Part shown: positions 1 through 64,000 of the stretch, piece after piece
Layout: every line of letters begins with the position of its first letter
Position numbering within the stretch: the stretch's first letter is position 1
Assembly (NCBI GenBank): GCA_965249175.1
Contig: OZ252227.1
Coordinates: forward strand, 6,320,043 to 6,384,042
Origin: Vicinamibacterales bacterium
GTDB taxonomy: Bacteria > Acidobacteriota > Vicinamibacteria > Vicinamibacterales > UBA8438
Length of the DNA stretch: 64,000 nt
Reading direction: 5' to 3'
Notes under the pieces: generated by a model
Told to the model about the DNA's origin: nothing
What the model saw: only the letters and a program-made list of their open reading frames with translations
The model's database searches: none
Position numbers and translations under genes: made by a program

Positions 1-2
1 CC

Positions 3-1166
3 GTGTGGGTAGACCCGCAACGACGCTACGAGGACAAGATCATCGCGTTCGAGGCGACGGGCTTGGGGCCAGCCACCGAGTACGGCTACGGCGTTGAACT
101 GAACGGGCGGCTCGTGAACGGGCTCGTCGGCCGGTTCCGAACCACGCCGTTGAAGGGGACGCGCACGAGCTTTCGTTTCGCGCTCTCGAGTTGTGCCCGG
201 CAGAAGTGGATGGGTGGTTCACGGCCAGAGGCGTACCGGGCGATTGCCGCCAATCGGGATCTGCTCTTCTTCCTACATCTCGGGGACCTCCACTACAAGG
301 ACAATCACGACGAAGAGCTTCGGAGTCGGCTCGAAGACTACGACGACGCATCGAGGCGAGACGGCCCCGACGGGTTGTTCACCTCACTGCCGGTCGTCTA
401 CGTCTGGGACGATCATGACTTCCTCGGCAACAACTCCGCTGGCGCCGACCCGAGGCGGAGTGGCGCAGCCCGGTACGCGAGGGAGGCGTACGGCATCTAC
501 GTGCCTCACTATGAAACGGTCCGCCCGGACGATGGCATCTATCAGACGTTCGAGGTCGGGCGGGTCCTGTTCCTCCTCACGGATACGCGCTCTCAACGAT
601 CGTCCCGTTCGGGTTCGCGACGCGTGGGCACCGTTCTCGGGGCCGCTCAGAAGGCGTGGCTGAAGGGCAAGCTGCTCGACGGCAAGTCGGCGGACCTCAT
701 CGTCTGGGTCAACTCGATCCCGTGGATTGGACAACCGAAAGTGGGCGACGATTCCTGGGCCGGATTTCCAGAAGAGAGACGCGAGCTGGCCGAGTTCATC
801 GTCGCCAATGGGATCCGCAACATCTGTATGGTCAGTGGCGACGCACACATGGTCGCGATCGATGACGGACCGCACGCTGGCTACGCGGCAGGTGGCTGCG
901 GGGGGTTCCCGGTGTTTCATGCCGCGGCACTCGAAAGTCGCGGCTCGAAGAAGGGCGGCCCATATTCCCATGGGAGCGACGGCGGCGGACCCGGGAACGG
1001 GATCCCCGGACGGCGCCAGTTCGGTCTCTTCGAAGTCGTCTACGAATCGCCGGACACGCCGCCGCGAGTGCAATGGACAGCGATTCGCGCCCGGAAGAAG
1101 TCCGTTGAGACGACAGTATTGCTGCGACACGAGTTCGCAGCGGAGCGGACGTTCGACGGGTTCTGA
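3..1166 (+). CDS. PhoD-like alkaline phosphatase / metallophosphatase (true 5' end may lie outside the window)
   Basis: ORF open from the window edge. Metallophosphatase/PhoD-type motifs HLGDLHYKDNH, VWDDHDFLGNN, VSGDAHMVAIDD. Confidence 0.75.
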   Translation: MWVDPQRRYEDKIIAFEATGLGPATEYGYGVELNGRLVNGLVGRFRTTPLKGTRTSFRFALSSCARQKWMGGSRPEAYRAIAANRDLLFFLHLGDLHYKDNHDEELRSRLEDYDDASRRDGPDGLFTSLPVVYVWDDHDFLGNNSAGADPRRSGAARYAREAYGIYVPHYETVRPDDGIYQTFEVGRVLFLLTDTRSQRSSRSGSRRVGTVLGAAQKAWLKGKLLDGKSADLIVWVNSIPWIGQPKVGDDSWAGFPEERRELAEFIVANGIRNICMVSGDAHMVAIDDGPHAGYAAGGCGGFPVFHAAALESRGSKKGGPYSHGSDGGGPGNGIPGRRQFGLFEVVYESPDTPPRVQWTAIRARKKSVETTVLLRHEFAAERTFDGF

Positions 1167-1270
1167 TCCCGGCGGCGCAGTTGCCGGACCTGCTCCCCCG
1201 CAAGGCCGGGTGCAGCGTCCCGCACAAACCTACGACTTCACGGTGAGCGCCGGGAACGGATTGTGAGACG

Positions 1271-2623
1271 ATGATGCGCGTGACGCGCCCGACGGTAGCC
1301 CTAGCGCTGGTGACCTTGTGTCTCGCCGCTTCGCCGATCCGCGCCGATGACTGGCCCGAGTGGCGCGGCCGCGGCCGCCTTGGTGTCTGGACCGAGACCG
1401 GCATCGTCGAGACGTTGCCCGAAGGCGGGCTGCCGGTCGCTTGGCGCATGCCGATCGGCGGCGGCTACGCGGGACCGGCGGTCGCCGACGGGCGCGTCTT
1501 CGTGACGGACGCGCGCCGGCTGGACCCACGCAACACCGAGGTCGTCGAGCGCCTGGTCGTCCTGGACGAACGGAGCGGCGACGTGCGGTGGACCCACGAG
1601 TGGGAGACCAACTACGCAGGGCTGCAGCTCGCGTACGCGATCGGCCCGCGGGCGACGCCGACCGTCGACGGCGATCGAGTCTATGCACTGGGCGCGATGG
1701 GCAATCTCTTCGCCCTCGACGTCGCCGACGGCCGTGTGCTCTGGCACACCGACTACGTCCTCGACTTCAACGCGTCGGTGCCATCGTGGGGCATCACCGG
1801 GGCGCCGCTCGTGGTCGGCGACCGGCTGATCTGCCTGGTCGGGGGAGAGCCGGACGCCAAAGTCATCGCGTTCGACAAGCGGACCGGTGACGTGCTGTGG
1901 CAGGCGCTCTCGTCGGATTGGGAGCCGGGCTACTCACAACCGATTCTGATCGAGGCGGGGGGAGCCTCGCAGTTGATCATCTGGCACCCGCGCGCGATCA
2001 GCGCGCTCAACCCGGAGACCGGCGAGGTCTACTGGGAGGTGCCGCACATCGTCGACATGGGCATGGCGGTCTCGACGGCCGTCCGGAGCGGACCGTATCT
2101 GTTCGTCACCTCGCAATGGGGCGGCGCTCGGATGATGCGGTTGGCGGAGACGCATCCGGATGCGACGCTGATCTGGGAGGGCGTGGGCGAGAGCGATCCG
2201 GAATACGGTCGTGTGTTCGACACGCTCGATTCCGTCATCAGCACGCCGGTCATCCAGGGCGACTACCTCTACGGCGTCGACGGCCACGGCGTCCTCCGAT
2301 GCCTCGAGCTGCGAACCGGCAAGCGCGTGTGGGAAACCGAGGCGTTGATGGGCGAACCCGCGAGCTGGGCCACCGCCTTCTTCGTGCGGCACGGCGACCG
2401 GTATTTCATCAACACCGACGGCGGGGACCTCGTCATCGCGAGCCTGTCGCCCGAGGGGTACGACGAGATCAGCCGCGCGCGCCTGATCGCGCCGACGAGC
2501 CCCTACGTGCGCCGCCGCGCGCAGGGGCCGGTGGTCAACTGGTCACATCCGGCGTATGCCAACCGCCACATCATCGCGCGCAACGACGAAGAGATCGTCC
2601 GGGTCTCGCTCGCCGCGCCGTAG
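1271..2623 (+). CDS. secreted PQQ-like (BamB/YVTN-type) beta-propeller repeat protein
   Basis: 450-aa ORF with ATG at 1271. Signal-like N-terminus MMRVTRPTVALALVTLCLAASPIRA. Repeated propeller strands ending in W (DVRWTH, RVLWHT, DVLWQA, EVYWEV, KRVWET). Confidence 0.7.
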   Translation: MMRVTRPTVALALVTLCLAASPIRADDWPEWRGRGRLGVWTETGIVETLPEGGLPVAWRMPIGGGYAGPAVADGRVFVTDARRLDPRNTEVVERLVVLDERSGDVRWTHEWETNYAGLQLAYAIGPRATPTVDGDRVYALGAMGNLFALDVADGRVLWHTDYVLDFNASVPSWGITGAPLVVGDRLICLVGGEPDAKVIAFDKRTGDVLWQALSSDWEPGYSQPILIEAGGASQLIIWHPRAISALNPETGEVYWEVPHIVDMGMAVSTAVRSGPYLFVTSQWGGARMMRLAETHPDATLIWEGVGESDPEYGRVFDTLDSVISTPVIQGDYLYGVDGHGVLRCLELRTGKRVWETEALMGEPASWATAFFVRHGDRYFINTDGGDLVIASLSPEGYDEISRARLIAPTSPYVRRRAQGPVVNWSHPAYANRHIIARNDEEIVRVSLAAP

Positions 2624-2629
2624 ATCCCA

Positions 2630-4288
2630 ATGCGTCCGCGTGCGTTCGTGCTGCCGGTGGTCGTGGCCGCGCTGACCGGTCAGGTGCTGGTCACCATCGG
2701 CGCCAGCGGGCTCGCGGGACGCGCCCAAGCCGTCAACGGCAGCGAACGCGTCGTCACCGTGATCGGCGACCTGCACATGGGGGTCGGTCGTGACGCATCG
2801 GGCACGTGGCATCCCACGGAAGACTTTCGGTGGGCGGATGCGTTCGTCGCGTTCCTTCGCGCGCTGGACGCCGAGGGGGGCGGCGCCGCCGACCTCATTC
2901 TGAACGGCGACACGTTCGAGCTGTGGCAATCGCTCGACGCCGACTGCGTGTACGACGACCCGGAGCTTGGATGCAGCGAAGCCGAGGCGCTCGCGCGGAT
3001 GGAGCGCGTTCTCGCCTCGCACGCGCTCGAAGTCGAGGCCCTCGCCGCGTTTGCCCGGTCCGCGACGAATCGTGTCGTCGTCGTGCCAGGCGACCACGAC
3101 GCGGCGCTGCTCTTCCCGTCGGTTCTCGCCAAGGTCGAGCAGGCACTCGGCGCGCCCACTAGTCGCGCGACCGTGGCAACCGCCGGCCATTGGGCGTCCG
3201 ACGACGGTCAGATCTACGCCGAGCATGGGCATCAGATCGACGGACGTGCCAATCGCTTCGACGACTGGCCGTCGCCCTTCATCGAGCGGTCCGGGCAGCG
3301 CCATCTGGCACGGCCGTGGGGCGCTCGGACCGCCACGGCGTTCTTCGACGCGCGCGAATCTCGCTACCCCGTGATCGACAACTTCGCCGACGAGGGTGCG
3401 GGGCTGGCGCACGGCATCGCGGCCGACGGCGCCGCTGACCTCGGTCCGTCTGCCGCCGAGCTGGTGCGCTACGTCCTCTTCAGGATGCCGTGGCAGCAGT
3501 TCCGTGTCGACCTCGACGCCGGCGACGTGCAGCCGCCAACGTGGGATCTCGCCGCCGTCAAGGCCCAGGGGCCGTCGTTCCTGGCCGAGTCGCTGCCCGA
3601 CGACGATCGGTTCAAGCCGGTGGCCCGCCGCGCCCTCGATGCGGGAGTGATCTCGGCGCTCATGGACGGCATGAGCGACGAGGATCTCGACGCGCTCTGC
3701 GACTACCGGGCGGCCGTGCGGCGCGCGCGGCGCCGTTTCGAGCGCTACGTGACCCAGATCGACCCGCGCGGACCGCCGGTCGCGGCGTGTCCGCGCACGC
3801 CGGACACACGCGGCGGGTTGTTCGACTACTTCTGGCGAACACGCGATCGCACGTACTCACGGCGGCTGGAGACGGCGCAGGCGTCGCTGCCGGCGGGCGG
3901 CCGCCCGATCGCCATCTTCGTCCACGGGCACACGCACCTGGTCGACTGGCGCCAGCGGGTGCTGGAGCTGACCAGCATGGGTCGCACCGTCATCGTCGAC
4001 GGGTTCTCACCGATCCCGAACGCGCTCACCCCGGTCGTGGTCAACGGCGGCGCGTGGCAGCGAACAATCACACCCGTGCAGTACGGCCGATTGCAGGAAG
4101 CCGGTGGCGCGTCCGATGCGGAGCTGCTTGCGGCGTTACGGCCGGAGCACCTCGCGCCCTGTTACAGCTTCGTCCGCATCGATCCGTATGACGGTACGCC
4201 GGGCTTCCCGAGCATCCGGTATTGGCGCCAGGACGAAGGCGGCGCCTGGGAGATGGCAGGGGCGTGCGGTCGCGAGCCGGAGCTGTAG
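2630..4288 (+). CDS. calcineurin-like metallophosphoesterase, secreted
   Basis: 552-aa ORF starting 7 nt after the previous stop, with a hydrophobic N-terminus. Motifs VIGDLHMG, LNGDTFELW, VVPGDHD, EHGHQ, VHGHTH. Confidence 0.7.
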   Translation: MRPRAFVLPVVVAALTGQVLVTIGASGLAGRAQAVNGSERVVTVIGDLHMGVGRDASGTWHPTEDFRWADAFVAFLRALDAEGGGAADLILNGDTFELWQSLDADCVYDDPELGCSEAEALARMERVLASHALEVEALAAFARSATNRVVVVPGDHDAALLFPSVLAKVEQALGAPTSRATVATAGHWASDDGQIYAEHGHQIDGRANRFDDWPSPFIERSGQRHLARPWGARTATAFFDARESRYPVIDNFADEGAGLAHGIAADGAADLGPSAAELVRYVLFRMPWQQFRVDLDAGDVQPPTWDLAAVKAQGPSFLAESLPDDDRFKPVARRALDAGVISALMDGMSDEDLDALCDYRAAVRRARRRFERYVTQIDPRGPPVAACPRTPDTRGGLFDYFWRTRDRTYSRRLETAQASLPAGGRPIAIFVHGHTHLVDWRQRVLELTSMGRTVIVDGFSPIPNALTPVVVNGGAWQRTITPVQYGRLQEAGGASDAELLAALRPEHLAPCYSFVRIDPYDGTPGFPSIRYWRQDEGGAWEMAGACGREPEL

Positions 4289-4312
4289 TCGCAGTGAACG
4301 AGGTGTCTGAGG

Positions 4313-5609
4313 TTACTGACCTGCATCGGTACTGAGAAGGTCGAGAGGACTTCGCGCCGGCCTCCGCAGTTCTTTGACGACGTGTGTGTAGATCATCGTC
4401 GTCTCCACGTTGACGTGACCCAGGTAGTCCTGGATCTGCCGGATGTCGACACCGTTGAGCAGCAGGTGCGTTGCAAAACTGTGTCTCAACGTGTGGACGG
4501 AAACGGGCTTGTGGATGTGAGCCCTTCGGGCCGCCGCCTTGACGCCCTCTGGACGACCGAGTCATGGACGTGGTGGCGCCGCACAATGCCGGCCCGAGGG
4601 TCGGTTGCCAACGTCTTGCTTGGGAAGACCCAGAACCGCGCCAGCTCTCGGCCCGCGTTCGGATACCTACGTTCCAGGGCATCGGGCATCCAGACGCCGG
4701 CGAGTCCCGATCTGCGGTCGGCTCCGTAGACCGTCTCGGAACTCCGCAGTTGAGCCCGCAACTCCTCCCGGCCCACTTCCGCCAACAGCGTCGACCTGTC
4801 CTTGTTTCCCTTCCCACTGCGGACAAAGACCAAGCCCTGATCGAAGTCGAGGTCCTTCACGCGCAGTTGGCAACACTCAGAGACCCGCAATCCTCCTCCG
4901 TAGATCAGCGCGGCCATGAGCCAAGTCCTCCCGCGCAGGCCGCCCAGGAACGCCGCGGTCTCCGGAATGCTCAGGACGACCGGCAGCCGCGACCCGCGCT
5001 TTGCCCTCGCCGTCGAGGATAAGTCCTCCACCGCCACACCCAGCACCTCCCGGCGGAGGAACAGAATGGCGGACAGCGCCTGGTTTTGACTGCTGGCCGA
5101 CACCCGGCGCCGCACGGCCAGATGCGTCAGATAATCTCGTACGGCGACCGAGTCGACCGGCGGATGCGGCGCGTTCTGCCGCTCGGCCACATAGGCAAAA
5201 GAAACGCCGCACCCAGTCCGCATACGTGCGCTCGGTGCGGGAGGAGTAGTGCCTGGTCCTGATGCGCCGTTGCAGTTCTTCCAGCGCCGCCAGCGGATTC
5301 GTTCCGCCGTGCTCGTCCACGACGGCGCTGGCCGGCCGGCGATGCCAGTCTGTTCGCTTCAGGAAATTGACAAAGAACATCCGTAAAGCCTGCTCGGCCC
5401 TGGCGCACCTGCCACTCCTGGACGCGGCCTTTGCGCTCCAAGTCCTCACAGAACCGCCGAACCTGGTCCGCCAGGGGTTCGTCAGAAGCCTTCCTCATCA
5501 GGAATCGGCGCACCCAGCGCACGCAGTGCGGCGCCGCGTTCTCTCGGACCAGTCGCCCTCGGAGTAGGAACTCGCCGAACGGCTGGAGCGACGATTCGAG
5601 CTCACGCAT
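4313..5609 (-). pseudogene. intI: integron integrase IntI, inactivated by at least three frameshifts
   Basis: Four frame segments read MRELESS...EWQVRQ | AEQALRMFFVNFL...RTERTYADWVRRFF | FAYVAERQ...LRVSECCQLRVKDLD...[41 protein letters not shown] | [47 protein letters not shown]. The last segment is my own translation and is not in the ORF track. Shifts lie near 5400, 5200 and 4545. The catalytic R, HxxR and Y are present, as is the IntI-specific insertion. Confidence 0.85.
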
Positions 5610-5877
5610 GGTCCACCCGGACTCATGTCGAGGCAATCTGCTTGCCACCACTACGATCGCATCGTAAGTCGTGGAGCAGCAGCGGCTTGTCGAGTCGGCG
5701 CCACCGGTAGCGGTCGCTTCGGTTCGCCTCGCATCGCCAAACAGGAACCGTGCGTTGACACGCATCGCAGCGAATGGCGCACGCCAGATATCCCTGGAAT
5801 CACCAGCACATCGCGCATGCGCCAATTCACGGACAATGGACAGTGCGAATCCGGTAAACCTCTGTCGTCATTCGCAT

Positions 5878-5907
5878 TTGACCGGAAACGAGTCGCCCGG
5901 CCAGAAT
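5878..5907 (+). promoter_or_regulatory. candidate outward (Pc-like) cassette promoter TTGACC-N18-CAGAAT
   Basis: Hexamers read directly between the intI start (5609) and the first cassette ORF (6012). Only a sigma70-like match, with no other support. Confidence 0.25.
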
Positions 5908-5988
5908 GCCAGCGGAAAAGGATTTACACGCCATCGGTTGGATGTGTCGAACGCAAAACCGTTAATTGGCGTACGCGGGTTATAGAAC

Positions 5989-5995
5989 GTTATGC
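5989..5995 (+). other. candidate attI crossover core GTTATGC
   Basis: The GTT-core heptamer closest to the first cassette ATG (6012). It resembles the R' boxes of the attC sites (cGTTATGt at 9795). Confidence 0.25.
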
Positions 5996-6011
5996 CTGTT
6001 GATAGAGCCAG

Positions 6012-6840
6012 ATGACACTCTCTAATGAGGTCTCGACGTTGGTCGATGATTTCGTCCTGCGAGACCGCAGGCTTGGAGACCACTCATCGACTACTGTCGA
6101 CGTGCTGCTCGCGGAGGGTGGTGAGAGTCGCTTGATCGCTCGATCTCGCACTCCGGCCGCCGAGCTACCGAGCCAGAAGCAGAGAGTCAAGATCCCGAAC
6201 TTCAAGTATATCCGTGACACGTCCATGACGATGGGCGACGACGCCGATATTCGGTCACGCGTCGTATGCGCGGTGGCTTCCGGGACGACAACTCTTGGCA
6301 TGCTGTCGCTGAGAAGCAAGCATGAAGTGTTGAGCCCGACGGACGTACGCCGCCTACACGTCTTGAGCGCCCTGGTTGCGTACGAAATCGTCTACCTCCA
6401 GGCGAGAGCCAGAGTACCGTCGCGTTTGTCGCTCGAACTGGGTGTTGTGCTGCGGGCGGCTCGAAAGGAGATGGGCCTGAGCCAAGAGGATCTCGCTGCC
6501 CTGGTCGGGACGAGTCGGATCTCGGTGTCGAGGTGGGAGACGGGAACGCAATTGCCCTCCCGTGGCCCGCTTCGGAACTGGGCGACCGCGCTAGGGCTGC
6601 TCGCCGGAGGGCGATCCACGATTGTCGCCGCGGTCGACGCGACTCCCGAGCTTCTGGAATTACTGCGGCGAGATCCCGGTCGGCTGTCGCAGCTTTCGGC
6701 GGAGCAATTCGAACAGGTCGTTGCAGAGCGGCTTGACCGAATGGGGTACGCGGTCCAGAGAACCGGGGCTGTGAACCAGAAGGATGGCGGCATCGACATC
6801 ATCGCGATCCCTCGAGCAGACACCGCGAGTGTTCTAATTG
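6012..6840 (+). pseudogene. GAF-like / XRE-HTH / Mrr-type restriction-endonuclease domain protein, 5' part, interrupted by ISL3
   Basis: HTH motif LRAARKEMGLSQEDLAALVGTSRISVSRWETG. Mrr_cat-like motif LSAEQFEQVVAERLDRMGYAVQRTG...DGGIDIIAIP. The ORF runs into the IS inverted repeat at 6841. Removing the IS and one TSD copy continues in frame as SVLIAVQVKHHRGSRKTGRATV (8298-~8345). Confidence 0.6.
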
Positions 6841-8289
6841 GGCTCTTCGTCGATTTGAGTACAGCGATCTGAGGTGATACCCGGCCGCCTGCGCGGGCCG
6901 CAATTGAGGTGGGCGGCCTGCTCGACGGCCTGGACGAAAGAACGCGATCCCACTTGCACCGGACCACCCGGTGTTGTTCTCTCTTGATGTGCAACCAAGA
7001 AGGGAGGACACGTGGGATCGCAACGGGATTGTACCTGGATCTTGGGCTTGTCGGGCTTCCGAGTGGTGCGCGTCGAACGGGAGGACGACGGGGTGGAGAG
7101 TCGCCTGCGGTTGCAGTTGGAGCGGCGCGGGATACGGCGCTATGTGTGCAACGGCTGTGGACGCCGCACCGGCCGCGTGCGCGCCGCGCGCGAGCGGACG
7201 TGGGACGATCTGCCCTGGGCACGGCATCCGGTCACGTTGGTCTACCGGCAACGACGCGTGATCTGTCGCCACTGCGGGGTGCGCACGGAGCGGATCGAAT
7301 TTGCCACCCCGAAGGCCCGGGTCACGCGCCGCTTGCGCCAGCAGATCGGCCTGGATTGCCAGTCGATGCCGACCAGCCACGCCGCCGTGCGGCACCGCGT
7401 CAGCTGGGGCAAAGCCCGGCGCGCCGAGACGGCCTTCTTGACCGAGTGGGATCGCACCCGCCGGAAACGGCGACCGCGGCACATCGGCCTCGATGAGGTG
7501 CAGCGCGGGAAGGGCCAGCGCTTCTGGACTGTCCTGTCGGATGTGGTGCGCGGCGAGGTCATGGGCTTGCGTCAGGATCGCACAACGACTACCGCCACGA
7601 CCTTGCTCACGGAGGATCTCGACCCGCATCAGCGGGGCGCGATTCACGCGGTGTGTACCGACATGCACCGGCCCTATCTCAATGCGGTCACGCAGGTGCT
7701 GCCGCAGGCCGACGTGGTGTTCGACAAATTCCATGTCCTCCAGCATGCGAGCGCCGCGCTCGACGAGGTCCGCCGCCAAGAGTTCTTCCGCGCCGGGGCC
7801 GTGATGCGTGCCCATGGGCGCGGGAAACGCTGGTTGCTGCTCCGGCGCTGGAAGACGGTCCGCGGCTCGAAGCGCCGGGAACTGCAGACGTTGTTTGCCG
7901 CGAATCGCCGGCTGTTCAAAGCCTGTCTCCTGCGCGAACAGCTCGACCGCCTGTGGACGTATCGGACGCCGATGGGCGTGGGGCACTTCCTCATCGGCTG
8001 GGTGACCGCGTTGCGCTGGCAACGGCTCCCCGAGATGGAGCGCCTCGGCGCGTTCCTCGTTCGTCATCTCGAGGGCATCGCTGCCTACTGCTTCCACCCT
8101 GTTCGCTTCGGCGTGGTCGAATCGATCAACACGACCATCAAGGCGGTCCTCCGCCGCGCACGCGGTATGCAGAATGAACAACTGCTCTTGCTCAAACTGA
8201 AGTGGGCCACGGCTCATCCGATTCGATCGTCTCGCGACCTGGCGCGCTTCTTGAGCCTTCAACCCTTGTACTCAAATCGGTGAAGAGCC
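6841..8289 (+). mobile_element. ISL3-family insertion sequence (1449 bp)
   Basis: 23-bp terminal inverted repeats GGCTCTTCGTCGATTTGAGTACA (6841-6863) and TGTACTCAAATCGGTGAAGAGCC (8267-8289), with 2 mismatches. Perfect 8-bp target duplication TCTAATTG at 6833-6840 and 8290-8297. Confidence 0.9.
7012..8283 (+). CDS. ISL3 family transposase
   Basis: 423-aa ORF inside the IS. N-terminal zinc finger CNGCGRRTGRV...CRHCG and an ISL3-type DDE region (GLDEVQRGKGQRFWTVLSDV, AVCTDMHRPYLNAV). Confidence 0.9.
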   Translation: MGSQRDCTWILGLSGFRVVRVEREDDGVESRLRLQLERRGIRRYVCNGCGRRTGRVRAARERTWDDLPWARHPVTLVYRQRRVICRHCGVRTERIEFATPKARVTRRLRQQIGLDCQSMPTSHAAVRHRVSWGKARRAETAFLTEWDRTRRKRRPRHIGLDEVQRGKGQRFWTVLSDVVRGEVMGLRQDRTTTTATTLLTEDLDPHQRGAIHAVCTDMHRPYLNAVTQVLPQADVVFDKFHVLQHASAALDEVRRQEFFRAGAVMRAHGRGKRWLLLRRWKTVRGSKRRELQTLFAANRRLFKACLLREQLDRLWTYRTPMGVGHFLIGWVTALRWQRLPEMERLGAFLVRHLEGIAAYCFHPVRFGVVESINTTIKAVLRRARGMQNEQLLLLKLKWATAHPIRSSRDLARFLSLQPLYSNR

Positions 8290-8306
8290 TCTAATTGCGG
8301 TGCAAG

Positions 8307-8393
8307 TCAAGCATCACCGCGGGTCCCGAAAGACTGGGCGAGCCACTGTCGGGGGATGTCCGGAGATAGCGCGTTGTCGACGAGGAATCTCAT
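8307..8393 (-). pseudogene. DUF5615-like (PIN-like) toxin remnant, 28 codons
   Basis: My own translation MRFLVDNALSPDIPRQ...*. Its ATG overlaps the DUF433 stop as ATGA. Only the first ~11 residues look like the family; the rest is lost at a deletion junction near 8345-8360. Confidence 0.45.
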
Positions 8394-8620
8394 CGACTGG
8401 GCAACAGGGGCAGTTCGCGCTCTCCCACGGCCTCAGCCGCGAACTGGAGCGCCTCGCGAATATCGCCCTCCTCAAGGTCCGGGTAGGCCGCGAGAATCTC
8501 GGCGTGGGACATGCCGTCGGCGACCATGCCGACGACCGTGGCCACAGGAATGCGCAGGCCTCGGATGCATGGCACCCCGTTCATCTGGGCGGCGTCGATG
8601 GAGATTCGATCGAATGTCAT
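8390..8620 (-). CDS. DUF433 domain protein (antitoxin-like)
   Basis: 76 aa. ISIDAAQMNGVPCIRGLRIPVATVVGMVADGMSHAEILAAYPDLEEGDIREALQFA matches the DUF433 pattern. Confidence 0.75.
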   Translation of the reverse strand: MTFDRISIDAAQMNGVPCIRGLRIPVATVVGMVADGMSHAEILAAYPDLEEGDIREALQFAAEAVGERELPLLPSR

Positions 8621-8645
8621 GGTCCCAACTCGTTGATCTTCCGCA

Positions 8646-8672
8646 ATTATACGCCGCCGCCCGGGTGCTCAA
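8646..8672 (-). promoter_or_regulatory. candidate sigma70 promoter TTGAGC-N15-TATAAT for the inverted TA cassette
   Basis: Minus strand reads cgTTGAGCacccgggcggcggcgTATAATtgcgg, about 25 nt upstream of the DUF433 ATG. The spacer is short. Confidence 0.3.
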
Positions 8673-8774
8673 CGACGATCGCTCTCGACCGCAGAATGGC
8701 CCGGCAGGAGCGCGGCCAGACTGGCCAAACAGACGGGGTCTTGAGGTTATCTGACGCTCGGATCATGATCACAA

Positions 8775-8832
8775 GGCTAACCAAGCAATGCAGCGGACCG
8801 GCTGAGCCGGCCGCTGATTGCTGACGTTAGGC
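8775..8832 (+). other. integron attC site 1 (58 bp)
   Basis: GGCTAAC-caagcaatGCAGCGG-accggctgagccgg-CCGCTGattgctgac-GTTAGGC. Imperfect palindrome with unpaired bases; R' fits GTTRRRY. Confidence 0.8.
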
Positions 8833-8924
8833 CGACTGGATCGCAGCCAGTGGCAGCCGACTTGAACTAGAACGCCCACAGAAACCCGCGCACCAACCAA
8901 CGTGATGCAACCAGGACGCGAACC

Positions 8925-9722
8925 ATGAGTAACCCTTTTGTCCCAGGCGTCGGCGGGATCCTCAGCGCCGATATCGCCGTCCCAGAACACGATCGCGAAC
9001 TGAGCTTCTACTCACGTGTCCTGACCACGGGTGAGAATCCACTTTGGCGGGACGACCTGACGAACAACCGAGGAATGCCGATCATCGGCCTGGGCGCGCG
9101 CAGTGCTGAGTACGAAAAGCTACCGCTGCAATGGATGCCGCACATACAGGTCGCCGATGTCGCAACCAGTGTCGCGCGTGCGCTGGAGCTGGGCGGGGAT
9201 GAGCTTATGCATTCCAAAGACGACGGCGGAAAAAGTCAGTGGGCTGTTCTCCTCGATCCCAATGGGGCGGCGTTCGGGGTCATCCCAGTCGTCTCTGCCG
9301 AGTCCATTTCCCCGGATGAGGGCGGCGCATCGCGCGACGCCGCGGAGCGTGCGGGTTGCATTTCTTGGCTCAACCTGACGGTCTCTGACGCCCTGGCAAC
9401 CCGTGACTTCTATCGACAGGTCGTGGGCTGGTCGGTGCAGAACATCGAGATGGAGGACGCGAAAGAGGCCTACATCGACTACAACATGCGCGGTGATGAT
9501 GGGAACTCGGCGGCGAGAGTCTGTCATGCACGCGGCGCGAACCTGGGCCTGCCGCCGGTCTGGCTGATGTACCTCCCCGTTGGCGATCTCCCCGAAAGTC
9601 TTCGTCGTGTGCGAGAGGGCGGGGGTGAGATCATCAAAGCGACTCAAAAATCAGATGGGACATACGCATCTGCCGTTGTTCAGGACTCGGTGGGTGCGTG
9701 CCTGGCGTTGGTACCGGGATAA
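8925..9722 (+). CDS. VOC (glyoxalase/bleomycin-resistance fold) family protein, two tandem modules; integron cassette
   Basis: 265-aa ORF filling the interval between attC1 and attC2. Two repeats of a VOC-like module (…PHIQVADVATSVARALELGG…LLDPNGAAFGVI; …WLMYLPVGDLPESLRRVREGGG…VVQDSVGACLAL). Confidence 0.6.
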   Translation: MSNPFVPGVGGILSADIAVPEHDRELSFYSRVLTTGENPLWRDDLTNNRGMPIIGLGARSAEYEKLPLQWMPHIQVADVATSVARALELGGDELMHSKDDGGKSQWAVLLDPNGAAFGVIPVVSAESISPDEGGASRDAAERAGCISWLNLTVSDALATRDFYRQVVGWSVQNIEMEDAKEAYIDYNMRGDDGNSAARVCHARGANLGLPPVWLMYLPVGDLPESLRRVREGGGEIIKATQKSDGTYASAVVQDSVGACLALVPG

Positions 9723-9728
9723 GGAAGT

Positions 9729-9801
9729 GCCTAACCACGAATTGCAGCGGACGCCCGCACTGTTTCGCCCCAGCCGGCGCCGCTGAATACTGACGTTATG
9801 T
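9729..9801 (+). other. integron attC site 2 (73 bp)
   Basis: GCCTAAC-cacgaattGCAGCGG...CGCCGCTGaatactgac-GTTATGT. R'' fits RYYYAAC exactly. Begins 7 nt after the cassette stop. Confidence 0.8.
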
Positions 9802-9823
9802 CGACACGCCACAAGAGCCAGGG

Positions 9824-10844
9824 GTGACCATGTTCGAGGACACCTTGAGAGAGCTCGGGAGGTTGGATGGAGTAACTAAGTTCTCCATCGAGCTTGAGCT
9901 CGACGACAAAGGGTGCCTGGACCGATTGTGCCCATCAGCCGCATGTCGGGCACCGTTCAAAGTCAGGTTTGAGGACTGGCGAAATATCGTCCGTGATGAG
10001 GTCGTCTACTGCCCGCTCTGCCGACACGACGACCCGGCCTCAGACTGGAACACGCCTGAGCAGTCCGAGCAGATCAAGGGAGCCGCGCTCGCCCACGTTC
10101 AACGTAGACTGGGCCGGGCTCTGGGGAACGACTCTCGGCGATTCAACGCGAGACAGCCCCGCGGCGGTCTCATCAAGATGAGCATGTCGTACCGGCCTGG
10201 CCGCACCTCCGTGGCCGTTCCGGCGACGGCAACAGACGTGATGACGCAGGAGTTCGACTGCCCGGAGTGCCACTGCCGGTACTCGTCGGTCGGCGCAGCG
10301 TTCTTCTGCCCCTCCTGCGGTCACAACAGCGTTTTGGAAACATTCAAGAATTCCGTCGAGACCGTGCGAAAAACGATGGACGCGCTACCGGGTATCCGGG
10401 AAGCAATCGCCGAAGAAACAGGCGAGAATGTTGCTGAAGATTCGATCCGGCACATCACCGAGAACGGCCTGGTCAAGCTCGTCTCCTCGTTGCAGCGTTA
10501 TGCCGAGGCGCTGTTTTCACTGCCTGCCGAACGCAGCCCAATTCGAGGTTCGCAAGAACTTGTTCCAGAACCTGATGGAATCTGATGCGCTATGGCGTAG
10601 CGCAACCGGCACGGGATATTCGGAGATTCTCGGTGGTGAAGAGCTCAGCGTGCTCCAACGCTACTTTCAGCAGCGGCATCTTCTGTCTCACAAAGAAGGC
10701 ATAGTCGACCAGCTGTACATCGAGCGTTCTGACGATCGAACACTTGATGTAGGGCAACGGCTCCGTGTGTCGTCCGAGCATGTCCGGGAACTCGCGGCGA
10801 TCATTACGAAGCTGTCAACGCGAATGTCGCAACACGTGACATAA
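9824..10844 (+). pseudogene. double zinc-ribbon / HEPN-like (Rx4H) cassette protein, one frameshift near 10520
   Basis: ORFs 9824..10585 and 10428..10844 join as ...LQRYAEALFSLPAE | AQFEVRKNLFQNLMESDALW...YFQQRHLLSHKEG... The N-terminus has CPSAAC..CPLC and CPEC..CPSC. The stop TAA lies inside R'' of attC3. Confidence 0.55.
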
Positions 10845-10896
10845 CCACGCAATGCAGCGGATCGGCTGCGCCGACCGCTGATTGCTGACGTTATAC
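10839..10896 (+). other. integron attC site 3 (58 bp)
   Basis: ACATAAC-cacgcaatGCAGCGG-atcggctgcgccga-CCGCTGattgctgac-GTTATAC. Nearly identical arms to attC1. Confidence 0.8.
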
Positions 10897-10985
10897 GTGC
10901 ACTGCAATAAGTCGAACGAGTTGAAATCGCGCTCCGCAGAAGGGAGTGGACTTTCCGAGAGGATTGGCGTCCAACGTGCTGAACG

Positions 10986-11465
10986 TTGGCGATCCGCGGC
11001 CGAAGGAGAATGACGGACTACGAAGCGTACAGCCTCTGGATCCGACTCTTGGGGGTTATCGCGACGTTCGCTGCTGTGGTGGTGGCAATTTGGGGTGAGC
11101 GGATTCGTCAGAAGCTTGTCAAGCCGAAGCTATCACTCCAGCTTGCGGAGCCCTCTCTGACTACGACGAACGACGGTCGTAAGGGTTGGTACTACCTTCT
11201 CTGCGTCTCGAACGGCCGCCAGTCTTCGCCTGCGTCAAACGTGCGGATTGTCCTGACGCGTCTGTGGCGAGTCGGGCCAGACCGGTCATGGCAGGAACAG
11301 CGCTTCAGTGGGCCGACGCAAGTGACATGGCGGTGGCCAGAACTAATGCCTCTGTACGCAACGGTGGGACCAGAGGCATGTGCGACCTTCGGATACGTGC
11401 TCCAAGGAGACGAAGTATTCTCCCTACGTTTGTACTGGGTTCCGAACAACCTGACCCCAACGTGA
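10986..11465 (+). CDS. hypothetical membrane-anchored protein (cassette without a recognisable attC)
   Basis: 159-aa ORF (TTG at 10986; alternative ATG at 11010). One N-terminal TM segment, LWIRLLGVIATFAAVVVAIWG. No family recognised. Confidence 0.45.
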   Translation: MAIRGRRRMTDYEAYSLWIRLLGVIATFAAVVVAIWGERIRQKLVKPKLSLQLAEPSLTTTNDGRKGWYYLLCVSNGRQSSPASNVRIVLTRLWRVGPDRSWQEQRFSGPTQVTWRWPELMPLYATVGPEACATFGYVLQGDEVFSLRLYWVPNNLTPT

Positions 11466-11606
11466 GCGACCGGGAACATCGGTAACAGAATAGACCGGCA
11501 ACATGGGTAACACCTCGTGGTTGCCGAGAAAGCGCGAGTGCCTGTGGGAGCGGTGGGAAGCCGCGCTCTTTGCGGGTGTCCACGGCTTCCACAGGCCAGT
11601 CGACTG

Positions 11607-12003
11607 TTAGGGTCGGAGGACGTAGTCACGTTCGTCGAGCCGCGCTAAGAGGACCTGACAGAAATAGATCGACCAGACGCCGTCGTCAACGTCCTCGAGT
11701 CCAATCGGGTGGTGCGTCAGGGCCTGGGAGACGAAGAGTAGCCGGTGCTTGAAGCGGATGGTACCCGCCGTGGTCACGCGCTTCACCAGGCAGTGGCCCG
11801 GATAGTCAATCGGGGGCAGCTCGCGGGGAAACGGTCGGGGCGACGGCTGATAGAGGGATCCGGGCGTGCGGCCCTGGAGGGCGTCATGCGGCCGCTCGTC
11901 ATTGAACTCGTCGCGGAAGGCATTGAAGGCTCGTGGCTGCGTCGCGAGCGTGGCCCGGGGCGGTCGAATGGCGCCGGCTTTGAGCGTCTTGTGCATCCGC
12001 ACG
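11607..12003 (-). pseudogene. IS481-like transposase, C-terminal fragment
   Basis: ...RMHKTLKAGAIRPPRATLATQPRAFNAFRDEFNDERPHDALQGRTPGSLY...GTIRFKHRLLFVSQAL... (part of ORF 11607..12110). Confidence 0.7.
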
Positions 12004-13440
12004 GAGATATAACCAGAAGTTGTGGATCGGCAGTCTGAAGAAGGCGGCGTATCCTTTCGCGTGAGCAACGCGAAAACTCCGGCTGGCAGGCCGGTGAAAG
12101 GAGCCGCCACCCATGCTGAAGGTACTCGACAACGATGGAGCAGACAACGAAGTTCCGCCGGAAGAGCGCGGTGCGCAGACGGTGGACGAGCTGGCCCGGG
12201 AGGGAGCCCGGCGGATGTTGATGACGGCCCTGGCGGTGGAGGTCGGGCAGTACATCGAGGCCCACGGCGAGGAGCGGGACGCGCGGGGACGCCGGCTGGT
12301 CGTTCGGAATGGTCGGGCCCAGGCGCGGAAGGTGACGTGCGGGGCAGGTACGCTCGAGGTGCATGCTCCTCGGGTGAACGACAAAAGGGTCAACGGCGCG
12401 GGCCAGCGGGAGCGGTTCACGAGTCGGATCTTGCCCCCCTACATGCGTCGCTCGCCCAAGGTGGCGGAGGTGCTGCCGATCCTCTATCTGCGCGGTCTGT
12501 CGACGGGCGATTTCCGCGAAGCGCTGCCGGTGCTATTGGGGGATGACGCGGCCGGCCTCAGCGCGACCAACATCGCGCGCCTCACGGCGGTGTGGGAAGA
12601 GGACTACCGGCGGTTCCGCCAGCGGGACCTGGCCGATCGTGACTACGTGTACGTGTGGGTCGACGGCATCCATTTCAACATCCGGCTCGAGGACGATCGG
12701 CTCTGTACGCTGGTGATCATCGGCGTACGGCCCGATGGGACCAAGAAGCTCGTGGCCCTGGAGGACGGCTACCGCGAGAGCACCGACAGCTGGGCGACGG
12801 TGCTGCGGGACCTCCAGCGGCGCGGCATGCGGGCCCCGGTGGGGGCGGTCGGCGACGGCGCCCTGGGTTTCTGGGCGGCCGTGCGCGACGTGTGGCCGGA
12901 CACGCGAGAGCTCCGCGACTGGTGTCACAAGATGGGCAACGTGCTCGACAAATTGCCAAAGCGATTACAGCCGAAAGCGAAGCGCGCGCTCCGCGAGATC
13001 ATGTACGCCGAGACGCGGGCACACGCCGAGGAGGCCATGGACGTCTTCATCGCCGAGTACGAGGCCAAGTACCCGAAGGCGGCGGCGTGCCTGGACGCAG
13101 ACCGCGACCGCCTCCTCACGCACTTTGCCCTGCCAGCTGAGCATTGGCAGCACGTGCGCACGAGCAACGTCATCGAGTCGCCATTCGCCACGGTCCGACT
13201 CCGGCAGCGCGTGACCAAAGGCGCGGGCTCGCGCACCAAGGGCCTGTTGATGGCCTACAAGCTGCTCGAGATGGCACAGCAGCGCTGGCGTCGGCTCAAT
13301 GGCGCGCATCTGCTGCCACTCGTCCGCGCCGGCGTGACGTTCATTGACGGGGTACAGCAGGAGCGAAACAACGAGGGAGATCGGAAGGTGGCCGCCTGAT
13401 CACGCTGATGACCGATCCACAACATTTGACAATATCTCAG
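12004..13440 (+). mobile_element. IS256-family insertion sequence, copy A
   Basis: Terminal inverted repeats GAGATATAACCAGAAGTTGTGGATCGG (12004-) and CCGATCCACAACATTTGACAATATCTC (-13438). A 7-nt direct repeat CCGCACG flanks it at 11997-12003 and 13441-13447. The exact right end is uncertain by 2 nt. Confidence 0.85.
12113..13399 (+). CDS. IS256 family (mutator-type) transposase
   Basis: 428 aa. YVWVDGIHFNIRLEDDRLCTLVIIGVRPDGTKKLVAL...VGDGALGFWAAVRDVWP...WCHKMGNVLDKLPK. Confidence 0.9.
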   Translation: MLKVLDNDGADNEVPPEERGAQTVDELAREGARRMLMTALAVEVGQYIEAHGEERDARGRRLVVRNGRAQARKVTCGAGTLEVHAPRVNDKRVNGAGQRERFTSRILPPYMRRSPKVAEVLPILYLRGLSTGDFREALPVLLGDDAAGLSATNIARLTAVWEEDYRRFRQRDLADRDYVYVWVDGIHFNIRLEDDRLCTLVIIGVRPDGTKKLVALEDGYRESTDSWATVLRDLQRRGMRAPVGAVGDGALGFWAAVRDVWPDTRELRDWCHKMGNVLDKLPKRLQPKAKRALREIMYAETRAHAEEAMDVFIAEYEAKYPKAAACLDADRDRLLTHFALPAEHWQHVRTSNVIESPFATVRLRQRVTKGAGSRTKGLLMAYKLLEMAQQRWRRLNGAHLLPLVRAGVTFIDGVQQERNNEGDRKVAA

Positions 13441-13872
13441 CCGCACGTTGAGTCGCGAGAGACCGTGAATCCCGGTCGTGGCGAACGGGACGCCGTTGTC
13501 ACTGCGAATGGCGGTCGGCAGACCGAATTCCCGGAAGATCCGCTCAAAGACGGGCCTGACGCCGGCGCCTTTCGTCGACCGGAGTCCCTGACAGCCGAGC
13601 AGATAGCGGGAGTGGAGGTCGGCGATCGTCAGCGGGTAGCAATAGATGCCGTCGCGCGTCCGAAAATGCCCCTTGAAATCCGTGGTCCACAGGTCGTTGG
13701 GGTGCGTCGTGGTCGCGGGGACCGCCCCGGGATGCCGACACGGCCGGCGCCGGCGCCGCTTCTTGACCAAGCCTTCGCGAGCGAGCAGGTCGCCCGCGGT
13801 ACTCACGGCCGGCCAGCCCACCCGCGGATGCCGCGGCTGAAGCCAGTCGAGCGTCCGTGAACCGGGTCTTCT
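13441..13872 (-). pseudogene. IS481-like transposase, N-terminal/central fragment
   Basis: ...LDWLQPRHPRVGWPAVSTAGDLLAREGLV...NDLWTTDFKGHF...YCYPLTIADLHSRYLL...AIRSDNGVPFATTGIHGLSRLNV, then IS256. The frame opens just after a TGA at 13873-13875. Confidence 0.7.
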
Positions 13873-13945
13873 TCATGGCTCCTCCTCGCCCGGAGGACGC
13901 CATTCTCTCAAGTGTCAGCTGGTCCGAAAAACGGCAGGCAGGTCA

Positions 13946-13979
13946 GGCTGACGCCGGCCGCTGATTGGTAACGTTAGCG
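13946..13979 (+). other. partial attC (loop, L' and R' half only)
   Basis: ggctgacgccggCCGCTGattggtaacGTTAGCG aligns with the right half of attC1. The R''/L'' half is absent next to the IS481-like remnant. Confidence 0.65.
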
Positions 13980-14016
13980 GGATCATCACGAATCACGACC
14001 ACGACGAATCACGACT

Positions 14017-14340
14017 TTGAGTGAGACGCTCGGGCGAATCCAAGCACTTGTGGATCGGGGGGAGTTCCAGGTATCGGTCCACGGCTACGACGAACTTGCG
14101 GACGATCGGATCGCCGTTCGCGACCTCGTTGCCGGATTGGGAAACGCCCAATTGATCGAAGACTATCCCGCGTACGCGAAAGGGCCGTGCTGCCTCGTAT
14201 TACAGCGAGATGGAGCCGGGCAACCGATTCATGTAGTCTGGGGTATCCTCGCGGGTCGAATCTCACCGGCCGTCCTGATCACAGCTTATCGGCCCGATCC
14301 CGAGAGATGGGATGAATCGTGGACGAGGAGGCGAACATGA
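14017..14340 (+). CDS. DUF4258 domain toxin-like protein (cassette)
   Basis: 107 aa with a TTG start. ...VSVHGYDELADDRIAVRDLVAGLGNAQLIEDYPAYAKGPCCLVLQRDGAGQPIHVVWG fits the DUF4258 pattern. Confidence 0.7.
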   Translation: MSETLGRIQALVDRGEFQVSVHGYDELADDRIAVRDLVAGLGNAQLIEDYPAYAKGPCCLVLQRDGAGQPIHVVWGILAGRISPAVLITAYRPDPERWDESWTRRRT

Positions 14341-14555
14341 GCGAGCGATCGACGACGAAGCTCGTGCGCGAGGGCGATTTCGTTGCCGAGGTGCAGGTCC
14401 GCCTAGTCGAAGACGACAGCGACTGGTCGCCATACCTATCCCCCGACGACGCGTTCAAACTGGACGACGTGCGGGACGCCCTCCGAGCGGGCGACCTGAA
14501 ACGGGCCGCACAGCTGGCCGCGCGCCTCTATCGGCTCACGCCGATGGAAGCCTGA
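14337..14555 (+). CDS. putative cognate antitoxin (family not recognised)
   Basis: ATG at 14337 overlaps the DUF4258 stop as ATGA. 72-aa acidic protein, MSERSTTKLVREGDFVAEVQV... The track ORF 14319..14555 has an earlier in-frame start. Confidence 0.5.
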   Translation: MSERSTTKLVREGDFVAEVQVRLVEDDSDWSPYLSPDDAFKLDDVRDALRAGDLKRAAQLAARLYRLTPMEA

Positions 14556-14583
14556 CACCGACTTCGAAGGCGTTCGATCACGC

Positions 14584-14652
14584 CGCTAACCACGGGCTGC
14601 AGCGGACGCCGCCCCGGTGCTCAGCCGGCGCCGCTGAACCCTGACGATATCG
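14584..14652 (+). other. integron attC site 5, with a mutated R' core (GAT instead of GTT)
   Basis: CGCTAAC-cacgggctGCAGCGG-acgccgccccggtgctcagccggcg-CCGCTGaaccctgac-GATATCG. Confidence 0.7.
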
Positions 14653-14834
14653 ACGAGAGTTTGGTGCCGCTGGTGAGAATCGATCGCTTGGCGCCCGAGG
14701 AGATCTGGTCGGACATGGTCCGCGTCCAGAGGGAAGGCGTGTACTCTGCCTCGGTCGCGGGAATCAAGATGCCCGTCCTGATGCTGCATGGCGTCGTTGA
14801 GCGTGCAGCAGGATCACCGCCGCGGTCCGCGTAA
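14652..14834 (+). pseudogene. alpha/beta-hydrolase C-terminal fragment
   Basis: My own translation DESLVPLVRIDRLAPEEIWSDMVRVQREGVYSASVAGIKMPVLMLHGVVERAAGSPPRSA*. The PVLMLHG motif is typical of the region before the catalytic His/Asp. There is no start codon, and it begins at the attC edge. Confidence 0.45.
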
Positions 14835-14878
14835 GACTCGTCGGACCCGCGCGGAGCGCGGCTTGAGAGCCAACGCGA

Positions 14879-15529
14879 TCACGCAGAAAACAAAGACACG
14901 GAGACGCCATCCCACGACGTGTCGGCGACCGTGTCCAGCATGAACACCGCAACATCCAAGCGACTCACGAACGCCTTGCCGGGACGCTCCAGCGAAGTCA
15001 AGGCGCGATACCCGCGCGGTGGTTTGTTGTTCAGAATCGTCGGTCTGACGTTGACGCAGGAGATATCTCGCGCAGCGTGGATGAGCGCTTCCGCCCTCTC
15101 CATGTCCGCGAACAGCTCTTTGCCAACCATCGGCATGCCCACGTACAGGAAGAGGTTGGACCAGAGTCTCCTGCGGCACTGCGACCTGGAGTCTCCCAAT
15201 CCCAAAGACGACATGTGAACGAACCTGGGCTTCGCCGGCTCGGCTCGAATCGCTTCGAGGAGCATCCGCGTTCCAGGCTCCACCACGTAGGCCTTCGCGC
15301 CTTTTGATGTTCCCAAGCACGACACAACCATGTCGACGCTCTGGACCAGCTCAGTCACCGCACCCAGGTCGGTGACGCTGCCGCGCACGACAAGGACATT
15401 GGTCGTCGTTGCCAGTCCTGCTGGGTTGCGCGCCAGCGCCCGCACCCCATAGCCTCGCTCCAATGCGCCTTTGAGCACGTACTTGCCGGTTCGACCCGTC
15501 GCTCCAACGATCGCTATTGTTGGCGCCAT
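14879..15529 (-). CDS. NAD(P)-binding (NmrA / flavin reductase-like atypical SDR) protein
   Basis: 216 aa. Rossmann motif IAIVGATGRTGKYVLKGALERGYGVRALARN. Confidence 0.8.
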   Translation of the reverse strand: MAPTIAIVGATGRTGKYVLKGALERGYGVRALARNPAGLATTTNVLVVRGSVTDLGAVTELVQSVDMVVSCLGTSKGAKAYVVEPGTRMLLEAIRAEPAKPRFVHMSSLGLGDSRSQCRRRLWSNLFLYVGMPMVGKELFADMERAEALIHAARDISCVNVRPTILNNKPPRGYRALTSLERPGKAFVSRLDVAVFMLDTVADTSWDGVSVSLFSA

Positions 15530-15610
15530 TGGGATTCAGAAACGCAGGGCGTATGGTAAGGAGTTGGGATCGATCTGTCGATCCCGCTTTCCCGACGCTT
15601 CGGCAGCCTG

Positions 15611-17086
15611 CTAGCAGCCCGTGGTGAAAGTCCCTATTAGGGATCGACACGATCGATCCCGCGTACTACACTGTCGCGCATGGCGATGGGCAAACGACGA
15701 CGCCGGGCGCGGCAAGCATCGATGTGGGTTCCCACCAGCGACCTGCCTCGCAGTGCGGCGCATCCGTTCTATCAGCGATTGAATCGGATCCTCGATGACA
15801 CGGGCTTCGACGCGTTCGTCGAGGCGCAATGCGCGCCGTTCTACGCGGACGGCGTCGGTCGTCCGAGTCTGGCGCCGGGGCGGTACTTCCGGCTGCTGAT
15901 GCTCGGCTACTTCGAAGGGCTGGACTCGGAGCGGGCGATCGCGTGGCGGGCGGCCGATTCGCTGAGCATCCGGCAGTTTCTGGACCTCGAGCTGCACGAG
16001 GCGCCGCCGGATCACTCGACGCTGTCGCGCACCCGGCGCCTGATCGACGTCGAGACCCATCAAGCGGTGTTCACGTGGGTGCTGCAGCAACTGGCCGACG
16101 CCCAGCTCGTGACCGGGCGGACCCTCGGCATCGATGCCACGACGTTGGAAGCGAACGCCGCATTGCGGAGTATCGTGCGCCGGGACACGGGCGAAGGCTA
16201 CGAGGCGTTTCTGACCGGGCTGGCCGAGGCGTCCGGCATCGTCACGCCGACCCGCGCTGAGCTGGCCCGGTTCGACCGGAAACGGAAGAAGAAAGGCTCC
16301 AACGACGACTGGACGCATCCGCAGGATCCGGACGCGAAGATCACGAAGCTGAAGGACGGGCGCACGCACTTGGCGCACACCGCGGAGCATGCGGTGGACC
16401 TGGAGACGGGGGCCATCGTCGGCGTCACCGTGCAGGATGCCGACGACGGCGATACGACGACGATGGTCGAGACCCTGATCACGGCGGCCGACCACGTCGA
16501 AGCCGTCCTGCCGGCCGGCGCCGGTATCGCCGAGGTCGTCGGGGACAAGGGGTATCACAGTAACGAGACGATGGTGGCGTTCGCCGCGCTCGGCGTGCGC
16601 AGTTATGTTTCGGAGCCGGACCGCGGGCGACGCAACTGGACAGGCAAGGCGGCGGCGCGCGACGCCGTGTACGCGAACCGTCGGCGCATTCGGGGCACGC
16701 GTGGGCAACGGCTGCTGCGACGGCGGGGCGAGTTGCTCGAACGCCCCAACGCGCATCTCTACGAGACCGGGCGGCTGCGCCGGGTGCATCTGCGTGGGCA
16801 TCCCAACATCCTCAAGCGCGTGCTTGTGCACGTCTGCGGGTTCAATCTTGGGCTCCTCATGCGGCAGCTGACGGGCGTCGGCACGCCGCGGAGCCTCCAA
16901 GGCCGCGCGGTCGCCGTCTTCGAGGCCTTGATCGCTGATCTTGGCCGCCTCTGGACCCTCGTATCGCCCGCGTGGGCGCGAGATGCGCAAGATCTGCCGC
17001 ACTCGTCGTTTCTCGACCTTATGACACGGTGTCACGAACACATGCCCCTCGACCTACGAAAGGGCGTTTTCACCACGGGCTGCTAG
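15611..17086 (+). mobile_element. IS5/IS1182-superfamily insertion sequence (1476 bp including CTAG ends)
   Basis: Perfect 19-bp terminal inverted repeat CTAGCAGCCCGTGGTGAAA (15611-15629) and TTTCACCACGGGCTGCTAG (17068-17086). The palindromic CTAG at each end could equally be a 4-bp target duplication. Confidence 0.85.
15680..17086 (+). CDS. IS5/IS1182 family DDE transposase
   Basis: 468 aa. InsH-type N-terminal region (HPFYQRLNRILDDTGFDAFVEAQCAPFY..GRPSLAPGRYFRLLMLGYFEGLDSERAIAWR) and DDE region (LGIDATTLEANAA...VVGDKGYHS). The stop is the last 3 nt of the IS. Confidence 0.9.
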   Translation: MAMGKRRRRARQASMWVPTSDLPRSAAHPFYQRLNRILDDTGFDAFVEAQCAPFYADGVGRPSLAPGRYFRLLMLGYFEGLDSERAIAWRAADSLSIRQFLDLELHEAPPDHSTLSRTRRLIDVETHQAVFTWVLQQLADAQLVTGRTLGIDATTLEANAALRSIVRRDTGEGYEAFLTGLAEASGIVTPTRAELARFDRKRKKKGSNDDWTHPQDPDAKITKLKDGRTHLAHTAEHAVDLETGAIVGVTVQDADDGDTTTMVETLITAADHVEAVLPAGAGIAEVVGDKGYHSNETMVAFAALGVRSYVSEPDRGRRNWTGKAAARDAVYANRRRIRGTRGQRLLRRRGELLERPNAHLYETGRLRRVHLRGHPNILKRVLVHVCGFNLGLLMRQLTGVGTPRSLQGRAVAVFEALIADLGRLWTLVSPAWARDAQDLPHSSFLDLMTRCHEHMPLDLRKGVFTTGC

Positions 17087-17116
17087 AGCGTCGATAGAAA
17101 CGTGGAGTGCTAGAGC

Positions 17117-17350
17117 ATGGCCTCAATCGACACGTTGGCCACCTTTTTTGGCTGGTGCAGCGTCATCAACGTTGGATTTCTAGTGGGTCTGGTATTGCGC
17201 GGCATCGTTGTGAGAAAGGTCGCAGCGAAAGTCTTTGGCTTTACTATCGAGGAAGTTAAAGCAGCGTACATGAACGCTATCATGCAATACCGCAACGCAA
17301 CACTCGTGCTCAGCGTAACTCCATATATCGCGCTAAGAATCATGACGTGA
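17117..17350 (+). CDS. small membrane protein, DUF6868-like
   Basis: 77 aa. FFGWCSVINVGFLV...VTPYIALRIM resembles my recollection of DUF6868. The DNA here is visibly more AT-rich. Confidence 0.5.
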   Translation: MASIDTLATFFGWCSVINVGFLVGLVLRGIVVRKVAAKVFGFTIEEVKAAYMNAIMQYRNATLVLSVTPYIALRIMT

Positions 17351-17949
17351 TCACGAGTGCTCGCGTGATCGTCCTTGACGTTGGCGGCTTCCTGGTCAAG
17401 CTGGGCGGCATGAATCAGTTCGTCGAGTGGACGGGACAGAGTCCGGAGGAGATCAAATCACGCTGGCTCGCGTCGCCGACGGTGCGGGACTTCGAATCGG
17501 GACGCCAGTCCTTCCATGCATTCGCTCCGGCCGTGATTCGCGAGTTCGCACTACCCATTGAGCCCGAGGAGCTTCGACAGGAAATGCACTCCTGGAACGG
17601 GGAACTATTCGATGGGGCGCGCGAACTGGTCGCTGAGGCAGGCCGGCGGCATCGTGTGGCGTGCTTGTGCAACTCGAACCACATTCAGTGGCCACGGGTT
17701 CGAGACGAGCTCGGTCTGGGGCAGTGGTTCGCCGACCAGTTTGTGTCCCATGAGGTTGGACTCGCGAAGCCCCAGGCAGAAATCTACCAGCACGTCGCCG
17801 GCGAGCTTGGTGTGCCGCCGCAAGAGATCGCGTTCTTTGATGACAGTCGCCCGAATGTGGAAGGGGCGATCAACGCGGGCTGGAGCGCGTATCAGGTGAG
17901 TGGCGTCGAGGAGCTTCGTGCGCAACTGGGTCGGCTTGCTGTGCTGTGA
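17347..17949 (+). CDS. HAD-superfamily hydrolase (subfamily IA-like)
   Basis: 200 aa. GTG overlaps the previous stop (GTGA). Motif I VIVLDVGGFLV and motif IV FFDDSRPNVEGAINAGW. Confidence 0.75.
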   Translation: MITSARVIVLDVGGFLVKLGGMNQFVEWTGQSPEEIKSRWLASPTVRDFESGRQSFHAFAPAVIREFALPIEPEELRQEMHSWNGELFDGARELVAEAGRRHRVACLCNSNHIQWPRVRDELGLGQWFADQFVSHEVGLAKPQAEIYQHVAGELGVPPQEIAFFDDSRPNVEGAINAGWSAYQVSGVEELRAQLGRLAVL

Positions 17950-18012
17950 AGAGTGCCCGTGTTCCTTCGACGCTGAGTTAAGGGGAAGGCGAGACCTCTA
18001 CAGGGGGGTGAA

Positions 18013-18312
18013 GTGATGTTCGCAAAAGGCATGTTCGAAGTAGACCTAACACCACAAGACGATGCAGGTGCCCCCGCGGGAAGGATGGTCATAGACAAAA
18101 CGTACCGGGGAGACATGAGCGGCTCCGGTATCGGTCAAATGATTAGCAAGAGAACCGACAGCGGAGCAGCGGTGTACTACGCGATCGAGGAATTCTCCGG
18201 CTCGGTGAACGGCAAGAGCGGTGCTTTTACGCTGGTCCACAAGGGCCAAATGAGCAAGGAGTCTCAGTCGCTAGACGTAGCCATTCTCGAAGGTTCCGGG
18301 AGGGTGAGCTAA
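18013..18312 (+). pseudogene. DUF3224 protein, 5' part, interrupted by IS256 copy B
   Basis: MFAKGMFEVDLTPQ...GRMVIDKTYRGDMSGSGIGQMIS...GAFTLVHKGQM...ILEGSG, then a premature stop next to the IS end. Confidence 0.7.
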
Positions 18313-19717
18313 TCTTAGTTGAAAATTGAAACGGCTCCAGACCCTGTGGTGTGATGACGTTGCAAAAGACGGACATCACCCCACGAGAGAGAGGAGCCAC
18401 GATGAGTGGCCTACGTGCTGTCAGGAAGCGCAAGAAAGTTCGCAAGCTGGGCTCGGTCAACATCATTCACCGCGAGGCCTACGCGGATCTGGAGCTGGAC
18501 GCGAAGGTGGAGCTGATCCGCTCGCTGGTGCCCCTGGGCCTGATGCATGTGCAGGAGTTGCTCGACCAGGAGGTGACGGCGCTGGCGAGCGAGCGCTACG
18601 TCCGGAAGGACGCGTCGGTCGGTGGACGCCGTCACGGCAGTAACCCTGGGACGGTGGGTCTCGCGGGGCAGCGCGTGCCGATTCGCGTGCCCCGGATTCG
18701 TCGCCTCGCAGGGAGCGAGATTCCGCTGCGGTCGTATGAGGCGTTGCATGACGACCGCGAGGTGGACGACGCGCTGCTGCGACGGGTGCTCTACGGGATC
18801 TCGTGCCGCAACTACGCGGCGGCCGCGGCGGCGATTCCCGGGGCGATCGGGCTGTCGAGTTCGACGGTGTCCCGGGGGTTCATCCAGGCCAGCGCGGCGC
18901 AGCTACGGGCGTTCCAGGAGCGGGACCTATCCGATGAGGACGTGGTGGCCGTGTTCCTGGACGGCAAGACGTTCGCTGACGCGACGATGGTCATCGCGCT
19001 AGGCATCACGCTGTCTGGGGAGAAACGCTTCCTGGGCTTCGTCGAAACGGACACGGAGAACGCGACGGTGCTCACACCGTTCCTGCGGTCGTTGGTCGAG
19101 CGGGGCCTCGACCTCTCCCAGGGTGTGCTGGTCATCCTCGATGGCGGCAAGGGGCTCCGCACGGCCGTCCGGAAGGCCTTCCGGGGCCGGGCCCTGGTCC
19201 AACGGTGCCAGTGGCACAAGCGCGAGAACGTGGTGAGCTACCTGGCCAAGCACGAGCAGGCGGTGTGGCGTCAGCGTCTCCAGCGAGCGTACAACCGGCC
19301 GGACTACGACGAGGCCCTCGGTGCGCTCGAGACGCTCCACGGCGAGTTGGACGAGCGGAACCAGTCGGCGGCTGACAGCTTGGCGGAAGGCCTGGACGAA
19401 ACCCTGACGTTACATCGATTGGGCGTGTACGGAGTGCTGGGCCGGTCGCTGAAGACGACGAACTGTCTGGAGTCGGTCAATGCGCTGGTCGAGGAACGCT
19501 GCGCGAAGGTAGATCACTGGCAGAGCTCGAGCCAACGCCACCGCTGGCTGGCGACCGCCCTCCTGGACATCGAACCGCGCTTACGAAGGGTGAGGGGCTA
19601 CCGCCACCTTCCCACGCTTCGGGCCGCATTGAAGCGAGAACTGAAGATCGACACGACGACGTCGAAGAAGCAGGCCGCGTAAGCCATCGGGAGCCGTGGA
19701 GAGTTTCAACTAAGAAT
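18311..19717 (+). mobile_element. IS256-family insertion sequence, copy B (unrelated in sequence to copy A)
   Basis: Terminal inverted repeats AATCTTAGTTGAAAATTGAAACGGCTCC (18311-) and GGAGCCGTGGAGAGTTTCAACTAAGAAT (-19717). Confidence 0.85.
18351..19682 (+). CDS. IS256 family (mutator-type) transposase
   Basis: 443 aa. VFLDGKTFADATMVIALGITLSGEKRFLGF...LDGGKGLRTAVRKAF...CQWHKRENVVSYL. Confidence 0.9.
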   Translation: MMTLQKTDITPRERGATMSGLRAVRKRKKVRKLGSVNIIHREAYADLELDAKVELIRSLVPLGLMHVQELLDQEVTALASERYVRKDASVGGRRHGSNPGTVGLAGQRVPIRVPRIRRLAGSEIPLRSYEALHDDREVDDALLRRVLYGISCRNYAAAAAAIPGAIGLSSSTVSRGFIQASAAQLRAFQERDLSDEDVVAVFLDGKTFADATMVIALGITLSGEKRFLGFVETDTENATVLTPFLRSLVERGLDLSQGVLVILDGGKGLRTAVRKAFRGRALVQRCQWHKRENVVSYLAKHEQAVWRQRLQRAYNRPDYDEALGALETLHGELDERNQSAADSLAEGLDETLTLHRLGVYGVLGRSLKTTNCLESVNALVEERCAKVDHWQSSSQRHRWLATALLDIEPRLRRVRGYRHLPTLRAALKRELKIDTTTSKKQAA

Positions 19718-19728
19718 GGGCTTGACTC

Positions 19729-19824
19729 GGTTCCGGGAGCGGTGAGCTCGAGAGTATCTCCGGTTCGATGGTTATCGTTCAAGATGCGAACGGCCACATA
19801 TATGAGCTGACGTACGAACTGTAG
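19729..19824 (+). pseudogene. DUF3224 protein, 3' part
   Basis: My own translation GSGSGELESISGSMVIVQDANGHIYELTYEL*, the expected C-terminus of DUF3224. Confidence 0.6.
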
Positions 19825-19908
19825 ACACATATCAACCAGACCGTGGTCTCGACCGACGGGGGACGGTGACATGCCTCGCACCGGAGTTCGGACGCTGGCC
19901 AGCCTGAT

Positions 19909-20541
19909 TCACCTCGGGCTGCTGCGAGGGAACGGCGTCGAACGGTGCGGAGTGGCGAACTCATCAAGCCCGTTTGCCTCGAATGCGGCGTCGAGCGCGA
20001 ACCGACCATCGGCCCAGACGACTCGCAGAACGTCTGGATTACGAAGAGCGGCGGTCGGCACATTGCCGAACGAATCGTCGAGGGAATGAAGAAACAGGCC
20101 GATGACGTTGCCGTGTGAACACACTGCTGCGCGAGACCAGTGAGCGCTGCTGCACGTCCCGGTGAGGCCGCTGACCATTCGGTCCTGCGCGTCGCGCGAC
20201 GTCTCGCACGTCGGTAGCGCGTAATCGAAATCCTCCCAGGAGAGGTTCCACACCTCGCGGAAGTTGTCGATGAGACCGGGAGCGAGACGGCGCTCACGCA
20301 GCGATGGATCGAGGCTGACGGCCAAGCCGCGGGCCGTCGCGAACGGCTGAATCGTGCTGACACAGCGGCGATACGGACTCGAGTAGACAGCCTCGATCCT
20401 GTACAGCGCGAGGACGTTCACGAGCCGTTCTGCCTGCCTGGCGCCGACGTCACTCAGCGGCCAGTCTTGGTCGTCAACGGCTGCCGACGGCTGACTCTGC
20501 GCGTGGCGTACGAGATAGATTTCCTTCACGTGGACCGCCAT
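19909..20541 (-). CDS. histidine phosphatase (phosphoglycerate mutase-like) family protein
   Basis: Start trimmed to MAVHVKEIYLVRHAQS (ATG at 20541). Motifs RHAQS, SSPYRRCVST, SHGNVIG. Confidence 0.75.
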   Translation of the reverse strand: MAVHVKEIYLVRHAQSQPSAAVDDQDWPLSDVGARQAERLVNVLALYRIEAVYSSPYRRCVSTIQPFATARGLAVSLDPSLRERRLAPGLIDNFREVWNLSWEDFDYALPTCETSRDAQDRMVSGLTGTCSSAHWSRAAVCSHGNVIGLFLHSLDDSFGNVPTAALRNPDVLRVVWADGRFALDAAFEANGLDEFATPHRSTPFPRSSPR

Positions 20542-20552
20542 CCCACAGGGCG

Positions 20553-21293
20553 TTACGTCGACATGACTCGGTTGAATCGTCGCAGCAGGAGGGCCAGGAC
20601 GAGCGCCTGATAGCCGAGACCAATGGCGACGACGAGCCAAATGCCCCCCTCGCCTGCGTCCAGCATCCAGAAGAGCTTCGCAGGCCAGTAGGTCGGCACG
20701 AGACCGAACGCCCATTGCCAGTCGGGCGATGCGAAGTACGCGAACCCCGGCGGCCACATCACGACCCCCATCGCTTTCCCGAGTGCGAAGCCTTGCACTT
20801 TGTTGTTCGCGAACGCGCCGAGGAAGAGCGCGAAGAGCGGCGCTTGCGGCGCCGCCACCAGTGCGACGAGCAGCACCTCGCCGAACCCGAGCGGGACGAC
20901 GCCGGTGAACGGGACAAACAGCACGACCAGGACCGCGCTCAACACCATGGGGAGCGTGGTGCGGTAGACGAGGTAGCCGTTGAGTGTCAGCGGCGTGACT
21001 CGGAGCGCGGTCAGCGTGCGGTCATCGCGCTGGTCGAGCAGCAGGAAGCCGATCACGGCTCCGGTGATCGCCGGGACGGCCAGGACGAGGAAACTCATCA
21101 CCAGCGTGTAGTACGTGGTCAGGTCGAAATCGAACCGTCCTTCGACCCAGACCGATAACGGCGGCAGCCCCCAACGCACCAGCATCGCGAGGACCGCAAC
21201 GTAGAGGGCCAAGAACCGCAGCATCGCGTCGCGGTGCACGCTCTTGACGTCGATGGGGCCCAACGCCCGGAACACGTGGGTGGCGGTCAGCAT
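20553..21293 (-). CDS. ABC-2 type exporter permease
   Basis: 246-aa polytopic membrane protein, last gene of a three-gene minus-strand operon with the ATPase. Confidence 0.6.
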   Translation of the reverse strand: MLTATHVFRALGPIDVKSVHRDAMLRFLALYVAVLAMLVRWGLPPLSVWVEGRFDFDLTTYYTLVMSFLVLAVPAITGAVIGFLLLDQRDDRTLTALRVTPLTLNGYLVYRTTLPMVLSAVLVVLFVPFTGVVPLGFGEVLLVALVAAPQAPLFALFLGAFANNKVQGFALGKAMGVVMWPPGFAYFASPDWQWAFGLVPTYWPAKLFWMLDAGEGGIWLVVAIGLGYQALVLALLLRRFNRVMST

Positions 21294-21302
21294 GACTAAC
21301 TC

Positions 21303-22019
21303 CTAAACCCCTTCAGCCGCGACCACGAATCGTCCGAACGCCCGCTGACACCACCAGAACAGCACGCCAAGGGCCAATCCCGAGTACACCACCCCGTAGA
21401 TCCACTCCCATGCCGCCAGCGGCTGGAAGGCGCCGCGAATGAGAACGAGCGGGGCCTGCATAGGATGCAGATACATCGGCCAGCCGTCCCAGATACCGAA
21501 GTAATGGATGAGCGGAATCTGGAGGACGGCGACATAGAGCGCGGAAGGCAGCAAGTACTCGTTGATCGAGTCGTAGCGCGCCACCGACAGGAAGCCGCAG
21601 AGCGAGTAGAGGACGGATGCGACGGAGACCCCGGCGACCAACGCCAGCGGGTTGACGTCCCATCCGAGTACCGAGCCGACGAGCACGACGTGCTCGACGA
21701 GCGAGAGCGCTGCGAGGGTCACGATCTTGGACGCCAGATACTCCCGATCGCCAAGCGGCGTGACGACCTGCGCGTGCAGCGTGCCCTCGCCCTTCTCGAG
21801 AAGCACCAGGCCACCGATGAAGTAGAAGCTGACCATCGAAAGGTTGCCGAGGATGACCGCCGGCAGAACGAACCCCCAATCCACCACCGCCGGTAACTGC
21901 GTGAGCACGACGAACCAGCACGCGAGGAAGAAGGCGACGGCGTAATAGAAGCCGTTGCGTAGCTGGAGCTGCGTGTCGAGTCGAGCCGTGGCCAGCAGTC
22001 TGGAGCGTGCGCCGGTCAT
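21303..22019 (-). CDS. ABC-2 type exporter permease
   Basis: Start trimmed to MTGARSRLLATARLDTQLQLRNGFYY (ATG at 22019, 1 nt from the ATPase stop). Six hydrophobic segments. Confidence 0.6.
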   Translation of the reverse strand: MTGARSRLLATARLDTQLQLRNGFYYAVAFFLACWFVVLTQLPAVVDWGFVLPAVILGNLSMVSFYFIGGLVLLEKGEGTLHAQVVTPLGDREYLASKIVTLAALSLVEHVVLVGSVLGWDVNPLALVAGVSVASVLYSLCGFLSVARYDSINEYLLPSALYVAVLQIPLIHYFGIWDGWPMYLHPMQAPLVLIRGAFQPLAAWEWIYGVVYSGLALGVLFWWCQRAFGRFVVAAEGV

Positions 22020-22020
22020 C

Positions 22021-22920
22021 TCATCGCAGCTTCCGCCCGGTGACCCGGATGAAGACGTCCTCGAGCGTCGCCTCCTTGGTGTGGAGGGTTTGAATCGCCC
22101 CGCCGCGAAGCAGCGCGAGGAAATCGGCACTCTTGCCGAGGCCGAGGAGGGGAAACTCACGAAGCTCGGTGCGTCCGTCGATCCCGTATTCGACCTGGAT
22201 GGTCCGCTCTCCGTGAGCAAGCTTCAGCTCGCGCGGCGACTCGATCAGCCGGATCTCGCCGTCGACGATAAAGGCCACGCGGTCGCACAGCTCGTCGGCG
22301 ACGGTCATGTCGTGCGTGGTGAGAAACACCGTGCGCCCGTCGCGTTGTTGCGCCCGAATGAGGTCCTTTATCCGGCGGGCGCTGACGGGATCGAGCCCGG
22401 CCGTCGGCTCGTCCATGAAGATCAGCCCCGGGTTATTGAGTAACGCCCGTGCCACGCCGAGCCGTGTCTTCATCCCCTTGGAATACTGCGAGACCAACCG
22501 CGCGCCGTCGTCCTCGAGGCCGACCAGATCGAGCAGCGCGTCGGGCGCCTGGGTCTCGTCGCGGTAGAGCGCCCGGAAGTAGGAAAGGTTTTCCAGGCCT
22601 GTCAGCTTCAGATAGTGGTTCGGCAGCTCGAACGAGACACCCACCCGCTCGTAGTAGTCCGCGCCCCAGGTCCTGAGGTCCTGACCAAACACGGAGACGT
22701 TGCCGCCGTAACCCGTGAGCAGGCGAATCAGGACATTCTGCGTGGTCGATTTGCCGGCGCCGCTCGGGCCAAGGAAGCCAAACACCTCGCCCCGGTCGAT
22801 ACGGAACGACAGATTGCGCACCGCTGGCGCGGCGGCGGCCCGATACGTGAACGTGAGTCGGTCGACGGCGACAACAGGAGTCGCGTCGGCACCAGTCGGA
22901 TGCGGCGCGTTTTTCGCCAC
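22021..22920 (-). CDS. ABC transporter ATP-binding protein (ABC-2 / drug-export type)
   Basis: Walker A GPSGAGKST, signature YSKGMKTRLGVA, Walker B LIFMDEPTAGLD. Start provisionally placed at GTG 22920; the longer track ORF would overlap the divergent gene. Confidence 0.85.
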   Translation of the reverse strand: MAKNAPHPTGADATPVVAVDRLTFTYRAAAAPAVRNLSFRIDRGEVFGFLGPSGAGKSTTQNVLIRLLTGYGGNVSVFGQDLRTWGADYYERVGVSFELPNHYLKLTGLENLSYFRALYRDETQAPDALLDLVGLEDDGARLVSQYSKGMKTRLGVARALLNNPGLIFMDEPTAGLDPVSARRIKDLIRAQQRDGRTVFLTTHDMTVADELCDRVAFIVDGEIRLIESPRELKLAHGERTIQVEYGIDGRTELREFPLLGLGKSADFLALLRGGAIQTLHTKEATLEDVFIRVTGRKLR

Positions 22921-23026
22921 GGGCCCGACTGTAGTGCAGAACCGAGTATCTTGTCCCTTGACGGTCTGGGCAGGGTAAGATTTGGAGGTATTTTTCTGAG
23001 GTTTTGGCTCAGTGGAGGGTCGACGC

Positions 23027-25477
23027 ATGCGCACGGGTCGGCATGTACTGGTTGTCGGGCTCTTGGCAACCACCGCGCTTTTTGGGACCGCTCCCGCGTC
23101 CGCGGGCCAGCAGACGACGGTCGATCCGGCGTCCGCACAGGCGCTGCTCAGCCGGTACTGCATCACCTGTCATAGCGAGCGCCTCAAGACGGGCGGGCTG
23201 TCTCTCGAAGCGGTTGATATCGCCAGCGCCGGCGACCATGCCGCGGTCTTCGAGAATGTCGTCCGCAAGGTGCGTGGCGGCGTCATGCCGCCCGTTGGTC
23301 GACCACGCCCCGATGATTCGACGCTGGACGGGTTCGCGACGTGGCTCGAGACCGAGCTCGACGGAGCCTGGGCCTTGGCCCGAGACCCCGGTCGCACGCA
23401 GACCTTCCATCGACTCAACCGAGCGGAGTATCGGAACGCCATCCGCGATCTGCTGGCGCTCGACCTCGAGATCGTCGACTTCCTCCCCGCCGACGACGCC
23501 AGCTACGGCTTCGACAATATCGCCGGCATTCTGAGGATGTCGCAGTCGCTGATGGAGCGGTATCTCTCGGCGGCTCGGACGATCAGCCGGATGGCCGTGG
23601 GGAATCCACCGCCTGCCGTCGACTCGGCCACGTACAGGGTCGCCCAGGATATGCAGCAGCAGCATCAGCGCGAGGAGCTGCCGTTCGGCACGCGTGGCGG
23701 GCTGCTGGTCGAGCATTACTTTCCGCAGGACGCCGAGTATGTCTTCAGCGTGGAAGTTTCGGGAGACAGAAACCTCACGGAGCCCCATCATCTGGAGCTG
23801 ACCGTGGACGGCGAGCAAGTACGACTGTTCACGCTGCCGCAACCAGAGCCAGAGCCGGACGCAGAGCCACAGCCGGCGGCGCGCGTCCAAACGAACACAA
23901 CCGCTGTCGTCTACGCCGCCGACGGGAAGTACGCGGTGCGTGTTTCGGTCGGCGCGGGTCCTCGCGATGTTGGCGCGACGTTTTACAAGAAGCCGACACC
24001 GCTTGTCGAGCAGGTCAGGGAAGTGTTCGAGAACCCACGCATCTCGGGGAATCCCGGCCTGGGTGGGCGGATGCCGACCGTCACCAGCGTGTCGATCGCG
24101 GGGCCCTACGACGCGGTGGGTGCGGGTGAGACGCCGAGCCGCCAGCAGGTGTTCGTCTGCCGTCCGTCGACCGAGGCCGACGAAACGCCGTGCGCGAGGA
24201 CGATCGTGGCGAGGTTGGCGCGGCGCGCCTACCGTGGATACGTCCTGGACGAGGATGTCGACGTATTGCTCGACTTCTACGAGGCAGGTCGGGCGGATGG
24301 CGGCAGCTTCGAAGACGGAATCGAGCTGGCGCTCCGGCGGCTGCTCGTCAGTCCCGAATTCCTCTACCGCATCGAGGCTGACGCGCGTGATGCCGACGCG
24401 TACGCCGCCGCCTCCGGTGTGTACCGGCTGAGCGATCTGGCGCTGGCGTCTCGACTGTCGTTCTTTCTCTGGAGCAGCATCCCCGACGAGGCGCTGCTCG
24501 CCGTTGCGGAGGAGGGACGCTTGACGGATCCCGACGAGCTGGATCGTCAGGTGACACGCATGCTGGCCGACCCGCGGTCGGTGGCCCTGACAGACAACTT
24601 CGCCGGTCAGTGGTTGCAGCTGCGGAACCTGGAAACGGTCGTCCGGCCTGGCGACCCCTACTCGCTCGTGTTCGACGAATCGCTCCGCCAGGGCATGCTG
24701 CGTGAGACCGAGCTCTTCATCGACAGCATCATCCGCGACGACCGGAGCCTCGTCGAGATCCTCACGGCCGACTACACGTATCTGAACGAGAGGCTGGCCC
24801 GGCACTACGACATCCCGCATGTGAGGGGCAGCCAGTTTCGACGCGTGGCCCTACCCGCCGAGAGCCCGCGCCGCGGCCTCCTGGGACATGGCAGCGTGCT
24901 GACGATCACGTCCCACGCGATTCGGACCTCGCCGGTCAACCGTGGGAAATGGATTCTGGACAACGTCCTGGGGACACCGCCGCCCGACCCGCCGCCGAAC
25001 ATCCCGGCGCTCGATGACAAGCGGACGCAGCAAAAGGTCGCCACGTTGCGCGAGCGGATGTCCGAGCACCGGGCGAATCCCGTGTGTGCCAGCTGCCACA
25101 ACGTGATCGACCCGGCGGGGTTCGCGCTCGAGAACTTCGATGCGGTCGGCCGGTGGCGCACCGTCGACGAATCGTTCAATCCGATCGACGCATCCGGCTC
25201 GCTCCCTGACGGCACGCCGTTCGATGGGGTCGTCGACCTCACCGGTGCGCTCGTGCAGCGGCCCGAGCGGTTCGTGACCACTGTGACCGAGAAGTTGCTG
25301 ATCTACGCCCTGGGCCGAGGCGTCGAGTACTACGATATGCCAGCCCTGCGGGGGATCGTGAGAGAGGCCGCCGCGACCAATTACTCGTCGCACGCGATCG
25401 TGCGCGGTATTGTGAGGAGTTATCCGTTTTTGAATCGGAGAAGCGCAGCCGACGACCTCGGGTCCGCCGCTCCGTGA
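23027..25477 (+). CDS. DUF1592/DUF1588/DUF1585-family protein with an N-terminal c-type heme motif (copy 1)
   Basis: Signal peptide, then LLSRYCITCHSERLKTGGLSLE (CxxCH). Family hallmarks FHRLNRAEYRNAIRDLL, SRLSFFLWSSIPD, DNFAGQWLQLRNL, ADYTYLNERLARHY, SPVNRGKWILDNVLGTPPPDPPPN, CASCHNVIDPAGFALENFD. Confidence 0.8.
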   Translation: MRTGRHVLVVGLLATTALFGTAPASAGQQTTVDPASAQALLSRYCITCHSERLKTGGLSLEAVDIASAGDHAAVFENVVRKVRGGVMPPVGRPRPDDSTLDGFATWLETELDGAWALARDPGRTQTFHRLNRAEYRNAIRDLLALDLEIVDFLPADDASYGFDNIAGILRMSQSLMERYLSAARTISRMAVGNPPPAVDSATYRVAQDMQQQHQREELPFGTRGGLLVEHYFPQDAEYVFSVEVSGDRNLTEPHHLELTVDGEQVRLFTLPQPEPEPDAEPQPAARVQTNTTAVVYAADGKYAVRVSVGAGPRDVGATFYKKPTPLVEQVREVFENPRISGNPGLGGRMPTVTSVSIAGPYDAVGAGETPSRQQVFVCRPSTEADETPCARTIVARLARRAYRGYVLDEDVDVLLDFYEAGRADGGSFEDGIELALRRLLVSPEFLYRIEADARDADAYAAASGVYRLSDLALASRLSFFLWSSIPDEALLAVAEEGRLTDPDELDRQVTRMLADPRSVALTDNFAGQWLQLRNLETVVRPGDPYSLVFDESLRQGMLRETELFIDSIIRDDRSLVEILTADYTYLNERLARHYDIPHVRGSQFRRVALPAESPRRGLLGHGSVLTITSHAIRTSPVNRGKWILDNVLGTPPPDPPPNIPALDDKRTQQKVATLRERMSEHRANPVCASCHNVIDPAGFALENFDAVGRWRTVDESFNPIDASGSLPDGTPFDGVVDLTGALVQRPERFVTTVTEKLLIYALGRGVEYYDMPALRGIVREAAATNYSSHAIVRGIVRSYPFLNRRSAADDLGSAAP

Positions 25478-25500
25478 CCCTGCCTGCGAGAGAGGACACC

Positions 25501-26844
25501 ATGATCGTTACGAAGAAATATCTGCCGAGACGCACCATCCTGCGTGGGCTCGGGGCCACCGTGGCGTTGCCGTTTCTCGATGCCATGGCGCCGGCGCTCA
25601 CCGCCGCCGCGCAGACCGCCGCGAATCCCGTCCCGCGGATCGGGTTCTTCTATGTTCCGAACGGCATGTTCCTGCCGAGCTTTCATCCGAAGGGTGACGG
25701 GGGAGCCAACTTCGAGCTGTCACCGACCCTGACGCCGCTCGCGCCGTTCCGCGACCAATTGACGGTCCTGAGCGGTCTGAGCAACAGCGGTGTCGTGAGC
25801 CCGAATGAAGGCGGTGGGGTCCACACGCGGGCGCACGGCGGTTGGCTCAGCGGAGTGCTGCCGCGCCGCACCGAGGGTGCCGACCTCGAGGCGGGCAAGA
25901 CCCTCGATCAGTATGCGGCCGACAAGCTCGGCGCTGACACCTCGCTGCGGTCACTCGAGCTGACAATTGATTCCAGCTTCCAGGTCGGCAACTGTGAGAA
26001 CGGCTACAGCTGTGCGTATCTGAACTCGAGCTCCTGGCGAACCGCGACGACCCCGCTGCCGCACGAGCGCGACCCGCGGGTCGTGTTTCAGCGGCTGTTC
26101 GGCGATGGCGGCAGCATCGAGGCCCGCGTGGCGCAGATGCGGACCGACCGCAGCATCCTCGATTCGGTCTCGGGTAGCATCAGCCGGCTCGAGCGGCGTC
26201 TCGGTCTCCGAGACCGCACGACGGTGGAGGAGTACCTCGATTCCGTCCGGGAGATCGAGCGGCGAATCCAGCGCGCAGAGCGCAACAGCGCGACGACGCC
26301 CCTGCCCGACCTGGAGCAGCCCGACGGTGTGCCGGACGACTACGACGAGCATGTCAAGATCCTCCACGATCTCCTCGTGCTGGCATTCCAAGCGGACGTG
26401 ACGCGTGTGAGCTGCATGCAGATGGCGCGCGAGCTGAGTGGGCGTGCGTACCCTCAAATCGGAGTTCCCGAGGGACACCACACGGTCTCGCATCACCAGT
26501 TGGACCAGCACAACACGGCGCAATACACCAAGATCAACACGTACCACATGTCGCTGTTCGCGCGGTTCCTCGAGAAGATGCGGTCGACGCCAGACGGCGA
26601 CGGCAATCTGCTGGACCATTCCATCTTCCTCTGGGGCGCGGGGATGGGCGATGGCGACAAGCACACGCCCTACGACCTGCCGGTGTCGCTCGTCGGCGGC
26701 GGGTGCGGGACGCTCGAGGGCAATCGGCACCTGAAGTACGCCATGCATACGCCATTCATGAACATGGGGCTGAGCGTGCTCGACAAGGTGGGCGTTCACG
26801 TCGACGCGCTCTCCGACAGCACCGGGCGGCTGACCGATCTGTGA
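25501..26844 (+). CDS. DUF1552 domain protein with a Tat-type signal (copy 1)
   Basis: ATG at 25501 after the GAGAGAGGA RBS. MIVTKKYLPRRTILRGLGATVALPFLDAM...; ...HHTVSHHQ...LWGAGMGDGDKH. Confidence 0.8.
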   Translation: MIVTKKYLPRRTILRGLGATVALPFLDAMAPALTAAAQTAANPVPRIGFFYVPNGMFLPSFHPKGDGGANFELSPTLTPLAPFRDQLTVLSGLSNSGVVSPNEGGGVHTRAHGGWLSGVLPRRTEGADLEAGKTLDQYAADKLGADTSLRSLELTIDSSFQVGNCENGYSCAYLNSSSWRTATTPLPHERDPRVVFQRLFGDGGSIEARVAQMRTDRSILDSVSGSISRLERRLGLRDRTTVEEYLDSVREIERRIQRAERNSATTPLPDLEQPDGVPDDYDEHVKILHDLLVLAFQADVTRVSCMQMARELSGRAYPQIGVPEGHHTVSHHQLDQHNTAQYTKINTYHMSLFARFLEKMRSTPDGDGNLLDHSIFLWGAGMGDGDKHTPYDLPVSLVGGGCGTLEGNRHLKYAMHTPFMNMGLSVLDKVGVHVDALSDSTGRLTDL

Positions 26845-26872
26845 CCATATCCCTCATGGGAACAGCACGAGG

Positions 26873-28510
26873 ATGAGGAGCACCATGGTGACATCTCGAA
26901 GTGCCCGGTGGATGGTCGCGTTCCTGGTGGTGTCGGTCTGCGTGCCGTCCTTTGCGACGGCCAAGACGGCCGACGTTCCGCTGCTGGAGGCGGTCAGGGC
27001 AGTCGATCTGGAGGCGGTTCGCGCCCTGCTCGATCAGGGTGTGGACGTGAATACGACCGCCGTCGATGGCGCGACCCCGCTCCATTGGGCAGCGTATCGG
27101 GACGAGCCGGCGCTGGTCGCGCTGTTGCTCGACGCTGGCGCGGATGTGACCGTCGCCAACCGGTACGGCGTCCTGCCACTGTCGTTGGCGAGCCTGCACG
27201 GGAACGCTGAGGTCATCGAGCTGCTGCTGCGGGCCGGTGCTGATCCGAACACCACATTGCCGGAGGGGGAGACGGCGGTGATGACGGCCGCGCGGACAGG
27301 CAACCCCGACGCCATCCGTGTCCTGGTGAGCCACGGGGCCGACGTCAACGCTCGTGACGAAGTGCATGGCCAGAGCGCCCTCATGTGGGCAGCCGCGGAG
27401 GGACACGCCGAGGCGATCCATGTGCTCGCCGAGGTCGGGGCCGACATCAACGCGCGCACCGCGCGGGACAACGGCCCCCCCCCTCGTCGGGGATTGTTCG
27501 CGAGTGCGTCGCCGACCGGCTTCACGCCGTTCTTGTTCGCCGTCCGTGCGGGGCATCTCGACGCGGCGCGTCTTCTGCTCGAGGCGGGTGCCGACGTCAA
27601 CGACACGCTGTCCGATGGACAGAGTGCGCTCGTCGTTGCCGCGGCGAACGCCAACTGGGCATTGGCGGACTACCTGCTCGACCGGGGGGCCGATCCGAAT
27701 CTGGCCGGCGCGGGCTGGAACGCGCTTCACCAGACGGTGCGAACCCGCCGCATGAACTGCTGTCAGGGCACGCCCGGGCCGATTCCGGCGGGGACCGTGG
27801 AGAGTCTCGACGTCATGCGGAAGCTGGTCGCGAAGGGTGTCGATGTCGACGCCCGCATGACGCGAAACGGGATGAAGGATGGGCAACGGAGTCGGCTCAA
27901 TCGCCTCGGCGCGACCGCCTTTTTCCTGGCCGCCAAAGTCACCGACGTCGAGGCGATGAGGTATCTGGTCGAGGTGGGCGCCGACTCCAGCATCCCGAGC
28001 GCCGAGAATTCGACACCGCTGATGGTGGCGGCCGGGCTCGACATCTGGAATCCTGGGGAGGATGGTGGAACGTTCTCCGGTCAGGAAGCAGAGGTGCTCG
28101 AAGCAGTGACGATGTGCGTCGAGTTGGGGAACGACGTCAATGCGGTGAACGACCTCATGGAAACGGCTCTCCACGGCGCCGCGTTCAGGGGGGTCAACAT
28201 CGTCGTCGATTATCTCGTCGCGCAGGGCGCGAAGCTCGATGCACGGGAAACACACGGGTGGATTCCGTGGGCCATCGCCGACGGGTTCAGCTACTCGGAT
28301 TTCTACAAGGCCCAGAAGCACACGGCCGAGCTTCTGGCCACGTACATGAGGGCGCAGGGCCTGTCGACAGAGGGTGAAGTCATACCGGGGTCGGTGTGTT
28401 TCGACTGTTTACAGACCCGGTCGGACCAGGCGCGTGCCGCCCGCGATCGCGACGAGCGGATGGAAGCCGAGTTCGCGCTCCTGTACGCGCGGGAGAAAGA
28501 CCAGCAGTAG
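26873..28510 (+). CDS. secreted ankyrin-repeat protein (copy 1)
   Basis: Signal peptide. Many ANK repeats (DGATPLHWAAYRDEPALVALLLDAGADV, GETAVMTAARTGNPDAIRVLVSHGADVN, ...). Confidence 0.8.
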   Translation: MRSTMVTSRSARWMVAFLVVSVCVPSFATAKTADVPLLEAVRAVDLEAVRALLDQGVDVNTTAVDGATPLHWAAYRDEPALVALLLDAGADVTVANRYGVLPLSLASLHGNAEVIELLLRAGADPNTTLPEGETAVMTAARTGNPDAIRVLVSHGADVNARDEVHGQSALMWAAAEGHAEAIHVLAEVGADINARTARDNGPPPRRGLFASASPTGFTPFLFAVRAGHLDAARLLLEAGADVNDTLSDGQSALVVAAANANWALADYLLDRGADPNLAGAGWNALHQTVRTRRMNCCQGTPGPIPAGTVESLDVMRKLVAKGVDVDARMTRNGMKDGQRSRLNRLGATAFFLAAKVTDVEAMRYLVEVGADSSIPSAENSTPLMVAAGLDIWNPGEDGGTFSGQEAEVLEAVTMCVELGNDVNAVNDLMETALHGAAFRGVNIVVDYLVAQGAKLDARETHGWIPWAIADGFSYSDFYKAQKHTAELLATYMRAQGLSTEGEVIPGSVCFDCLQTRSDQARAARDRDERMEAEFALLYAREKDQQ

Positions 28511-28514
28511 CGCC

Positions 28515-28805
28515 TTACTCGGCCAGCCTCACATCGCGCACCGGTCCCGGCAGCCTCAGCGGAAGCGGATGGTCGCACCCCGGACAGACAACACGGTCGT
28601 GTGACGCACCGGCGGACTCGAACGGGCTGACGAAGAACTCCACGTGCAGCAGCCGGCGGCACGCGGTGCATTCAAACGCCACGACGACGCTCTGCGGCTC
28701 GGCCGCTCGCGGGTCGTTGGAGACGTCGACCACGTCGAGGCGACGGCCTGTCACCGTCCCCCGGGCGCCGTCTAGGTCGCCGTCGGTCGGCTTCTTCACG
28801 AGCAT
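28515..28805 (-). CDS. hypothetical small zinc-ribbon-like protein
   Basis: Start trimmed to [14 protein letters not shown]...CPGC cysteine pairs. No family recognised and no clear RBS. Confidence 0.3.
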
Positions 28806-28882
28806 CCGCGAACCGAGGTCCCCGCCCGCCGGCCACCCCACATTGTCGTATTCACCCCGGCACACTCAGGGGATCGGCACCC

Positions 28883-29038
28883 GTCGGGGTCGGTCGTGAA
28901 TACCTCGGGCAACACCTTGAGCGCCACATCGCGGTCGAGCTTGGTGTCGCGGGCGCGATACACTTCGCCCATACCGCCAGCCCCGAGCGAGTCACCCACC
29001 TCGTACGCGCCGATCCGTGTCCCCGGGGGTAGCGCCAT
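28883..29038 (-). pseudogene. Ser/Thr protein kinase N-terminal fragment (~52 codons)
   Basis: [52 protein letters not shown] carries the glycine loop and VALK lysine. Kinase similarity then ends abruptly. Confidence 0.55.
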
Positions 29039-29055
29039 CGTTCTGGTGATCTCGA

Positions 29056-29424
29056 CAGGTCGAGCACGAGGCGAAGACTCCGGTTGCGTCGGGTGCGGTA
29101 CGTTGAGAAGCCACGTCGATCCAACGTCACGACCTCGTGCACGTTGAGCGCCTCGGCAAGCAGCACGAGTGTTCCGTCGGCATAGTCCATAGGCGTGTCA
29201 TCGACGAGCCAGGTCTTCAAGATCTCCAGTTCCGCTGGCGAAGCTGACGACGCCACGGCTCGCTCCCAGCCTTCGGCAGCTCTGCTCCCGAGCGGCTGGT
29301 CGACGAGCGCCGCCTCGAGAATCTCCCGTACGAGTGCCGAAACCGTCTTGCCCTGGGCTTCTGCGCACTTCGCGAGGGCACCCCGCATTGCCGCCTCCGT
29401 GCGGACGGTAACTGTCGTACTCAC
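29056..29424 (-). pseudogene. RHH (CopG-like) antitoxin fused in frame to the C-terminal half of a PIN (VapC-like) domain
   Basis: MSTTVTVRTEAAMRGALAKCAEAQGKTVSALVREILEAAL (RHH pattern), then ...[31 protein letters not shown]...LRLV (PIN C-terminal pattern). The PIN N-terminal acidic residues are missing. Confidence 0.5.
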
Positions 29425-29445
29425 GTATACCAGCGTACTACCGGA

Positions 29446-31032
29446 TCACTGATCCGGCGGCGACGGTGGCGCCACGATCGGCGGCTGCGGGTCGAGCGGC
29501 GTCAGGTCGCGACCCTGCAGCGCCGGATGGTCCGGAAGGAGTTTCGTCGCCCTGAACGCCGCGTAGGGAAACTGCCGGATGAGGAACTGTAGTGTGTCAT
29601 CAGTTGGGTCGACGTCGCCGGAGTTGGGCGACCGGTACTCCCAGACGATCTCCCCGTCGCGCGTCACCTCGAAGAACCGTCCCGGTCCACCGGACGTGAT
29701 CAGTGTGTGACCATCCGGGAGCCGGTGCGCACCCGAGATGAACGGGCTGTGGAACGACGTCGGGTCAGGTGCCGCGTAGCTCCATCTCGGCGTCGTCGGT
29801 CCGTACGGATCCGACCCCGTCAGCACGTACCCCGTCGTCTCGTCCATCGGTGGTGTGATCTCGAACACCGTCGAGTGAGGATCCTCGGGTCCCGGGACGT
29901 TGTTGCTGAAGACGAGCATGTTCCCGGCGCCCGGAAGCCCCTCGGGAATCCACCGCACGTCGTGCTGCCCGAACGTCCGCTGCTGGGCCTCGTCGCCCCT
30001 TCCGTACGCGCGTGGGTTCCCCCAGCGGTAGAGCAGGTCGCCACCGCGTCCCCACCGGCCGCCGTCATGCCCGCGCGCCTCCTCTGTCGTCGTACTGTGG
30101 TCGATGATCCAAATCTCGTTGTACGCGAGAACGCTGACCGCGATCTGGTCGAGCGTGGCGTTGTAGGCGATCGCGTTTGTGTGCATCAGATCGGCCGCTG
30201 GGTCGTGCTCGCTGTCTTCCGGCACGTGGCCGATCTCCTGATAGCGAGACCGTTCTTCGTCGGGCAGATCGTCCGGCGGCTGAGGTCCCGCGTTGACGTC
30301 GATCAGCTCCGGATGCGCCGACGGATCCCCGTAGCCGTCCAGTCGTTCATCGTGGTTCTGGATCATGTGATCCCAGGCGTGCCACTCCCAGACAATGCGG
30401 GCGCCGTCGGGCGGCTGGGGCTCGAGCTCGACGATCATGTCCGGCCAGATACCACCTTCCGGAGTCATTTCGGGGACACGACCCATCTGCTGGGTGTCCT
30501 CGAGCGACTTCGCCTCCCAGGCGATCGCCAGGATGTTGCCGTTGGGTAGCACCGCCACGTCGTGGTGCAGCAGGTGTTCTTCGCTCGCGAACCTGAAGTC
30601 CCAGACGACGTCGCCTTCCCACGTAAACTCCTGAATGCGACCACCCTGACCGCCGCCGCTGAACACGGCGACGCCCGGCTCACGTCCGCCACGGAGCAGG
30701 TGTCCACTGTCCAGCAGATAGACGAACGCCGATGGCAGGAGGTCACTTTCCCACGTTCGTACGACCGCACCGCTGTCACTCTCCATGAGATAGGTGACGT
30801 TCGACACGAGCGGGGCGTAGTAGACGTAGCCGGGCGTGGCCGCGGGCGTGCTCAGCAACAGGCCGCGCGGCTGGTCGTCGACTCCGGGTGCCGTCTCGAC
30901 GTCGCCGCCGCCATCGTCGGGCGCCTCGGCCGGGGACCCGCAACCGGCGACGGTCACCGCGAACGCCAGCGCTAGCGCTGGTAGGACCGCCGTCGACGTG
31001 AATACTTCACGATCCGTCCGAGCACTTCGCAT
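29446..31032 (-). CDS. arylsulfotransferase (ASST)-family beta-propeller lipoprotein
   Basis: Start trimmed to MRSARTDREVF...LAFAVTVAGC (lipobox) with a GGGAGGG RBS. ...LLHHDVAVLPNGNILAIAWE..., ...WEWHAWDHMIQNHD..., ...MHTNAIAYN... Confidence 0.65.
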   Translation of the reverse strand: MRSARTDREVFTSTAVLPALALAFAVTVAGCGSPAEAPDDGGGDVETAPGVDDQPRGLLLSTPAATPGYVYYAPLVSNVTYLMESDSGAVVRTWESDLLPSAFVYLLDSGHLLRGGREPGVAVFSGGGQGGRIQEFTWEGDVVWDFRFASEEHLLHHDVAVLPNGNILAIAWEAKSLEDTQQMGRVPEMTPEGGIWPDMIVELEPQPPDGARIVWEWHAWDHMIQNHDERLDGYGDPSAHPELIDVNAGPQPPDDLPDEERSRYQEIGHVPEDSEHDPAADLMHTNAIAYNATLDQIAVSVLAYNEIWIIDHSTTTEEARGHDGGRWGRGGDLLYRWGNPRAYGRGDEAQQRTFGQHDVRWIPEGLPGAGNMLVFSNNVPGPEDPHSTVFEITPPMDETTGYVLTGSDPYGPTTPRWSYAAPDPTSFHSPFISGAHRLPDGHTLITSGGPGRFFEVTRDGEIVWEYRSPNSGDVDPTDDTLQFLIRQFPYAAFRATKLLPDHPALQGRDLTPLDPQPPIVAPPSPPDQ

Positions 31033-31156
31033 CCATCCCTCCCAAAAGCGTCGGTGGACCGTCGGTTGGGCATCCGAAAACCGTGCCGGGGTCGATCGCC
31101 CGGAGTGTATCATCGGCCTGACCGACGAGCGTGACCGCTCGTTGGCGAGGGGATCC

Positions 31157-32347
31157 ATGGGAACCGACGAGGCGCCGGCTGCGGATCGGGCACGCCGGAG
31201 TGGGATCCACCGCCGCGCGCTCGGCGGTGTGCTGGCGTTGGCGCTTGGTCTGATGTCCTGCGGCGAGACCCCGCCCCCAGCGGCCACTGGTCCGGAGTCG
31301 GTCCCGCCCAACACGTCGCCGTCGTCGCGTGACGCGGCGTTCGTCGTCGATCCGTTCTGGCCACGGGAGCTGCCGGACGGATGGCTGCTCGGCAACGTCG
31401 TCGGCGTGGCCACCGACTCCGCCGACAACGTCTGGATCATCCATCGGCCGAACAGCCAGACCGGAGCAGCGGACACACCGCCCGTGATCGCCTTCAGCCC
31501 CGCCGGCGACGTTGTGCAGAGCTGGGGCGGGCCGGGCGAGGGCTACGACTGGGGGACGCAGACGCACGGGATCCACGTCGACTCTGAGGACAACGTCTGG
31601 GTCGGCTTCGGGGGTGGCCTGCCGTACGACCCGACGAAGCCGAGTACGACCGACAACGCGCTGGTGCTCAAGTTCACGGCGGATGGCGAGTTCCTGCTCC
31701 AGATCGGCGACTTCGGGCGGGGGACGGAAGGGAGCGGCAGCGCGGAGTTCCTCGGCCAGCCGACTGACATCTTCGTCGACACGGAGGCAGACGAGGTCTA
31801 CATCAGCGATGGGTATACGAACCGTCGCGTCATCGTGTTCGACGCGACCACCGGCGCGCACAAGCGGCTCTGGGGCGCGTACGGCAACGAACCGGAGGAT
31901 GCGCCGACGCCCAGATTCAGCCGGGACAACCCGCCGCCGCAACAGTTCAACACGCCCCACTGCGTGGTGGGTGCCGCCGACGGTCTCGTGTATGTCTGCG
32001 ACCGTGGAAATCAGCGCATCCAGGTGTTCGACGGTGACGGCGCGTTTATCACCGAGCGCGTGATCGAGGCGCCCCTCGGTGCGGGTCGAATCGGCGGGAC
32101 TCCGTGGGACCTCGCGTTCTCACGCGATCCGGAGCAAGGCCTGCTCTACGTGGTCGATGGCGGCAGCCATGCGGTTCACACGCTCTCGCGTGACTCGCTC
32201 GATGTCGTTCGCACGTTTGGCCGACGCGGGCGGTGGGCCGGCCAGTTCGAGTCGCCGCACAGTCTGGCGGTCGACTCCCAGGGCAATCTGTTCGTGGGTG
32301 AAACACTCGACGGCCGCCGCGTGCAGAAGTTCGTTCCGGGCGGCTAG
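31157..32347 (+). CDS. NHL-repeat (peptidylglycine-amidating-lyase-like) six-bladed propeller lipoprotein
   Basis: Start trimmed to MGTDEAP...LALGLMSCG (lipobox). NHL repeats FLGQPTDIFVDTEADEVYISDGYTNRRVIVFD, FNTPHCVVGAADGLVYVCDRGNQRIQVFD, FESPHSLAVDSQGNLFVGE. Confidence 0.75.
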   Translation: MGTDEAPAADRARRSGIHRRALGGVLALALGLMSCGETPPPAATGPESVPPNTSPSSRDAAFVVDPFWPRELPDGWLLGNVVGVATDSADNVWIIHRPNSQTGAADTPPVIAFSPAGDVVQSWGGPGEGYDWGTQTHGIHVDSEDNVWVGFGGGLPYDPTKPSTTDNALVLKFTADGEFLLQIGDFGRGTEGSGSAEFLGQPTDIFVDTEADEVYISDGYTNRRVIVFDATTGAHKRLWGAYGNEPEDAPTPRFSRDNPPPQQFNTPHCVVGAADGLVYVCDRGNQRIQVFDGDGAFITERVIEAPLGAGRIGGTPWDLAFSRDPEQGLLYVVDGGSHAVHTLSRDSLDVVRTFGRRGRWAGQFESPHSLAVDSQGNLFVGETLDGRRVQKFVPGG

Positions 32348-32392
32348 CCGTCAACGTTAACCGCTCGCACTCGTCTCATTCTCTGCGTACTC

Positions 32393-33503
<1,111 letters not shown>

Positions 33504-33505
<2 letters not shown>

Positions 33506-33571
33506 GTGGGGAGCGCGAACGCGACGTACTCACCCGAGTACGGCCCACCGCTGATCGCCACCACGATGTAT
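33504..33571. repeat. 68-bp perfect direct repeat, copy A (displaced 3' end of a PQQ dehydrogenase gene)
   Basis: Identical base for base to 43182-43249. The minus strand encodes ...YIVVAISGGPYSGEYVAFALPT*. Confidence 0.95.
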
Positions 33572-33664
33572 GCGCTCGGAGTCATCGGTGGACGAGACGG
33601 AAATGGTCGACAGTGCCACGACCGCGATCAATGCAAACACCGCTGCGAGACATCGATGGCTCAT
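33530..33664 (-). other. orphan 44-codon ORF: RBS plus signal peptide running out of frame into repeat copy A
   Basis: My own translation MSHRCLAAVFALIAVVALSTISVSSTDDSERIHRGGDQRWAVLG*. A GGAGAGG RBS lies 5-6 nt upstream. Too short for the ORF track. Confidence 0.25.
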
Positions 33665-33703
33665 CTGATCCTCTCCGGTCTCTGCGCCTTCATCTCAGTT
33701 CCG

Positions 33704-34384
33704 CTAGCAGCCCAGTCCCTCGCCCTTTTTCATCAGGTTCATATGCTGCTCGGCCTGTTCCAGGCCGCCTTCGCCCTGCTGCCAGCCGATCCGGCCATCG
33801 CCGTTGGCGTCTACTCCGGTGATCAGCTGCTCGGCCAGCGTGGTGAGCTGGCTGACGAGCGCCGATGCCGCGTCCGGCGATTCAGGCGACACGCGACCGG
33901 AAAGCATCTCAATCGCCTTGGCGAGCGCGATGATCGAGTCGGCTCGCTGCACGGTGTTGTTGGCCGACGTCGCCACATGCTCCGCGTGCGTCATCACGCC
34001 CTGGGACGCGCCGTCCGACTTGGCCGCCAGCTCGATGTGCTGGGCGATCCCGGCCGCTGCCTGCTTCACGCCGTAGCCCAGACCAGGCCCGGTGTCCTGC
34101 TCGCTCGGATCCACGGCGTTCAGCACATGCTCCGCGTGCCGCTTCATCGCCCGGAGGTTGTTCGGATCTTCCGCGGCCAGCGCGGCGTGCTGCGCGGCGA
34201 TCGCCGCCTCGGCGAGGGCCGTCGCTAGCAAGCTCTGGCCGTCGGGCGTGTCGCCAAATCCGTCCATTACATGGCCGATGTGTGTATGGGCGGCGGGACC
34301 TTGCGCCGCTGTGGTAGCGCCCCCAAGAGCGAGGCCGACAAACGCCAACGCCGACATCGGGACGAGGTGTGCGGTAGCGCGCAT
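33704..34384 (-). CDS. secreted His-rich helical protein of unknown function
   Basis: 226 aa. Signal peptide MRATAHLVPMSALAFVGLALGGATTAAQG. Recurrent H-x-x-H-type motifs (HTHIGHV, KRHAEHV, THAEHV) and an EF-hand-like DANGDGRIG. Confidence 0.6.
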   Translation of the reverse strand: MRATAHLVPMSALAFVGLALGGATTAAQGPAAHTHIGHVMDGFGDTPDGQSLLATALAEAAIAAQHAALAAEDPNNLRAMKRHAEHVLNAVDPSEQDTGPGLGYGVKQAAAGIAQHIELAAKSDGASQGVMTHAEHVATSANNTVQRADSIIALAKAIEMLSGRVSPESPDAASALVSQLTTLAEQLITGVDANGDGRIGWQQGEGGLEQAEQHMNLMKKGEGLGC

Positions 34385-34512
34385 GGGTGCCTCCTTGCGA
34401 ACGCAATCTTAGGATGCGGGAAACACTAGTCTTATACCGGTCGGCCCTTCGCTCGGCAAGCGAAAACGGGGATGGGCGATGTCACGCTCAAGGATCCTCG
34501 GAGAGGCAAACC

Positions 34513-37500
34513 ATGAAGATGTGTCGGCTCCCTGCCTTGTGTGTCGCGTGCCTCTCACTGCTCGTGGTGGGACCGGTCGCGGCGCAAGACTCCGGCTGGC
34601 GCACCATCGAACTCGACACGGTCGAGGTCACCCGTCCCGACATCACCGTCTCGCCCGACGGCGAGTGGCTGATCTTCACCATGCTCGGCCACCTGTTCCG
34701 GGTGCCGGCCGCAGGCGGCGTGACTGAGCAGCTCACCTTCGGGCCGTACTACGACAAGGAACCAACCTTCTCGCCCGATGGCTCGCAAGTGGCTTTCGTG
34801 TCCGACCGAGACGGCAACGACGGCAATGTGTTCGTGCTGGATCCGGTGTCGGGTCGGATCGCGCAGGTCACGCGTGACGTTCGGTCTGGGTGGACCCGAC
34901 TGACGTGGACGCCGAACGGCCAGGCGATCGTGTATCTGCGATTCGCGAGGATCCCAATGGCCTCGGATGATCTGATACCGGCGCTTGTGCGTCGCGTGTC
35001 CCTGACCGGCGGCGAGCCGGCGACCATCAGTGCTCGGGCGCGGCTGTTCCGCGCGGTGTTCTACCTGCCGGATGGACGTCTGGCGTGGACGGTGGTCGAG
35101 GGTGGGACGACGCTCCGTACGCGGATCGAGGTCGTTCGTCCGGACGGGACGGTGTCTCCGCTGCGCACGCTCCGAGGCTACGCCGATCGCGTCGTCCCGA
35201 GTCCCACGGGGCGCGGACTGTACGGTCGCCACCGCCGGCCGTCGGTCTCCGGCCGCGACGAGGTGAAAACGTTATCGTTCTTTCCGCTTACGAGCGGGGC
35301 TGCGCGCGAGATCGTCTCCCTGTCGTACCGCATGTACTGGGAGCCGAAATTCGCCCTTGCGCCAGATCACACGAGCCTGTACCTGGGGGAGCAGGGGCGG
35401 CTCTGGCGGATTCGACTCCCCAGTGGCACGCGCGAACCGATCCCATTCCGCGCCCGAGTCAGGATGGAGATCCATGAGCCGGCGCCGCCACCCAGATGGG
35501 CGCCGGCGACGCCTGGGACGTCCATGCAGCCGCGCAGTGTGCTGTGGCCGAGGCTCTCGCCCGACGGCGGGACGCTGGTCTTCGGGGTGGCCCACCGTCT
35601 GTGGCGACAACCGCTCGATGCCGGCGAGGCCGAGCGGCTGCTGACTGACGACGGCCTCGCCGGCGAGGCCGAGCGGCCGCTGACTGACGACGGCCTCGCA
35701 CGCGAGGCAGAGCGGCTGCTGCTGGACGGCGGCCTCGAGTGGGCGCCGGCGTTTTCGCCCGATGGTCGCCGGCTTGCCTTCGTGCATCGCCAGGTAGGAC
35801 AGGACCATGTCAGGGTCCTCGACGTCGAGAGCCGTCAGACGCGAACAGTGGCGTCCGCGCGGGGACTGAGCGACCCCAACTGGAGCCCCGATGGAAGGCG
35901 GCTGGTTTTCGTGGAACAGGGCGACACCGGCCGCTCCCGCATTGTCGTCGTCAACGTCGCCGATGGTGACAAAGTGGTCCTCGCCGCCGTCCCGAGGTCT
36001 GGCGCCCGCCCGCATTTTTCCGCGGACGGCGAGTCGGTCTACTTCTCGTCTGGTCCAGGTGACAGCGGGACGGTCTTCCGCATATCGGTACGGCGACGCG
36101 CGCAGCCGCAGCCCATTATCCAGGTGCCTCGCGGCGTCATGGACGGTCTCGTTTCCCCGGATGGTGAATGGTTGGCCTTCCAGCGCAACCAGGAGATCTG
36201 GGTGGCGCCACTTGGCACAGAAGCCGCTGAGGAAGACAGCCTGCGGCGGCTGAGTGCTGAAGGCGGCCGCACGTTCGCATTGACGCCGGATGGCTCAGCG
36301 GCACTCTATGCCGCCGGCGCCAGCGTCTGGCAACGCCCGCTCGCGGGGGGTGAGCCGGAAGAGATCCCCCACCGGTTGACATTGCGTCGCGCCAGGCCGC
36401 GGTCGGTCCTGGTGCGGCGGGTGCGCGTGCTTGATTTCGCCACGGGTGGCTTCAGAGCGGCGACCTCTCTGTTTCTCGAGCACGGGAGCATCCGCTGGAT
36501 AGGCTCCGAACGCGACCACGTTGTTCCACCGGAGACCCAGATCATCGATGCCGGTGACCGGTTTGCCATCCCCGGGTTGTTCGAGATGCACGCGCATGGC
36601 AGCCCGAATGGCCTCCCCTACGGGCCGGCATTCCTGGCCTACGGCGTCACCGCGGTGCGCAACGTCGGCGGCTATCTTGCCTTCGAGAGAGCCCTGGCCG
36701 ATCGCGGGGAAGCCAACGGCAGTGTTCCCCGGTACTTCTTCGCGGGTGAGACCTTCCGCGGCCAGGGCGACCGACTGTCCCTTGACACCGAGGATGAGGC
36801 TCGGGACTTTGCGCGGCGCTGGAAGCACCGGGGCGCGTGGCTGATCAAGGTGTATCAGGACCTGGCGTGGCCGCTGCAACGCGCGGTGGCCGAGGAGGCC
36901 CGACGGCTGGGATTGCCGGTGGCGGGACACGCCGACTATCTGGAGCGAGCGGTCAAGAGCGTCGTCCAGGGGTACGCGAGTCTCGAGCACACGATGCCGC
37001 CAGGTCCGTATGACGACGTGCTCCAGCTGCTGGCGCGGGCCGGCACGAGGTGGGTCCCGACGCTGGCGATACGAAGCGGCAACAATGTGCGACTTCACGA
37101 AGAGCCCGAGCGGCTGGCCGACGGCAAGTTCCTTGCGTTTACGCCGACGTGGCGCGTCCGACAGGCCAGCCGGAACAGCACTGACATCAGGGACGAGTTG
37201 CCTGCGGAGTGGGCGCAGCAACTTGCGAGGATCCGCGCGGCACATCGCCGCGGCGTCACGCCCCTGCTCGGCACCGACATTTGCTGTGGACCATCGCTGC
37301 ACTGGGAACTGGAGTCTTTCGTCGAGGCGGGCATCCCGCCGCTCCAGGTGCTGCGTCTCGCCACGTGGGACGCGGCGGTTGCTGTTGGTGCGGACGACCA
37401 CCTCGGCACGCTGGAGGCCGGCAAGCTTGCGGACGTCGTTTTGCTCGATGCCAATCCTCTGGACGACATCAAGAACACGCAGACCATCTGGCGGGTGATC

Positions 37501-37563
37501 AGAGGTGGCCGGGTGTTCGATCCGGAGACGCTCCGGCGGTCCGCACAGGCTGGCCAGAACTGA
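34513..37563 (+). CDS. secreted PD40/TolB-like beta-propeller fused to an amidohydrolase domain
   Basis: Start trimmed to MKMCRLPALCVACLSLLVVGPVAAQ (GGAGAGG RBS). PD40 motifs (PTFSPDGSQVAFVSDRDG, PAFSPDGRRLAFV, PNWSPDGRRLVFV, PHFSADGESVYF). Amidohydrolase motifs AIPGLFEMHAHG...GTLEAGKLADVVLLDANPL. Confidence 0.8.
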   Translation: MKMCRLPALCVACLSLLVVGPVAAQDSGWRTIELDTVEVTRPDITVSPDGEWLIFTMLGHLFRVPAAGGVTEQLTFGPYYDKEPTFSPDGSQVAFVSDRDGNDGNVFVLDPVSGRIAQVTRDVRSGWTRLTWTPNGQAIVYLRFARIPMASDDLIPALVRRVSLTGGEPATISARARLFRAVFYLPDGRLAWTVVEGGTTLRTRIEVVRPDGTVSPLRTLRGYADRVVPSPTGRGLYGRHRRPSVSGRDEVKTLSFFPLTSGAAREIVSLSYRMYWEPKFALAPDHTSLYLGEQGRLWRIRLPSGTREPIPFRARVRMEIHEPAPPPRWAPATPGTSMQPRSVLWPRLSPDGGTLVFGVAHRLWRQPLDAGEAERLLTDDGLAGEAERPLTDDGLAREAERLLLDGGLEWAPAFSPDGRRLAFVHRQVGQDHVRVLDVESRQTRTVASARGLSDPNWSPDGRRLVFVEQGDTGRSRIVVVNVADGDKVVLAAVPRSGARPHFSADGESVYFSSGPGDSGTVFRISVRRRAQPQPIIQVPRGVMDGLVSPDGEWLAFQRNQEIWVAPLGTEAAEEDSLRRLSAEGGRTFALTPDGSAALYAAGASVWQRPLAGGEPEEIPHRLTLRRARPRSVLVRRVRVLDFATGGFRAATSLFLEHGSIRWIGSERDHVVPPETQIIDAGDRFAIPGLFEMHAHGSPNGLPYGPAFLAYGVTAVRNVGGYLAFERALADRGEANGSVPRYFFAGETFRGQGDRLSLDTEDEARDFARRWKHRGAWLIKVYQDLAWPLQRAVAEEARRLGLPVAGHADYLERAVKSVVQGYASLEHTMPPGPYDDVLQLLARAGTRWVPTLAIRSGNNVRLHEEPERLADGKFLAFTPTWRVRQASRNSTDIRDELPAEWAQQLARIRAAHRRGVTPLLGTDICCGPSLHWELESFVEAGIPPLQVLRLATWDAAVAVGADDHLGTLEAGKLADVVLLDANPLDDIKNTQTIWRVIRGGRVFDPETLRRSAQAGQN
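35620..35736 (+). repeat. in-frame 39-bp tandem repeat x3 inside the PD40-amidohydrolase gene
   Basis: Units at 35620-35658, 35659-35697 (1 mismatch) and 35698-35736 (diverged). They encode AGEAERLLTDDGL / AGEAERPLTDDGL / AREAERLLLDGGL. Confidence 0.9.
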
Positions 37564-37712
37564 GGCGTCTCGTCGCGCGCGCCACGGGCCGCAACGCGTA
37601 AGACCGCTTGATGTTGGCACCCGCGTGCGCTCACCCGGTCTCAAGCCATCCGTGTACACTCGGAGGCGCACGGACGTTGAAGTGGCGACTTGGCCTTGCG
37701 GGAGGTATGGAC

Positions 37713-38852
37713 ATGAGGCGACGACTGCTCGAGTCGCTCGGTGCGACAACGGTGTTCACAACCCTCATGGTGCTCCTGCAGCTCACCACCGTGCCGGTCG
37801 TCGGCCAGGCTCCGAGTGCGACCGCGTGGGGGCATCCAAACCTGGAGGGCATCTGGCTCGACGTCTACGCCACACCCTTTGAACGGGCGCCAGAGCTTGG
37901 CGCTCGAGAGTTCGCGACCCCCGAAGAGCGTGCCGCATTGGATCAGGCCCGTATGGGAAACGCAGGGCGTGACCGGCGCGGCCCGCCGGGGAGTCCGCAA
38001 GACGTGTCCGGGGCATACAACGCCGTCTATACCTCGGTGAAGCCAGCGGGTCCACGCACGTCGCTGGTCGTCGATCCACCGAACGGGAGGATTCCCGACT
38101 TGACGCCCGAGGCCCAGCGCGAGGACGAGGTCCGGCGCCAGTGGCGTGTCATGCTCATGCGGAACACGCCGACCTGCGAGCAAGACGCACCCGCTTGCGA
38201 GGGCGGGCAATTCGGGCCACCATCGCCGCGTCGGTTCGATGTCCCCTCCTTCTACAACACGTTGCGCATGAACCGCCACGACGGCCCTGAGGACCAGAGT
38301 TTGGGCGATCGGTGCATGCTTGGCGCCACACCCGATTTCAACGGGTTCCGCCGCATCGTGCAGGGCGGGGAGTCGATCGCGATCGGGTATGACACCGGGC
38401 AGGGCCAGGGGTTCCAGCGCGTGGTCTACCTGAGCGGGAGCCATCCGGCCAGCCAGATTCGTCTGCGGCACGGGGACTCACGTGGCCGCTGGGAGGGCGA
38501 TTCGCTGGTCATCGAGACCACGAACTTCTCGCCCAAGTTCCCCTACCGCGGTTCGGGTGAGAACCGGAAGCTCGTCGAACGATACACGCGGGTCGACGAG
38601 GATACGCTCGAGTACGAACTGACGATTGAGGACCGGACGGTGTGGGTGGCGCCGTGGACCGTCCGGCAGGAACTGAAGCGTCAGAGTGATGAGCAGAATC
38701 GGATTTACTATGAGCCGCGGTGCCACGAAGGGAACTATGGATTGGCCGCGATGTTCATCGGTGCGCGGGTTCGCGAGCAGGAATTTACGGCCGGGGGTGG
38801 TCCTAATCCGTTCTCATTGGACACCACCACGGGCGGCGGTGGTGCGCGGTAG
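37713..38852 (+). CDS. secreted protein of unknown function, tandem paralog 1
   Basis: GGAGG RBS and second ATG chosen. Signal peptide. Colinear with the next gene; most positions are identical by eye (…WGHPNLEGIWLDVYATPFERAPELG…GRWEGDSLVIETTNFSPKF…YYEPRCHEGNYGL…). Confidence 0.7.
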   Translation: MRRRLLESLGATTVFTTLMVLLQLTTVPVVGQAPSATAWGHPNLEGIWLDVYATPFERAPELGAREFATPEERAALDQARMGNAGRDRRGPPGSPQDVSGAYNAVYTSVKPAGPRTSLVVDPPNGRIPDLTPEAQREDEVRRQWRVMLMRNTPTCEQDAPACEGGQFGPPSPRRFDVPSFYNTLRMNRHDGPEDQSLGDRCMLGATPDFNGFRRIVQGGESIAIGYDTGQGQGFQRVVYLSGSHPASQIRLRHGDSRGRWEGDSLVIETTNFSPKFPYRGSGENRKLVERYTRVDEDTLEYELTIEDRTVWVAPWTVRQELKRQSDEQNRIYYEPRCHEGNYGLAAMFIGARVREQEFTAGGGPNPFSLDTTTGGGGAR

Positions 38853-38879
38853 CGAGTCGCGATGTCAGGAGGCATGGAG

Positions 38880-40019
38880 ATGAAGCGACGACTGCTCAAG
38901 TCGCTCGGTGTGGCGATGCTGATCACGAGCGCGATGGTGCTCGTGCAGCTCACCTCGGTGTCGGTGGCGGGACAGGCTCCGAGCGCGACCGCATGGGGCC
39001 ACTCCAACCTGGAAGGCATCTGGCTAGATGTGTATGCCACGCCCTTCGAGCGGGCGCCGGAGCTTGGCGATCGCGAGTTCGCCACGGCGGAAGAGCGAAC
39101 CGCACGGGATCAGGCCCGAATGATCAACCCGGGGCGCAACCGGCGCTCGGACCGCGCAGGGCAGGACGTTGCCGGCGCATACAATGCCGTCTTTACCTCG
39201 GCGAAGCCGGCTGGTCCACGTACGTCGCTTGTGGTCGATCCGCCCAACGGGAGGATTCCCGCCCTCACCCCGGAAGCCCAGCGGCAGAACGAACTACAGC
39301 GAGAGTGGCGTCTGATGCTCCTGCGAAACACGGAGACCTGCCAGAGGGAAGCTCCAGGCTGCTCCGGCGGGGAGTACGGGCCACCGTCTGCGCGCAGATT
39401 CGATGTCGCTCCGTTCTACAACACGTCGCGCATGAACCGCCACTTTGGCCCGGAGGATCAGAGCTCGGGCGACCGGTGCATGTCAGGTCGCACACCCGAT
39501 TTCAACGGGTTCCGCCGCATCGTACAGGGCGAGGATGCGATCGCGATCGGCTATGACACTGGGCAGGGCCAGGGGTTCCAGCGCGTCGTCTACCTGAGCG
39601 GGAGCCATCCGGCGAGCCAGATCCATCTGCGGCATGGGGACTCGCGTGGTCGATGGGAGGGTGACACGCTGGTCATCGAGACCTCGAATTTCTCGCCAAA
39701 GTTCCCCTTCCGCGGGTCGGGCGCGAACCGTCTGCTCGTCGAACGGTATACGCGTGTGGATGCAGACACGCTCCAACACGAGATCACGATCGATGATCCG
39801 ACGGTGTGGGCGGCGCCGTGGACCGTTCGGCAGGAACTGAAGCGTCAAAGTGACGAAGAGAACCGAATCTACTACGAGCCGCGGTGCCACGAAGGGAACT
39901 ACGGCCTGCCGGCCCTGCTCATCGGCGCGCGCGTGGATGAGCAGGCGTTTGCGGCGGGGCGCGGGCCGGATCCGTTTTCCATGGATACCGCCACGTGTGT
40001 CAATGGCTTACCGGAGTGA
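38880..40019 (+). CDS. secreted protein of unknown function, tandem paralog 2
   Basis: Same length as paralog 1 (1140 nt), same RBS/ATG arrangement (AGGAGGcatggagATG), same motifs. Confidence 0.7.
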   Translation: MKRRLLKSLGVAMLITSAMVLVQLTSVSVAGQAPSATAWGHSNLEGIWLDVYATPFERAPELGDREFATAEERTARDQARMINPGRNRRSDRAGQDVAGAYNAVFTSAKPAGPRTSLVVDPPNGRIPALTPEAQRQNELQREWRLMLLRNTETCQREAPGCSGGEYGPPSARRFDVAPFYNTSRMNRHFGPEDQSSGDRCMSGRTPDFNGFRRIVQGEDAIAIGYDTGQGQGFQRVVYLSGSHPASQIHLRHGDSRGRWEGDTLVIETSNFSPKFPFRGSGANRLLVERYTRVDADTLQHEITIDDPTVWAAPWTVRQELKRQSDEENRIYYEPRCHEGNYGLPALLIGARVDEQAFAAGRGPDPFSMDTATCVNGLPE

Positions 40020-40025
40020 GGAGCG

Positions 40026-41024
40026 ATGATGCGAAACTGGTTCAGAGGATCGACGGTTGTCGTGGCGCTGGCCGCCGCCATTGTGGGTGCCGTTGTCTCG
40101 GTCGCGGTGACCAGTACGGCCGGGCAAGGCCAAGACCAAGATCAAGACCAAAGCCAGGCGCCGCGTCCGGCGCAAACGCCCGACGGCAGGCCAAACTTCA
40201 ATGGCGTATGGCAGGCCAACAACGAAGCGCATTGGGACCTGGAAGCCCACGACGCACGTCCGGGGATGGTGACGCAGGAAGGCGTCTACCCATACGAGTA
40301 CGCGAGGGTGCCCGCAGCGCCCGTGGTGGCGCTAGGTGCCGCGGCCGGAGTGCCCGGGTCGTTGGGAGTCGTGGGGGGTGACGGTCGGATCCCCTACACA
40401 CCCGAAGCTCTCCGCAGTAAGCAGGAGAACGCCGAGAACTGGATCGACCGCGATCCAGAGCTCAAGTGCTACCTGCCCGGTATTCCGCGCGCGATGTATA
40501 TGCCCTATCCCTTCCAGATCGCCCAGGGCACGGACAAGATCCACATGACGTTCGGTTTTTCCAACGCCGCGCGTGTCATCCATCTGAACGACGTCACCGG
40601 GCCCCCGGACTATACCTATATGGGGCATTCGGTCGGACGGTGGGACGGGGACACGCTGGTCGTTGACGTGACGTACTTCAATGGCAGGACCTGGTTCGAC
40701 AGGGCCGGAAACTTTCATGGTGAGGACTTGCAGCTCACAGAGCGGTTCTCGCCGATGACGCCCGACGCCATCTGGTATGAAGTGACGGTTACTGATCCGG
40801 AGACGTTTACCCGCCCGTGGACGATCGCGATGCCGCTGTATCGGCGTCTTGAACCGAGTGCCACAGTGCTGGATTATCCCTGCATCGAGTTCGCCGAAGA
40901 GTTCATGTATGGGCACTTGCGGAGGGAGCAGCTGGTGAAGCGATGGGAAGGCGAGACCATGATCGTGGAAATCACTCGCAAGGTTCCGCCTGGCGATCTC
41001 CTTCACGAGTGGTATCGACGGTAG
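40026..41024 (+). CDS. secreted protein, distant member of the same family
   Basis: Starts 6 nt after the previous stop. Signal peptide plus a QDQDQDQ linker. Shares GRWDGDTLVVDVTYFNG..., ...ERFSPMTPDAIWYEVTVTDPETFTRPWT... with the corresponding regions of the two paralogs. Confidence 0.7.
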   Translation: MMRNWFRGSTVVVALAAAIVGAVVSVAVTSTAGQGQDQDQDQSQAPRPAQTPDGRPNFNGVWQANNEAHWDLEAHDARPGMVTQEGVYPYEYARVPAAPVVALGAAAGVPGSLGVVGGDGRIPYTPEALRSKQENAENWIDRDPELKCYLPGIPRAMYMPYPFQIAQGTDKIHMTFGFSNAARVIHLNDVTGPPDYTYMGHSVGRWDGDTLVVDVTYFNGRTWFDRAGNFHGEDLQLTERFSPMTPDAIWYEVTVTDPETFTRPWTIAMPLYRRLEPSATVLDYPCIEFAEEFMYGHLRREQLVKRWEGETMIVEITRKVPPGDLLHEWYRR

Positions 41025-41055
41025 TGCGCCGTCAGACAAGAGGGAGGCAACACCC

Positions 41056-41517
41056 ATGAGAGCGAATCACGTGATCGGGGTCCTGATTGGGGTCGCAGGG
41101 ATCTGTGCGTGGACGGCGGGAACCGGTGTGCCTGTCACGGCGCATCACGCGTTCGCGGCCGAATTCGACGCGGACAAGCCGGTCGAGTTCAGTGGCACGG
41201 TCACCGAAGTCGAGTGGATCAATCCCCACGTCTGGATCCACATTGACGTGACGCGGGATGACGGCACCGTGGAGACGTGGGCGTTCGAAGCTGGTACGCC
41301 GAACGTGCTGTTCAGGCGGGGCTTTACGCGGGACTCGCTCCTGCCCGGAACCGACGTCATGGTCGATGGGTATCAGGCGAAGGATGGAACCAACCGGGCG
41401 AACGGGCGAGACGTCACGTTTGCCGACGGGACCAAGCTGTTTCTCGGGTCGTCTGGCACCGGGGCACCCTACGAACTGGCACGACCCGGTGTAGACACCG
41501 CGGATCCTCCGCGCTAG
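41056..41517 (+). CDS. DUF6152-like secreted protein
   Basis: AGGGAGG RBS and signal peptide. AHHAFAAEFDADKPVEFSGTVTEVEWINPHVWIHIDV...WAFEAGTPNVL fits my recollection of DUF6152. Confidence 0.6.
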   Translation: MRANHVIGVLIGVAGICAWTAGTGVPVTAHHAFAAEFDADKPVEFSGTVTEVEWINPHVWIHIDVTRDDGTVETWAFEAGTPNVLFRRGFTRDSLLPGTDVMVDGYQAKDGTNRANGRDVTFADGTKLFLGSSGTGAPYELARPGVDTADPPR

Positions 41518-41550
41518 GCGGTTAGGTTGGCCCCGGTCGGTTGACAGGGT

Positions 41551-43143
41551 GTGAGCGCGAAGCCAGGCGGAGCAGTCTACCTCTCGCCGTTGAGAGGGTT
41601 CTGTCTGGTTGGGTTCTTCGCACTCGGTCTCACTGCGTTCGTTCTCGTTGACTCCGTCAGGCAGAACCCAGGGGTTCAGCGGTCGTTTCTCGGCGCCGGC
41701 GTCTTGCTGCTCGCCTGGAGCGTCCCCGTGTTCGGGCTGGCTCAGCACACGGGCCGAACGCTGACACTTGCGGTCGTTCTTCGAAAGCAGCACTACATAC
41801 AAGCCAGCGCGCAGCTCGTCTTCCTGCTGTATTGGGGCTGGTACTGGCGTCCGGTCTACGACTCGGCCCTTCTCATCGCCGCTCAACTGGTCTTTGCCTA
41901 TGCGTTCGACATGCTGCTGTGCTGGTCGCGACGCGATAGGTACACCCTTGGGTTCGGCCCGTTCCCTGTCATCCTCAGCATCAACCTGTTCCTCTGGTTC
42001 GCGGATGATTGGTTTTACCTGCAGTTTCTTCTGGTGGCGCTGGGCTTCGCGGCTAAAGAGCTGATCCGGTGGAACAAGCAGGGACGGCAAGTCCACATCT
42101 TCAATCCCTCGTCGTTTCCGCTCGCTGTTGTCTCGCTCGCCTTGATTCTCACCGGTACCAGCGACCTCACGTGGGGCCAGGACATCGCGACCACACAGTT
42201 CTTTCCTCCACACGCGTATCTGGTGTTGTTCCTGGTCGCGCTGCCAGGGCAGTACCTCTTCGGCGTGGCATCCATGACGATGTCCTCCGTGATGGCCGCC
42301 TACGCGTTCGGGCTCCTCTACTTTGCCGCGACGGGCGTCTATTTTTTCTACGACTCGTATATCCCCATTGCCGTGTTTCTTGGCATGCATCTCTTGTTCA
42401 CGGACCCGTCCACGGCGCCGAGGAGTGAGGTGGGGCGCATTATGTTCGGGGTGCTCTACGGCTTCAGCACCGTGGCGCTGTATGCGCTTCTTGGTCGTGC
42501 GGGCGTGCCGACCTTTTACGACAAGCTGCTCCTCGTGCCTGTGCTGAACCTCTCTATTCAACTGCTGGACCGCGTGGCCTCAACGGGTTGGCTCCGGCAG
42601 TTCGATCGCGTGGCGCTTGGCGGCTCGAGTAGCCCGCGCCAGCGTCATCTTGCCCATATGCTGGTCTGGGCGGCAGTGTTTGCGGTCATGAGCGCCGTCC
42701 ACGGTGTGGGCGATCGTCATCCCGGCCAGTGGGTGCCGTTTTGGCAGGAGGCCTGCAGCCAGGGGCGAACGCATGCCTGTCCGTATCTCGCTGACATGCA
42801 GGAGACGTACTGTAGGAGTGGGTCCGGGTGGGCATGCAACGAAGCCGGCATCCTTCACGTCGCGCTGGCTCGCTCGGGAGAGGATCGTCGCCGGCTCGAC
42901 CCGGCAGACGCCGCAGGGGCGCTCGGGCGCGGATGCGACCTTGGCTTCGGGCCGGCGTGCCAGAACCTCGCGAGGCTAACCTCAGGGCTCAGCTCGTTTG
43001 AGCACGGACCACCGACGCTTCAGGACTATCCGATCATCTTGCGCGGCACGAAGGGACCGATCACGGACCGCTCACCAGCGGCACTGTATGCTCGAGCGTG
43101 CAGCCAGGGCTGGGCCAACACATGTAGTGGAGGCGAGAGGTGA
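41551..43143 (+). CDS. polytopic membrane protein with a C-terminal Cys-rich (Hcp/Sel1-like) repeat region
   Basis: 530 aa with a GTG start. About 10 hydrophobic segments, then ACSQGRTHACPYL..CRSGSGWACNEAG..GCDLGFGPACQNL..ACSQGWANTCSG. Confidence 0.6.
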   Translation: MSAKPGGAVYLSPLRGFCLVGFFALGLTAFVLVDSVRQNPGVQRSFLGAGVLLLAWSVPVFGLAQHTGRTLTLAVVLRKQHYIQASAQLVFLLYWGWYWRPVYDSALLIAAQLVFAYAFDMLLCWSRRDRYTLGFGPFPVILSINLFLWFADDWFYLQFLLVALGFAAKELIRWNKQGRQVHIFNPSSFPLAVVSLALILTGTSDLTWGQDIATTQFFPPHAYLVLFLVALPGQYLFGVASMTMSSVMAAYAFGLLYFAATGVYFFYDSYIPIAVFLGMHLLFTDPSTAPRSEVGRIMFGVLYGFSTVALYALLGRAGVPTFYDKLLLVPVLNLSIQLLDRVASTGWLRQFDRVALGGSSSPRQRHLAHMLVWAAVFAVMSAVHGVGDRHPGQWVPFWQEACSQGRTHACPYLADMQETYCRSGSGWACNEAGILHVALARSGEDRRRLDPADAAGALGRGCDLGFGPACQNLARLTSGLSSFEHGPPTLQDYPIILRGTKGPITDRSPAALYARACSQGWANTCSGGER

Positions 43144-43173
43144 GCGCGCGAACGCGTGCCGGTGAGCGGTGCT

Positions 43174-45192
43174 CTACATCGAGGTGGGGAGCGCGAACGC
43201 GACGTACTCACCCGAGTACGGCCCACCGCTGATCGCCACCACGATGTATTGCCGGCCGTCAAGCAGGTACGTCATTGGCGACCCTGACTGCGGCGCGGGC
43301 ATGAAGACCGCGCCGACATCGACACCGGTCGCCTTGTCGTACGCGCGGAGCATGGCGCCCCGCCCGTCTTCCGTCGCGTGGTAGCTGCACTCGCCGATAA
43401 CGACCAGTGTCTTGGTCACCAGCGGTCCGACGAGTCCGGCGCAGAGCTCGCCCGTGCGCGGGATCTCGAGATCGGCCAGCGCCGGGTGAAGACGCACGCG
43501 GTCCGGTGTCTCGCCGTGTGGTGTCTGCCAGATGAGTTCCCCCCGGTCGAGGTCGATCGCCGAGAGCCGGCCATACGGCGGCTTCGACAACGGCAGTCCC
43601 CGCACGTTCAGATCGCGCAGGCCGCCATGGCCGACCCCGTGCATCGGCGTGCCCTTGACGTAGCGCATGTCCGAGACGTCGCCGCTGGGCGGAGGGATCA
43701 GCTCCCACGAATAGAAGGCGGTGCGCGACGGCACGTAGACGACGTGGGTTTCCGGGTCGTATGCCCCGCCGGGCCAGTTCGTGCCGCCGCTCCCGGCCCC
43801 GAGTCCGAGCGTGGCGATCGGTCCTTCCTCGCGACTAACGACCGGTGGGGTGAAGATCGGGCCCAGCTTGTAGCGCGACACGACCGCCTCGGCCTCCGCC
43901 CGCAGCTCTGGCGTGAAGTCGATCAGGTCGTCGAACGACGAGCCCTGCTTGTCATAGGGCGGAGGCTTCGTCGGGAACGGCTGCGTCGGCGCGTACCACT
44001 CACCCGGGACGTCACCCTGCGGCACCGGCCGCTCTTCGATCGGCCAGACCGGCTCGCCCGTGACCCGGTCGAAGACGTAGAGGAAGGCCTGCTTGCTCGG
44101 CACCGCAACCGCTTTGATCTCGCGGCCGTCGACGGTGATGTCCGCGAGGATCGGCGGGCACGCCATGTCGAAACCCCAGAGCGGGTGGTGCACGAACTGG
44201 AAGTGCCACAGGCGCTCGCCGGTCCGCAGGTCGACGGCGACCAGGCTCTCGCCGAAGAGGTTGTCACCTGGTCGATGACCGCCGTAGTAGTCGCCCGTGG
44301 GTGTCTCGACCGGCAGGTAGACGATGCCGAGATCGGCGTCGACGGAGATCTGCGTCCAGACGCCGTTGTTCCCGTTGACACCCCAGGAATCGTTGACCCA
44401 CGTCTCGTGGCCGACCTCACCCGGCCCCGGAACCGTCCGGAACGTCCACAGTCGCTCGCCGGTACGGACGTCGAACGCCTGGACCAGTCCCTTGGTGTTG
44501 TTGTGGGTCGGTGGAGCCGGCGCATCGGCGAACGCGCCGCCGACGATGACCACATCGCGGGCCACCGTCGGTGTGGCGTGCAGGCCGATCTCACCGCTCA
44601 CCGGGTCGATGCGCCGGCCCTCGCCGTATACCGCCGCCGCCTTCAAATCGATGCGGCCGTCCGTCCCGAAGCCGGGCACCCTCAGCCCTGTTGCGGCATC
44701 GAGCGCGACGAGCCGGAATCCCAGGGTGACATAAAGGACGCGCGCGTCCGTTCCGTCGGTCCAATACGACAGACCGCGGCCCGAGAGGAGACGCGGGGCG
44801 CCGGCGGCGCGCTCCCCCTCATCCTCCCCATGGACCCAGCGAAGCTCCCCGGTGCCGGCGTCGAGGGCGACGACCGACCGGCGGGTGCCGCCGGTCGCGA
44901 ACAGCACGCCGCCGACCATGAGCGGCGTTCCCTCCAGCTTGAACTCGGGGCGCGGGCCGAGGTTGTCGGTCTTGAAACGCCACGCCACTTCGAGATCGGC
45001 GAAGTTGGACGCGTCGATCTGATCCAGCGGGGAGTAGCGTGTATGGGCGATGTCGCCGCCGTACGCTGGCCACTCGCCGGCGGCGGTCGACGGTGGGGAT
45101 TGCGCCTGGGCGAGCACACCCGCGGTCACCCATGCGAGCGCCGCGGTGACCGCGAACGCCGGTCGCAGTGTTCGGGTCAGGAAGCTGGACAT
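43174..45192 (-). CDS. soluble PQQ-dependent dehydrogenase (alcohol/glucose dehydrogenase family)
   Basis: 672 aa with a signal peptide. GEWPAYGGDIAHTRYSPLDQI, EVAWRF, GTPLMVGGVLFATG, VVALDAGTGELRWVH, eight-bladed W-motif pattern. Confidence 0.85.
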   Translation of the reverse strand: MSSFLTRTLRPAFAVTAALAWVTAGVLAQAQSPPSTAAGEWPAYGGDIAHTRYSPLDQIDASNFADLEVAWRFKTDNLGPRPEFKLEGTPLMVGGVLFATGGTRRSVVALDAGTGELRWVHGEDEGERAAGAPRLLSGRGLSYWTDGTDARVLYVTLGFRLVALDAATGLRVPGFGTDGRIDLKAAAVYGEGRRIDPVSGEIGLHATPTVARDVVIVGGAFADAPAPPTHNNTKGLVQAFDVRTGERLWTFRTVPGPGEVGHETWVNDSWGVNGNNGVWTQISVDADLGIVYLPVETPTGDYYGGHRPGDNLFGESLVAVDLRTGERLWHFQFVHHPLWGFDMACPPILADITVDGREIKAVAVPSKQAFLYVFDRVTGEPVWPIEERPVPQGDVPGEWYAPTQPFPTKPPPYDKQGSSFDDLIDFTPELRAEAEAVVSRYKLGPIFTPPVVSREEGPIATLGLGAGSGGTNWPGGAYDPETHVVYVPSRTAFYSWELIPPPSGDVSDMRYVKGTPMHGVGHGGLRDLNVRGLPLSKPPYGRLSAIDLDRGELIWQTPHGETPDRVRLHPALADLEIPRTGELCAGLVGPLVTKTLVVIGECSYHATEDGRGAMLRAYDKATGVDVGAVFMPAPQSGSPMTYLLDGRQYIVVAISGGPYSGEYVAFALPTSM
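43182..43249. repeat. 68-bp perfect direct repeat, copy B (inside the 3' end of the intact PQQ dehydrogenase gene)
   Basis: Identical to 33504-33571. Confidence 0.95.
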
Positions 45193-45223
45193 GCTGTCAG
45201 TAGCGCGCGGCTTCAGCCGCGAC

Positions 45224-45289
45224 GGCAGGCCTAAAGGCCTGCCCTACTACGAGGCTTCGTGGCTTTCAACCCTGCAGGCAAAGGCCTGC
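45224..45289. repeat. two copies of a REP-like hairpin in a 98-bp intergenic region
   Basis: GGCAGGCC-taaa-GGCCTGCC followed by CTACTAC (45224-45250), and GCAGGC-aaag-GCCTGC followed by GCTACTGC (45274-45297). Neither has a trailing U-run on the transcribed strand. Confidence 0.5.
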
Positions 45290-45290
45290 G

Positions 45291-47075
45291 CTACTGCGCG
45301 GCCGCGCTCGCCGCGGGCACGTTGCCGCGCGGTTTGAGCGCCGCGATACCGGGTCCCGCGTCGGTCCGGAGGGTGAACCAGAGCGTCCCGTCCGCGTCCC
45401 GATCGAGCTTCGGTGTATGGGCTCGGTATTCTGGGAACGGGAAGTAGGTGAACTCCTGGGTCTGCTGGTCGAACTTCACCAGCGAGTTGTAGATCCCGTT
45501 CTCGACCCACAGGTTGTCGTCATCGTCCGGCCACAGGTCGTAGGGGTTGCCATCCTTCAGCGGCAACTCGAACTCCGTGACCTCCCCGGTCACCGGGTCG
45601 ACGCGGGAGATGGCGTTGCCAAAGTAGTGCGCGGCCCACACCTTGCCCTTCGAATCGATCGTCGGCCGACGCGCGGGGTTCGACATCGGATACGACGTCC
45701 ACTCGGCCGTCTCCTGGTTGTACATGAAGATCGCCGGGGTATGCAGCCCGACCGCCCAGACCCGATCCTGTCGGTCGACGACGATGCCGTAACCGCTGAA
45801 CCCGGCAAGCGGCTCCCACTCGGTGAAGTCTTTCGTCGCCAGCTCGAACCGCGCGATCTTTCCCGACGAGGCGAAGTAGGTGTACCAGAAGTTTCCGCGC
45901 GAATCGACCCAGAGACTGTGCGGGCCGGCGCCCGTGGTGGGCATCGGGTAGCGGGTCATCACGTCGGTGACCGGGTCGAGCTCGCCGAAATGGTCGCCGC
46001 TCAACTCTACCCAGTACACCTTGCCGCGGTATTCCAGGATGCCGTGGGGGGTGACGTTGATGTTGTCGGGGTTGTCGATCCAATACTCGGTCGTCCTCGT
46101 GGCGAAGTCGGGGTCGTGCGTGTCCACTTTCAGGATGGCGTTCGACCCGTTGCCCGAGACCCAGATGACCCCTGGGTCCGCCGTGCTGGCCCAGACGCTG
46201 TGAATGCTCCCGCTCGGCGTCACCCCGTTCGAAAGTGGCCGCGGCGGCGGTGCGCGGTTCAGCTCATACTGGATGTACACCGCCTGCGACAGCGCCGCTT
46301 CGTCCCGCACCAGCGGATCGAGCTCGAGGTCGCGCGGTACGGAGCCCGGCCCGAAGTTCTCCGCCAGATACTGGATGATGCTCTCCTTCTCCTCCATCGA
46401 CACTAGGTCGTAGGTTACCTGCGGAACGCCCGCCGCCATGTTGGCGACACGGCCGTTCGGATCGAACATGCGGTCGACCGCGTGTCGCCACCCCGCTTCG
46501 TTCTTGCGACCGCGGCGGTGGAACCCGGCGGGGCCGTGGCAGCCGAAGCAGGAGCGAAGCATGACGTCGCGGGCGGGGCTCGGTGGATAGAGAGTGTCGA
46601 AATCGACCAACTCCGCCACGCGATCGTCCGACGCCCGCCCGCCGTAGTTCCGCTGCGCCGTCGCGCCGCGCGCGCCGGCGCCCTGTGCCGTGGCGGGCGT
46701 GGTGGCGGTCACCTCGAGATTCGCCGTGGTGGTTCCTCCCGGCGTCACGGGGACGGTCGCGACCGGTGAGCTGAACCCGTCTTCGAGCACCTGCACGGTA
46801 TACGTGCTCGGCGGCAGGTTGAAGATCTGATAGCGGCCGCCGACGGTGTACACGGTGTACGAGATGCGATGCACCGAATCCCGCGCCTTCACGCGGAAGG
46901 CCCTGATCTCCCCCTGGTCGGCTGTGACGCGGCCGGCGATGACGCCGGGCGCCTGGTTGTCCTGCGCCGCGGCCGGCGCGGGCCTGCCGAGCGACGCCAC
47001 GCTCAGCGCGGCAAGTGAGAGGAGCACGGCGATCGGGGACGTGCGACGGCGCGGGGAGGTCGGTCGTGTTTCCAT
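45291..47075 (-). CDS. secreted CarboxypepD_reg-like domain / c-type heme motif / Vgb-lyase-like beta-propeller protein
   Basis: 594 aa with a signal peptide. GVIAGRVTAD...YQIFNLPPSTYTVQVLEDGF, then CFGCHGPAGFH (CxxCH), then propeller repeats (GPHSLWVDSRGNFWYTYFASSGKIARF...). Confidence 0.75.
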   Translation of the reverse strand: METRPTSPRRRTSPIAVLLSLAALSVASLGRPAPAAAQDNQAPGVIAGRVTADQGEIRAFRVKARDSVHRISYTVYTVGGRYQIFNLPPSTYTVQVLEDGFSSPVATVPVTPGGTTTANLEVTATTPATAQGAGARGATAQRNYGGRASDDRVAELVDFDTLYPPSPARDVMLRSCFGCHGPAGFHRRGRKNEAGWRHAVDRMFDPNGRVANMAAGVPQVTYDLVSMEEKESIIQYLAENFGPGSVPRDLELDPLVRDEAALSQAVYIQYELNRAPPPRPLSNGVTPSGSIHSVWASTADPGVIWVSGNGSNAILKVDTHDPDFATRTTEYWIDNPDNINVTPHGILEYRGKVYWVELSGDHFGELDPVTDVMTRYPMPTTGAGPHSLWVDSRGNFWYTYFASSGKIARFELATKDFTEWEPLAGFSGYGIVVDRQDRVWAVGLHTPAIFMYNQETAEWTSYPMSNPARRPTIDSKGKVWAAHYFGNAISRVDPVTGEVTEFELPLKDGNPYDLWPDDDDNLWVENGIYNSLVKFDQQTQEFTYFPFPEYRAHTPKLDRDADGTLWFTLRTDAGPGIAALKPRGNVPAASAAAQ

Positions 47076-47193
47076 CAGTCCCTCCGCTCAGGGGTAGACG
47101 CGGTTCGACCGACCGTACCATGGCGTCCCCCCGGGTTCAACCGGCCCATGGCCGATCGGGCGGGGCGCCGTCGATGCGGATGTAAGATGTGGC

Positions 47194-49664
47194 ATGCGGG
47201 CGCGGGCGTTGACGGTGTGCCTGGCGGTCCTCGCGGCGTGCGCGTGGGCGCCTCGTGCAGGTGCCGCCCGGCACCCGGAGACCGCTGGCAACCCGCAAAC
47301 GCGTCCAGCGCGTCCCGCGACTGGAGCGGCGACCCCGCAGCGCGCCCTGCTCGATCGCTACTGTGTCACCTGCCACAACACGCGGTTGAAAACCGGCGGT
47401 CTCGCGCTCGACGGGGTGGACGTCACCGATGTCGGCGCGGCCCCCGCGCTCTGGGAGCAGGTCGTCCAGAAGTTGCGTGGCGGGATGATGCCGCCGGCGG
47501 GCCGGCCGCGCCCCGATCAGCATACCTACGACGAGTTCCGATCGTGGCTGGAAACGGGGCTCGACCGTGTGGCCGCGACGCGGCCGGAGCCTGGTCGCGT
47601 CCCCACCCATCGCCTGAACCGCGCCGAGTACGCGAACGCCATTCGCGACCTGCTCGCGCTGGATGTCGACGTCGCCTCGCTACTGCCCGCGGATGACTCC
47701 GGTCACGGGTTCGACAACCTGGCCGGCACGCTCGCGCTCTCGCCCGTCCTGCTCGAACGCTATATGTCGGCGGCGCGGCGGATCAGCCGGCTCGCGGTCG
47801 GTGATCCGACGATCGGCCCAGGATTCACATCGAAGACCTACGTCGTGCCGATCAACATGGCGCAGAACGACCGGATGAGCGAGGACCTGCCGTTCGGGTC
47901 GCGCGCCGGCATCGCGGTTCGCCACCGGTTTCCGCTCGACGGCGAGTACGTCATCAGGATCCGATTGAAGCGGAGCGTCTACGAGTACATCGTCAACCTC
48001 GACGAAGTGCACGACCTCGACCTGCGGCTGGATGGCCAGCGCATCGCCCGTTTCAGCGTGGGCGGTGGAGGTGGGGGCACGCCAGCGCCGGTCAGTTTCT
48101 CGGGGACCTTCGTGGCGGCCGGCGACGCGGCATACCCGAGCCAGGAATGGGACGACTACCGCACGGGCGCCGATGCCGATCTTGCCGCGTGTCGTTCGTG
48201 GGCAAGGCGTGGGAACACGAAGGCGTGCTGCAACCGCCGCTCAGGGAATACGGCGCGACCGTCACGGAGACCACGGACACGTCGTCGCGCCCGGAAGGGC
48301 CTGGTATCGAGAGCGTGGCCGTCGATGGTCCCTACGCGGTGACGGGGCCGGGTGAGACCGCGAGCCGCCAACGGATCTTTGTCTGCCGGCCGGAGGGCGG
48401 CGCCGGTAGTGCCGAGGCGCAGTGCGCGAGGACGATTCTTTCGACCTTGGCGCGGCGCGCGTATCGCCGCCCGGCCACCGACGCTGATGTCGAGCCACTG
48501 CTTCCGTTCTACGAGTCCGGGCGCGCGCGGGGTGGCTTCGACGAGGGCATCCAGGCGGCGCTCGAGCGCATCCTCATCGACCGGGAGTTTCTGTTCCGCA
48601 TCGAGCGCGATCCGGCCGATGTGGCGTCCGGCGCCCCGTACCAGCTCAGCGATCTCGAGCTCGCGTCCCGATTGTCGTTCTTCCTCTGGAGCAGCATTCC
48701 CGATGACGAGCTGCTTGACGTTGCGACCCGCGGGCATCTGTCCGATCCCGACGTCCTCGAGCAGCAGGTCCGGCGCATGCTGGACGACGTGCGCGCCACG
48801 GCACTCGTCGACAACTTCGCTGGCCAATGGCTGTCGCTTCGCAGCGTCGACGGCATCGCTCCCGATCCGAACCTGTTTCCCGGGTTCGACGAGAACCTCC
48901 GCGAGGCGTTGAGACGCGAGACCGAGCTGTTCGTCGAGAGCCAGCTCCGTGAGGATCGGGGCGTCGTCGAGCTGTTGGGGGCCGATTACACGTATCTCAA
49001 CGAACGGCTCGCCCGGCACTACGGCGTGCCGAACGTGCGCGGCAGCCGGTTCCGGCGGGTGACACTGGATGATGATCGCCGTCACGGCCTGCTCGGCCAC
49101 GGCAGCATTCTGGCGGTGACGTCCTACGGCAACCGGACGTCGCCGGTGCTCCGGGCGAAGTGGTTGCTCGAGAACGTCCTCGGCACACCCCCGTCGCCGC
49201 CCCCGGCGGACGTGCCGGCGCTGCCAGACGCCGGCGACGCGGATGACCCGCGCACGGTCCGCGAGCGTCTCGCCATGCACCGGCGGAGCTCGGCGTGCGC
49301 GGTGTGCCACGCGCCGATGGATCCGCTCGGCTTCGCGCTCGAAAACTTCGACGCGATCGGGGCGTGGCGCACCACCGACGCCGGCCTGCCGATCGATGCC
49401 GCGGCGGTCCTCGCCGACGGCGTGACGACGTTCAACGGTCCGTCGGAGCTGCGCGAGGTGCTTCTCGGTCGCTCGCCGCAGTTCGTGGAAACCGTGACGG
49501 AGAAGCTCCTCATCTACGCCCTCGGCCGGGGACTCGAGCACTACGACCGGCCGGTCATCCGCGCGATCGTGCGAGATGCCGAAGCGCAGAACTACCGCTG
49601 GTCGGCGCTGATCCTGGGCATCGTCGACAGCACGCCGTTTCGGATGCGGAGGTCGGAGTCATGA
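47194..49664 (+). pseudogene. DUF1592-family heme-motif protein (copy 2), frameshift near 48180-48195
   Basis: ORFs 47194..48342 and 48147..49664 are the two halves of one homolog of 23027..25477 (CVTCHNTRLKTGGLALDG...; ...SRLSFFLWSSIPD, DNFAGQWLSLRSV, CAVCHAPMDPLGFALENFD). The join is ...RTGADADL | VSFVGKAWEHEGVLQPP. Confidence 0.75.
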
Positions 49665-51034
49665 TCATCACGAAGCGGGCGCTGCCGCGGCGCACGGTGC
49701 TACGCGGCATCGGGGCGACGGTGGCGCTGCCGCTTCTTGACGGGATGGTGCCGGCGCTGACTGCCCTGGCCCAAACCGCGGCCCGCCCGATCAAGCGCTT
49801 CGGTGTCGTCTATGTGCCGAACGGCGTCGTGATCGATCAGTGGACGCCGGCGACCGATGGCGCCGGTTTCGAGCTCTCGCCGATCCTCGCGCCGCTGGCG
49901 CCGTTCCGCGACCGCCTGATCGTGTTGACCGGGCTGACTCAGAACGTCAACGGTCTGGCCGCCCAGAGTGGCGCCGTTCATGGCCGCTGCGCGACGAAGT
50001 TTCTCACCGGGGCGATCCCACGACCGTTCGGGCAAGAGGGCGACGACTTCCTGGCCGGCGTCTCCCTCGATCAACTCATCGCAAAGGAACTGGGTCGGGA
50101 GACGCAGCTCGGGTCGCTGGAGCTGTCGCTGGAGTCGGGCGACAAGGGCGCCGGCACGTGCGACGGCGGCTATAGCTGCACCTACAGTCACACCATCACG
50201 TGGCGGGGTCCGAGGACGCCGCTTCCGATGGAGCACAACCCGCGCGTCGTCTTCGAGCGGATGTTCGGAGACGGCGGCAGTACCGACGCGGGCGCGCGAC
50301 AGGCGCGGATTGAGCATGACCGGAGCCTCCTCGACTCGGTGACGGGCAAAGTCGCGGACCTCACGCGCGCGCTTGGCCCGAGCGACGCGAGCAAGCTGCG
50401 CGAGTATCTGGAGGCGGTGCGCGATATCGAGCGGCGGATCCAGCGGGCCGAGGAGCAGGTGGACCGCGAGCTTCCCGCCTTCGACCAGCCCGCGGGTGTG
50501 CCGGCGACGTTCGCCGAGCATGCACGGTTGATGTTCGATTTGCAGCTCCTCGCCTACCAGAGCGATCTGACCCGTGTCATCACCTTCATGGTGGGTCGTG
50601 AGTTCAGCAGCCGCACGTATCCCGAGATCGGCGCTCCCGGCGGGCACCACCCCTTGTCGCACGAGCACAGCGCCGCGAGCCAGGAGCAGCTCGCGCGGAT
50701 CAACGTCCATCACGCGACGCAGTTCGCGTACTACCTCGATCGCCTCGCGGCAACGCCCGACGGCGACGGCTCGCTGCTCGACCACGTGATCCTCTACTAC
50801 GGAGCGGGCATGGCCGAGGGCGATCACCAGCCGTGGAATCTGCCAATAGTCCTGGCGGGGGGAGGCGCTGGGGCGCTTCGCGGCGGGCGACACATTCGAT
50901 ATGCAGCCGATCCCGGCGCCACCCGATCCGTTGAGGGCGGCACGCCGTTGGCCAACCTGCATGTGACCGTGCTGGAGAAGCTCGGCATGCGCATCGACGC
51001 CGTCCACGACAGTACGGGCCGCTTGGATCTTTAG
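49661..51034 (+). CDS. DUF1552 domain protein with a Tat-type signal (copy 2)
   Basis: ATG at 49661 overlaps the upstream stop (ATGA). MIITKRALPRRTVLRGIGATVALPLLDGM... Colinear with 25501..26844. Confidence 0.8.
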   Translation: MIITKRALPRRTVLRGIGATVALPLLDGMVPALTALAQTAARPIKRFGVVYVPNGVVIDQWTPATDGAGFELSPILAPLAPFRDRLIVLTGLTQNVNGLAAQSGAVHGRCATKFLTGAIPRPFGQEGDDFLAGVSLDQLIAKELGRETQLGSLELSLESGDKGAGTCDGGYSCTYSHTITWRGPRTPLPMEHNPRVVFERMFGDGGSTDAGARQARIEHDRSLLDSVTGKVADLTRALGPSDASKLREYLEAVRDIERRIQRAEEQVDRELPAFDQPAGVPATFAEHARLMFDLQLLAYQSDLTRVITFMVGREFSSRTYPEIGAPGGHHPLSHEHSAASQEQLARINVHHATQFAYYLDRLAATPDGDGSLLDHVILYYGAGMAEGDHQPWNLPIVLAGGGAGALRGGRHIRYAADPGATRSVEGGTPLANLHVTVLEKLGMRIDAVHDSTGRLDL

Positions 51035-52971
51035 TGCTCAGGGCTCAGGGCTCAAGGCTCGCCGTTGCGGTGCTGGTTGCCGCTCTCGCGGCGACTGCCG
51101 TTGCAACCACGCAGGAGCCGAGCGGAGTGCTGCCGCTGATCGAGGCCGTGCGGCAGCAGGACGCGGCTGCCGTTCGATCTCTGGTGTCCGGGCGCGTCGA
51201 CGTGAGCGCGGCGCAGCCCGACGGCGCGACGGCGCTCCATTGGGCGGTCCATCGGGAGGACCGCGACATCGCGGCACTCCTGATTCGCGCAGGCGCCGAC
51301 GTGAACAAGGCGAACGACCTCGGGGTCACGCCCCTCCTGATGGCGTCCGACCGTGGCAATGCCGACCTCGTCGAGCAGTTGCTGGTGGCGGGCGCCGATC
51401 CGGACGCGGCCCTTTCTGGTGGGGAGACGGCGTTGATGGTTGCGGCCCGGGCGGGCAATCTTGATGCGGTGAACGCGTTGCTCGCGCACGGCGCGAACGC
51501 GAACGCGACCGAAGCGACCCGTACCCAATCGGCCCTCATGTGGGCCGTCGCGAACACGCACCCGCAGATCACGCAGGCGCTCATCCGGAACGGCGCGGAC
51601 GTCGACGCGCGCTCCGCCACGAGACGCGGGGTCTTCAACATGGGCGGGAGCCGCTCGGCCGGTTCGGCGTCACGGGGCATCGCCCTCCAGGAAGTGGAGC
51701 TGGGTGGGAGCACACCGCTGCTGTTCGCGGCACGGTCCGGTGACCTGGAGTCCGCGCGTCTCCTGGTCGCCGCGGGCGCCGATGTGCGCGACACCACCGC
51801 CGACGGAAACACCGCCTTGGTGATCGCCGCGCATAGCGGCCATGGGTTGCTGGCCGCGTTCCTGCTCGACGCCGGAGCCGACCCGAACGCCGCCCCCCTC
51901 GGCTATACCGCGCTCCATGCGGCAGTGCTCCGAGGCACGCTGCGCGACCGCGCGGTCGCAAATGAGGATCCCGGTGTTGGCGTGGCCCTCGTGCGCGCCC
52001 TCCTCGCACGCGGCGCCGATCCCGACGCGCGCCTCACGAAGGGCACGCCGGTCAGGCGCTGGAGCCACGACTTCGCCTTCATGGATCGGTGGGTCGGGGC
52101 GACACCGTTCTGGCTGGCCGCCAAGTTTCTCGAAGTGGAGATGATGCGTGTCCTGGCCGACGCCGGGGCGGATCCACGGTTGCCGAGCCGCGATGGCACC
52201 ACGCCGCTGATGGCAGCGGCCGGACTCGGCTACAGCCGGGGTGGCGGAAGCGCCTTCATCAAGGACCGCCGAGACTTCTCCTCATACAACCCCGTCGCCT
52301 CGGCCGAGCTAGGTTCGACGATTCCTGCGGCGGAGGAGCGGCGGGCGCTCGAGGCCGTGACGGTGGCGATCGAGCTGGGGGCCATCGTCGACACGGCCAA
52401 CGACGTCGGCGACACGGCGCTGCACGCCGCGGCGTCGCACGGCATGAACATGGTGATCGAGATGCTGGTGCGTCGAGGCGCCGACCTCCACGCGGCGAAC
52501 AGTCGCGGCCAGACGCCCCAGGCGCTGGCTGTCTTCTCGGACGGCATTGCGGGCGACCGGTTTGTGCGCGAGAGTACGGCGGATCTGCTCAGCGCCTTGG
52601 ACGACAGCAACAGCGACACCGCGCACCCGACCGAGCCGCACGCCCACCCGGTGGCTCGAGCCTTGACGAACCCGGTGGCTCCGGGCCCCGAATCCGTCGC
52701 AGCGGGCGCGGTGACCTACCGGAGGATGTGCGCCACCTGTCACGGGCCGACCGGCCGGGGTGACGGCGGTCTGGCCGCCGCGACCGCGGCCTACGGGACG
52801 CGTCCATCGAACCTCGCGGATGCCACCTGGCAGCACGGTTCCAGCGGCGGAGAGATCTTCGTCGCGATCCGCGACGGGATTGGGCCCGATTTCACCATGG
52901 ACGGCTTCGGCGGTCGGCTCGACGAGCCTGAGATGTGGAGTCTCGTGAACTACCTGAAGAGCCTTCGCTAG
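51034..52971 (+). CDS. secreted ankyrin-repeat protein with a fused C-terminal c-type cytochrome domain (copy 2)
   Basis: GTG overlaps the upstream TAG by 1 nt. ANK repeats colinear with 26873..28510. C-terminus ...AGAVTYRRMCATCHGPTGRGDG...GGEIFVAIRDG...MWSLVNYLKSL. Confidence 0.8.
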   Translation: MLRAQGSRLAVAVLVAALAATAVATTQEPSGVLPLIEAVRQQDAAAVRSLVSGRVDVSAAQPDGATALHWAVHREDRDIAALLIRAGADVNKANDLGVTPLLMASDRGNADLVEQLLVAGADPDAALSGGETALMVAARAGNLDAVNALLAHGANANATEATRTQSALMWAVANTHPQITQALIRNGADVDARSATRRGVFNMGGSRSAGSASRGIALQEVELGGSTPLLFAARSGDLESARLLVAAGADVRDTTADGNTALVIAAHSGHGLLAAFLLDAGADPNAAPLGYTALHAAVLRGTLRDRAVANEDPGVGVALVRALLARGADPDARLTKGTPVRRWSHDFAFMDRWVGATPFWLAAKFLEVEMMRVLADAGADPRLPSRDGTTPLMAAAGLGYSRGGGSAFIKDRRDFSSYNPVASAELGSTIPAAEERRALEAVTVAIELGAIVDTANDVGDTALHAAASHGMNMVIEMLVRRGADLHAANSRGQTPQALAVFSDGIAGDRFVRESTADLLSALDDSNSDTAHPTEPHAHPVARALTNPVAPGPESVAAGAVTYRRMCATCHGPTGRGDGGLAAATAAYGTRPSNLADATWQHGSSGGEIFVAIRDGIGPDFTMDGFGGRLDEPEMWSLVNYLKSLR

Positions 52972-53143
52972 GGTCCGCCGGCACTGTCACGGCGAGGTCG
53001 AGCGTAGCAGAGATGGGCATGATCCCCCCCGCACTGCACCCAGCGAGCTACTGCCGGCTCGGCTGCAGCGCGCGCCGGGCTGCTAGGCCGACAACGCCTC
53101 GAGCAGTCGTCACCGAACTTCGCGAGCAGATAAGCTGACGCGC

Positions 53144-55288
53144 ATGATCGCGCTTGGCCGTTTCCTCACCGGAGCGGTCGTGGCTGCTGCCATCGTCGCG
53201 CCGGCGAGCATGCACGCTCGCCAGTCGGGCGTGACCGGCGAGTGCGTAGACGCGATCCGCGAGTCGGGTCCGGACGCCGACCTCTATTGCATCGAGCTCT
53301 TCCCCACACCCGAGCTCCGAAACGCCGCCGGCCGCGTCGAGCTCGGGCGCGTGCCCTCACCGTTCGGCACACGCGTCTCGTCCGACGGGCACCACGAGTT
53401 CGACGTTGCGCTGGCTATCCGCGGCCTGCCAGACCCGTCGTCACTCGGGCCGTACACGACCTACGTGGCCTGGGCCACCACACCGCTCCTGCGGCCAATG
53501 GTCAACCTGGGACGGGTGAGCAACGGCCGCGTCGATCTGGGGCGGGTGGCATTCGACAAGTTCCTGATCCTCGTCACGGCCGAAGCGTCGGTCGACGTCG
53601 ACACCTATCAGGGGCGCCTCGTGCTCCGCGGCATCTCTGCCAGCATGCGCATGGAGCCGGAGGATCTGCTGCAGCTCACCGGTATCGTCGGCAACCGTGG
53701 CGCACGAGCATCGGACTGGCCTGTCCCGCTGCCACATCCGCTCGTCGAGATGATGCCGGGCGTTGGTGACCTGCGGCCAGCGGTCACGCCGTACACACCG
53801 GAAACGCCACGTGGCGAGCCCGCCCCCCCGGCGCGACCACGTGAGGTCGTCACGCTCCCCGACGGCGGCACGCTCGATCTCGAGGCGGCGCTCGTGACCC
53901 GCACCGTCAACGGCCGGACGTTCACGATGTTTGGCTTCAACGGCCAGTACCCCGGCCCGTTGATCCGGGTGCCGCAGGACGCGACGATCACCGTGAACTT
54001 CACCAACAGACTTGACCTGCCGACTGCCGTCCACTGGCACGGCATCCGTCTGGACAATCGGTACGACGGCGTCCCGGGTGTGACGCAGGAGCCAGTGGAA
54101 CCGGGTGATGGCTTCCAGTACCGCATCCACTTCCCCGATGCCGGGATCTACTGGTACCACCCGCATCACCGCGAGGACATTCAGCAGGAACTCGGCCTCT
54201 ACGGCAATCTGCGAGTCGACGCACGCGACCCCAACTATTTCGGTCCGGCCAACCGCGAAGAAACGCTGATGCTCGACGACCTGTTGATGGGCGCCGACGG
54301 CGCGGCGCCGCTACCGTTCGGGCGCGAACGGGCCACGCACGCACTGATGGGACGCTTTGGCAACCTGCTGCTCATCAACGGTGAACCCGAGTACCGCCTC
54401 GCCGTCGACCGCGGCGCGGTGGTCAGGTTCCTTTTGACCAACGTCTCGAATACGCGGACGTTCAATCTCTCGTTCGCTGACGCGCCGATCAAGCTCGTCG
54501 CGTCGGATGTCGGCAAGTTCGAACGCGAGACGTGGGTCGAGAGCGTCGTCATCGCCCCGGCGGAGCGCTACGTCGTCGAGGTACGGTTCCCGGACGCGGG
54601 GGATGTGGCGCTCGTCAACCGCGTGCAGAGCATCGATCACGTGTATGGCAATTTCTTTCCCGAGACGTCGGCGCTCGGGCGGATCTTGGTACGTGGGACC
54701 CCGGCGCAGCCAGATCATGCTGCCACGTTCGACGCCCTGCGCACGCATGGCGATGTCGTAGCGGACATTGACCGGTATCGTGTCGACTTCGGCCGCCCGG
54801 TCGACCGCCGGTTGCTGCTCACGCTCGGGGTGGACCGGCTCCCCTATCCGCTCGAGACGCTTCTCAACCTCGACGCCAGCTTCTTCAATCCGGTCGAGTG
54901 GAGCGGCACGATGCCGCGGATGAACTGGGTGACCACGACCGACCAGGTCGAGTGGATCCTTCGCGACGAGGACACCGGGGAGGAGAACCTGGCGATCGAC
55001 TGGTCGTTCCGCATCGGAGACCGGGTGAAGATCCGCCTGCGCAATGACCGAACGGCCGTCCACGCGATGCAGCACCCGATCCACATACACGGCCAGCGGT
55101 TTCTGGTGCTGACACAGGACGGCACGCCAAACGACAACCTCGTGTGGAAGGACACGATGCTCCTGCCGGTAGGGTCGACCGCTGACCTGTTACTCGAGGT
55201 GTCGAATCCGGGACGTTGGATGCTACATTGCCATATCGCGGAGCATCTCGAATCGGGTATGAAGCTGGTGTTCGACGTCAGCCCGTGA
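53144..55288 (+). CDS. multicopper oxidase
   Basis: Copper-site motifs HWHGIRL, WYHPHH, HPIHIHGQRF, HCHIAEHLESGM. Confidence 0.85.
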   Translation: MIALGRFLTGAVVAAAIVAPASMHARQSGVTGECVDAIRESGPDADLYCIELFPTPELRNAAGRVELGRVPSPFGTRVSSDGHHEFDVALAIRGLPDPSSLGPYTTYVAWATTPLLRPMVNLGRVSNGRVDLGRVAFDKFLILVTAEASVDVDTYQGRLVLRGISASMRMEPEDLLQLTGIVGNRGARASDWPVPLPHPLVEMMPGVGDLRPAVTPYTPETPRGEPAPPARPREVVTLPDGGTLDLEAALVTRTVNGRTFTMFGFNGQYPGPLIRVPQDATITVNFTNRLDLPTAVHWHGIRLDNRYDGVPGVTQEPVEPGDGFQYRIHFPDAGIYWYHPHHREDIQQELGLYGNLRVDARDPNYFGPANREETLMLDDLLMGADGAAPLPFGRERATHALMGRFGNLLLINGEPEYRLAVDRGAVVRFLLTNVSNTRTFNLSFADAPIKLVASDVGKFERETWVESVVIAPAERYVVEVRFPDAGDVALVNRVQSIDHVYGNFFPETSALGRILVRGTPAQPDHAATFDALRTHGDVVADIDRYRVDFGRPVDRRLLLTLGVDRLPYPLETLLNLDASFFNPVEWSGTMPRMNWVTTTDQVEWILRDEDTGEENLAIDWSFRIGDRVKIRLRNDRTAVHAMQHPIHIHGQRFLVLTQDGTPNDNLVWKDTMLLPVGSTADLLLEVSNPGRWMLHCHIAEHLESGMKLVFDVSP

Positions 55289-55329
55289 GGATGGGCTCCG
55301 CCCTGGCGCTAGCTGCTAGAGGAGTGTTC

Positions 55330-56745
55330 ATGCGTACCGCGCTGCTGCTTGTCTCCGTCATCATCCTGTCGGCCGGTCTGGCCGCGCAGCCGGCCTCGTC
55401 CCTCTCAGCGAACGTCCGCGAGTTCATCCAGGTGGATGCTCCGACCGTCGCGCTGACCCACGTCCAGATCGTCAACGGCACCGGCGCGCCGGCGGCCAGC
55501 GACCAGACCATCGTGGTCCGCGACGGACGCATCGCAGCGGTCGGTCCTCGCGCAACTGTCGCGATCCCCGACGGAGCCGAAGTGCTCGAGCTGATGGGTC
55601 ACACCGTCATCCCCGGCATCGTCGGGCTGCACGACCACACGTTCTACATGACCCGCGGCCGTCGGGTACAGCTCAACGAGAGCGCGCCGCCGCTCTACCT
55701 GGCAAGTGGCGTCACCACCATCCGGACCACCGGGGCGTTCTCGCCATATAGCGAGCTCAACTTGAAGAGCTCGATCGCCGCCGGCGAAGTGGTGGGGCCG
55801 CGGATGTACATCACGGGGCCGTACATCACAGGCGCCGGGGCGATGTCCCAGATGAAATCCGTCTCCTCTCCGGAGGACGCGCGGCGGGTGGTGGCTTACT
55901 GGGCCGACGAAGGGGTTGACTGGTTCAAGGCATATACGCGCATCGGGCAGGACGAGCTCGCGGCCGCCATCGACGAGGCCCACCGGCGCGGCGTCAAAGT
56001 GACCGGCCACCTGTGCTCGGTCTCCTTCACGGAGGCGGTGGGGCTGGGCATCGACAACATTGAGCACGGCTTCTTTACAAACAGCGACTATGTCCGGGAC
56101 AAGGAGCCAGGGGTCTGCCCGCCCGCGGTCCGGCAGAGCCTGCTCGACGTCGATCTCGACGGCGCGGAGGTACGGATGACGATCCGCGAGATGGTCGATG
56201 CGAACGTGGCGATGACGTCGACCCTGGCGGTGTACGAGCTGAGCGTGCCGAACCGACCGCCGCTCGAAGATCGCGTGCTGGAGATGCTGGCACCGGCGGC
56301 GCGAGAGGAGTACCTGGAGACCCGCCGTGACATCGCCAGCCTCGACGAGTCGCCGATGTCGACCCTCTTTCCGAAGGCGCAGGCGTTCGAGAAGGCGTTC
56401 TTTGACGCCGGCGGGCTGCTCGCAGCCGGTGTCGATCCGACCGGCATCGGCGGCGCCTTGCCGGGCTACGGCGACCAGCGGAACTACGAGCTCCTCCTCG
56501 AGGCGGGCTTCACGCCTGAGCAGGTGATTCAGATCATGACGCTCAACGGCGCCCGGGTACTGGGCGAAGAGGAGCGGTTCGGGTCAATCGAGCCGGGGAA
56601 GCTCGCCGACCTGGTTGTCATCAACGGCGACCCGGTGCGGCGTGAATCCGAGATTCGCAACGTCACGCTCGTCTTCAAAGAGGGCGTCGGGTACGACTCG
56701 CCGAAACTCATCGACTCGGTCAAAGGGCTCGTCGGCCTTCGTTGA
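55330..56745 (+). CDS. secreted amidohydrolase family protein
   Basis: Start trimmed to MRTALLLVSVIILSAGLAAQ. Motifs IPGIVGLHDHTF, VKVTGHLC, IEHGFF, GSIEPGKLADLVVINGDP. Confidence 0.8.
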   Translation: MRTALLLVSVIILSAGLAAQPASSLSANVREFIQVDAPTVALTHVQIVNGTGAPAASDQTIVVRDGRIAAVGPRATVAIPDGAEVLELMGHTVIPGIVGLHDHTFYMTRGRRVQLNESAPPLYLASGVTTIRTTGAFSPYSELNLKSSIAAGEVVGPRMYITGPYITGAGAMSQMKSVSSPEDARRVVAYWADEGVDWFKAYTRIGQDELAAAIDEAHRRGVKVTGHLCSVSFTEAVGLGIDNIEHGFFTNSDYVRDKEPGVCPPAVRQSLLDVDLDGAEVRMTIREMVDANVAMTSTLAVYELSVPNRPPLEDRVLEMLAPAAREEYLETRRDIASLDESPMSTLFPKAQAFEKAFFDAGGLLAAGVDPTGIGGALPGYGDQRNYELLLEAGFTPEQVIQIMTLNGARVLGEEERFGSIEPGKLADLVVINGDPVRRESEIRNVTLVFKEGVGYDSPKLIDSVKGLVGLR

Positions 56746-56780
56746 CAGTCATGGATGGTTGACCGAACCAATCAGGGACC

Positions 56781-57782
56781 ATGACGACGCCGGCCTCCAC
56801 GACGATGAAGGCCATCGTCTGTTCACGATACGGATCCCCTGACGTCCTCGGCTTGAAGGAGGTGCCAACACCCACACCCAAAGACGATGAGATCCTGGTC
56901 AAGGTGCAGACGGCCGCGATCAACGACTACGACTGGGTCATGGTCACCGGCAAGCCACGTGCGTATCGGCTGATCTTCGGGTTGCTGAAACCAAAGTTCG
57001 GAGTGCTCGGGGTAGACGTGGCGGGTCGGGTGGCAGCCGTCGGCGCGAGCGTCACGGCGTTCCGGGTCGGGGATGAGGTGTACGGCGATCTCTCCCAGTG
57101 CGGCTTTGGCGCCTTTGCGGAGTACGTCTGCGCGCGCGAACGTCACCTGGCCCACAAGCCGGCCGGCATGAGCTTCGCGCAGGCCGCAGCCATTCCCCAT
57201 GCCGCGATGCTGGCCGTGCAAGGCCTTATCGACGCTGGGCAGATTCGAGACGGGCAGAAGGTGTTGATCAACGGCGCGGGGGGCGGCGTGGGAACCCTCG
57301 GAGTCCAGATCGCCAAGCGATTCGGAGTCGAAGTCACGGGCGTCGATAGCACGGAGAAGTTGGACTCAATGCGCTCCGTCGGGTTCGATCACGTCGTCGA
57401 CTACACCCGGGAGGACTTCACCCGAAGCGGCAAACGCTACGACCTGATTCTGGATACAAAGACGACTCGATCACCGTTCGCCTACGCGCGCGCGCTGAGC
57501 CCCGGCGGAGCTTACGTCACGGTCGGAGGTGCCCTACCGCGAGTCCTTCAGGTGTTCGTCTTGGGCCCGTTGATCTCCAGGATCCGCGGCAAGGCGATGC
57601 GCATCGTCGACCTGAAACCGAACAAGGACTTGGAATACGCGAACGGGCTGTTCGAAGCGGGTAAGCTTACGCCGCTCACGGACGGCCCATACGCCTTGGA
57701 TGAGGTTCCAGAGGCTCTGACGTTGTTCGGCAAGGCAAAACACAAGGGGAAGGTGATCATCAACGTTGCGCAGGAAGTGTAG
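56781..57782 (+). CDS. NAD(P)-dependent MDR-family (quinone oxidoreductase / alcohol dehydrogenase-like) oxidoreductase
   Basis: 333 aa. GQKVLINGAGGGVGTLGVQIAKRFG Rossmann motif with an MDR N-terminal fold pattern. Confidence 0.85.
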   Translation: MTTPASTTMKAIVCSRYGSPDVLGLKEVPTPTPKDDEILVKVQTAAINDYDWVMVTGKPRAYRLIFGLLKPKFGVLGVDVAGRVAAVGASVTAFRVGDEVYGDLSQCGFGAFAEYVCARERHLAHKPAGMSFAQAAAIPHAAMLAVQGLIDAGQIRDGQKVLINGAGGGVGTLGVQIAKRFGVEVTGVDSTEKLDSMRSVGFDHVVDYTREDFTRSGKRYDLILDTKTTRSPFAYARALSPGGAYVTVGGALPRVLQVFVLGPLISRIRGKAMRIVDLKPNKDLEYANGLFEAGKLTPLTDGPYALDEVPEALTLFGKAKHKGKVIINVAQEV

Positions 57783-57808
57783 GAGGCGCTGTCACGGACC
57801 TCTCGCCC

Positions 57809-58213
57809 GTGCGGGATGAGGCCGGTATGCCACACCGAACGGACGTCGATGCCTTCTTGGCCGCGTACCCGCCCCGGGTGCGGGAAGTGGCCCGCGCGGC
57901 CCGCCGGCTGCTGAAACAGGTGCTCCCTCGGGCCGCCGAGACGCTGGACGAGACCGCGAGGATCATCGGATACGGCTACGGTCCGGGATACGCCGGCCTG
58001 GTATGCACGCTGATTCCCAGTCGGGCCGGTGTGAAGCTCGGTATCGTTCGCGGCGCCGAGCTAGATGACCCCAGGGGATTGCTCGAGGGCAGCGGAAAGG
58101 TCCATCGCCATGTGGCCCTGCGGAGCCCCGCCGACCTGAAGCGGCCCGGCATTCGTCCGCTCCTCAAGGCCGCACTGGCAGCGTGGAGAAGACGACAGGC
58201 CGAGACAGGCTAG
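57809..58213 (+). CDS. DUF1801 (YdhG-like) domain protein
   Basis: VDAFLAAYPPRVREVARAARRLLKQVLPRAAETLD...IGYGYG pattern. Alternative ATG at 57827. Confidence 0.55.
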   Translation: MRDEAGMPHRTDVDAFLAAYPPRVREVARAARRLLKQVLPRAAETLDETARIIGYGYGPGYAGLVCTLIPSRAGVKLGIVRGAELDDPRGLLEGSGKVHRHVALRSPADLKRPGIRPLLKAALAAWRRRQAETG

Positions 58214-58373
58214 TGAGAGGCGATTTTGGACCCCCCCCCGGCCACGAGCCAAGCCCTCGAACTCGCCGCCCCGACCACATCGGCCTGGCGTTTGTCTTGC
58301 GTACAGCCGCGGGACGTCGGCCGTCGTTCGAGTTGTGTGGGACGCACCTCGCCGTTGGACTCCGTGTCGGATT

Positions 58374-58781
58374 CTAGTGTCGGTCTTTGCGATGGACGAG
58401 GCCGACGAGTATTCCTGCAACCGCAAAGTGCAGCGTCCCCAACGCACCTTGGATCAGAGCCCACGTCCCCACCGAAGGCACGGTGAATCTGCTTGGAATA
58501 TCCAGGGCTACGAATGGAACGACAAGCACGGCGGTCAGTAGACCGAACTTGAGCCCCCCCATGACGGGCGTCCCCTGAACGTTGGTCATGGGATACAGGA
58601 TTGCGAAAGCAATGCCAGTGACGAGCGTCGCGGGCATGCCCAGGTAGATGAGCGGGGCGTCCCGCATCGTTGCGATCGACGCGAAATACTCTCCCGCAAT
58701 GACGAACCCCACCATCCCTTGAATGACAAAGCTTGAGATAAAGAACGCAACGGCACCTAGCGCGATTTTTGTGTAGTTCAT
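58374..58781 (-). CDS. small four-TM membrane protein of unknown function
   Basis: Only the last 135 codons (from MNYTKIALGAVAFFISSF) of the 602-aa track ORF are hydrophobic and gene-like. The rest is antisense to the PEP-utilising gene. Confidence 0.5.
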   Translation of the reverse strand: MNYTKIALGAVAFFISSFVIQGMVGFVIAGEYFASIATMRDAPLIYLGMPATLVTGIAFAILYPMTNVQGTPVMGGLKFGLLTAVLVVPFVALDIPSRFTVPSVGTWALIQGALGTLHFAVAGILVGLVHRKDRH

Positions 58782-58907
58782 GCTGGTGCCATTGTGGCCG
58801 GATTGGTCGCACCGAAGCGAGGGCAGCCCGATACTGGCTCCATGCTCCTTCGACCGGCAGCCGATACGATACCTAGGCGCCGCACGCCAGCGCGCCACGG
58901 CAGATTC

Positions 58908-61575
58908 ATGGCAGGTGACGAGACGCGTGTCCACGAGTTGCCGGTGGGGCCGGTGCTGAACTGGGCGCAGAGTGTCCAGGCTGGCCCGCCGCACGTGGGC
59001 GGAAAGGGCTGGAACCTGGGCCGCCTGGCCCGGTACGGCTTCCGGGTGCCGGCGGGGGGTGTCCTGACCGCCGCGGCCTACGAGGCGCTCGTGGCCCGGC
59101 CCTCGCTGGCCGAGCAGGTCGCCGCTCTGGCCGCCGTCGAGGCCGACGCGGTCGACGAGGATGCTGTCCGCGAACGCCTCGGTCGCCTGCGCGAGGCGAT
59201 CGCGTCCGAGGCGCTTCCGGACGAGACCCGGTTGGCGATCGGCGCGTTCCTGCGAGGGGCCGGCCTCGACGATCGTCCGGTCGCTGTGCGGTCGAGCGCC
59301 GTCGCCGAGGACGGCGCCGGCACCGCCTTTGCCGGGATCCATGACAGCGTCCTCGGGGTCGTCGGTGCCGACGCGGTGTGCGCTGCGGTCCTGCATTGCT
59401 TCGCCTCGCTCTGGACTCCGCAGGCGGTCGCCTACCGGAGACACTTCGGCGTAGCCGACGATGCGACCCCGTGCGCGGTGGTCATCTGCGATCTGATCGG
59501 CGACCCCACAGAGGGATCGATCGCCGCGGGCGTCGCGTTCTCTTGCGATCCGGTGACGGGGGAGCGGGGCGTCGTCACCATCAACCTCGCGGCGGGCGCC
59601 GGTGAGGCTGTGGTCGGCGGCGGTGTCAACCCACAGCAGTACGCGGTCAGGCACGGCGGCCGGACGCGGCACGTCGAGCGGACCGACGCGATCGGAGCAC
59701 CCGCCGTGCTCGACGACCAGCACATCGACACCCTGGCGCGGCTGGTCTTTCGCGTGCATTGGGCGCTGGGAGACGGCGACGTGCCGCAAGACGTCGAGTG
59801 GGCCTGGGACGGCAACGACTTCTGGCTTCTCCAGGCGCGTCCGGTGACGCGGATACCGCGGTGGACCTTTCCCGGCGTCCCCACTCGCACGACGACCTGG
59901 TCGAATGCGAACGTCCGCGACTCGTTTCCCCGACCGCTGACGGTGCTGACCTGGTCGTTCGTCGACGCCAGCGCCCAGGCGATCGTCTATGCCTCGCTGC
60001 AGGTCGCCGGGTACCCGCTGCCCGCCGGCATGGAGGTGATGCGTCGGTTCGGGGGCCGTCCTACTTCGACCTCGACAGCCTGCAATGGAGTCTCTTCGAC
60101 GCGGTCGGCATCCCCCCGGGGAGACCAACCGGGCCATGGGCGGGTTCCAGCCAGAGATTTCGGTCCCGGCGGGCAACCCCACGCGCGGGCGCAGCGGGCG
60201 CGCCCGGCTGTGGCGCCGCCTCCGGCTCGCCCGGTACCTGTGGAACTTTCATCGCAGAGCCGCGCCACGCATCGCAGCGATGATCGAGCGCGCCCGGCAG
60301 TCGCGTGCGACCGATCTGTCGACGCTGAGCGATGCCGCGCTGCAGGACGAGTCGCAGCGGGTCCAGGACATGGGTCTCGACTACCAGCCGGTGCTGCAGA
60401 TCGCGGCGACCTACTACGGCGCCTGGATGAACGCGATGCAGGACGTCCTCGAGCGCGCGACCGGCGATCGCGCCCAGACCCTGGTCGGCCGGCTCCTGGC
60501 CGCGTAGGGTGATGTAGCCAGCGCCGAGCAGGGGTATCGGCTCCGAGAGCTGGCCCACGAGGTGGGTGACGACTCGGACGCGATCCGAACGCTGGACGAC
60601 CCCGACCCGTTCGCCTGGCGCGCGCTCCCTGACACCTGCCCGTTTCGGATCGCGATGGAGCGATATCTGGACGACTTCGGTCACCGGGCGGTGTTCGAGA
60701 TGGAGTTCGCGAGTCCGCGCTGGTCGGAGGACCCGTCGTATTTGCTCGAGCAGATCCAGTTTCACGTCGAGCATCCCGATCTAGGCGACCAGCGCGCTCA
60801 TGCCGTCGACGTGCGCCAGCGCGCGGAAGCCGGGTTAGCCGACGTGCCGGCCTACGCCCGACCGATCGTCCGGTCGCTCCTCGGGCGCAGTCGACGGGGC
60901 GCCGCGTTGCGCGAGAACGCGAAATCGGGCACGGCCGCGGCCGTCGCCATGATCCGGCAGATCTGTCTGGAGATCGGCCGCCGCCTGCAGCGGACCGGGC
61001 ACCTTGCCACGAGCGACGACGTGTTCCATCTGGGGTTCGTGGACATGGAGGCGTTCCTGGACGGGTGGTGGGACGGCAGCGGGGCCGCGGCGCTGGTCGA
61101 AGACCGTAAACGCCGTCTCGCCGACCAACGCCGATACACGCCGCCCGGCGTCGTCACCGACGCGGCCCCCTCGGTCGCTGGTGGCCGGGCGGTCGGCCCG
61201 GTACAGGAACCGGACCCCGCGACCAAGGCGATCGCCACGTCGTGGACCGGGGTGGCGGCTGCGCCGGGCACGGCTGCTGGCAACGCGTGCGTGCTGGAGA
61301 CGCCGCACGACGGTCGGCGTATGCGCCGGGGCGACGTCCTGGTGGCGCCGTCGACCGACCCTGGCTGGACCCCGCTGTTCCTCCGTGCTTCGGCCGTGGT
61401 GATGGAGACCGGCGGCTACCTGTCGCACGGCGCGGTCGTGGCGCGGGCATACGGACTGCCGGCCGTCGTCAACGTGCACGACGCCATGCGCAACATTCGG
61501 GACGGCGACGACCTGCAGGTCGACGGGGACGCGGGCCGCGTCAGTCGGAGGTTCGGGGACGCCGCAATGCGATAG
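58908..61575 (+). pseudogene. PEP/pyruvate-binding, PEP-utilising enzyme (PpsA / rifampicin-phosphotransferase-like), two frameshifts plus an in-frame TAG
   Basis: N-terminal ATP-grasp part (HVGGKGWNLGRLARYGFRVPAG, VAVRSSAVAEDG, DVEWAWDGNDFWLLQARPVT) is in frame 0. YFDLDSLQWSLFDAVGIPP is in frame 2 from ~60058. ETNRAMGGFQPEI... is in frame 1 from ~60117. TAG at 60505-60507. The C-terminal mobile domain METGGYLSHGAVVARAYGLPAVV is in ORF 60562..61575. Confidence 0.75.
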
Positions 61576-61604
61576 AGTGGGCGTTCTCTTTTGGGGGGCA
61601 CCAC

Positions 61605-64000
61605 ATGATCCACAGGTTCACGGTCGAGACGGTCCCGTCGATTCAGGACGTGGGCGGCAAGGCGCGCTCGCTCATCGAGGCGACGCACGCGGGTTTCAAC
61701 GTACCGGACGGACTTGTGCTCGACGTCGAGTACTTCCAGCCATGGCTCGACAACGTCACGAAGAGCGACGCGTGGGCCGGATTCCTCGCCACGTCAGAAG
61801 CCGACATCAAGCGGCATTGCGACGCCGTCAAGGATGCGTGCGCGTCGCTCGCGTTCGACGCCCCCCAGATGCAGGCGCTGGAGGAGGCCATACGGGGGTG
61901 GCCCGAAGACGTCGTCGTCGCCGTGCGCTCATCGTCCCCCGAGGAAGATCTCGAGGGCAGCTCGTTTGCCGGTGGCTACGAAACGACGCTCGGTGTCACC
62001 CGCGAGACCCTGCGGGCGGCCATCCTCCATTCGTTCACGTCCGTCTTCGATGAGCGGATCGTCAAATACAAGATGCAGCACGGGATGGCGACGGACGATC
62101 CGCGCATCGCCGTCGTCGTGCAACGCCAGATCGCCTCGGACGTAAGTGGCGTCGCGTTCTCACTGAATCCGCAGAACAACTGCTTCGACGAAGCCGTGAT
62201 CAACGCGAACTTTGGTTTGGGCGAAACCGTCGTCGCGGGCGTGGTGACGCCCGACACGTACGTGGTCGACAAAGTCACGCTTGAGCTGATCGACAAGAAC
62301 ATCGCGACCAAATCGCACGGGCTCCACCTCGAGAACGGTGGTGGGACACGCGAACGCGCCAACGAGCGCCCGGACGCTCCGTGCCTGACCGACGCGCAGG
62401 CGATCAAAATCGCGCAATTGGCCGCGCGTGCGGAGGAGCACTCCGGCAAACCGATGGATATCGAGTGGGCGATCGAGGGCGGCACGCTCCATCTCTTGCA
62501 GTCGCGGCCGATCACGACCTACGTGCCGCTGCCCGACAGCATGGTCACCGCGCCGGGCGCGCAGAAGAACCTCTATCTCGACATCATCGTGCTCACGCAG
62601 GGTTTCACTGAGTCGCTGTCCGTCCTGGGCCTCGAGATCTGGGGCCAGATGCTGGAAACCATAAAAGGCGACCAGGGGATGGTCGATCGCGGTGACCAGG
62701 GCACCGTCCTGAATGTCGACGGCCGGCAATACTTCCATCTGTCCAACCTGTGCAGGGCCCTCGGCACCCGTGTCGGTTCGGGTCTGGTGAAAACGTACGA
62801 CACACCGACGCGCAAGATCTTCGAGTCCATTGACCTGAAAAGCGAGTACCTCCCGAAAGAGACGCCGGCGCCACTCAAGGGTCTGGGATGGCGAGCGATC
62901 AAGTCCGTCGGCAGCGTCCTGCCCGTTGCGTATCGCGGTTTCAGAAGCCCCGGGCAGGCCACGCAAGCCTACGAAGAACAGTTTGCAAGCGATGTCGCTG
63001 TCTGCAAGGCACTGGTTTCGCAGGACATGCCGATCGACGAGCTCGTCGAACGATTCCTTGCCGAGTTCCAGAAACAGATCGGCACCGTCACGGGAGTCCT
63101 GTTGCCCTCGCTTTTCTCGCGCTGGCGCATCGGCCGCATGTTCAAGAACGACGACGTGGACGATCTCGTCGTGGCCCTGGAAATGGATCTGCGGGGCAAT
63201 CCGACCTCGGAGATGGGTCACGCAATGTATCAGCTGGCCTCGTGTCCCGAGATCCAGGCGACGCCGACCGGCGACGAGTTCGAGCAGAAGGTGAACGGGA
63301 GCGCCTATTCGCACGAGTTGAAGTTGCAGCTCGACGCATACTTCGACCGGTTCGGATGCCGTGGCATCAAGGAGATCGATGTCGCCACACCGCGCGTCTA
63401 CGAGCACCTGCCGGCCTTCTTCGAGCAGCTCAAAGCCATCGACATCGAGACCGACACGATCAAGACCGCGCAGGGTCGGCGCGCCACCGCGTACGAGAAG
63501 CTTCGAGCGCTCGCGCAGAAGAAGGGCAAGGCGGAGAAGTTCGAGCGGCTCGCAAGGCAGCAAGTGAACGGCGGCTATCGTGAGGCCCCGAAGTACTTCT
63601 TCATCGTCGTCGTCGATCTCGTGCGCCGGCGCGCGCTCGAGCTCGGGAAGACATTCGTCGCGCAAGGCAGGCTCGCTCGCCCCGATCAGATCTTCGACCT
63701 CACGCTGGCGCAGATCACCGCCGGGCAACGCGACCCGAGTCTCGATCTCGCGGACCTGGCCGCGAACAACCTCGCACCGCGGGAGAAGTTCGCTCGGGTC
63801 AGAAACTGGCCGCGGTTCATCGACAGCCGCGGTAAGATTTTCCGCGCGACAGCCACTCAGACCGAAGACGAGAACGCGCTGGTGGGCGACCCCATCGCGC
63901 CGGGCGTCGTACGCGGCAAGGCGAAGGTCCTCGACGAGCCCTACGCAAAGCCGCTCGAGAAGGGTGAGATCCTCGTCACCCGCGCATCCGATCCCGGGTG
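61605..64000 (+). CDS. PEP/pyruvate-binding, PEP-utilising enzyme paralog (3' end outside the window)
   Basis: My own translation from ATG 61605 is open to the window end (no stop, hence absent from the ORF track). MIHRFTVETVPSIQDVGGKARSLIEATHAGFNVPDG..VAVRSSSPEEDLEGSSFAGGYET..VVVQRQIASDVSGVAFSLNP..MDIEWAIEGGTLHLLQSRPITT..GDPIAPGVVRGKAKVL..GEILVTRASDPG. Confidence 0.8.
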   Translation, partial: MIHRFTVETVPSIQDVGGKARSLIEATHAGFNVPDGLVLDVEYFQPWLDNVTKSDAWAGFLATSEADIKRHCDAVKDACASLAFDAPQMQALEEAIRGWPEDVVVAVRSSSPEEDLEGSSFAGGYETTLGVTRETLRAAILHSFTSVFDERIVKYKMQHGMATDDPRIAVVVQRQIASDVSGVAFSLNPQNNCFDEAVINANFGLGETVVAGVVTPDTYVVDKVTLELIDKNIATKSHGLHLENGGGTRERANERPDAPCLTDAQAIKIAQLAARAEEHSGKPMDIEWAIEGGTLHLLQSRPITTYVPLPDSMVTAPGAQKNLYLDIIVLTQGFTESLSVLGLEIWGQMLETIKGDQGMVDRGDQGTVLNVDGRQYFHLSNLCRALGTRVGSGLVKTYDTPTRKIFESIDLKSEYLPKETPAPLKGLGWRAIKSVGSVLPVAYRGFRSPGQATQAYEEQFASDVAVCKALVSQDMPIDELVERFLAEFQKQIGTVTGVLLPSLFSRWRIGRMFKNDDVDDLVVALEMDLRGNPTSEMGHAMYQLASCPEIQATPTGDEFEQKVNGSAYSHELKLQLDAYFDRFGCRGIKEIDVATPRVYEHLPAFFEQLKAIDIETDTIKTAQGRRATAYEKLRALAQKKGKAEKFERLARQQVNGGYREAPKYFFIVVVDLVRRRALELGKTFVAQGRLARPDQIFDLTLAQITAGQRDPSLDLADLAANNLAPREKFARVRNWPRFIDSRGKIFRATATQTEDENALVGDPIAPGVVRGKAKVLDEPYAKPLEKGEILVTRASDPG

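Follow-up and report, generated by a model that had tools for sequence, protein, structure and literature searches.

The window analyzed here, a stretch of 64,000 nucleotides within a 6.64 Mb contig, most probably carries a sedentary chromosomal integron whose integrase gene, intI, is broken and whose cassette array, damaged by insertion sequences (ISs), is eroding. The host would be a soil bacterium of high GC content, most likely a member of the Acidobacteriota of the Vicinamibacteria type. This is decay of a familiar kind, not a new system or mechanism. In integrons, the integrase IntI joins the folded bottom strand of an attC site to the double-stranded attI site at G|TT; the cassettes are promoterless and are read in the direction opposite to intI transcription. 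In the reading that we favor, three single-base indels would have cut IntI short, leaving parts of the enzyme in different frames, and ISs together with two deletions would have worn the array down to four foldable attC sites and a half-site. Were an integrase provided in trans, it could still use the remaining sites; otherwise the array would be frozen and drifting toward an attC cluster that has no integrase.

An integron integrase in four frame segments

Three-frame translation from 5700 to 4250 splits intI over four segments of the minus strand, with junctions near 5400, 5200 and 4545, which tblastn with intact homologues places at amino acids 70, 137 and 355. The exact lesions emerged when the DNA was aligned with that of the closest relatives (93–94% nucleotide identity), in which none of the three indels is present. 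The close relatives, among them contigs L081 to L084, are assemblies of low coverage (3–12×), probably long-read, with visibly split genes.

4313–5609, minus strand: intI pseudogene; a 431-aa integron integrase once stitched, with an extra SAM-like domain in its N-terminal ~108 aa
5398–5400, minus strand: frameshift 1, +1; coding-strand GGG (plus-strand CCC), GG in relatives; after codon 70
5197–5200, minus strand: frameshift 2, +1; coding-strand TTTT (plus-strand AAAA), TTT in relatives; near codon 137
4545–4547, minus strand: frameshift 3, −1; coding-strand GGG (plus-strand CCC), GGGG in L082; near codon 355

The stitched protein is 92% identical in amino acids to an intact relative (P0180) and contains the IYTHV box as well as the other catalytic box. 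It passes the NCBIfam 'integron integrase' model TIGR02249 with 363.7 bits (cut-off 265), and the alignment, covering positions 2–314 of 315, therefore includes the IntI-specific insertion. The sequence-only reading had recognized an integron integrase with this insertion on the minus strand between 5609 and 4313, had divided it at the same three junctions and had named a comparison with an IntI-specific profile as a check; on all of these points our results agree with it. Might the gene nevertheless be a Xer-like recombinase pseudogene lying beside unrelated palindromes, such as REP-like elements or terminators, with no integron present? Xer models also match the protein, but at lower scores, those of XerC and XerD falling far under their cut-offs, whereas TIGR02249 is passed over its full length. 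No second tyrosine recombinase was found within the window.

The native IntI frame stops after 70 native residues, with the catalytic boxes in another frame; it is frameshift 3 that moves the HxxR and Tyr boxes into the wrong frame. Since the regions for DNA binding, the IntI-specific insertion and catalysis (HxxR…Y) sit in different frames, intI as sequenced cannot give an active enzyme in cis, in keeping with the earlier claim that the platform can no longer shuffle its own cassettes. We also rejected programmed frameshifting, since three shifts, not all of the same sign, would be needed and none of the three indels occurs in the closest relatives.

Apart from the three indels, intI is free of stop codons and larger lesions; if the gene itself is decaying, the process would be very young and its inactivation recent. 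Private nonsynonymous and synonymous changes (N:S) number 9:16 in the window gene versus 6:14 and 4:11 in relatives, a ratio that is not clearly raised and is uninformative about relaxed selection. Four private changes fall at columns conserved at ≥97%, one of them replacing an invariant Trp with Arg; they count against sequencing error as the source of the lesions.

Could the integron instead be functional, the intI indels (and perhaps the cassette-3 frameshift described below) being errors in the consensus of a metagenome assembly made from long reads or mixed strains, with only the ISs and deletions real? All three indels are ±1 changes in runs of 2–4 identical bases, the typical shape of such errors; intI is otherwise undamaged, with an ordinary private N:S. 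Related 3–12× contigs show single genes as several fragments, five 1-bp indels separate the window from L081 over ~9.7 kb, and polishing errors from mixed strains readily arise where strains vary, as they do in integrons. The errors would, however, have to be clustered. Against three indels among the 267 homopolymer runs of the 1.3 kb intI stand no frameshifts in 40.8 kb of other window ORFs, which hold 7347 runs of 2–4 nt and 54 of ≥5 nt; uniform sequencing error is for this reason an unlikely cause. Both ORFs in the adjacent 3.1 kb (1342–4485) are intact, and the 4.1-kb block common to L081 has no gaps. The other frameshifted window genes are dispensable paralogues or cassettes, one of which also has an in-frame stop, and one such frameshift lies outside any homopolymer, a pattern that fits true pseudogenes. 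Finally, sister strains carry an unrelated intI deletion. These internal controls, with run lengths read from the assembly alone, count against random consensus error, though not decisively. We consider a functional integron disguised by assembly errors unlikely, and a genuinely broken intI remains the preferred reading.

The attC array and its cassettes

Every attC site lies on the strand opposite intI, and the cassettes run divergently from it. The attI crossover is located by comparison of four strains. The window matches L082, L083 and L084 exactly as far as ...AGAACGTTA, directly beyond which each of the four has a different first cassette; the shared attI sequence runs to GTTA (...AACGTTA) at 5989–5992. 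The layout is thus the canonical one that had been described, with intI leftward and cassettes rightward.

5940–5995, plus strand: attI region; crossover box GTTATGC at 5989–5995
8775–8832, plus strand: attC 1; 69.1 bits with model R2 (see below) on the bottom strand; fold −20.4 kcal/mol, z −6.2
9729–9801, plus strand: attC 2; R2 61.1 bits; L081 homology ends at GTT, position 9797
10839–10896, plus strand: attC 3; R2 60.7 bits; fold z −5.0; 92% identical to attC 1 over 52 nt
13946–13979, plus strand: attC 3' half-site (loop–L'–R', GTTAGCG); R''–L'' half deleted; L081 homology restarts at 13975, inside GTT
14584–14652, plus strand: attC 5, terminal; R2 55.8 bits, R-box pair flagged non-canonical; R' = GATATCG

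In the attC fold an R box is followed by an unpaired spacer and an L box; the bottom strand has two extrahelical bases on its 3' arm, and the loop is variable. Both conserved half-patterns are confined to these plus-strand sites; the observed count was reached in none of 100 shuffles for the 3' half and in one of 100 for the 5' half. When 80 related loci were searched with a covariance model built from the window's four attC sites (R1), 66 sites were detected (E<1e-4); 65 of these lie upstream of intI on its coding strand, as checked by eye against intI coordinates. From only those 66 sites beside related intI genes we built a second model, R2, which is not fully independent of the window because its training sites were found by a model seeded from it. 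With the two models, bottom-strand scores of the four full sites range from 56 to 88 bits; with R2 the values are 55.8–69.1 bits, versus ≤19 bits on the top strand. R2 found no further site over the rest of the 64 kb, where nothing exceeded 12.3 bits. Among the 66 related sites the family structure is 94% paired, with compensatory changes at 15 of the 18 pairs; none of 500 shuffles scored as high, and slid controls reached at most 44% paired.

Folds and covariance models confirm attC sites at four of the positions first picked out from the sequence (8775, 9729, 10839 and 14584), and the half-site at 13946 is confirmed as well. The impression that these sites closely resemble one another also stands, given a mean column identity of 77% among the four full sites and the likeness of attC 1 to attC 3. 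In attC 5 the crossover triplet is mutated (GTT→GAT), its R' box reading GATATCG where GTTRRRY is expected. A search for a fifth complete or divergent attC, or for the left half of the 13946 site, using patterns with up to three mismatches and R1 and R2 with filters off, returned none. Rfam, in which no attC family is available, gave no matches at gathering thresholds over the 64 kb. None of the 80 related loci contains the exact attC half-pattern, and kinship emerges only with the structure-aware model; one attC consensus spans loci with 60–76% identity between their IntI proteins. An inverted repeat at about 11545–11600 that ends in GTTAGGG was discarded: this GTTAGGG contains the TAA at which the IS481-like transposase stops, and neither covariance model scores the repeat.

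These properties bear on the idea of unrelated palindromes beside a Xer-like pseudogene. Boxes R'' TAAC and R' GTTA are conserved among the repeats, which also show covariation and extrahelical bases that are asymmetric between strands. In the window as in 80 related loci, the repeats are found solely on the side and strand expected from intI, and differences between strains break exactly at G|TT. We find it scarcely credible that no integron is present. What, then, does this integron still carry?

6012–8354, plus strand: cassette-1 gene, HTH_3 plus Mrr_cat nuclease; interrupted by ISL3 at the (D)…QxK motif, 3' end lost to a deletion near 8355
6841–8289, plus strand: ISL3-family IS, 1449 bp; transposase 7012–8283; NCBIfam ISL3 256 bits
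8355–8393, minus strand: DUF5615/PIN-like toxin remnant, first 12 codons; ends at a window-specific deletion junction
8390–8620, minus strand: DUF433 antitoxin gene, intact, orphaned; Pfam PF04255 1.3e-22; 96% identical to the L082 antitoxin
8925–9722, plus strand: cassette 2, tandem glyoxalase/VOC-fold protein (Pfam), 265 aa, intact
9824–10844, plus strand: cassette 3, zinc ribbon plus C-terminal helical domain with RHLLSH (Rx4H, HEPN-like); +1 frameshift near 10511
10986–11465, plus strand: cassette 4 ORF, 159 aa; no family match; own attC missing
11500–13940, minus strand: IS481-like (rve) remnant, degenerate, limits approximate; interrupted by IS256
12004–13438, plus strand: IS256-family IS; transposase 12113–13399; NCBIfam IS256 270 bits; inverted repeats 27 nt
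14017–14555, plus strand: cassette 5, DUF4258 protein (107 aa) overlapping a 78-aa ORF; Pfam PF14076 1.2e-15

Much of the array is IS DNA: ISL3, and IS256 nested in the IS481-like remnant, account for ~45% of its 8.7 kb. ISL3 has inverted repeats of 23 nt (91% complementary) and is flanked by a perfect 8-bp target duplication, TCTAATTG, at 6833–6840 and 8290–8297; its removal restores ...IAVQVKHH... in the cassette-1 gene. IS256 is flanked by a 9-bp duplication (8 of 9 identical), and its excision restores the reading frame of its host, the IS481-like remnant that replaced half an attC. That remnant scores 85.7 bits with NCBIfam IS481, below the cut-off of 224, matching positions 94–203 of 284; the N-terminal HTH part is absent, and about 25 codons around what we take, from the IS481 motif, to be the DDE glutamate are presumably missing. 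At least two deletions can be demonstrated, one at ~8355 that removed the toxin and an attC and another at ~13945 that removed an attC left half. Target duplications, IS profiles and these two junctions confirm the proposed erosion by ISL3, IS256 and IS481-like elements and internal deletions. The ISs in and around the array comprise ISL3, two IS256 and an IS1182-like element.

The array had also been proposed as a reservoir of defense or addiction functions. Genes of the appropriate kinds are present, namely an Mrr-type nuclease, a HEPN-like protein and a DUF433 protein, but the nuclease gene is split and truncated, the HEPN-like gene is frameshifted and the toxin is lost; with most of those cassettes themselves broken, the idea is weak. 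In PADLOC the cassette-1 nuclease has weak matches to PDC-S02 and RmrA only. The DUF433/DUF5615 type II toxin–antitoxin (TA) pair is incomplete in the window, the antitoxin being whole and the toxin cut to 12 codons; L081, L082 and L083 retain the whole 123-aa toxin. The cassette-3 protein matches PADLOC PDC-M14A (2.2e-11), and its homologues are 336 aa long, tblastn placing the frame switch at 10512–10525. R282 is invariant and H287 nearly so, forming RHLLxH. Its predicted model has a pLDDT of 80.8, but a structure search gave no significant PDB match, and the best Foldseek matches to HEPN toxins are weak (E 0.8–1.1, TMt ~0.4).

Clustering at 90% identity groups the cassette-2 protein into a family of 169 members, which lie on many short contigs. 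By reading, the N-terminus of cassette 4 is hydrophobic, which suggests a membrane anchor. Cassette 5, which has no PADLOC or NCBIfam matches, is a putative two-gene TA-like module.

Related strains and chromosomal position

In L082, L083 and L084, intI is flanked by the same 552-aa and PQQ_2 genes as in the window, at 93% nucleotide identity; this supports the view, drawn from synteny, that the integron occupies a fixed chromosomal site. The distal flank, an NAD-binding gene and an ABC transporter, is syntenic in L081. A mobile integron, borne on an IS or transposon and recently landed, would suit the many ISs in and around the array. Yet both flanks are conserved in related contigs, and the ISs outside the array are strain-specific insertions, absent from L081. 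The stitched IntI is not class 1-like, failing the class 1 equivalog model NF011946 (299.9 bits, cut-off 435), and the homogeneous attC sites are of the type found beside related Acidobacteriota intI genes. A recent mobile arrival is thus very improbable, and we retain the sedentary chromosomal integron.

A comparison of the locus in related genomes, which had been recommended, bears out variation in cassette content at attC and attI points and the existence of an intact intI. In shared blocks the window is 98.3–99.6% identical to one relative, and the cassette differences between the two still fall exactly at attC crossover points, which again suggests that the decay is recent. One related contig of the population has an intact intI, whereas in L083 and L084 a common 148-bp frameshifting deletion removes the HxxR and Tyr boxes. 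These two contigs are 99.98% identical and differ by a single TIR–pentapeptide cassette, cleanly inserted at the attI G|TT. Because they share a dead intI yet differ by one cassette at attI, it is conceivable, though we put it forward only tentatively, that the platforms of this clade may keep exchanging attI cassettes after intI loss through an integrase acting in trans, from a second integron or incoming DNA. If so, the window array, whose four attC sites can still fold, would be no fossil but still open to docking cassettes.

Comparison with known integrons

The locus is a well-resolved example, outside the Proteobacteria, of the death of a chromosomal integron. Within one population the integrase gene has been damaged independently: the window copy has three indels, two sister contigs share a 148-bp deletion, and a third contig keeps the gene intact. 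Invasion by ISs, toxin loss from the DUF433/DUF5615 cassette and cassette differences at exact attC/attI crossovers are visible together. The case should be of use in annotating soil Acidobacteriota genomes and in studying integron turnover.

The closest parallel is with Xanthomonas. According to bioRxiv 10.1101/2025.06.18.660453, which relays Gillings et al. 2005, Xanthomonas integrons occupy a fixed chromosomal site and have lost intI lineage by lineage through frameshifts, stops and deletions; their arrays vary by lineage and hold transposases and ISs, and some are reduced to CALIN. The window locus resembles them in its fixed site, inactivated intI, lineage-specific array and ISs inside the array. 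It differs in having a host from another phylum, probably Acidobacteriota, a flanking 552-aa gene with a weak metallophosphoesterase match in place of ilvD, an IntI of 431 aa with an extra N-terminal SAM-like domain, and another attC consensus. Ghaly et al. 2021 (PMC8352920) found attC sequence and structure conserved by phylum, with Acidobacteria among 11 taxon-specific models; our single attC consensus across related loci is similar, and R2 may be equivalent to their Acidobacteria model.

TA cassettes have been reported to regulate recombination in large sedentary arrays (PMC13108822). The locus shares with the Vibrio superintegron and other large sedentary integrons its chromosomal location, homogeneous attC sites and TA cassettes reversed within the array. 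Unlike the Vibrio superintegron, it retains 4.5 attC sites rather than hundreds, its intI is broken and the TA toxin is deleted. Cury and colleagues reportedly set, in 2016, an operational threshold of >19 attC sites for sedentary chromosomal integrons, and are said to have defined CALIN as a cluster of attC sites (≥2) with no integrase nearby. With four complete sites and one half-site, the window falls short of the large-array threshold. Nor is it a CALIN by definition, a recognizable intI pseudogene lying 3.2 kb from the first attC. CALIN is nonetheless the functional end state expected if intI decay continues, and to describe the locus as on the way to CALIN is reasonable.

Integrase gene and its lesions

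A single integrase-like protein is spread over four frame segments of the minus strand (5700–4250), as seen in three-frame translation. Stitched together, the segments give 431 residues that score 363.7 bits on the NCBIfam profile TIGR02249, 'integron integrase' (cut-off 265). The alignment covers positions 2–314 of 315, end to end, and the IntI-specific insertion accordingly falls within it; scores for XerC, XerD and the class-1 equivalog NF011946 are each under their own cut-offs. The sequence-only reading had proposed an integron integrase with this insertion in four frame segments, and the proposal holds over the full length of the profile. When each species was represented by one genome, full-length relatives reached 76% identity; the nearest are almost all Acidobacteriota MAGs (Vicinamibacterales, Terriglobia), and the likeness includes the N-terminal ~108 residues. 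Protein searches yielded closer relatives: P0180, an intact IntI of 431 aa, is 92% identical to the window protein, and P0294 is 95% identical across 75% of the query.

In this clade TIGR02249 matches only residues 109–424 of the 431. A second match to Phage_int_SAM_4 falls in the extra ~108 N-terminal residues (window 5286–5609, minus strand; residues 1–108 of P0180). Relatives conserve this stretch, and ~8000 proteins match at E<1e-30. We know of no published description of this architecture.

Where is the frame broken? With intact homologues as queries, tblastn places the junctions at residues 70, 137 and 355. L082, L083 and L084, the contigs of these closer relatives, are 93–94% identical to the window in DNA from intI through two genes beyond, and alignment to them reduces the difference in intI to exactly three single-base indels with a net shift of +1.

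Lesions in intI (plus-strand coordinates; changes on the coding minus strand; from DNA alignment to close relatives)
5398–5400, insertion of G, GG to GGG
5197–5200, insertion of T, TTT to TTTT
4545–4547, loss of G, GGGG to GGG

The native frame ends after 70 genuine residues. Because the IntI-specific domain and the HxxR and Tyr boxes lie in separate segments, no internal start could yield an active enzyme. The frame segments contain no stop codons, and every catalytic residue is still encoded.

Are these lesions real? All three lie in short homopolymers, a context compatible with replication slippage and sequencing error alike. An artefact of the consensus sequence would give the same pattern, and the relatives' assemblies are of low coverage (3x to 12.56x), with some genes visibly split. 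We nevertheless consider an artefact unlikely. In the window, the 7347 homopolymers of 2–4 nt and 54 of at least 5 nt within 40.8 kb of apparently intact ORFs are free of frameshifts, whereas the 267 such homopolymers of intI include 3 with an indel. Both ORFs of the adjacent 3.1 kb have the same lengths as in relatives, and a 4.1-kb block common to the window and L081, a fourth related contig, shows no gap at all. The other frameshifted genes of the window are two redundant paralogues and one cassette gene, the latter with a +1 shift outside any homopolymer; concentrated as they are in dispensable genes, the lesions look like true pseudogene mutations. Four private changes in IntI fall at columns that are at least 97% conserved across 116 relatives, one of them replacing an invariant Trp by Arg. 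Its private N:S is ordinary (9:16 versus 6:14 and 4:11 in relatives). On this sequence evidence, our reading is that the lesions are probably real but young.

Integrase loss is not confined to the window. L083 and L084 share a separate lesion, a 148-bp frameshifting deletion, while intI in L082 is intact. These unrelated lesions beside an intact copy indicate that loss recurs in this population.

Several other features of the window were observed. A DUF1592-family gene (47194–49664, plus strand; PSD3/PSD5/PSD4/PSCyt3/PSD2, or DUF1587/1595/1592/1588/1585) lies in two frames, with the break somewhere in 48060–48237; the paralogous gene at 23012–25477 reads as one 821-aa ORF. A PPDK_N/PEP-utilizers gene, rifampin-phosphotransferase-like (58794–61575, plus strand), is an apparent multi-lesion pseudogene with two frame changes near 60050–60150 and an in-frame stop at 60505–60507, followed by an apparently intact paralogue at ~61650–63998+. 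A perfect 68-nt direct repeat occupies 33504–33571, directly beyond an MscS-like gene, and 43182–43249, where it forms the 3' end of a PQQ-dehydrogenase gene (43174–45192, minus strand). Three tandem paralogues at 37608–41024 (plus strand; 414, 385 and 332 aa) contain repeated blocks 75–86% identical in DNA.

Recombination sites and chromosomal position

Five attC-like sites lie on the plus strand where the first reading had placed them: 8775–8832, 9729–9801, 10839–10896, the terminal 14584–14652 and a half-site at 13946–13979. Both conserved half-patterns are confined to these sites in the 64 kb; the observed count was reached in 0 of 100 shuffles for the 3' half and in 1 of 100 for the 5' half. 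In the folded bottom strand of every complete site, a short spacer of unpaired bases separates a 5-bp R box (TAAC/GTTA) from an L box whose 3' ('') arm bears two extrahelical bases, and a variable loop completes the structure, in agreement with the canonical architecture and polarity that Bouvier and colleagues reportedly described in 2009. The half-site retains only the loop, L' and R', and in the terminal site, predicted to be inactive, GAT replaces the crossover GTT.

A covariance model made from the four complete sites (R1) found 66 sites at E<1e-4 across 80 loci with related intI genes. Judged by eye against the intI coordinates, 65 of the 66 lie upstream of intI on its coding strand; since R1 contains no intI information, this placement is an independent check. 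A second model (R2), made from the 66 foreign sites only, gave the window sites bottom-strand scores of 69.1, 61.1, 60.7 and 55.8 bits and top-strand scores of at most 19, with nothing above 12.3 bits over the rest of the window. In the 66-site alignment, which was fitted to the model and thereby somewhat favours the structure, 94% of cells are paired, and compensatory changes occur at 15 of the 18 base pairs; none of 500 shuffles does as well, and pairing in slid controls reaches 44% at most.

Up to ...GGGTTATAGAACGTTA the window matches L082, L083 and L084 exactly; beyond it the four continue as different sequences, which places the attI crossover at GTTATGC, 5989–5995. In all four, intI is followed by a 552-aa gene and a PQQ_2 gene. 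L081 is 98.3–99.6% identical to the window over shared blocks, and the two have a distal flank in common (NAD-binding gene, two permeases, ABC ATPase, PSD-family gene). These conserved flanks, together with a source contig of 6.64 Mb, place the integron at a fixed chromosomal position.

Cassette content varies among the strains. Homology between the window and L081 stops at 9797 and restarts at 13975, each time inside the GTT of an attC. Crossover points thus delimit the difference in cassette content, a sign that the integrase was recently active in this lineage.

L083 and L084 are 99.98% identical over 11.4 kb, shared intI deletion included, and their sole cassette difference is one 1,066-bp cassette (TIR plus pentapeptide repeats; L083 2298–3363 versus L084 ~2051), a clean insertion at the attI G|TT. 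Either a trans-acting integrase moved this cassette after intI was broken, or these low-coverage (3–5×) assemblies are strain mixtures.

Cassettes and insertion sequences

The array spans 5990–14652, and IS DNA makes up ~3.9 kb of its 8.7 kb. Cassette 1 encodes an HTH_3–Mrr_cat protein whose gene is interrupted by an ISL3 element (6841–8289). The element has inverted repeats of 23 nt and is flanked by a perfect 8-bp duplication, TCTAATTG; its removal restores ...IAVQVKHH.... The gene is also truncated 3' near 8355, where it joins the first 12 codons of an opposite-strand DUF5615 toxin gene. The toxin is complete (123 aa) in L081, L082 and L083, so the window has lost the toxin gene, one or more attC sites and the end of the nuclease gene through a private deletion. 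The DUF433 antitoxin gene remains (8390–8620).

Cassette 2 is intact and encodes a tandem glyoxalase-fold protein of 265 aa; at 90% identity it falls in a cluster of 169 proteins, many of them from contigs of 1–1.5 kb. The gene of cassette 3, for a zinc-ribbon protein of 336 aa, is frameshifted (+1) near 10511. The PADLOC candidate PDC-M14A matches the protein's N-terminal part (2.2e-11), RHLLxH is conserved in the helical C-terminal domain (the R invariant, the H almost so), and Foldseek found only a weak likeness to HEPN toxins (E 0.8); we hypothesize that the protein may be a nuclease. No family match was found for the 159-aa ORF of cassette 4, whose attC position is held by a degenerate IS481-like remnant, with the half attC next to it. 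The remnant lacks the N-terminal HTH and, measured against the IS481 motif, appears to have lost an internal stretch, in frame, around the DDE glutamate. Within it sits an IS256 element (12004–13438), flanked by a duplication of 9 bp. Cassette 5, a DUF4258 gene with an overlapping 78-aa ORF, is TA-like only by its arrangement.

The proposed erosion of the array by ISL3, IS256 and IS481-like elements is thus borne out. The suggestion of a defence or addiction reservoir fares less well: such cassettes are present, but those of nuclease type and one TA pair have been inactivated, which weakens it.

L081 lacks the window's IS1182-like (IS1182/IS5-like) element at 15615–17079 and its second IS256-family element at 18311–19728. 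Both are therefore recent strain-specific insertions, and ISs are expanding in the window strain. The second IS256-family element has 29-nt inverted repeats and no obvious target duplication. L081 also lacks a 332-bp stretch (20152–20483) in or beside the His_Phos_1 gene region, between flanks 99.3–99.6% identical. Arrays in the sister strains are IS-rich too, with IS110-family, IS66 and IS630-like DDE_3 elements (L081 11150–11575 and 523–1635; L082 4513–5547, 5495–6862 and 8605–9639). One IS in L082 lies between intI and attI, and an IS110-family fragment in L081, at an expected attC boundary, recalls the attC-targeting IS1111 group.

Comparison with known integrons

The observation itself is confirmed, and its interpretation as a decaying integron is supported at the level of sequence. 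Of the defining features of an integron the locus lacks only an intact intI, and of those classical for a sedentary chromosomal integron only the array size. It does not qualify as a CALIN, nor, with its IntI under the NF011946 cut-off, as a class 1 integron. Integrons with phylum-typical attC sites have already been modelled for Acidobacteria (PMC8352920), and lineage-specific intI inactivation, ISs within arrays and CALINs are likewise established (bioRxiv 10.1101/2025.06.18.660453). The locus thus falls within a known kind of integron, and the finding is modest in scope. One of its closest parallels is in Xanthomonas, where integrase has been lost repeatedly, lineage by lineage (bioRxiv 10.1101/2025.06.18.660453), as in this population.

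What the first reader, a model, noticed from the sequence alone, without database searches (positions are those of the whole stretch)
9797..10896. Cassette encoding a double zinc-ribbon protein with a HEPN-like Rx4H C-terminal domain (frameshifted)
The cassette bounded by attC2 and attC3 holds one gene in two frames (9824..10585 and 10428..10844), joining near 10520. The N-terminal half has two four-cysteine zinc ribbons (CPSAAC...CPLC; CPEC...CPSC). The C-terminal half carries ...RKNLFQNLMESDALW...LQRYFQQRHLLSHKEGIVDQ. This contains an R-x4-H motif in a helical context, the signature of HEPN RNases found in abortive-infection and TA systems. The stop codon sits inside R'' of the attC, as in genuine cassettes. 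I do not recognise this domain combination as a named family. It is a candidate single-gene defence or toxin cassette, currently inactivated unless the frameshift is an assembly error.
Basis: partly seen in the sequence, partly recalled or inferred. Interest (0 to 1): 0.6.

Follow-up and report, generated by a model that had tools for sequence, protein, structure and literature searches.

The report
Broken zinc-ribbon HEPN-like defence cassette
An integron gene cassette carries a frameshifted copy of a widespread, unnamed gene family that joins two zinc ribbons to a probable HEPN-type RNA-cutting domain; it is most likely a dead copy of a one-gene anti-phage suicide switch, a variant of a known kind.

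Summary
Cassette 9796-10890 lies between two attC sites and holds one gene in two frames. One extra T in the run TTTT (10514-10517) separates them. Read through, the 337-339-aa product aligns end to end (60-67% identity) with more than 600 intact proteins of about 336 aa.

All eight zinc-ribbon cysteines and the motif Q-x-R-H-x3-H (Rx4H) are invariant in 79 diverse members. The C-terminal 170 residues fold confidently (pLDDT 95.5) into a helical bundle with canonical HEPN topology, and its best PDB matches are almost all HepT/HEPN toxins. Those matches are weak (E 0.3-1, TM 0.34-0.50), and no HEPN Pfam model matches significantly. In particular the domain is not DUF4145, the domain of RAZR.

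The N-terminal double zinc ribbon matches PADLOC candidate PDC-M14A. Stand-alone versions of that module sit in operons with an AbiJ-type HEPN protein. Relatives lie in type I and type ISP restriction-modification operons, on conjugative plasmids and in a few integron cassettes, with no conserved partner gene.

Best reading: a pseudogenised single-protein abortive-infection RNase, a new variant of the RAZR-like zinc-ribbon/HEPN kind.

The parts
9729..9801 (+). attC preceding the cassette (R'' GCCTAAC 9729-9735; R' GTTATGT 9795-9801)
   Evidence: Conserved 20-mers of the attC repeat family. Bottom-strand hairpin, the weakest of the set at z = -1.0.
9796..10890 (+). The gene cassette (G|TT to G|TT), 1095 bp, holding a single gene
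   Evidence: Bounded by the R' boxes at 9795 and 10890. The only long ORFs inside are the two halves of one gene.
9830..10516 (+). 5' part of the gene (frame A): N-terminal double zinc-ribbon module and the first half of the C-terminal domain, ending at Phe codon TTT 10514-10516
   Evidence: Aligns with residues 1-229 of the family. PADLOC PDC-M14A matches residues 18-168 at E 2.2e-11.
9929..10021 (+). Zinc ribbon 1 (C-x4-C ... C-x2-C)
   Evidence: All four Cys are invariant in 79 members. Beta-hairpins in the AF2 model.
10259..10318 (+). Zinc ribbon 2 (C-x2-C-x-C ... C-P-x-C-G)
   Evidence: The Cys are invariant or nearly so.
10514..10517 (+). TTTT run containing the one extra base that shifts the frame (+1)
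   Evidence: The family consensus reads F-H across this point without a gap. Frame A matches before it and frame B after it.
10518..10844 (+). 3' part of the gene (frame B): second half of the HEPN-like domain, with stop TAA at 10842-10844
   Evidence: Aligns with residues 230-336 of the family.
10674..10691 (+). R-H-L-L-S-H, the Rx4H motif (CGG CAT CTT CTG TCT CAC)
   Evidence: R, the following H and the distal H are invariant in 79 members. The motif lies at the end of core helix 3 in the model.
10839..10896 (+). attC of this cassette (R'' ACATAAC 10839-10845, overlapping the stop; R' GTTATAC 10890-10896)
   Evidence: Bottom-strand hairpin with an extrahelical base, -18.7 kcal/mol, z = -4.2.
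4313..5609 (-). Frameshifted integron integrase gene (context)
Evidence: TIGR02249 positions 28-248 match one frame (E 1.1e-67) and positions 2-31 match another. Pfam Phage_integrase also matches.

Best explanation
The cassette carries a frameshift-inactivated member of a large, unannotated family of stand-alone proteins of about 336 aa.

Shown:
- The protein has an N-terminal module of about 165 residues with two Cys4 zinc ribbons joined by a long helix.
- It has a C-terminal all-helical domain of about 170 residues whose invariant residues include Q-x-R-H-x3-H.

Inferred:
- The C-terminal domain is a divergent HEPN-fold, metal-independent RNase. It would act as a dimer with a composite Rx4H active site.
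- The zinc-ribbon module is the sensor or regulatory part. It would hold the RNase inactive until a phage-derived cue is bound, after which RNA cleavage stops translation and aborts the infection.
- This is by analogy with RAZR/PD-T7-4 and with HEPN genes embedded in restriction-modification loci.

In this genome, probably a planctomycete, the copy sits in a decaying chromosomal integron with a broken intI and IS-riddled cassettes. One extra T splits the HEPN-like domain between its second core helix and the Rx4H helix. The locus therefore most likely makes no active protein.
For: Family and frameshift:
- The joined product matches more than 600 intact proteins at 60-67% identity over 97-99% of its length.
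- The junction aligns without a gap.
- This is the only copy in the 6.64-Mb genome.

Conservation:
- All eight Cys, and E211, E226, F245, Q246, W255, Q280, R282, H283, H287, Y296 and D302 (numbering of the intact 336-aa homologue P0004), are invariant in 79 members at 36-64% identity from more than 10 phyla.
- RHxxxH persists in still more distant relatives of the same architecture.

Fold:
- The C-domain model has pLDDT 95.5 and pTM 0.90.
- Its topology is H1, H2 (with invariant Glu), an insert, H3 ending in RHxxxH, a loop, then H4. This is how PMC3710099 describes canonical HEPN, including a polar N/D/H residue after the R.
- 17 of the 18 best Foldseek PDB hits are HepT/HEPN toxins, with probability up to 0.82.
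- hhalign places FQQRHLLaH on the RNxxAH motif of RiboL-PSP-HEPN at P = 0.011.

Context:
- Four loci read hsdR-hsdM-hsdS followed by this gene, with overlapping start. Three follow a type ISP enzyme. About 13 of 77 loci have restriction-modification genes within 4 kb.
- Plasmid copies lie next to PLD-like and P-loop NTPase genes.
- No conserved partner gene was found.

Module logic:
- The N-terminal module matches PADLOC PDC-M14A at E 1e-9 to 1e-16.
- Stand-alone PDC-M14A proteins overlap the end of an AbiJ/Abi_C HEPN gene in three genomes.
- RAZR shows experimentally that a zinc finger plus a divergent HEPN domain is a phage-activated abortive-infection RNase (PMC13017515).

Decay:
- intI is frameshifted, and ISL3 and IS256 elements sit in the array.
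- Ten large genes elsewhere in the window give full-length Pfam matches, so the assembly is not generally indel-ridden.
Against: - No fold match is statistically significant: E is at least 0.3 and TM is 0.34-0.50.
- No HEPN Pfam model reaches threshold. PF18735 reaches E 0.006-0.05 in only 2-4 members.
- hhalign probabilities are low: 3-4%.
- The upstream acidic residues are not in the usual Ex3[KR] context.
- No member of the family has been tested, so both RNase activity and anti-phage function are inferred.
The frameshift could therefore be a homopolymer error in what looks like a long-read, single-contig assembly.
- Only about 2 of 80 representative loci, besides this window, show an attC directly after the gene in my crude scan. 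The integron link is therefore occasional, not typical.
Confidence: 0.6

Rival explanations
1. The gene is intact in the organism. The extra T would be a homopolymer error of the assembly, so the cassette encodes a functional 337-aa protein.
For: The shift is a single base in a homopolymer. The genome is one 6.64-Mb contig, which suggests long reads. Another long-read MAG copy (L055) is also split. Reads could not be checked.
Against: The run is only four bases long. Ten large genes elsewhere in the window are full length, and CheckM-type completeness is 98.3%. The same integron has a multiply frameshifted intI and several IS insertions, which points to real local decay.
Confidence: 0.22
2. 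The C-terminal domain is not an RNase. It would be a helical domain with another role, such as nucleic-acid or protein binding or a different hydrolytic chemistry, and the Rx4H match would be convergent.
For: No HEPN profile or fold match is significant. Helical bundles match one another easily. The domain has many further invariant polar residues (N243, Q246, W255, D293, Y296, D302) that are not part of the HEPN signature.
Against: R, the polar residue after it, and H are invariant and lie exactly at the end of helix 3. The top structural hits are specifically HEPN toxins rather than generic bundles. The restriction-modification-embedded context and the pairing of the zinc-ribbon module with a bona fide AbiJ HEPN protein both fit an RNase effector.
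Confidence: 0.15
3. It is a selfish toxin or addiction-type module, or a stress-dormancy RNase, that stabilises integron arrays and plasmids rather than an anti-phage sensor.
For: Integron arrays and this very array carry toxin-antitoxin cassettes (earlier notes e1-3214555 and e1-3214551, not re-tested here). PMC3710099 proposes dormancy roles for integron HEPN cassettes. Copies occur on conjugative plasmids.
Against: No antitoxin-like partner is conserved next to the gene in 77 loci. The restriction-modification-embedded arrangement is the hallmark of defence add-ons. The fused zinc-ribbon module looks like a built-in regulator, as in RAZR, which is non-toxic without its phage trigger.
Confidence: 0.12
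4. The frameshift is programmed or leaky. tRNA-Phe would slip +1 on UUU_U, yielding a little full-length protein as a way to dose a toxic product.
For: On the sequence alone, UUU at 10514-10516 can re-pair with UUU at 10515-10517, after which the correct CAC follows.
Against: More than 600 homologues are single ORFs. There is no stimulatory stop or rare codon and no upstream SD-like element. The other split copy (L055) is shifted at a different site and in the other direction.
Confidence: 0.03

Closest known systems
RAZR / PD-T7-4 (ring-activated zinc-finger RNase, E. coli; Zhang et al., Nature 2026, PMC13017515)
   Same: A single protein with an N-terminal Cys4 zinc-ribbon sensor and a C-terminal divergent HEPN-type domain with essential R and H. 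It needs no partner gene, occurs in many phyla, and works by abortive infection through RNA cleavage.
   Different: RAZR is about 220 aa with one zinc finger of about 65 aa and a DUF4145 HEPN domain (R146...H154, Rx7H). This family is about 336 aa with two zinc ribbons in a 165-aa module and an Rx4H domain. That domain gives no DUF4145 hit and only 3% hhalign probability. It shows no sequence match to RAZR-type proteins beyond the ribbon. The trigger and the oligomeric state are unknown.
PADLOC candidate system PDC-M14 (component A)
   Same: The N-terminal double zinc-ribbon module matches the PDC-M14A profile over its full length, at E 1e-9 to 1e-16.
   Different: In the three stand-alone examples found here, the zinc-ribbon protein (about 181-186 aa) is a separate gene overlapping an AbiJ/Abi_C HEPN gene. 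In this family the module is fused to a different HEPN-like domain and has no partner. PDC-M14 is itself only a candidate, and no paper mentioning it was found.
HepT toxins of MNT-HEPN (DUF86) toxin-antitoxin systems (PDB 5YEP, 7BXO, 6M6U, 7AE6)
   Same: They are the best structural matches of the C-terminal domain, and they carry an Rx4H motif on the equivalent helix.
   Different: The matches are weak (TM 0.34-0.50). HepT is about 130 aa, is neutralised by an MNT antitoxin through AMPylation, and has no zinc ribbon. This domain has an insert of about 40 residues and extra helices.
HEPN genes embedded in restriction-modification loci (PrrC/RloC, ApeA, AbiU2, DUF4145; PMC3710099) and HEC-08 (bioRxiv 10.1101/2024.01.29.577857)
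   Same: The gene sits at the end of, or inside, type I or type ISP restriction-modification operons in a subset of members. HEC-08 also combines HEPN with zinc-finger-like domains, and its Rx4-6H histidine is needed for defence.
   Different: PrrC and RloC carry ABC-ATPase domains. HEC-08 has the opposite domain order, with an N-terminal DUF3644 HEPN domain. No sequence relationship was detected.
Integron-cassette HEPN family (PDB 3JRT; PMC3710099)
   Same: A HEPN-type protein carried as a single-gene integron cassette.
   Different: It is a small gammaproteobacterial family without zinc ribbons, and it did not appear among the fold matches.

Membership tests
HEPN superfamily | Conserved Rx4-6H motif, with a polar residue (N/D/H) directly after the R | tested here: met
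   R282-H283-x3-H287 is invariant in 79 members and kept in more distant relatives. The definition comes from PMC3710099.
HEPN superfamily | [quoted passage not shown] | tested here: met
   In the AF2 C-domain model (pLDDT 95.5) the helices are 2-32, 35-66, an insert at 67-104, 105-123 (ending in R118, H119, H123) and 151-168. The description comes from PMC3710099.
HEPN superfamily | Second conserved acidic residue in helix 2, typically Ex3[KR] | tested here: inconclusive
   E211 and E226 are invariant in the long second helix, but the spacing is E-x4-K rather than Ex3[KR].
HEPN superfamily | Significant structural similarity to solved HEPN domains | tested here: inconclusive
   17 of the 18 top Foldseek PDB hits are HEPN toxins, but at E 0.3-1, probability at most 0.82 and TM 0.34-0.50.
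HEPN superfamily | Profile match to a curated HEPN family | tested here: inconclusive
   PF18735 reaches E 0.006-0.05 in 2-4 members only. hhalign aligns the motif at P = 0.011 with 4% probability.
HEPN superfamily | Metal-independent RNase activity dependent on R and H | not testable with these tools
   This needs biochemistry on an intact homologue.
RAZR / PD-T7-4 (DUF4145 zinc-finger RNases) | C-terminal DUF4145 (PF13643) domain | tested here: not met
   No PF13643 hit at E up to 1-10 in 68 + 73 members. hhalign against 21 DUF4145 domains gives 3% probability, and the motifs are not aligned. No PADLOC PD-T7-4 hit.
RAZR / PD-T7-4 (DUF4145 zinc-finger RNases) | A single N-terminal Cys4 zinc finger of about 65 aa, in a protein of about 200-230 aa | tested here: not met
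   This family has two ribbons in a module of about 165 aa and a total length of about 336 aa.
RAZR / PD-T7-4 (DUF4145 zinc-finger RNases) | Activation by assembly around phage ring proteins (portal, Erf-like) | not testable with these tools
   Experimental property (PMC13017515).
PADLOC PDC-M14 | Component A (double zinc-ribbon protein) profile match | tested here: met
   E 2.2e-11 for the window ORF and 1e-9 to 1e-16 for homologues, covering positions 1-150 of 152.
PADLOC PDC-M14 | Multi-gene organisation with a separate partner gene | tested here: not met
   There is no conserved neighbour in 77 loci, and the cassette holds one gene. Stand-alone A proteins do pair with an AbiJ-like gene.
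Integron gene cassette | A 3' attC with R''/R' boxes, an imperfect hairpin with extrahelical bases, and membership of an array repeat family | tested here: met
Integron gene cassette | Integron integrase adjacent to the array, with cassettes co-oriented | tested here: met
   TIGR02249 matches at E 1.1e-67 on the minus strand at 4489-5223, split over frames. The attC sites are all on the + strand.

The most novel reading that the evidence does not exclude
The double zinc-ribbon module (PDC-M14A type) may be a portable trigger-sensing unit for HEPN RNases. It would work either in cis (this family of about 336 aa, with at least 1,600 clusters at 50% identity carrying the C-domain) or in trans (the two-gene AbiJ-HEPN plus zinc-ribbon form). 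On this reading the family is a separate, so far undescribed lineage of single-protein immune sensors. It would recognise a different phage cue, and perhaps use a different assembly geometry, from RAZR.
Probability: 0.3. Interest if true: 0.6.

Novelty: new variant of a known kind. Interest (0 to 1): 0.42.

Why it matters
If the reading is right, a large family is a further lineage of one-protein, zinc-ribbon-gated HEPN RNases. It comprises hundreds to more than a thousand sequence clusters and occurs in many phyla, on conjugative plasmids, in restriction-modification operons and in integron cassettes. Today it is annotated only as 'hypothetical protein'.

Two points follow:
- It adds to the evidence that integron cassettes bank defence genes.
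- The cis (fused) and trans (two-gene, PDC-M14-like) arrangements of the same zinc-ribbon module with different HEPN domains offer a natural experiment on how such RNases are kept silent and then switched on.

The copy in this window is probably dead. Its value is as a pointer to the family, not as a working system.

Tried and rejected
- **Pfam and NCBIfam** on both ORFs and on 68 + 73 homologues returned only sub-threshold zinc-ribbon noise and a faint PF18735 signal.
- **PDB sequence search** with the family profile found nothing meaningful.
- **Whole-protein Foldseek** found nothing significant, because the two-domain model dilutes the signal. Folding the C-domain alone helped.
- **hhalign against DUF4145** (the RAZR domain) rejected membership.
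- **First two attC scanners.** The ungapped-arm version found nothing, not even the window's own sites. The exact 6-mer-stem version recovered three window sites but no site next to any homologue. Both were too strict and were replaced by a constrained-fold scan with a per-locus null. That scan is crude and can miss attC sites with non-canonical boxes.
- **Conserved neighbour or antitoxin.** All-against-all clustering of flanking ORFs found none.
- **Shared or programmed frameshift site.** The other split copy (L055) differs in site and direction.
- **Long (about 500-558 aa) relatives.** Pfam finds nothing in the extra region.
- **Literature on PDC-M14.** No paper was found.

Full report
**1. 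Observation**

The region holds two overlapping + strand ORFs, 9824-10585 (253 aa) and 10428-10844 (138 aa). I joined them by dropping one T of the run TTTT (10514-10517) and searched with the product. More than 600 proteins came back (only the 8,000 best candidates were scored). Most are 336 aa, with 60-67% identity over 97-99% of the query.

In the alignment, frame A follows the family consensus up to ...QRYAEALF. Frame B follows it from HCLPNAAQFEVRKNLFQ. The consensus reads YAEACFHKLPN with no gap. The lesion is therefore a +1 insertion in a T run (TTT|T|CAC). The consensus N-terminus MFDD shows that the real start is ATG 9830, not GTG 9824.

The genome is one 6.64-Mb contig, and this split gene is its only copy.

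**2. Cassette context**

Two 20-mers from the ends of the flanking palindromes recur 4 and 5 times on the + strand (8778-8830, 9732-9799, 10842-10894, a half site near 13958-13977, and 14587-14650). Chance would give 0.04 and 0.01.

The bottom strands fold into attC-like hairpins with bulged bases. The z-scores are -4.2 for 10836-10899 and -5.7 for 8772-8835, and weaker for the two sites with larger loops. The stop TAA (10842-10844) lies inside R'' ACATAAC.

Upstream on the minus strand, an integron integrase (TIGR02249) matches positions 28-248 in one frame at E 1.1e-67 and positions 2-31 in another. It is therefore frameshifted. ISL3 and IS256 (Mutator-family) transposases interrupt the array.

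Ten large genes at 23-55 kb give full-length Pfam matches. They include planctomycete-type PSD/PSCyt and DUF1552 families. The host is thus probably a planctomycete, and the assembly is not generally full of indels.

I rate a real pseudogene at about 0.75 and an assembly error at about 0.22.

**3. The family**

A scan of one genome per species found 118 relatives and kept 80 loci. They come from Planctomycetota, Chloroflexota, Pseudomonadota, Acidobacteriota, Verrucomicrobiota, Armatimonadota, Nitrospirota, Actinomycetota, Bacteroidota and others.

In 79 distinct members (36-64% identity to the reference) the invariant residues are:
- all eight zinc-ribbon cysteines;
- in the C-terminal domain, E211, F221, E226, F245, Q246, W255, Q280, R282, H283, H287, Y296 and D302 (numbered on P0004, the intact 336-aa homologue used as reference and modelled in section 4).

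More divergent relatives with the same architecture (287-346 aa) still carry RHxxxH.

A profile of the C-terminal domain finds 1,600 cluster representatives at E up to 1e-3, 623 at 1e-10 and 212 at 1e-30, out of 1.84 billion.

No Pfam or NCBIfam model covers the C-terminal domain. RefSeq plasmid copies are all annotated 'hypothetical protein'.

**4. Is the C-terminal domain HEPN?**

The full-length AF2 model (pLDDT 81.5) gave no useful fold match. The C-terminal 172 residues were folded with 73 sequences and gave pLDDT 95.5 and pTM 0.90.

The model's topology is:
- helices 2-32 and 35-66, the second carrying the invariant Glu residues;
- an insert at 67-104;
- helix 105-123, which ends in R118-H119-x3-H123;
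- a loop and a short helix;
- helix 151-168.

Anantharaman et al. (PMC3710099) describe canonical HEPN the same way. They give a four-helix core, a frequent insert between helices 2 and 3, an Rx4-6H motif at the end of helix 3 with a polar N/D/H after the R, and an acidic residue in helix 2.

Foldseek against the PDB puts HepT/HEPN toxins in 17 of the first 18 places (5YEP, 7BXO, 6M6U, 4NQF, 8YUF, 7AE6, 8XDJ). The statistics are weak, however: E 0.3-1, probability at most 0.82, TM 0.34-0.50.

Profile evidence is faint. PF18735 (RiboL-PSP-HEPN) reaches E 0.006-0.05 in a few members. hhalign against 18 RiboL-PSP-HEPN proteins aligns only the motif, FQQRHLLaH on lvxxRNxiAH, at P = 0.011.

Against DUF4145, the HEPN family of RAZR, hhalign gives 3% and misaligns the motifs. 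The domain is therefore not DUF4145.

Overall I put HEPN fold at about 0.8. The sequence family is new to the curated libraries.

**5. Context and module logic**

No neighbour gene is conserved across 77 loci, so this is a stand-alone gene. Subsets have telling contexts:
- In L044, L047, L049 and L051 the gene follows hsdS of a type I restriction-modification operon with overlapping start. In L047 and L049 hsdR, hsdM and hsdS are all present upstream.
- In L034, L036 and L054 it follows a type ISP enzyme by 12-16 nt.
- About 13 of 77 loci have restriction-modification genes within 4 kb.
- Some copies lie next to an IrrE/ImmA-type peptidase or a DUF2188 gene.
- Plasmid copies lie next to PLD-like or P-loop NTPase genes and transposases.

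My fold-based attC scan found an attC directly after the gene in only two of 80 other loci, Neorhodopirellula (L002) and a Pirellulales MAG (L030). Integron carriage is therefore occasional.

The family is absent from 50,697 phage records and rare in IMG/VR, with three contigs.

The N-terminal module matches PADLOC's candidate PDC-M14A over the whole profile. In three genomes, stand-alone PDC-M14A proteins (181-186 aa where the full ORF is called) lie directly after a 264-267-aa AbiJ/Abi_C HEPN protein, overlapping it by 14 nt in L129 and L144. That protein scores Pfam PF14355 at 33.4 bits (cut-off 24) and PADLOC AbiJ at E 4.9e-10. The same zinc-ribbon module is thus linked to HEPN RNases both in trans and, in this family, in cis.

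**6. Mechanism (inferred)**

The characterised RAZR/PD-T7-4 has a zinc finger plus a divergent HEPN domain. It is non-toxic alone and is activated by phage portal or Erf-like rings to cleave RNA and abort infection (PMC13017515). By analogy I propose two things:
- The double zinc-ribbon module senses a phage-derived cue and releases a dimeric HEPN RNase.
- In restriction-modification-embedded copies, the protein acts as a second line of defence.

In this window the extra T cuts the domain between helix 2 and the Rx4H helix, so the locus should be inactive. A low level of +1 slippage on UUU_U is conceivable but unsupported.

**7. Comparison and verdict**

- It works like RAZR and other restriction-modification-linked HEPN abortive-infection proteins.
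- It is not a member of the DUF4145/RAZR family (tested, not met).
- It is not a PDC-M14 system in the strict sense, because it has no separate partner gene.
- Membership of the HEPN superfamily is supported by motif and topology, but profile and fold scores are inconclusive.

I class it as a new variant of a known kind. The locus itself is a probable pseudogene of moderate interest.

Several earlier notes of this scan describe other zinc-ribbon/HEPN cassettes and also name RAZR as the closest known system. I had already reached RAZR through the literature search. I treat those notes as parallel leads, not as support.

Noticed in passing
L129:519-1854; L144:1471-2812 (-); L145:387-1905: A two-gene operon. 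A 264-267-aa AbiJ/Abi_C HEPN protein (..GGLRNxLGDxHGKG..) is followed by a stand-alone double zinc-ribbon protein that matches PADLOC PDC-M14A at E 2.3e-26; the two genes overlap in L129 and L144. This is probably the real PDC-M14 system, and no paper on it was found.
   Followed up: partly
L055:5001-5990 (Dehalococcoidia MAG) and L021:5001-5990 (Actinomycetota MAG): Two other damaged copies of the family. L055 is frameshifted about 4 codons downstream of the window's site and in the opposite direction. L021 has an in-frame stop at codon 10.
   Followed up: partly
P0134, P0175, P0187, P0241, P0249 (493-558 aa): A subgroup of the family carries an extra C-terminal region of about 170-220 aa with no Pfam match. 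P0122 (449 aa) joins half a biotin carboxylase to the HEPN-like domain and is probably a chimeric gene call.
   Followed up: partly
BFVD A0A8S5NVI2, A0A8S5LJP3, A0A8S5NC87: Uncharacterised proteins from phage metagenomes share the fold of the C-terminal domain (Foldseek E 3e-4, 0.03 and 0.15; probability 0.94-1.0). This is a better match than any solved structure gives.
   Followed up: no
window 8925-9722 (+): The preceding cassette encodes a two-domain glyoxalase / bleomycin-resistance-like protein (Glyoxalase_6 plus Glyoxalase), apparently intact.
   Followed up: no
window 6012-8283: An XRE-HTH / Mrr_cat fusion gene (6012-6872) abuts an ISL3 transposase gene (7012-8283). An IS256-type (Mutator-family) transposase at 12113-13399 sits beside an rve fragment at 11607-12110 (-).
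   Followed up: no
window 23012-28510 and 51034-52971: Planctomycete-type PSD1-5/PSCyt and DUF1552 proteins point to a Planctomycetota (PVC) host. There are also two large ankyrin-repeat proteins, one of them fused to a cytochrome c domain.
   Followed up: no
L046:4116-6280, L052, L062, L069: In some proteobacterial, Latescibacterota and Verrucomicrobiota copies the gene is preceded by an IrrE/ImmA-type M78 peptidase gene and followed, with a 4-nt overlap, by a DUF2188 gene. This may be a lineage-specific regulatory pair.
   Followed up: no

Follow-up and report, generated by a model that had tools for sequence, protein, structure and literature searches.

A putatively exported ankyrin protein accompanies one clade of DUF1592/DUF1552 gene pairs in an acidobacterial genome and its relatives

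Why does an ankyrin-repeat gene stand beside a DUF1592/DUF1552 gene pair in a Vicinamibacteraceae genome, and do the three encoded proteins act together? The locus lies in the window, the 64,000-nt stretch of contig OZ252227.1 analysed here. In such pairs a PSCyt3/PSD protein (DUF1587-DUF1595-DUF1592-DUF1588-DUF1585) accompanies a DUF1552 protein. The first to be noted were those of Rhodopirellula baltica, and pairs of this kind have been discussed for freshwater Verrucomicrobia (PMC5615132); they are known from Planctomycetota and Verrucomicrobiota. Together with the homologous DUF1549-1553/DUF1501 pairs, they are among the largest exported families of Planctomycetota, Verrucomicrobiota and Acidobacteriota that have no assigned function to date, with more than 7,700 DUF1552 proteins returned by one search.

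The original prediction described three genes tightly packed on one strand, and the open reading frames agree with it, as do the gaps counted from the ATG starts (23 nt between A and B, 28 nt between B and C). The genes of this first copy (23027-28510) are:

23027-25477 (ORF from 23012), + strand: copy 1 gene A, predicted exported two-haem DUF1592-type protein
25501-26844 (ORF from 25474), + strand: copy 1 gene B, Tat-signal DUF1552 (HXXSHH) protein
26873-28510, + strand: copy 1 gene C, predicted exported ankyrin protein of 545 aa with about 12 repeats

Gene A matches the Pfam families PSCyt1, PSD3, PSD5, PSD4 (DUF1592), PSCyt3 (DUF1588) and PSD2 (DUF1585), all above the gathering cut-off except a borderline Cytochrome_CBB3 match. 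Gene B, directly downstream on the same strand, is a DUF1552/HXXSHH protein (E 2e-90), and gene C consists of ankyrin repeats (E 7e-61; Ank_2 at 203 and 221 bits).

A second copy of the trio, with the same gene order, occupies 47194-52971:

47194-49664, + strand: copy 2 gene A, disrupted, with two overlapping ORFs (47194-48342 and 48147-49664)
49661-51034, + strand: copy 2 gene B, Tat-signal DUF1552 protein, 50% identical to copy 1
51034-52971, + strand: copy 2 gene C, predicted exported ankyrin protein with a C-terminal class-I cytochrome c domain

The start codon of gene B and the stop of gene A share the overlap ATGA. Identity between the copies is 56% for the DUF1592 proteins (C-terminal 485 aa), 50% for DUF1552 and 43% for the ankyrin proteins, in line with the earlier estimate that roughly half of the positions are shared. 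Order and homology were thus correctly predicted, but gene A is not intact: its PSD3, PSD5, PSD4, PSCyt3 and PSD2 domains are spread over two frames, and the frame is shifted by the loss of 37 nt near 48180-48200 (5 nt versus 42 nt in the ortholog). That ortholog, at locus L101 in a same-genus genome (sister species), is intact and encodes 837 aa. Judged from these reading frames, copy 2 gene A would be a pseudogene, unless the deletion is an error of the assembly.

Two copies is the right count for the window, but the trio's extent had been underestimated, with a roughly 40-fold expansion in the genome. There are about 40 DUF1592/DUF1552 pairs of the trio type, and an ankyrin paralog lies directly beside 37 of the 40, downstream, upstream or divergent, in four arrangements; the three genes are a conserved unit, as had been proposed. 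The ankyrin gene is on the other strand in about 10 of these 37 triads, so co-transcription is not what keeps the trio together. When ankyrin genes were used as seeds in other genomes (75 loci from Vicinamibacteria, Bryobacterales, Terriglobia and two bins labelled Verrucomicrobiota), the pair was adjacent in 66. The ankyrin gene also adjoins most pairs sampled in other Vicinamibacterales families, and it stands beside just 2 of the 17 pairs of a Verrucomicrobiales genome. The genes flanking the trios vary and so provide no pathway context that would fix a substrate. No published description of the ankyrin link to these pairs was found in the literature searched.

In a DUF1552 tree of 104 proteins, sampled blind to ankyrin, all 68 ankyrin-linked proteins fall in one clade (SH-aLRT 99), and none of the 32 proteins outside it has an ankyrin neighbour. 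The ankyrin label requires 5 changes on this tree against a shuffled mean of 30, and none of 500 shuffles was as low. The distance matrices of genes A, B and C correlate (Mantel r = 0.78, 0.68 and 0.69; 0 of 2000 permutations as high); the three trio genes diversify together. The original prediction depended on the ankyrin gene being enriched beside such pairs in other genomes. It is enriched there, yet the link holds for one DUF1592/DUF1552 clade and not for such pairs generally.

Gene A comprises, from the N to the C terminus, a class-I cytochrome c domain (CITCH), helical PSD3, a CBM-like beta-sandwich, PSD5, PSD4, PSCyt3 (CASCH) and PSD2. It therefore carries two CxxCH motifs where one had been reported. 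Among 34 aligned homologs, C45, C48, H49 and M87, C687, C690 and H691, and a Met-Pro-Pro distal-ligand motif are invariant. Both CxxCH motifs are present in 38 of 38 paralogs of the genome and are kept in ankyrin-less clades too; the periplasmic redox process originally proposed may be read from these two invariant motifs. The AF2 model (pLDDT 78, pTM 0.81) has Foldseek matches limited to the beta-sandwich, which resembles CBM35/36/6 and the BcsB carbohydrate-binding domain. This sandwich is the most variable domain, with 38% mean identity versus 54-67% for the other domains across 37 paralogs. Just a few residues of gene A are specific to the ankyrin-linked clade. Signal peptides of genes A and C were judged by N-terminal hydrophobic stretches, and gene A has such a terminus in 36 of 38 paralogs.

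The twin-arginine-like signal predicted for gene B was found as RRTxLRG, with R10 and R11 invariant and a Tat motif in 35 of 40 paralogs. The HxxSHH motif reads GHHTVSHH, and its H327 and H331 are invariant. In the AF2 model (pLDDT 74, pTM 0.81), DUF1552 models as the core alpha/beta fold of the alkaline-phosphatase superfamily: all of the top 50 Foldseek matches belong to it (sulfatases, phosphonate monoester hydrolases, LtaS/EptA, alkaline phosphatase), at modest scores (E about 1e-3, TM 0.35-0.42), and searches against solved structures gave no match at the sequence level. HHalign gives whole-length homology to DUF1501 (probability 97.9%, E 3.5e-12), a family that we take to be a member of Pfam's alkaline-phosphatase clan, and aligns H108, H331 and H388 to conserved histidines of DUF1501.

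The predicted active site differs from that of the superfamily's enzymes. The core fold would be shared with type I sulfatases, phosphonate monoester hydrolases, LtaS/EptA, NPP and alkaline phosphatase, but there is no similarity to them at the sequence level. DUF1552 lacks their nucleophile, whether CxPxR or Ser/Thr, and has no Asp behind beta-strand 1; it instead has a His-rich conserved set and a presumably obligatory cytochrome partner. The copy 1 gene B sequence contains no CxPxR or SxPxR, and invariant His108 starts a helix (107-116, model and alignment). H108 probably occupies the nucleophile position, a placement made by secondary-structure position and the DUF1501 alignment rather than by superposition. 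Strand 46-51 is followed by V-P-N-G (P53 invariant in one alignment, G55 in both), and neither the model nor the two alignments have a conserved Asp or Glu as acidic metal ligand after the first core beta-strand. The invariant histidines and acids of the active-site region are H108, D136, D221, H327, H331, D372 and H388, among which H327, H331, D372 and H388 are candidate ligands of a catalytic metal. No DUF1552 residue signature specific to the ankyrin-linked clade was found, so no docking surface was located there.

Gene C was correctly predicted to encode an ankyrin protein with a signal peptide, to judge from its Pfam Ank families and a hydrophobic N terminus (35 of 45 paralogs). In the family alignment of 144 sequences, the ankyrin consensus runs the full length, with no catalytic-looking motif. 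The cytochrome fusion noted in copy 2 is also real: residues about 555-641 form a cytochrome c domain that bears CATCH (residue 566) and scores 43.3 bits against PF13442 (cut-off 27) and 35.5 bits against PF00034 (cut-off 21.3). The fusion had been offered as an argument for a redox role. It occurs in 1 of about 47 ankyrin paralogs in the genome and 0 of 116 homologs elsewhere; it is kept in a same-genus ortholog and absent from the other homologs examined. On these comparisons the fusion is private to the copy 2 lineage, a one-lineage event, and is thus weak evidence for a redox function.

Genes A and B resemble the described PSCyt3/PSD-DUF1552 pairs in families, order, haem motifs and Tat signal. 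Unlike other clades of such pairs, the trio has a constant third partner, the putatively exported ankyrin protein, which marks one clade, and unlike the known pairs it has expanded about 40-fold in one acidobacterial genome. The PSCyt2/PSD1 (DUF1549/DUF1553) and DUF1501 pairs follow a parallel logic, with an exported haem-motif multidomain protein beside a Tat-signal enzyme-like protein, but their partner domains differ from those of gene A. By coordinate comparison, no ankyrin gene lies within about 10 kb of the genome's five strong DUF1501 genes.

Ankyrin-like proteins encoded beside haem enzymes provide a further precedent, in papers cited by PMC10294975: AnkB with catalase KatB in Pseudomonas aeruginosa (PMC94626, as cited there), AnkB with CatB in Xanthomonas (PMC5795068, as cited there) and Cj1386 with KatA in Campylobacter (PMC4325098, as cited there). 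The titles of these papers describe the ankyrin-like protein as required for optimal activity of the enzyme or for delivering haem. Compared by description, gene C would resemble AnkB and Cj1386 as an exported or accessory ankyrin protein encoded beside a haem protein; AnkB and Cj1386 are described as small, with b-haem catalases as partners, whereas gene C has 12 repeats and would partner a c-type cytochrome and an alkaline-phosphatase-fold protein. Because c-type haems have attachment machinery of their own (Ccm or system II), a Cj1386-like role in haem trafficking is not obviously needed for the ankyrin protein.

These features may be explained if the trio encodes one exported functional unit, duplicated and inherited as a block, in which an enzyme complex is served by an ankyrin adaptor or maturation factor; we give this reading an even chance. 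Gene B would be the likely catalytic subunit, built on an alkaline-phosphatase-superfamily scaffold in which invariant histidines and acids may replace the usual Ser/Thr/formylglycine nucleophile. As a Tat substrate, it would presumably be folded and metal-loaded in the cytoplasm. Gene A would be its Sec-exported partner, whose two c-type haems could pass electrons to the enzyme or take them from it and whose variable CBM-like sandwich may set ligand specificity. The 12-repeat solenoid of gene C could be a protein-binding factor dedicated to the A/B pair beside it, working as an adaptor, a stabiliser or an aid to maturation, and the roughly 40 paralogous trios may serve different substrates in the periplasm of a soil acidobacterium. 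Of this picture, the linkage of the genes, their domain content, the folds, the conserved motifs and the co-diversification were observed, whereas the route of export, the formation of a complex, the redox chemistry and the part played by the ankyrin protein are inferred.

A purely hydrolytic scavenging system would fit several of the same observations. DUF1552 would then hydrolyse or transfer phospho-, sulfo- or phosphono-esters, gene A would mainly bind substrate or act as a tether with structural or regulatory haems, and the ankyrin protein would assist folding or stability. The structural neighbours of DUF1552 are all superfamily hydrolases or transferases, gene A has its CBM-like domain, and hydrolases with diverse substrates typically form large paralog families. 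However, DUF1552 lacks a canonical nucleophile and the acidic residue after beta-strand 1, with an invariant histidine probably at the nucleophile position, and dispensable haems would hardly account for two haem motifs that are invariant in every gene A clade. We regard this alternative as a tentative possibility, on the unlikely side.

It is distinctly improbable that the ankyrin protein is not a subunit at all, but a guard, an inhibitor or an independent exported protein kept nearby through co-regulation or co-duplication. The ankyrin genes on the opposite strand must have their own promoters, about eight ankyrin paralogs in the genome are orphans, some copy 1 ankyrin orthologs are no longer immediately adjacent to a pair (L010, L012-L014, L016 and L020), and block duplication alone could yield the co-diversification. 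Against this, adjacency has outlasted repeated rearrangement of position and strand, it spans Acidobacteriota classes and the two bins labelled Verrucomicrobiota, and ankyrin genes in this genome are almost confined to the neighbourhood of the pairs. The trios do cluster in islands with other expanded families (PQQ dehydrogenases, FG-GAP/ASPIC, TPR), as they would if adjacency were a functionally meaningless artefact of repeat-rich, recombining islands. That explanation is almost certainly wrong. It is contradicted by the link itself, which arose once on the DUF1552 tree and persists across at least 14 genera of the family as well as in further families of the order and in other classes, whereas the other island genes are just 2-7 fold enriched and never constant.

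The reading of the trio as one exported unit can be extended to an unrecognised class of periplasmic redox metalloenzyme, which we consider unlikely. In DUF1552, and in DUF1501 too given their homology, a metal centre ligated by histidines would have taken the place of the hydrolytic nucleophile. Electrons would be delivered or withdrawn by a dedicated two-haem cytochrome, whose variable CBM-like domain would select the substrate. As a third subunit, obligatory in this scheme, the ankyrin solenoid would clamp A and B together or, alternatively, dock A/B to other electron carriers, a docking that the copy 2 cytochrome fusion would make permanent. If so, forty enzymes per genome would represent a major unstudied route for the extracytoplasmic oxidation of soil organic matter.

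The putatively exported ankyrin protein would add a third component to a large protein system of unknown function, and as a subunit it would be one of few dedicated periplasmic ankyrin subunits in free-living bacteria. Its constancy provides a pull-down handle and a clade-specific marker, and a knockout is feasible in the relatives G015 and G028, whose genomes carry one trio each. Together the roughly 40 trios take up some 200 kb, about 3% of the genome, which suggests a central role in the soil life of Vicinamibacteraceae.

Each module comprises an exported two-haem DUF1592-type protein (gene A), a Tat-signal DUF1552 (HXXSHH) protein (gene B) and an exported ankyrin protein (gene C). The genes of copy 1 are as follows.

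Genes of copy 1 (window positions)
23027-25477, + strand: gene A; Pfam PSCyt1, PSD3, PSD5, PSD4 (DUF1592), PSCyt3 (DUF1588) and PSD2 (DUF1585)
25501-26844, + strand: gene B; Pfam DUF1552/HXXSHH, E 2e-90
26873-28510, + strand: gene C; Pfam ankyrin repeats

The original prediction described these genes as tightly packed on one strand and recurring in the same order elsewhere in the window with about half of their residues identical, and this is borne out: the gaps are 23 and 28 nt, the order A, B, C recurs at 47194-52971 (copy 2), and identity between the copies is 56% for A (C-terminal 485 aa), 50% for B and 43% for C. The proposed fusion of the copy-2 ankyrin protein to a c-type cytochrome was likewise recovered, as a class-I cytochrome c domain at its C-terminal end (PF13442, 43 bits; CATCH). 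In the DUF1552 tree the two copies fall into separate subclades and are thus old paralogs, so a recent local duplication was rejected as their origin. The C-terminal tail of the copy-1 ankyrin protein (window 28400-28450) carries a CFDC (CxxC) motif that is not kept among the genome's ankyrin paralogs, several of which instead have a common tail ending ...LGIPGTVQERLRDV.

Gene A of copy 2 (47194-49664) is broken across two frames, while genes B and C stay open. The break coincides with a 37-nt deletion at window 48170-48200, where 5 nt stand against 42 nt in the orthologous copy-2 locus of a same-genus genome (86% nucleotide identity in the alignment). This ortholog has an intact 837-aa gene A, an intact DUF1552 gene and, likewise, the ankyrin-cytochrome fusion. 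Judged from the alignment, the deletion may be either real or an assembly error. A second interrupted member lies within 20 kb, in the neighbouring trio just past the window end: its DUF1552 gene (G000:C1:6384625-6386546, − strand, in contig coordinates of the host genome) is also split over two frames, with Pfam positions 1-83 in one and 75-307 in the other.

The host genome, a single 6.64-Mb contig of 66.6% G+C, contains 43-44 DUF1552 matches; same-family genomes have 10-46, except three small genomes with 0-3, and genomes of the order's other families have 0-13. Scanning every ORF with the three window proteins yielded 40 window-type DUF1552 genes. The module is therefore present twice within the window, as predicted, but far more often genome-wide. 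An ankyrin paralog directly adjoins 37 window-type pairs of genes A and B, and its position is flexible: downstream on the same strand in 20, upstream on the same strand in 7, upstream and divergent in 9, and downstream and convergent in 1. Two pairs have no ankyrin neighbour. One is the second of a tandem (G000:C1:2031062-2040465, ordered ANK>A>B>A>B) in which a single ankyrin gene is common to both pairs; in the other, the ankyrin gene is found 2.7 kb downstream, and a 443-aa transposase-sized ORF separates genes A and B. The remaining DUF1552 gene is an orphan, and nearly all ankyrin genes of the genome are of the trio type. Promoter and terminator scans of both window copies returned nothing exceeding shuffled expectation, and no common motif was apparent by eye in the 75-nt upstream regions of 38 gene A paralogs.

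Enrichment of the ankyrin gene beside such pairs also holds in other genomes. Among the best 80 ankyrin-seeded loci in a collection of species-representative genomes, 75 had sufficient flank to judge, and the pair adjoins the ankyrin gene in 66 of these, 64 times as A, B, C; the loci derive from Vicinamibacteria, Bryobacterales, Terriglobia and two bins labelled Verrucomicrobiota. DUF1552-seeded samples, which were chosen irrespective of ankyrin and hence carry no bias towards it, gave an ankyrin neighbour for the majority of pairs in ten other Vicinamibacterales genomes. In a Verrucomicrobiales genome it stands beside only 2 of 17 pairs, both of them the pairs closest to the acidobacterial type. 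When 104 DUF1552 proteins of the ankyrin-unbiased samples were placed in a maximum-likelihood tree, the 68 ankyrin-linked genes all fell within a single clade (SH-aLRT 99) of 72 members, of which 3 are unlinked and 1 is undecidable; outside the clade none of 32 is linked. Explaining the ankyrin label on this tree takes 5 changes; shuffled labels take 30 on average, and none of 500 shuffles gave so few. Ankyrin is thus a partner within one DUF1552 clade and not of DUF1592/DUF1552 pairs in general, and the tree indicates that it was recruited once, marks a subfamily and is seldom lost. A search of DUF1552 for residues or indels specific to the clade found a single position. Distance matrices of 33 complete host trios are correlated (A-B 0.78, B-C 0.68, A-C 0.69; 0 of 2000 permutations as high), which argues that the trio duplicates and diverges as a unit.

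Genes A and B correspond to the PSCyt3-PSD/DUF1552 pair, which is known but uncharacterised (PMC5615132), whereas the ankyrin partner is not mentioned in the papers found. Our searches on DUF1592, DUF1552, DUF1501, PSCyt, and ankyrin in combination with Solibacter or Vicinamibacter brought up no study of function, and none of the papers refers to the ankyrin link; NCBIfam has no curated model for gene A or gene B. New for the host genome are how far the family has expanded, the confinement of ankyrin linkage to one clade, the varying placement of the ankyrin gene, the test of co-diversification, a DUF1552-DUF1501 homology in which histidines align, a CBM-like domain that varies between paralogs, and the restriction of the cytochrome fusion to one lineage.

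The AlphaFold2 model of gene B, built from 40 homologs (pLDDT 74, pTM 0.81), has Foldseek neighbours in the PDB that belong without exception to the alkaline-phosphatase (AP) superfamily, including sulfatases, phosphonate monoester hydrolases, LtaS/EptA/YejM and alkaline phosphatase (E ~1e-3, TM 0.35-0.42). PDB sequence searches with close (A1) and diverse (A3) DUF1552 profiles gave chance coiled-coil matches only, and HHalign found no match to the host genome's five sulfatases. The DUF1552 homologues listed by similarity are all orthologs at 76% identity or above and add no depth to the profile. HHalign of a diverse 34-sequence profile against the genome's DUF1501 proteins gave a probability of 97.9% (E 3.5e-12, 365 columns), a value obtained from the diverse profile only, the shallow one being insignificant. 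H108, H331 and H388 align to the conserved His, WDxH and GRDH positions of DUF1501. Invariant across the whole DUF1552 family are R10 and R11 (Tat), G55, H108, D136, D221, R250, E253, H327 and H331, and D372 and H388 are nearly so. In the model H108 forms the start of a helix, the usual site of the superfamily nucleophile, from which we infer that the two may be equivalent. DUF1552 has no CxPxR motif, and no acidic residue follows its first core strand.

Gene A (model pLDDT 78, pTM 0.81) has, at its N terminus, a cytochrome c domain in which C45, C48 and H49 are invariant, with an M87-P-P motif, and further on a second invariant CxxCH at residues 687-691; both CxxCH motifs are also kept in ankyrin-less clades. 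Foldseek matches to solved structures are restricted to residues ~199-361, a jelly-roll beta-sandwich like the CBM35/36/6 and BcsB carbohydrate-binding domains. Among the 37 own paralogs this is the most variable domain (mean identity 38% versus 54-67% for the others), a pattern that fits a possible role in specificity. Gene C follows the ankyrin consensus over its entire length (~12 repeats), its motifs include nothing catalytic-looking, and its NCBIfam matches are to repeats only and all far below threshold. One of ~47 host paralogs, and none of 116 homologs elsewhere, carries the cytochrome c fusion, which by these counts is private to one lineage. Export signals of the trio proteins are consistent among paralogs.

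Because of the linkage evidence, it is very likely that A, B and C share a function; the mechanism is much less certain. An exported enzyme complex, to which we give about an even chance, would have the AP-fold protein B as its catalytic member, the two-haem protein A for electron transfer and ligand binding, and C as a dedicated adaptor or maturation factor. The module may instead be an esterase without redox chemistry. The ankyrin protein may also be co-regulated with the pair and yet be no subunit, as about a quarter of ankyrin genes lie on the opposite strand and a few orthologs have moved away from the pair.

Copy 1 is flanked by a divergent ABC transporter on one side and beta-propeller proteins on the other; a Mutator-family transposase (PF00872, E 1e-37; window 18351-19682, + strand) lies 3.3 kb upstream. 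The surroundings of copy 2 also include a beta-propeller protein, together with the PQQ dehydrogenase, multicopper oxidase, amidohydrolase and zinc alcohol dehydrogenase listed below.

Other genes between the two copies and after copy 2 (window positions)
37608-38852, + strand: first of four successive ORFs of 330-530 aa with no Pfam match at E < 0.001
38862-40019, + strand: second of these ORFs
40026-41024, + strand: third
41551-43143, + strand: fourth
43174-45192, − strand: PQQ-dependent dehydrogenase beside copy 2, one of ~109 PQQ beta-propeller ORFs in the genome
53144-55288, + strand: three-domain multicopper oxidase, directly downstream of the ankyrin-cytochrome gene
55216-56745: amidohydrolase, after the multicopper oxidase
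56781-57782: zinc alcohol dehydrogenase, after the amidohydrolase

Genome-wide, 9.7% of a family would be expected within 8 kb of trios. FG-GAP/ASPIC-UnbV proteins are the strongest of the non-constant neighbours (11 of 15 paralogs, p = 7e-9; G000:C1:1145099-1147426 and paralogs), accompanied by a 749-aa CarboxypepD_reg family (9 of 17) and TPR proteins (7 of 12). PQQ propellers are only 2.5-fold enriched (27 of 109; binomial p = 4e-6), and a PQQ dehydrogenase was therefore rejected as a fixed fourth partner. None of the enriched families is constant, and flanking genes vary from trio to trio; the pattern is of island-like clusters of oxidative and hydrolytic enzymes that act outside the cytoplasm, rather than of one fixed pathway. 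A secreted ~400-aa protein without a Pfam match (G000:C1:1164435-1165649, + strand; motif ...WEGDTLVIESTNF...) represents a family of ~141 paralogs in the host genome at E < 1e-10, 22 of which lie near trios, a weak enrichment.

Follow-up and report, generated by a model that had tools for sequence, protein, structure and literature searches.

A probable 9,678-bp insertion of envelope genes at the 3′ end of a PQQ-dependent dehydrogenase gene in a Vicinamibacterales bacterium

Integrase-mediated islands leave direct repeats derived from the 3′ end of the target gene, restore that gene and can be matched to a precise empty site in a relative. CIMEs are att-flanked remnants that lack a recombinase and are mobilized by a related ICE, and comparative-genomics surveys have revealed hotspots of horizontal transfer between conserved core genes that carry no mobile-element genes. 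At T6SS and rhs loci, orphaned 3′ regions have been proposed to result from homology-facilitated illegitimate recombination (PMC5361080). Here we compare with these systems a locus within a 64,000-nucleotide stretch of a Vicinamibacterales genome (contig OZ252227.1; hereafter the window). The host is described as a soil/marine acidobacterium.

With integrase-mediated islands the locus shares target-derived direct repeats (68 of 68 positions), a restored target gene and a precise empty site, here in the sister genome L118; on the other hand, neither the insert nor the called genes of the L116, L123 and L124 loci include an integrase or excisionase, the boundaries vary between genomes and one end truncates a gene. 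Like CIMEs, it consists of cargo without recombination genes flanked by direct repeats, but no cognate element is known or visible for the site and the duplicated repeat occurs in this lineage only. The interval between the dehydrogenase gene and an NHL-repeat gene (31490-32347 in the window) resembles the known transfer hotspots, as it is empty in L002 and L004, contains mscS in L118 and holds 1.5-2.8 kb each in L001, L003 and L009, with no match to mscS or to the genes described here. The interval is a hotspot, although it carries an explicit 68-bp junction footprint of a kind that hotspots usually lack. Finally, the 3′-end displacement proposed for T6SS effector-immunity and rhs loci is similar in its homology anchor, its non-homologous joint at the other end, its orphan 3′ end and its independence of a dedicated recombinase (PMC5361080); the difference is that the old and new 3′ ends are identical here over 68 bp rather than being alternative toxin tips, that a 9.6-kb cluster of envelope genes makes up the cargo and that the duplication is clean, with no resident bases lost.

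The original prediction, made from the window alone, was that a perfect 68-bp direct repeat brackets the cluster and diverges immediately outside. Both parts hold: the copies (Table 1) match at every position and the sequence differs directly beyond them on both sides. By our own estimate, an exact 68-nt repeat is expected by chance in 64 kb about 1e-32 times. Copy B was correctly placed at the end of the intact minus-strand dehydrogenase gene, where it is read in frame and the protein ends in ...GEYVAFALPTSM. Copy A, read in the dehydrogenase frame, gives YIVVAISGGPYSGEYVAFALPT before a stop; its TAG is read on the reverse strand from a CTAG in which the mscS stop (33503-33505) also lies. It does lie against that stop with no dehydrogenase body upstream, and what is found upstream instead is a Shine–Dalgarno sequence, an ATG at 33664 and 31 signal-peptide codons in another frame. 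In copy A the old 3′ end of the dehydrogenase gene survives as a displaced orphan, still at its original position against the mscS stop.

Table 1. Features of the locus, in window coordinates.
Feature	Position	Strand	Remarks
ASST-like (arylsulfotransferase-like) gene	29446-31476		Adjacent flank
mscS-type mechanosensitive channel gene	32393..33505	+	Pfam MS_channel_2nd/3rd; convergent with the dehydrogenase gene, stop codons overlap
Copy A of the 68-mer	33504..33571	-	68/68 match to copy B; abuts mscS exactly as L118 11959-12026
Insertion relative to the empty site	33572..43249 (equivalently 33504-43181)		9,678 bp; insert-free window aligns to L118 without gaps
Y-prime (left linker)	33572..33702	-	Shine–Dalgarno sequence, ATG 33664, 31 signal-peptide codons; fused out of frame to copy A
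sec226	33704..34384	-	Secreted 226-aa protein, function unknown; single-gene module with leader (33703-34470)
PD40 beta-propeller-amidohydrolase fusion gene	34513..37563	+	Pfam PD40 and Amidohydro_1; 95% identical to the L116 gene; ATG 34513 is the probable start, although the frame is open from 34387
p414	37608-38852	+	Secreted, no known family; tandem paralogue of p385 and p332
p385	38862-40019	+	Secreted, no known family; tandem paralogue of p414 and p332
p332	40026-41024	+	Secreted, no known family; tandem paralogue of p414 and p385
DUF6152 gene	41056..41517	+	Pfam PF19649, E=4.4e-32
p530	41551..43143	+	530-aa polytopic membrane protein; widely conserved, relatives 70-95% identical
Secondary junction	43160..43170	.	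11 nt; CGGTGAG native 3′ of p530 (as in L124 and L116), then the 4 nt CGGT
J2	43171..43181	-	GCTCTACATCG, reading CGATGTAGAGC on the gene strand; gives the SM ending
PQQ-dependent dehydrogenase gene	43174..45192	-	Intact; Pfam PQQ E=1.9e-177; two extra codons (SM) from the junction
Copy B of the 68-mer	43182..43249	-	Last 22 codons + 2 nt of the functional PQQ dehydrogenase gene
Vgb-lyase-like gene	45291-47075		Adjacent flank

The predicted ancestral order, with dehydrogenase gene and mscS tail to tail, is present in L118, where the site is uninterrupted between flanks 92-97% identical to those of the window. The L118 dehydrogenase ends in ...ALPT, its stop overlaps the mscS stop as the stop of copy A does in the window, and its 68-mer is a single copy with one mismatch. 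Once the 9,678 bp are removed, the window and L118 align without a gap, at 98-99% identity around the junction. L118 thus has mscS next to the dehydrogenase gene and no block between them, as was to be looked for in relatives, and the 9,678 bp are a genuine insertion at the dehydrogenase 3′ end, between the two tail-to-tail genes. At one position both copies carry a C specific to the window (33543/43221), where L118, L123 and L001 have G; because this base is shared, duplication of resident sequence fits better than an imported att site. Among the loci examined only the window has the 68-mer in duplicate.

In other genomes mscS behaves as a self-contained module with boundaries at 32390-33505. 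Other dehydrogenase alleles of the same 90% cluster, several independent ones among them, also end in TSM or TSV. A near-identical TSM allele is found together with close copies of mscS and p530 on another contig, of 188,949 bp, which probably has the arrangement of the window. The dehydrogenase gene tree, ((window, L118), L123), with nucleotide identities of 94.9%, 90.9% and 91.2%, is at odds with the insert.

The block was rightly described as encoding secreted or membrane proteins and a PD40-amidohydrolase, but the DUF6152 gene had gone unlisted. That gene is kept beside the p530 gene in L116 and L117, and in L124 it lies upstream of two fragments of the p530 gene; p530 itself has only a weak family match, to RnfD/NQR2. 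The tandem paralogues p414, p385 and p332 (37608..41024) are 96-98% identical to their counterparts in L116 and L124, and the sec226 module has the same boundaries in L112, L119 and L120-122 and is deleted in L116. In scans against Pfam, NCBIfam and PHROGs, no open reading frame of the block matched a recombinase (tyrosine or serine), transposase or phage family, in line with the original remark that no recombinase is visible, and the tight intergenic gaps could not hold the remains of an integrase gene. Nor is any integrase family recorded among the genes called at the L116, L123 and L124 loci.

In these three genomes the block genes recur at 95-97% identity, within a longer and rearranged variable region. 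L116 shares 33700-33735 and 34471-43159 with the window (~95.5% identity) and L124 shares 36788-37222 and 37600-43166 (95-96%); the ends of the cluster differ in these two genomes, the flanking 68-mer is absent there and the neighbours are other, ordinary genes. At third codon positions the window is 0.90-0.955 identical to the L116, L123 and L124 genomes in the block, and 0.78-0.85 identical in the adjacent PQQ, Vgb-lyase-like, ASST-like and mscS genes. In L124 mscS also adjoins the variable region, but inverted, a hint that the two may already have been linked before the window split from L118.

The two ends of the insert are of different kinds, although each coincides with a break in sequence divergence. 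At the left junction (J1) a signal-peptide gene is cut after 31 codons and runs on out of frame into the 68-mer, the mark of an illegitimate joint. Homologues of Y-prime were absent from every fetched locus and from 1.84 billion representative proteins, and L116 and L112 part from the window sequence exactly at the Y-prime boundary. The 11-nt right junction (J2), by contrast, is common to L123, which has the same dehydrogenase end and different DNA beyond it (the reverse of the right flank in L116); J2 was therefore inherited, by way of homology in the 3′ end of the dehydrogenase gene. Informative sites change from L123-like to L118-like inside the 68-mer, between 43181 and 43239. The adjoining secondary junction marks the loss of ~10.5 kb relative to the L116/L123 arrangement. 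No donor with a full-length gene Y or with the exact right junction of the window was found among the loci examined.

The original prediction had read the repeats as attL and attR of an island whose integrase was lost, or else as a duplication that arose by another route, and the evidence favours the latter. A self-contained island with its own attP-like end is difficult to reconcile with boundaries that vary, with J2 in L123 and with a junction that cuts a gene; the cluster consists of ordinary chromosomal genes in relatives, and the window-only base is common to both copies. The composition of the block, which had been suggested as a check, differs only mildly from that of the flanks, which also counts against a discrete island.

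The reading that we favour, with about even confidence in it, is an import independent of any recombinase, anchored by homology, that displaced the resident 3′ end. The ancestor would have had mscS and the dehydrogenase gene tail to tail with overlapping stops, the state kept in L118. The incoming DNA would have come from a related strain in which the variable envelope-gene region was already joined to that strain's own dehydrogenase 3′ end through ...CGATGTAGAGC. One end would have recombined by ordinary homology within the final ~60 bp of that gene, as the junction common to L123 and the switch of variants within 43182-43238 suggest. The other end, broken in a secreted-protein gene and having no homology, would have been joined illegitimately 68 bp upstream of the dehydrogenase stop, either on a sister chromosome or by way of a circularized fragment with Campbell-style integration; the out-of-frame cut at J1 and the orphan copy beside mscS are what such a joint would leave. 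The outcome would be a functional dehydrogenase gene with two more codons, the cluster, and the resident 68-bp end orphaned beside an intact mscS. Which way the DNA moved, which strain donated it and how the illegitimate joint was made are inferred; to yield a duplication rather than a deletion, that joint would call for a circular intermediate or a second template. The insert would not have to encode any enzyme for this, and since recombination between the 68-bp copies could delete it precisely, the locus can be polymorphic for its presence or absence.

An insertion that predates the split of the window from L118 is unlikely. Under this account the duplication was made when the region first arrived, L118 has since lost the region (through recombination between the 68-bp copies or by receiving an empty allele) and gene conversion has kept the copies identical in the window. 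It would accommodate J2 and the TSM ending in the more distant L123 and L124 and their absence from the closer L118, as well as the position of mscS next to the region in L124; deletion between the repeats would restore the L118 sequence exactly, and the flanks are mosaic, which implies frequent homologous exchange. Yet a non-coding copy A should have gathered several substitutions over ~5-10% divergence, whereas 0/68 are seen and the derived base is shared. At third positions, moreover, the block is ~3x closer to the blocks of L116 and L124 than the flanks are to the genes of L123 and L124, and copy A was not found in L116, L123 or L124.

It is rather improbable that the block is a non-autonomous, cis-mobilizable-like element for which the 68-mer serves as the att site, inserting and excising through a recombinase whose gene lies elsewhere in the genome. 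In favour of this are a precise, conservative insertion and long direct repeats at the 3′ end of a gene that is restored, and integrative elements of actinomycetes have repeats of a similar order of length. A dyad (GTACTC-ACCC-GAGTAC inside GGTGGG...CCCACC) is also present in the 68-mer, whose folding is more stable than that of shuffled sequences (z -2.1 to -2.7), and copy B with its linker forms an unusually stable hairpin (z=-3.46) through the 8-nt CGATGTAG at J2, which repeats the first bases of the 68-mer in inverted form. Against this, no cognate integrase is visible, the one tyrosine recombinase of the window being a broken integron integrase; the ends of the block vary, and its counterparts in L116, L123 and L124 are surrounded by ordinary genes and have no att-like repeats; a gene is truncated at one end; the 68-mer is single in every other relative examined; and viral contigs gave no match. 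We see only a slim chance that the hairpin-forming 68-mer is a genuine attachment site for a recombinase encoded elsewhere, with the CGATGTAG footprint as part of it. If it were, integrase-less envelope clusters would switch in and out and between strains, and would form a new class of trans-mobilized cargo in Vicinamibacteria. The hairpin at J2 is left unexplained by homology-anchored import.

Copying of the cluster from another locus of the same genome, by replication template switching or staggered-break repair at the overlapping stops that resumed 68 nt upstream, seems very doubtful. Both copies would then be resident-derived, as in a very long target-site duplication, consistent with their perfect identity down to the lineage-specific base, with the lack of a recombinase and with one end of the copied segment inside a gene; the stable hairpin of the 68-mer could have stalled replication. 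However, J2 and the adjoining 68-mer are common to L123, and the right junction was thus inherited and not newly made.

Other sources of the repeat are not supported. A transposon or insertion sequence would not fit: the block has no transposase, comparison of its two ends by eye revealed no terminal inverted repeat, and 68 bp far exceeds the known target duplications of transposons. Nothing attC-like was noticed on reading the boundaries of the block or of sec226, as a gene cassette would need; a strict attC pattern search found no match in the block, but none either in the array of attC-like sites at 8.7-14.7 kb of the window. The integron integrase, which is the sole tyrosine recombinase of the window, lies 28 kb away and is a pseudogene, frameshifted and truncated. 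Misassembly of two strains or loci through a common 68-bp sequence, which could confuse a short-k-mer graph in a metagenome-type assembly, is extremely improbable, as the window proteins are recorded on a 6,640,284-bp contig not expected from a short-read graph, both novel junctions (Y-prime/68-mer and J2/68-mer) must physically exist, J2 is found independently in L123, and the separate 188,949-bp contig has a near-identical TSM allele with close copies of mscS and p530.

The kind of event is ordinary, and it reveals no new mechanism or function. What homology-anchored import at this locus would provide is a natural case, with filled, empty and longer alleles, of a multi-gene cluster that enters a chromosome while encoding neither an integrase nor a transposase, and in which the duplication keeps both overlapping convergent genes intact after insertion. 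The locus is a testable presence/absence polymorphism, and for uncultured Vicinamibacteraceae it points to modularity at the level of single genes, with sec226, mscS, a NIPSNAP gene and the DUF6152-p530 module as movable units.

Two 68-nt stretches of the window, at 33504-33571 (copy A) and 43182-43249 (copy B), bound a 9,678-bp block that is an insertion. Comparing both stretches upheld the original prediction that they are identical at 68 positions and diverge directly outside both copies, that copy B is the end of the intact PQQ dehydrogenase gene and that copy A has no dehydrogenase body upstream in the gene sense. In the dehydrogenase frame copy A reads to ...ALPT*, with a stop formed on the reverse strand of the CTAG in which the mscS stop also lies. 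At copy B, the 8 nt CGATGTAG (43174-43181), next after the 68-mer in the gene-strand direction, create the SM* ending. Features of the region are listed in the table.

Features of the repeat-bounded block, its flanks and the integron region (window coordinates)
Feature	Position	Strand	Remarks
Integron-integrase pseudogene	4486-5223	minus	TIGR02249, 228.6 bits, model positions 28-248 of 315
ISL3 transposase gene	7012-8283		interrupts integron array
attC-like sites (CTAAC...GTTAG/GTTAT)	~8776-8833, 9729-9802, 10840-10897, 13953-13977, 14584-14650		13953-13977 is a half site
Two IS256-type elements	12113-13399, 18351-19682		each with flanking inverted repeats; interrupt array
IS5/DUF772 transposase gene	15680-17086		interrupts integron array
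Arylsulfotransferase-like (ASST) gene	29446-31476
mscS	32393-33505	plus	stop within CTAG common with copy A
sec226	33704-34384	minus	secreted 226-aa protein
PD40-amidohydrolase fusion	34513-37563
Three tandem paralogs (p414, p385, p332)	37608-41024		no known family
DUF6152 gene	41056-41517
p530	41551-43143		530-aa membrane protein
PQQ-dependent dehydrogenase	43174-45192	minus	intact; Pfam PQQ E=1.9e-177; ends ...ALPTSM*
Vgb-lyase-like gene	45291-47075

A dehydrogenase search of 5.8 billion proteins led to the protein record P0241, 96% identical, on contig L118, which keeps synteny with the window to either side of the insert. Window 43182-45165 matches L118 12026-10043 (94.9% identity) and window 29446-33571 matches L118 16079-11959 (93.5%), both alignments overlapping on one 68-mer with one mismatch. 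Once the 9,678 bp are removed, the window aligns to L118 gaplessly and is 98-99% identical across the junction; the 68-bp repeat therefore bounds a true insertion, with no resident bases lost. The L118 dehydrogenase, whose stop overlaps that of mscS, ends ...ALPT*, so that the predicted ancestor, with the two genes tail to tail, exists in this relative. More distant relatives point to the dehydrogenase/NHL-repeat-gene intergenic position as a hotspot: in L002 and L004 the dehydrogenase abuts the NHL-repeat gene (window 31490-32347), and in L001, L003 and L009 the position holds 1.5-2.8 kb, each without a match to mscS or block genes.

By comparison with L002 and L004, mscS is itself an earlier insertion at this junction. 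It is a discrete module (window 32390-33505; L081-L085, L124): homology to metagenome relatives begins ~3 nt ahead of the start codon and goes no further than the stop codon, and exactly this unit is inverted in L124. The JGI metagenome relatives share only the gene itself and add no context. The gene and the dehydrogenase end share a 5-nt CTAGC overlap.

As predicted, the block carries secreted and membrane proteins and a PD40-amidohydrolase, and no visible recombinase: no enclosed gene matched recombinase, transposase or phage families, and the intergenic gaps are too short to conceal a decayed integrase. Solved-structure searches with p385, p530 and sec226 indicated no function, and exact-protein look-ups of the window PQQ dehydrogenase, mscS and sec226 returned no record. 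A comparison of block and flank composition, suggested with the original prediction, revealed a difference, only a mild one. GC3 is 0.75-0.77 in the p414-to-p530 genes versus 0.81-0.88 in the flanks, with sec226 and PD40 at 0.80-0.83; tetranucleotide correlation is 0.86-0.87 between block and flanks versus 0.91-0.94 among flanks. This deviation fits a same-family donor.

Two block genes vary in their own right. The PD40-amidohydrolase gene contains an in-frame 39-nt tandem repeat (AGEAERLLTDDGL-like; 35620-35736) that is polymorphic in copy number, since there are three copies in the window and two in the related locus L116 (3633-3710). The L116 gene also has a perfect 275-nt direct duplication (5098-5372 and 5546-5820); this locus is a 7x long-read contig on which the gene was called as three ORFs, and the duplication probably reflects an error of assembly or consensus and not biology. 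The sec226 gene and its ~85-nt upstream leader (33703-34470) behave as a single-gene module whose boundaries hardly shift between contexts that are otherwise unrelated (L112, L119, L120-L122). Nearly the whole module is deleted in L116, and in L115 sec226 adjoins a PQQ dehydrogenase gene. The sec226 relatives share only gene and leader with the window, no wider context, and the conserved leader (34385-34470) might be regulatory.

Relatives carrying the cluster do not bear out the predicted discrete island. L116, reached by a search with p530, shares window 33700-33735 and 34471-43159 at ~95.5% identity, with the sec226 body deleted and different neighbours (DUF5916 on one side; NIPSNAP, PSCyt1/PSD1-domain and DUF1501 genes on the other). 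L124 has the cluster at 95-96% identity, adjoining the inverted mscS, and is without sec226, most of the PD40 gene and the NIPSNAP gene. L123 has the same 11 nt (CGATGTAGAGC) after the 68-mer as the window, the 8 nt CGATGTAG included, then different DNA that is the reversed L116 right flank (L116 12176-21593 = L123 22033-12580, 93.5%); thus that lineage has the cluster downstream of the same dehydrogenase junction, with ~10.5 kb of extra genes between them. Endings in TSM or TSV occur in several distinct alleles (members of the dehydrogenase's 90% cluster). The window right end consists of native sequence downstream of p530 up to CGGTGAG, shared with L124 and L116, then 4 nt, then the shared junction. 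Together with the relatives, this right end indicates that the block is a plastic variable region in shortened form. Among the genes called in the L116, L123 and L124 loci, none is recorded under an integrase family. Downstream of the L123 dehydrogenase, a 4+9-nt match to mscS is a hint only, and an extended mscS relic there is not significant (score 13 versus 12.8±2.1 for random segments).

The L116 NIPSNAP gene (11610-12100) is a ~0.5-kb insertion relative to L124 (reverse complement ~1303-1310), sitting between GCGTGC and CGGTGAG just downstream of p530: another gene-sized indel bounded at gene ends. L116 (17433-20017) and L123 (14167-16769) also hold a second, diverged module, paralogous to the p332/p414 and DUF6152 module, with 294-aa and 406/412-aa proteins and DUF6152, adjoining PSCyt1/PSD1-DUF1501 and VgrG-like (Phage_GPD / Phage_base_V) genes. 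Its existence suggests that p332/p414-type secreted proteins act jointly with DUF6152.

The window and L123 have the junction and L118 lacks it, contrary to the dehydrogenase gene, whose tree is ((window, L118), L123) and whose nucleotide identities are 94.9%, 90.9% and 91.2%. Third-codon-position identity between the window and the L116, L123 and L124 genomes is 0.90-0.955 in the block versus 0.78-0.85 in the adjacent dehydrogenase, Vgb-lyase-like, arylsulfotransferase-like and mscS genes, and informative sites at the junction switch from L123-like (43172-43181) to L118-like (43239 onward). The insert ends are therefore recombination boundaries. Further out the flanks are mosaic, which implies that homologous exchange is frequent in the clade. 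Both 68-mer copies have C at 33543/43221, where L118, L123 and L001 have G, and copy A is non-coding yet shows 0 differences from copy B over 68 positions. Because of the tree, the identities, the shared C and the unchanged copy A, we favour, from these sequence comparisons, a duplicated structure formed recently from the resident 68-mer on an L118-like background. The same points speak against an old duplication, and it seems rather unlikely that the insertion is old, was lost secondarily from L118 and had its repeats kept alike by gene conversion.

The left junction has a different character. Abutting copy A, the linker Y-prime (33572-33702) has an ATG at 33664 with a good ribosome-binding site, and 31 signal-peptide codons whose reading enters the 68-mer in a frame other than that of the dehydrogenase. 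The cut-off gene, Y, could have been a dehydrogenase paralog joined by in-frame recombination; we rejected this, as the frames differ by one base. Y-prime matched none of the loci and none of 1.84 billion representative proteins, and neither it nor the 68-mer core matched viral contigs. Because the left junction cuts a gene, out of frame, it would be an illegitimate joint, whereas the right junction, with sequence common to donor and recipient, would stem from homologous recombination inside the 3' end of the dehydrogenase gene. The pattern is that of homology-facilitated illegitimate recombination with downstream displacement of the resident 3' end, as proposed for T6SS and rhs loci (PMC5361080). 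Duplication would need a sister chromosome, or else a fragment that circularised and then entered by a Campbell-type crossover in the 68-mer. As the stop codons overlap, only an overlap-duplicating insertion leaves both genes intact, which probably explains the survival of this outcome.

A site-specific recombinase acting in trans is a doubtful alternative, to which the 68-mer lends some features: it holds a dyad, its folding is more stable than that of shuffled sequences, and CGATGTAG is an inverted copy of its first bases, (A)TACATCG (43243-43249), so that copy B is bracketed by 7-nt inverted repeats that give a hairpin (43150-43270, z=-3.46; 0/200 shuffles fold as well). The inherited right junction makes an intragenomic template switch less likely. 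Assembly artefact is highly improbable given a source contig of 6.64 Mb and the independent occurrence of the junction in L123.

Elsewhere, the window holds a degenerate chromosomal integron (4068-20000), with an N-terminal piece of the integrase in another frame (4877-5449); a cassette origin of the block was rejected, with no attC site seen at the block ends and the integrase a pseudogene. A second stretch absent from L118, of ~690 bp (28753-29445), has no comparable repeat and hence is no second case of the mechanism. It holds a 190-aa ORF and an N-terminal Ser/Thr-kinase gene fragment (28796-29038, minus), a decayed remnant, since L124 has a full kinase-PD40 gene there; a ~100-nt 'repeat' (28883-28986) was rejected as a repeat element, being conserved kinase coding sequence. 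Two paralogous clusters (23000-28510 and 47194-52971; ~24.2 kb apart, 65-84% nucleotide identity) flank the whole region, one per side, each with a PSD/PSCyt-domain, an HXXSHH and an ankyrin-repeat protein.

The insertion is real and well resolved, and of an ordinary kind: a recombinase-independent gene-cluster insertion at a hotspot. Homologous recombination between its repeats can remove the insert precisely, and the case adds a new example of its kind, with an unusually clear footprint.
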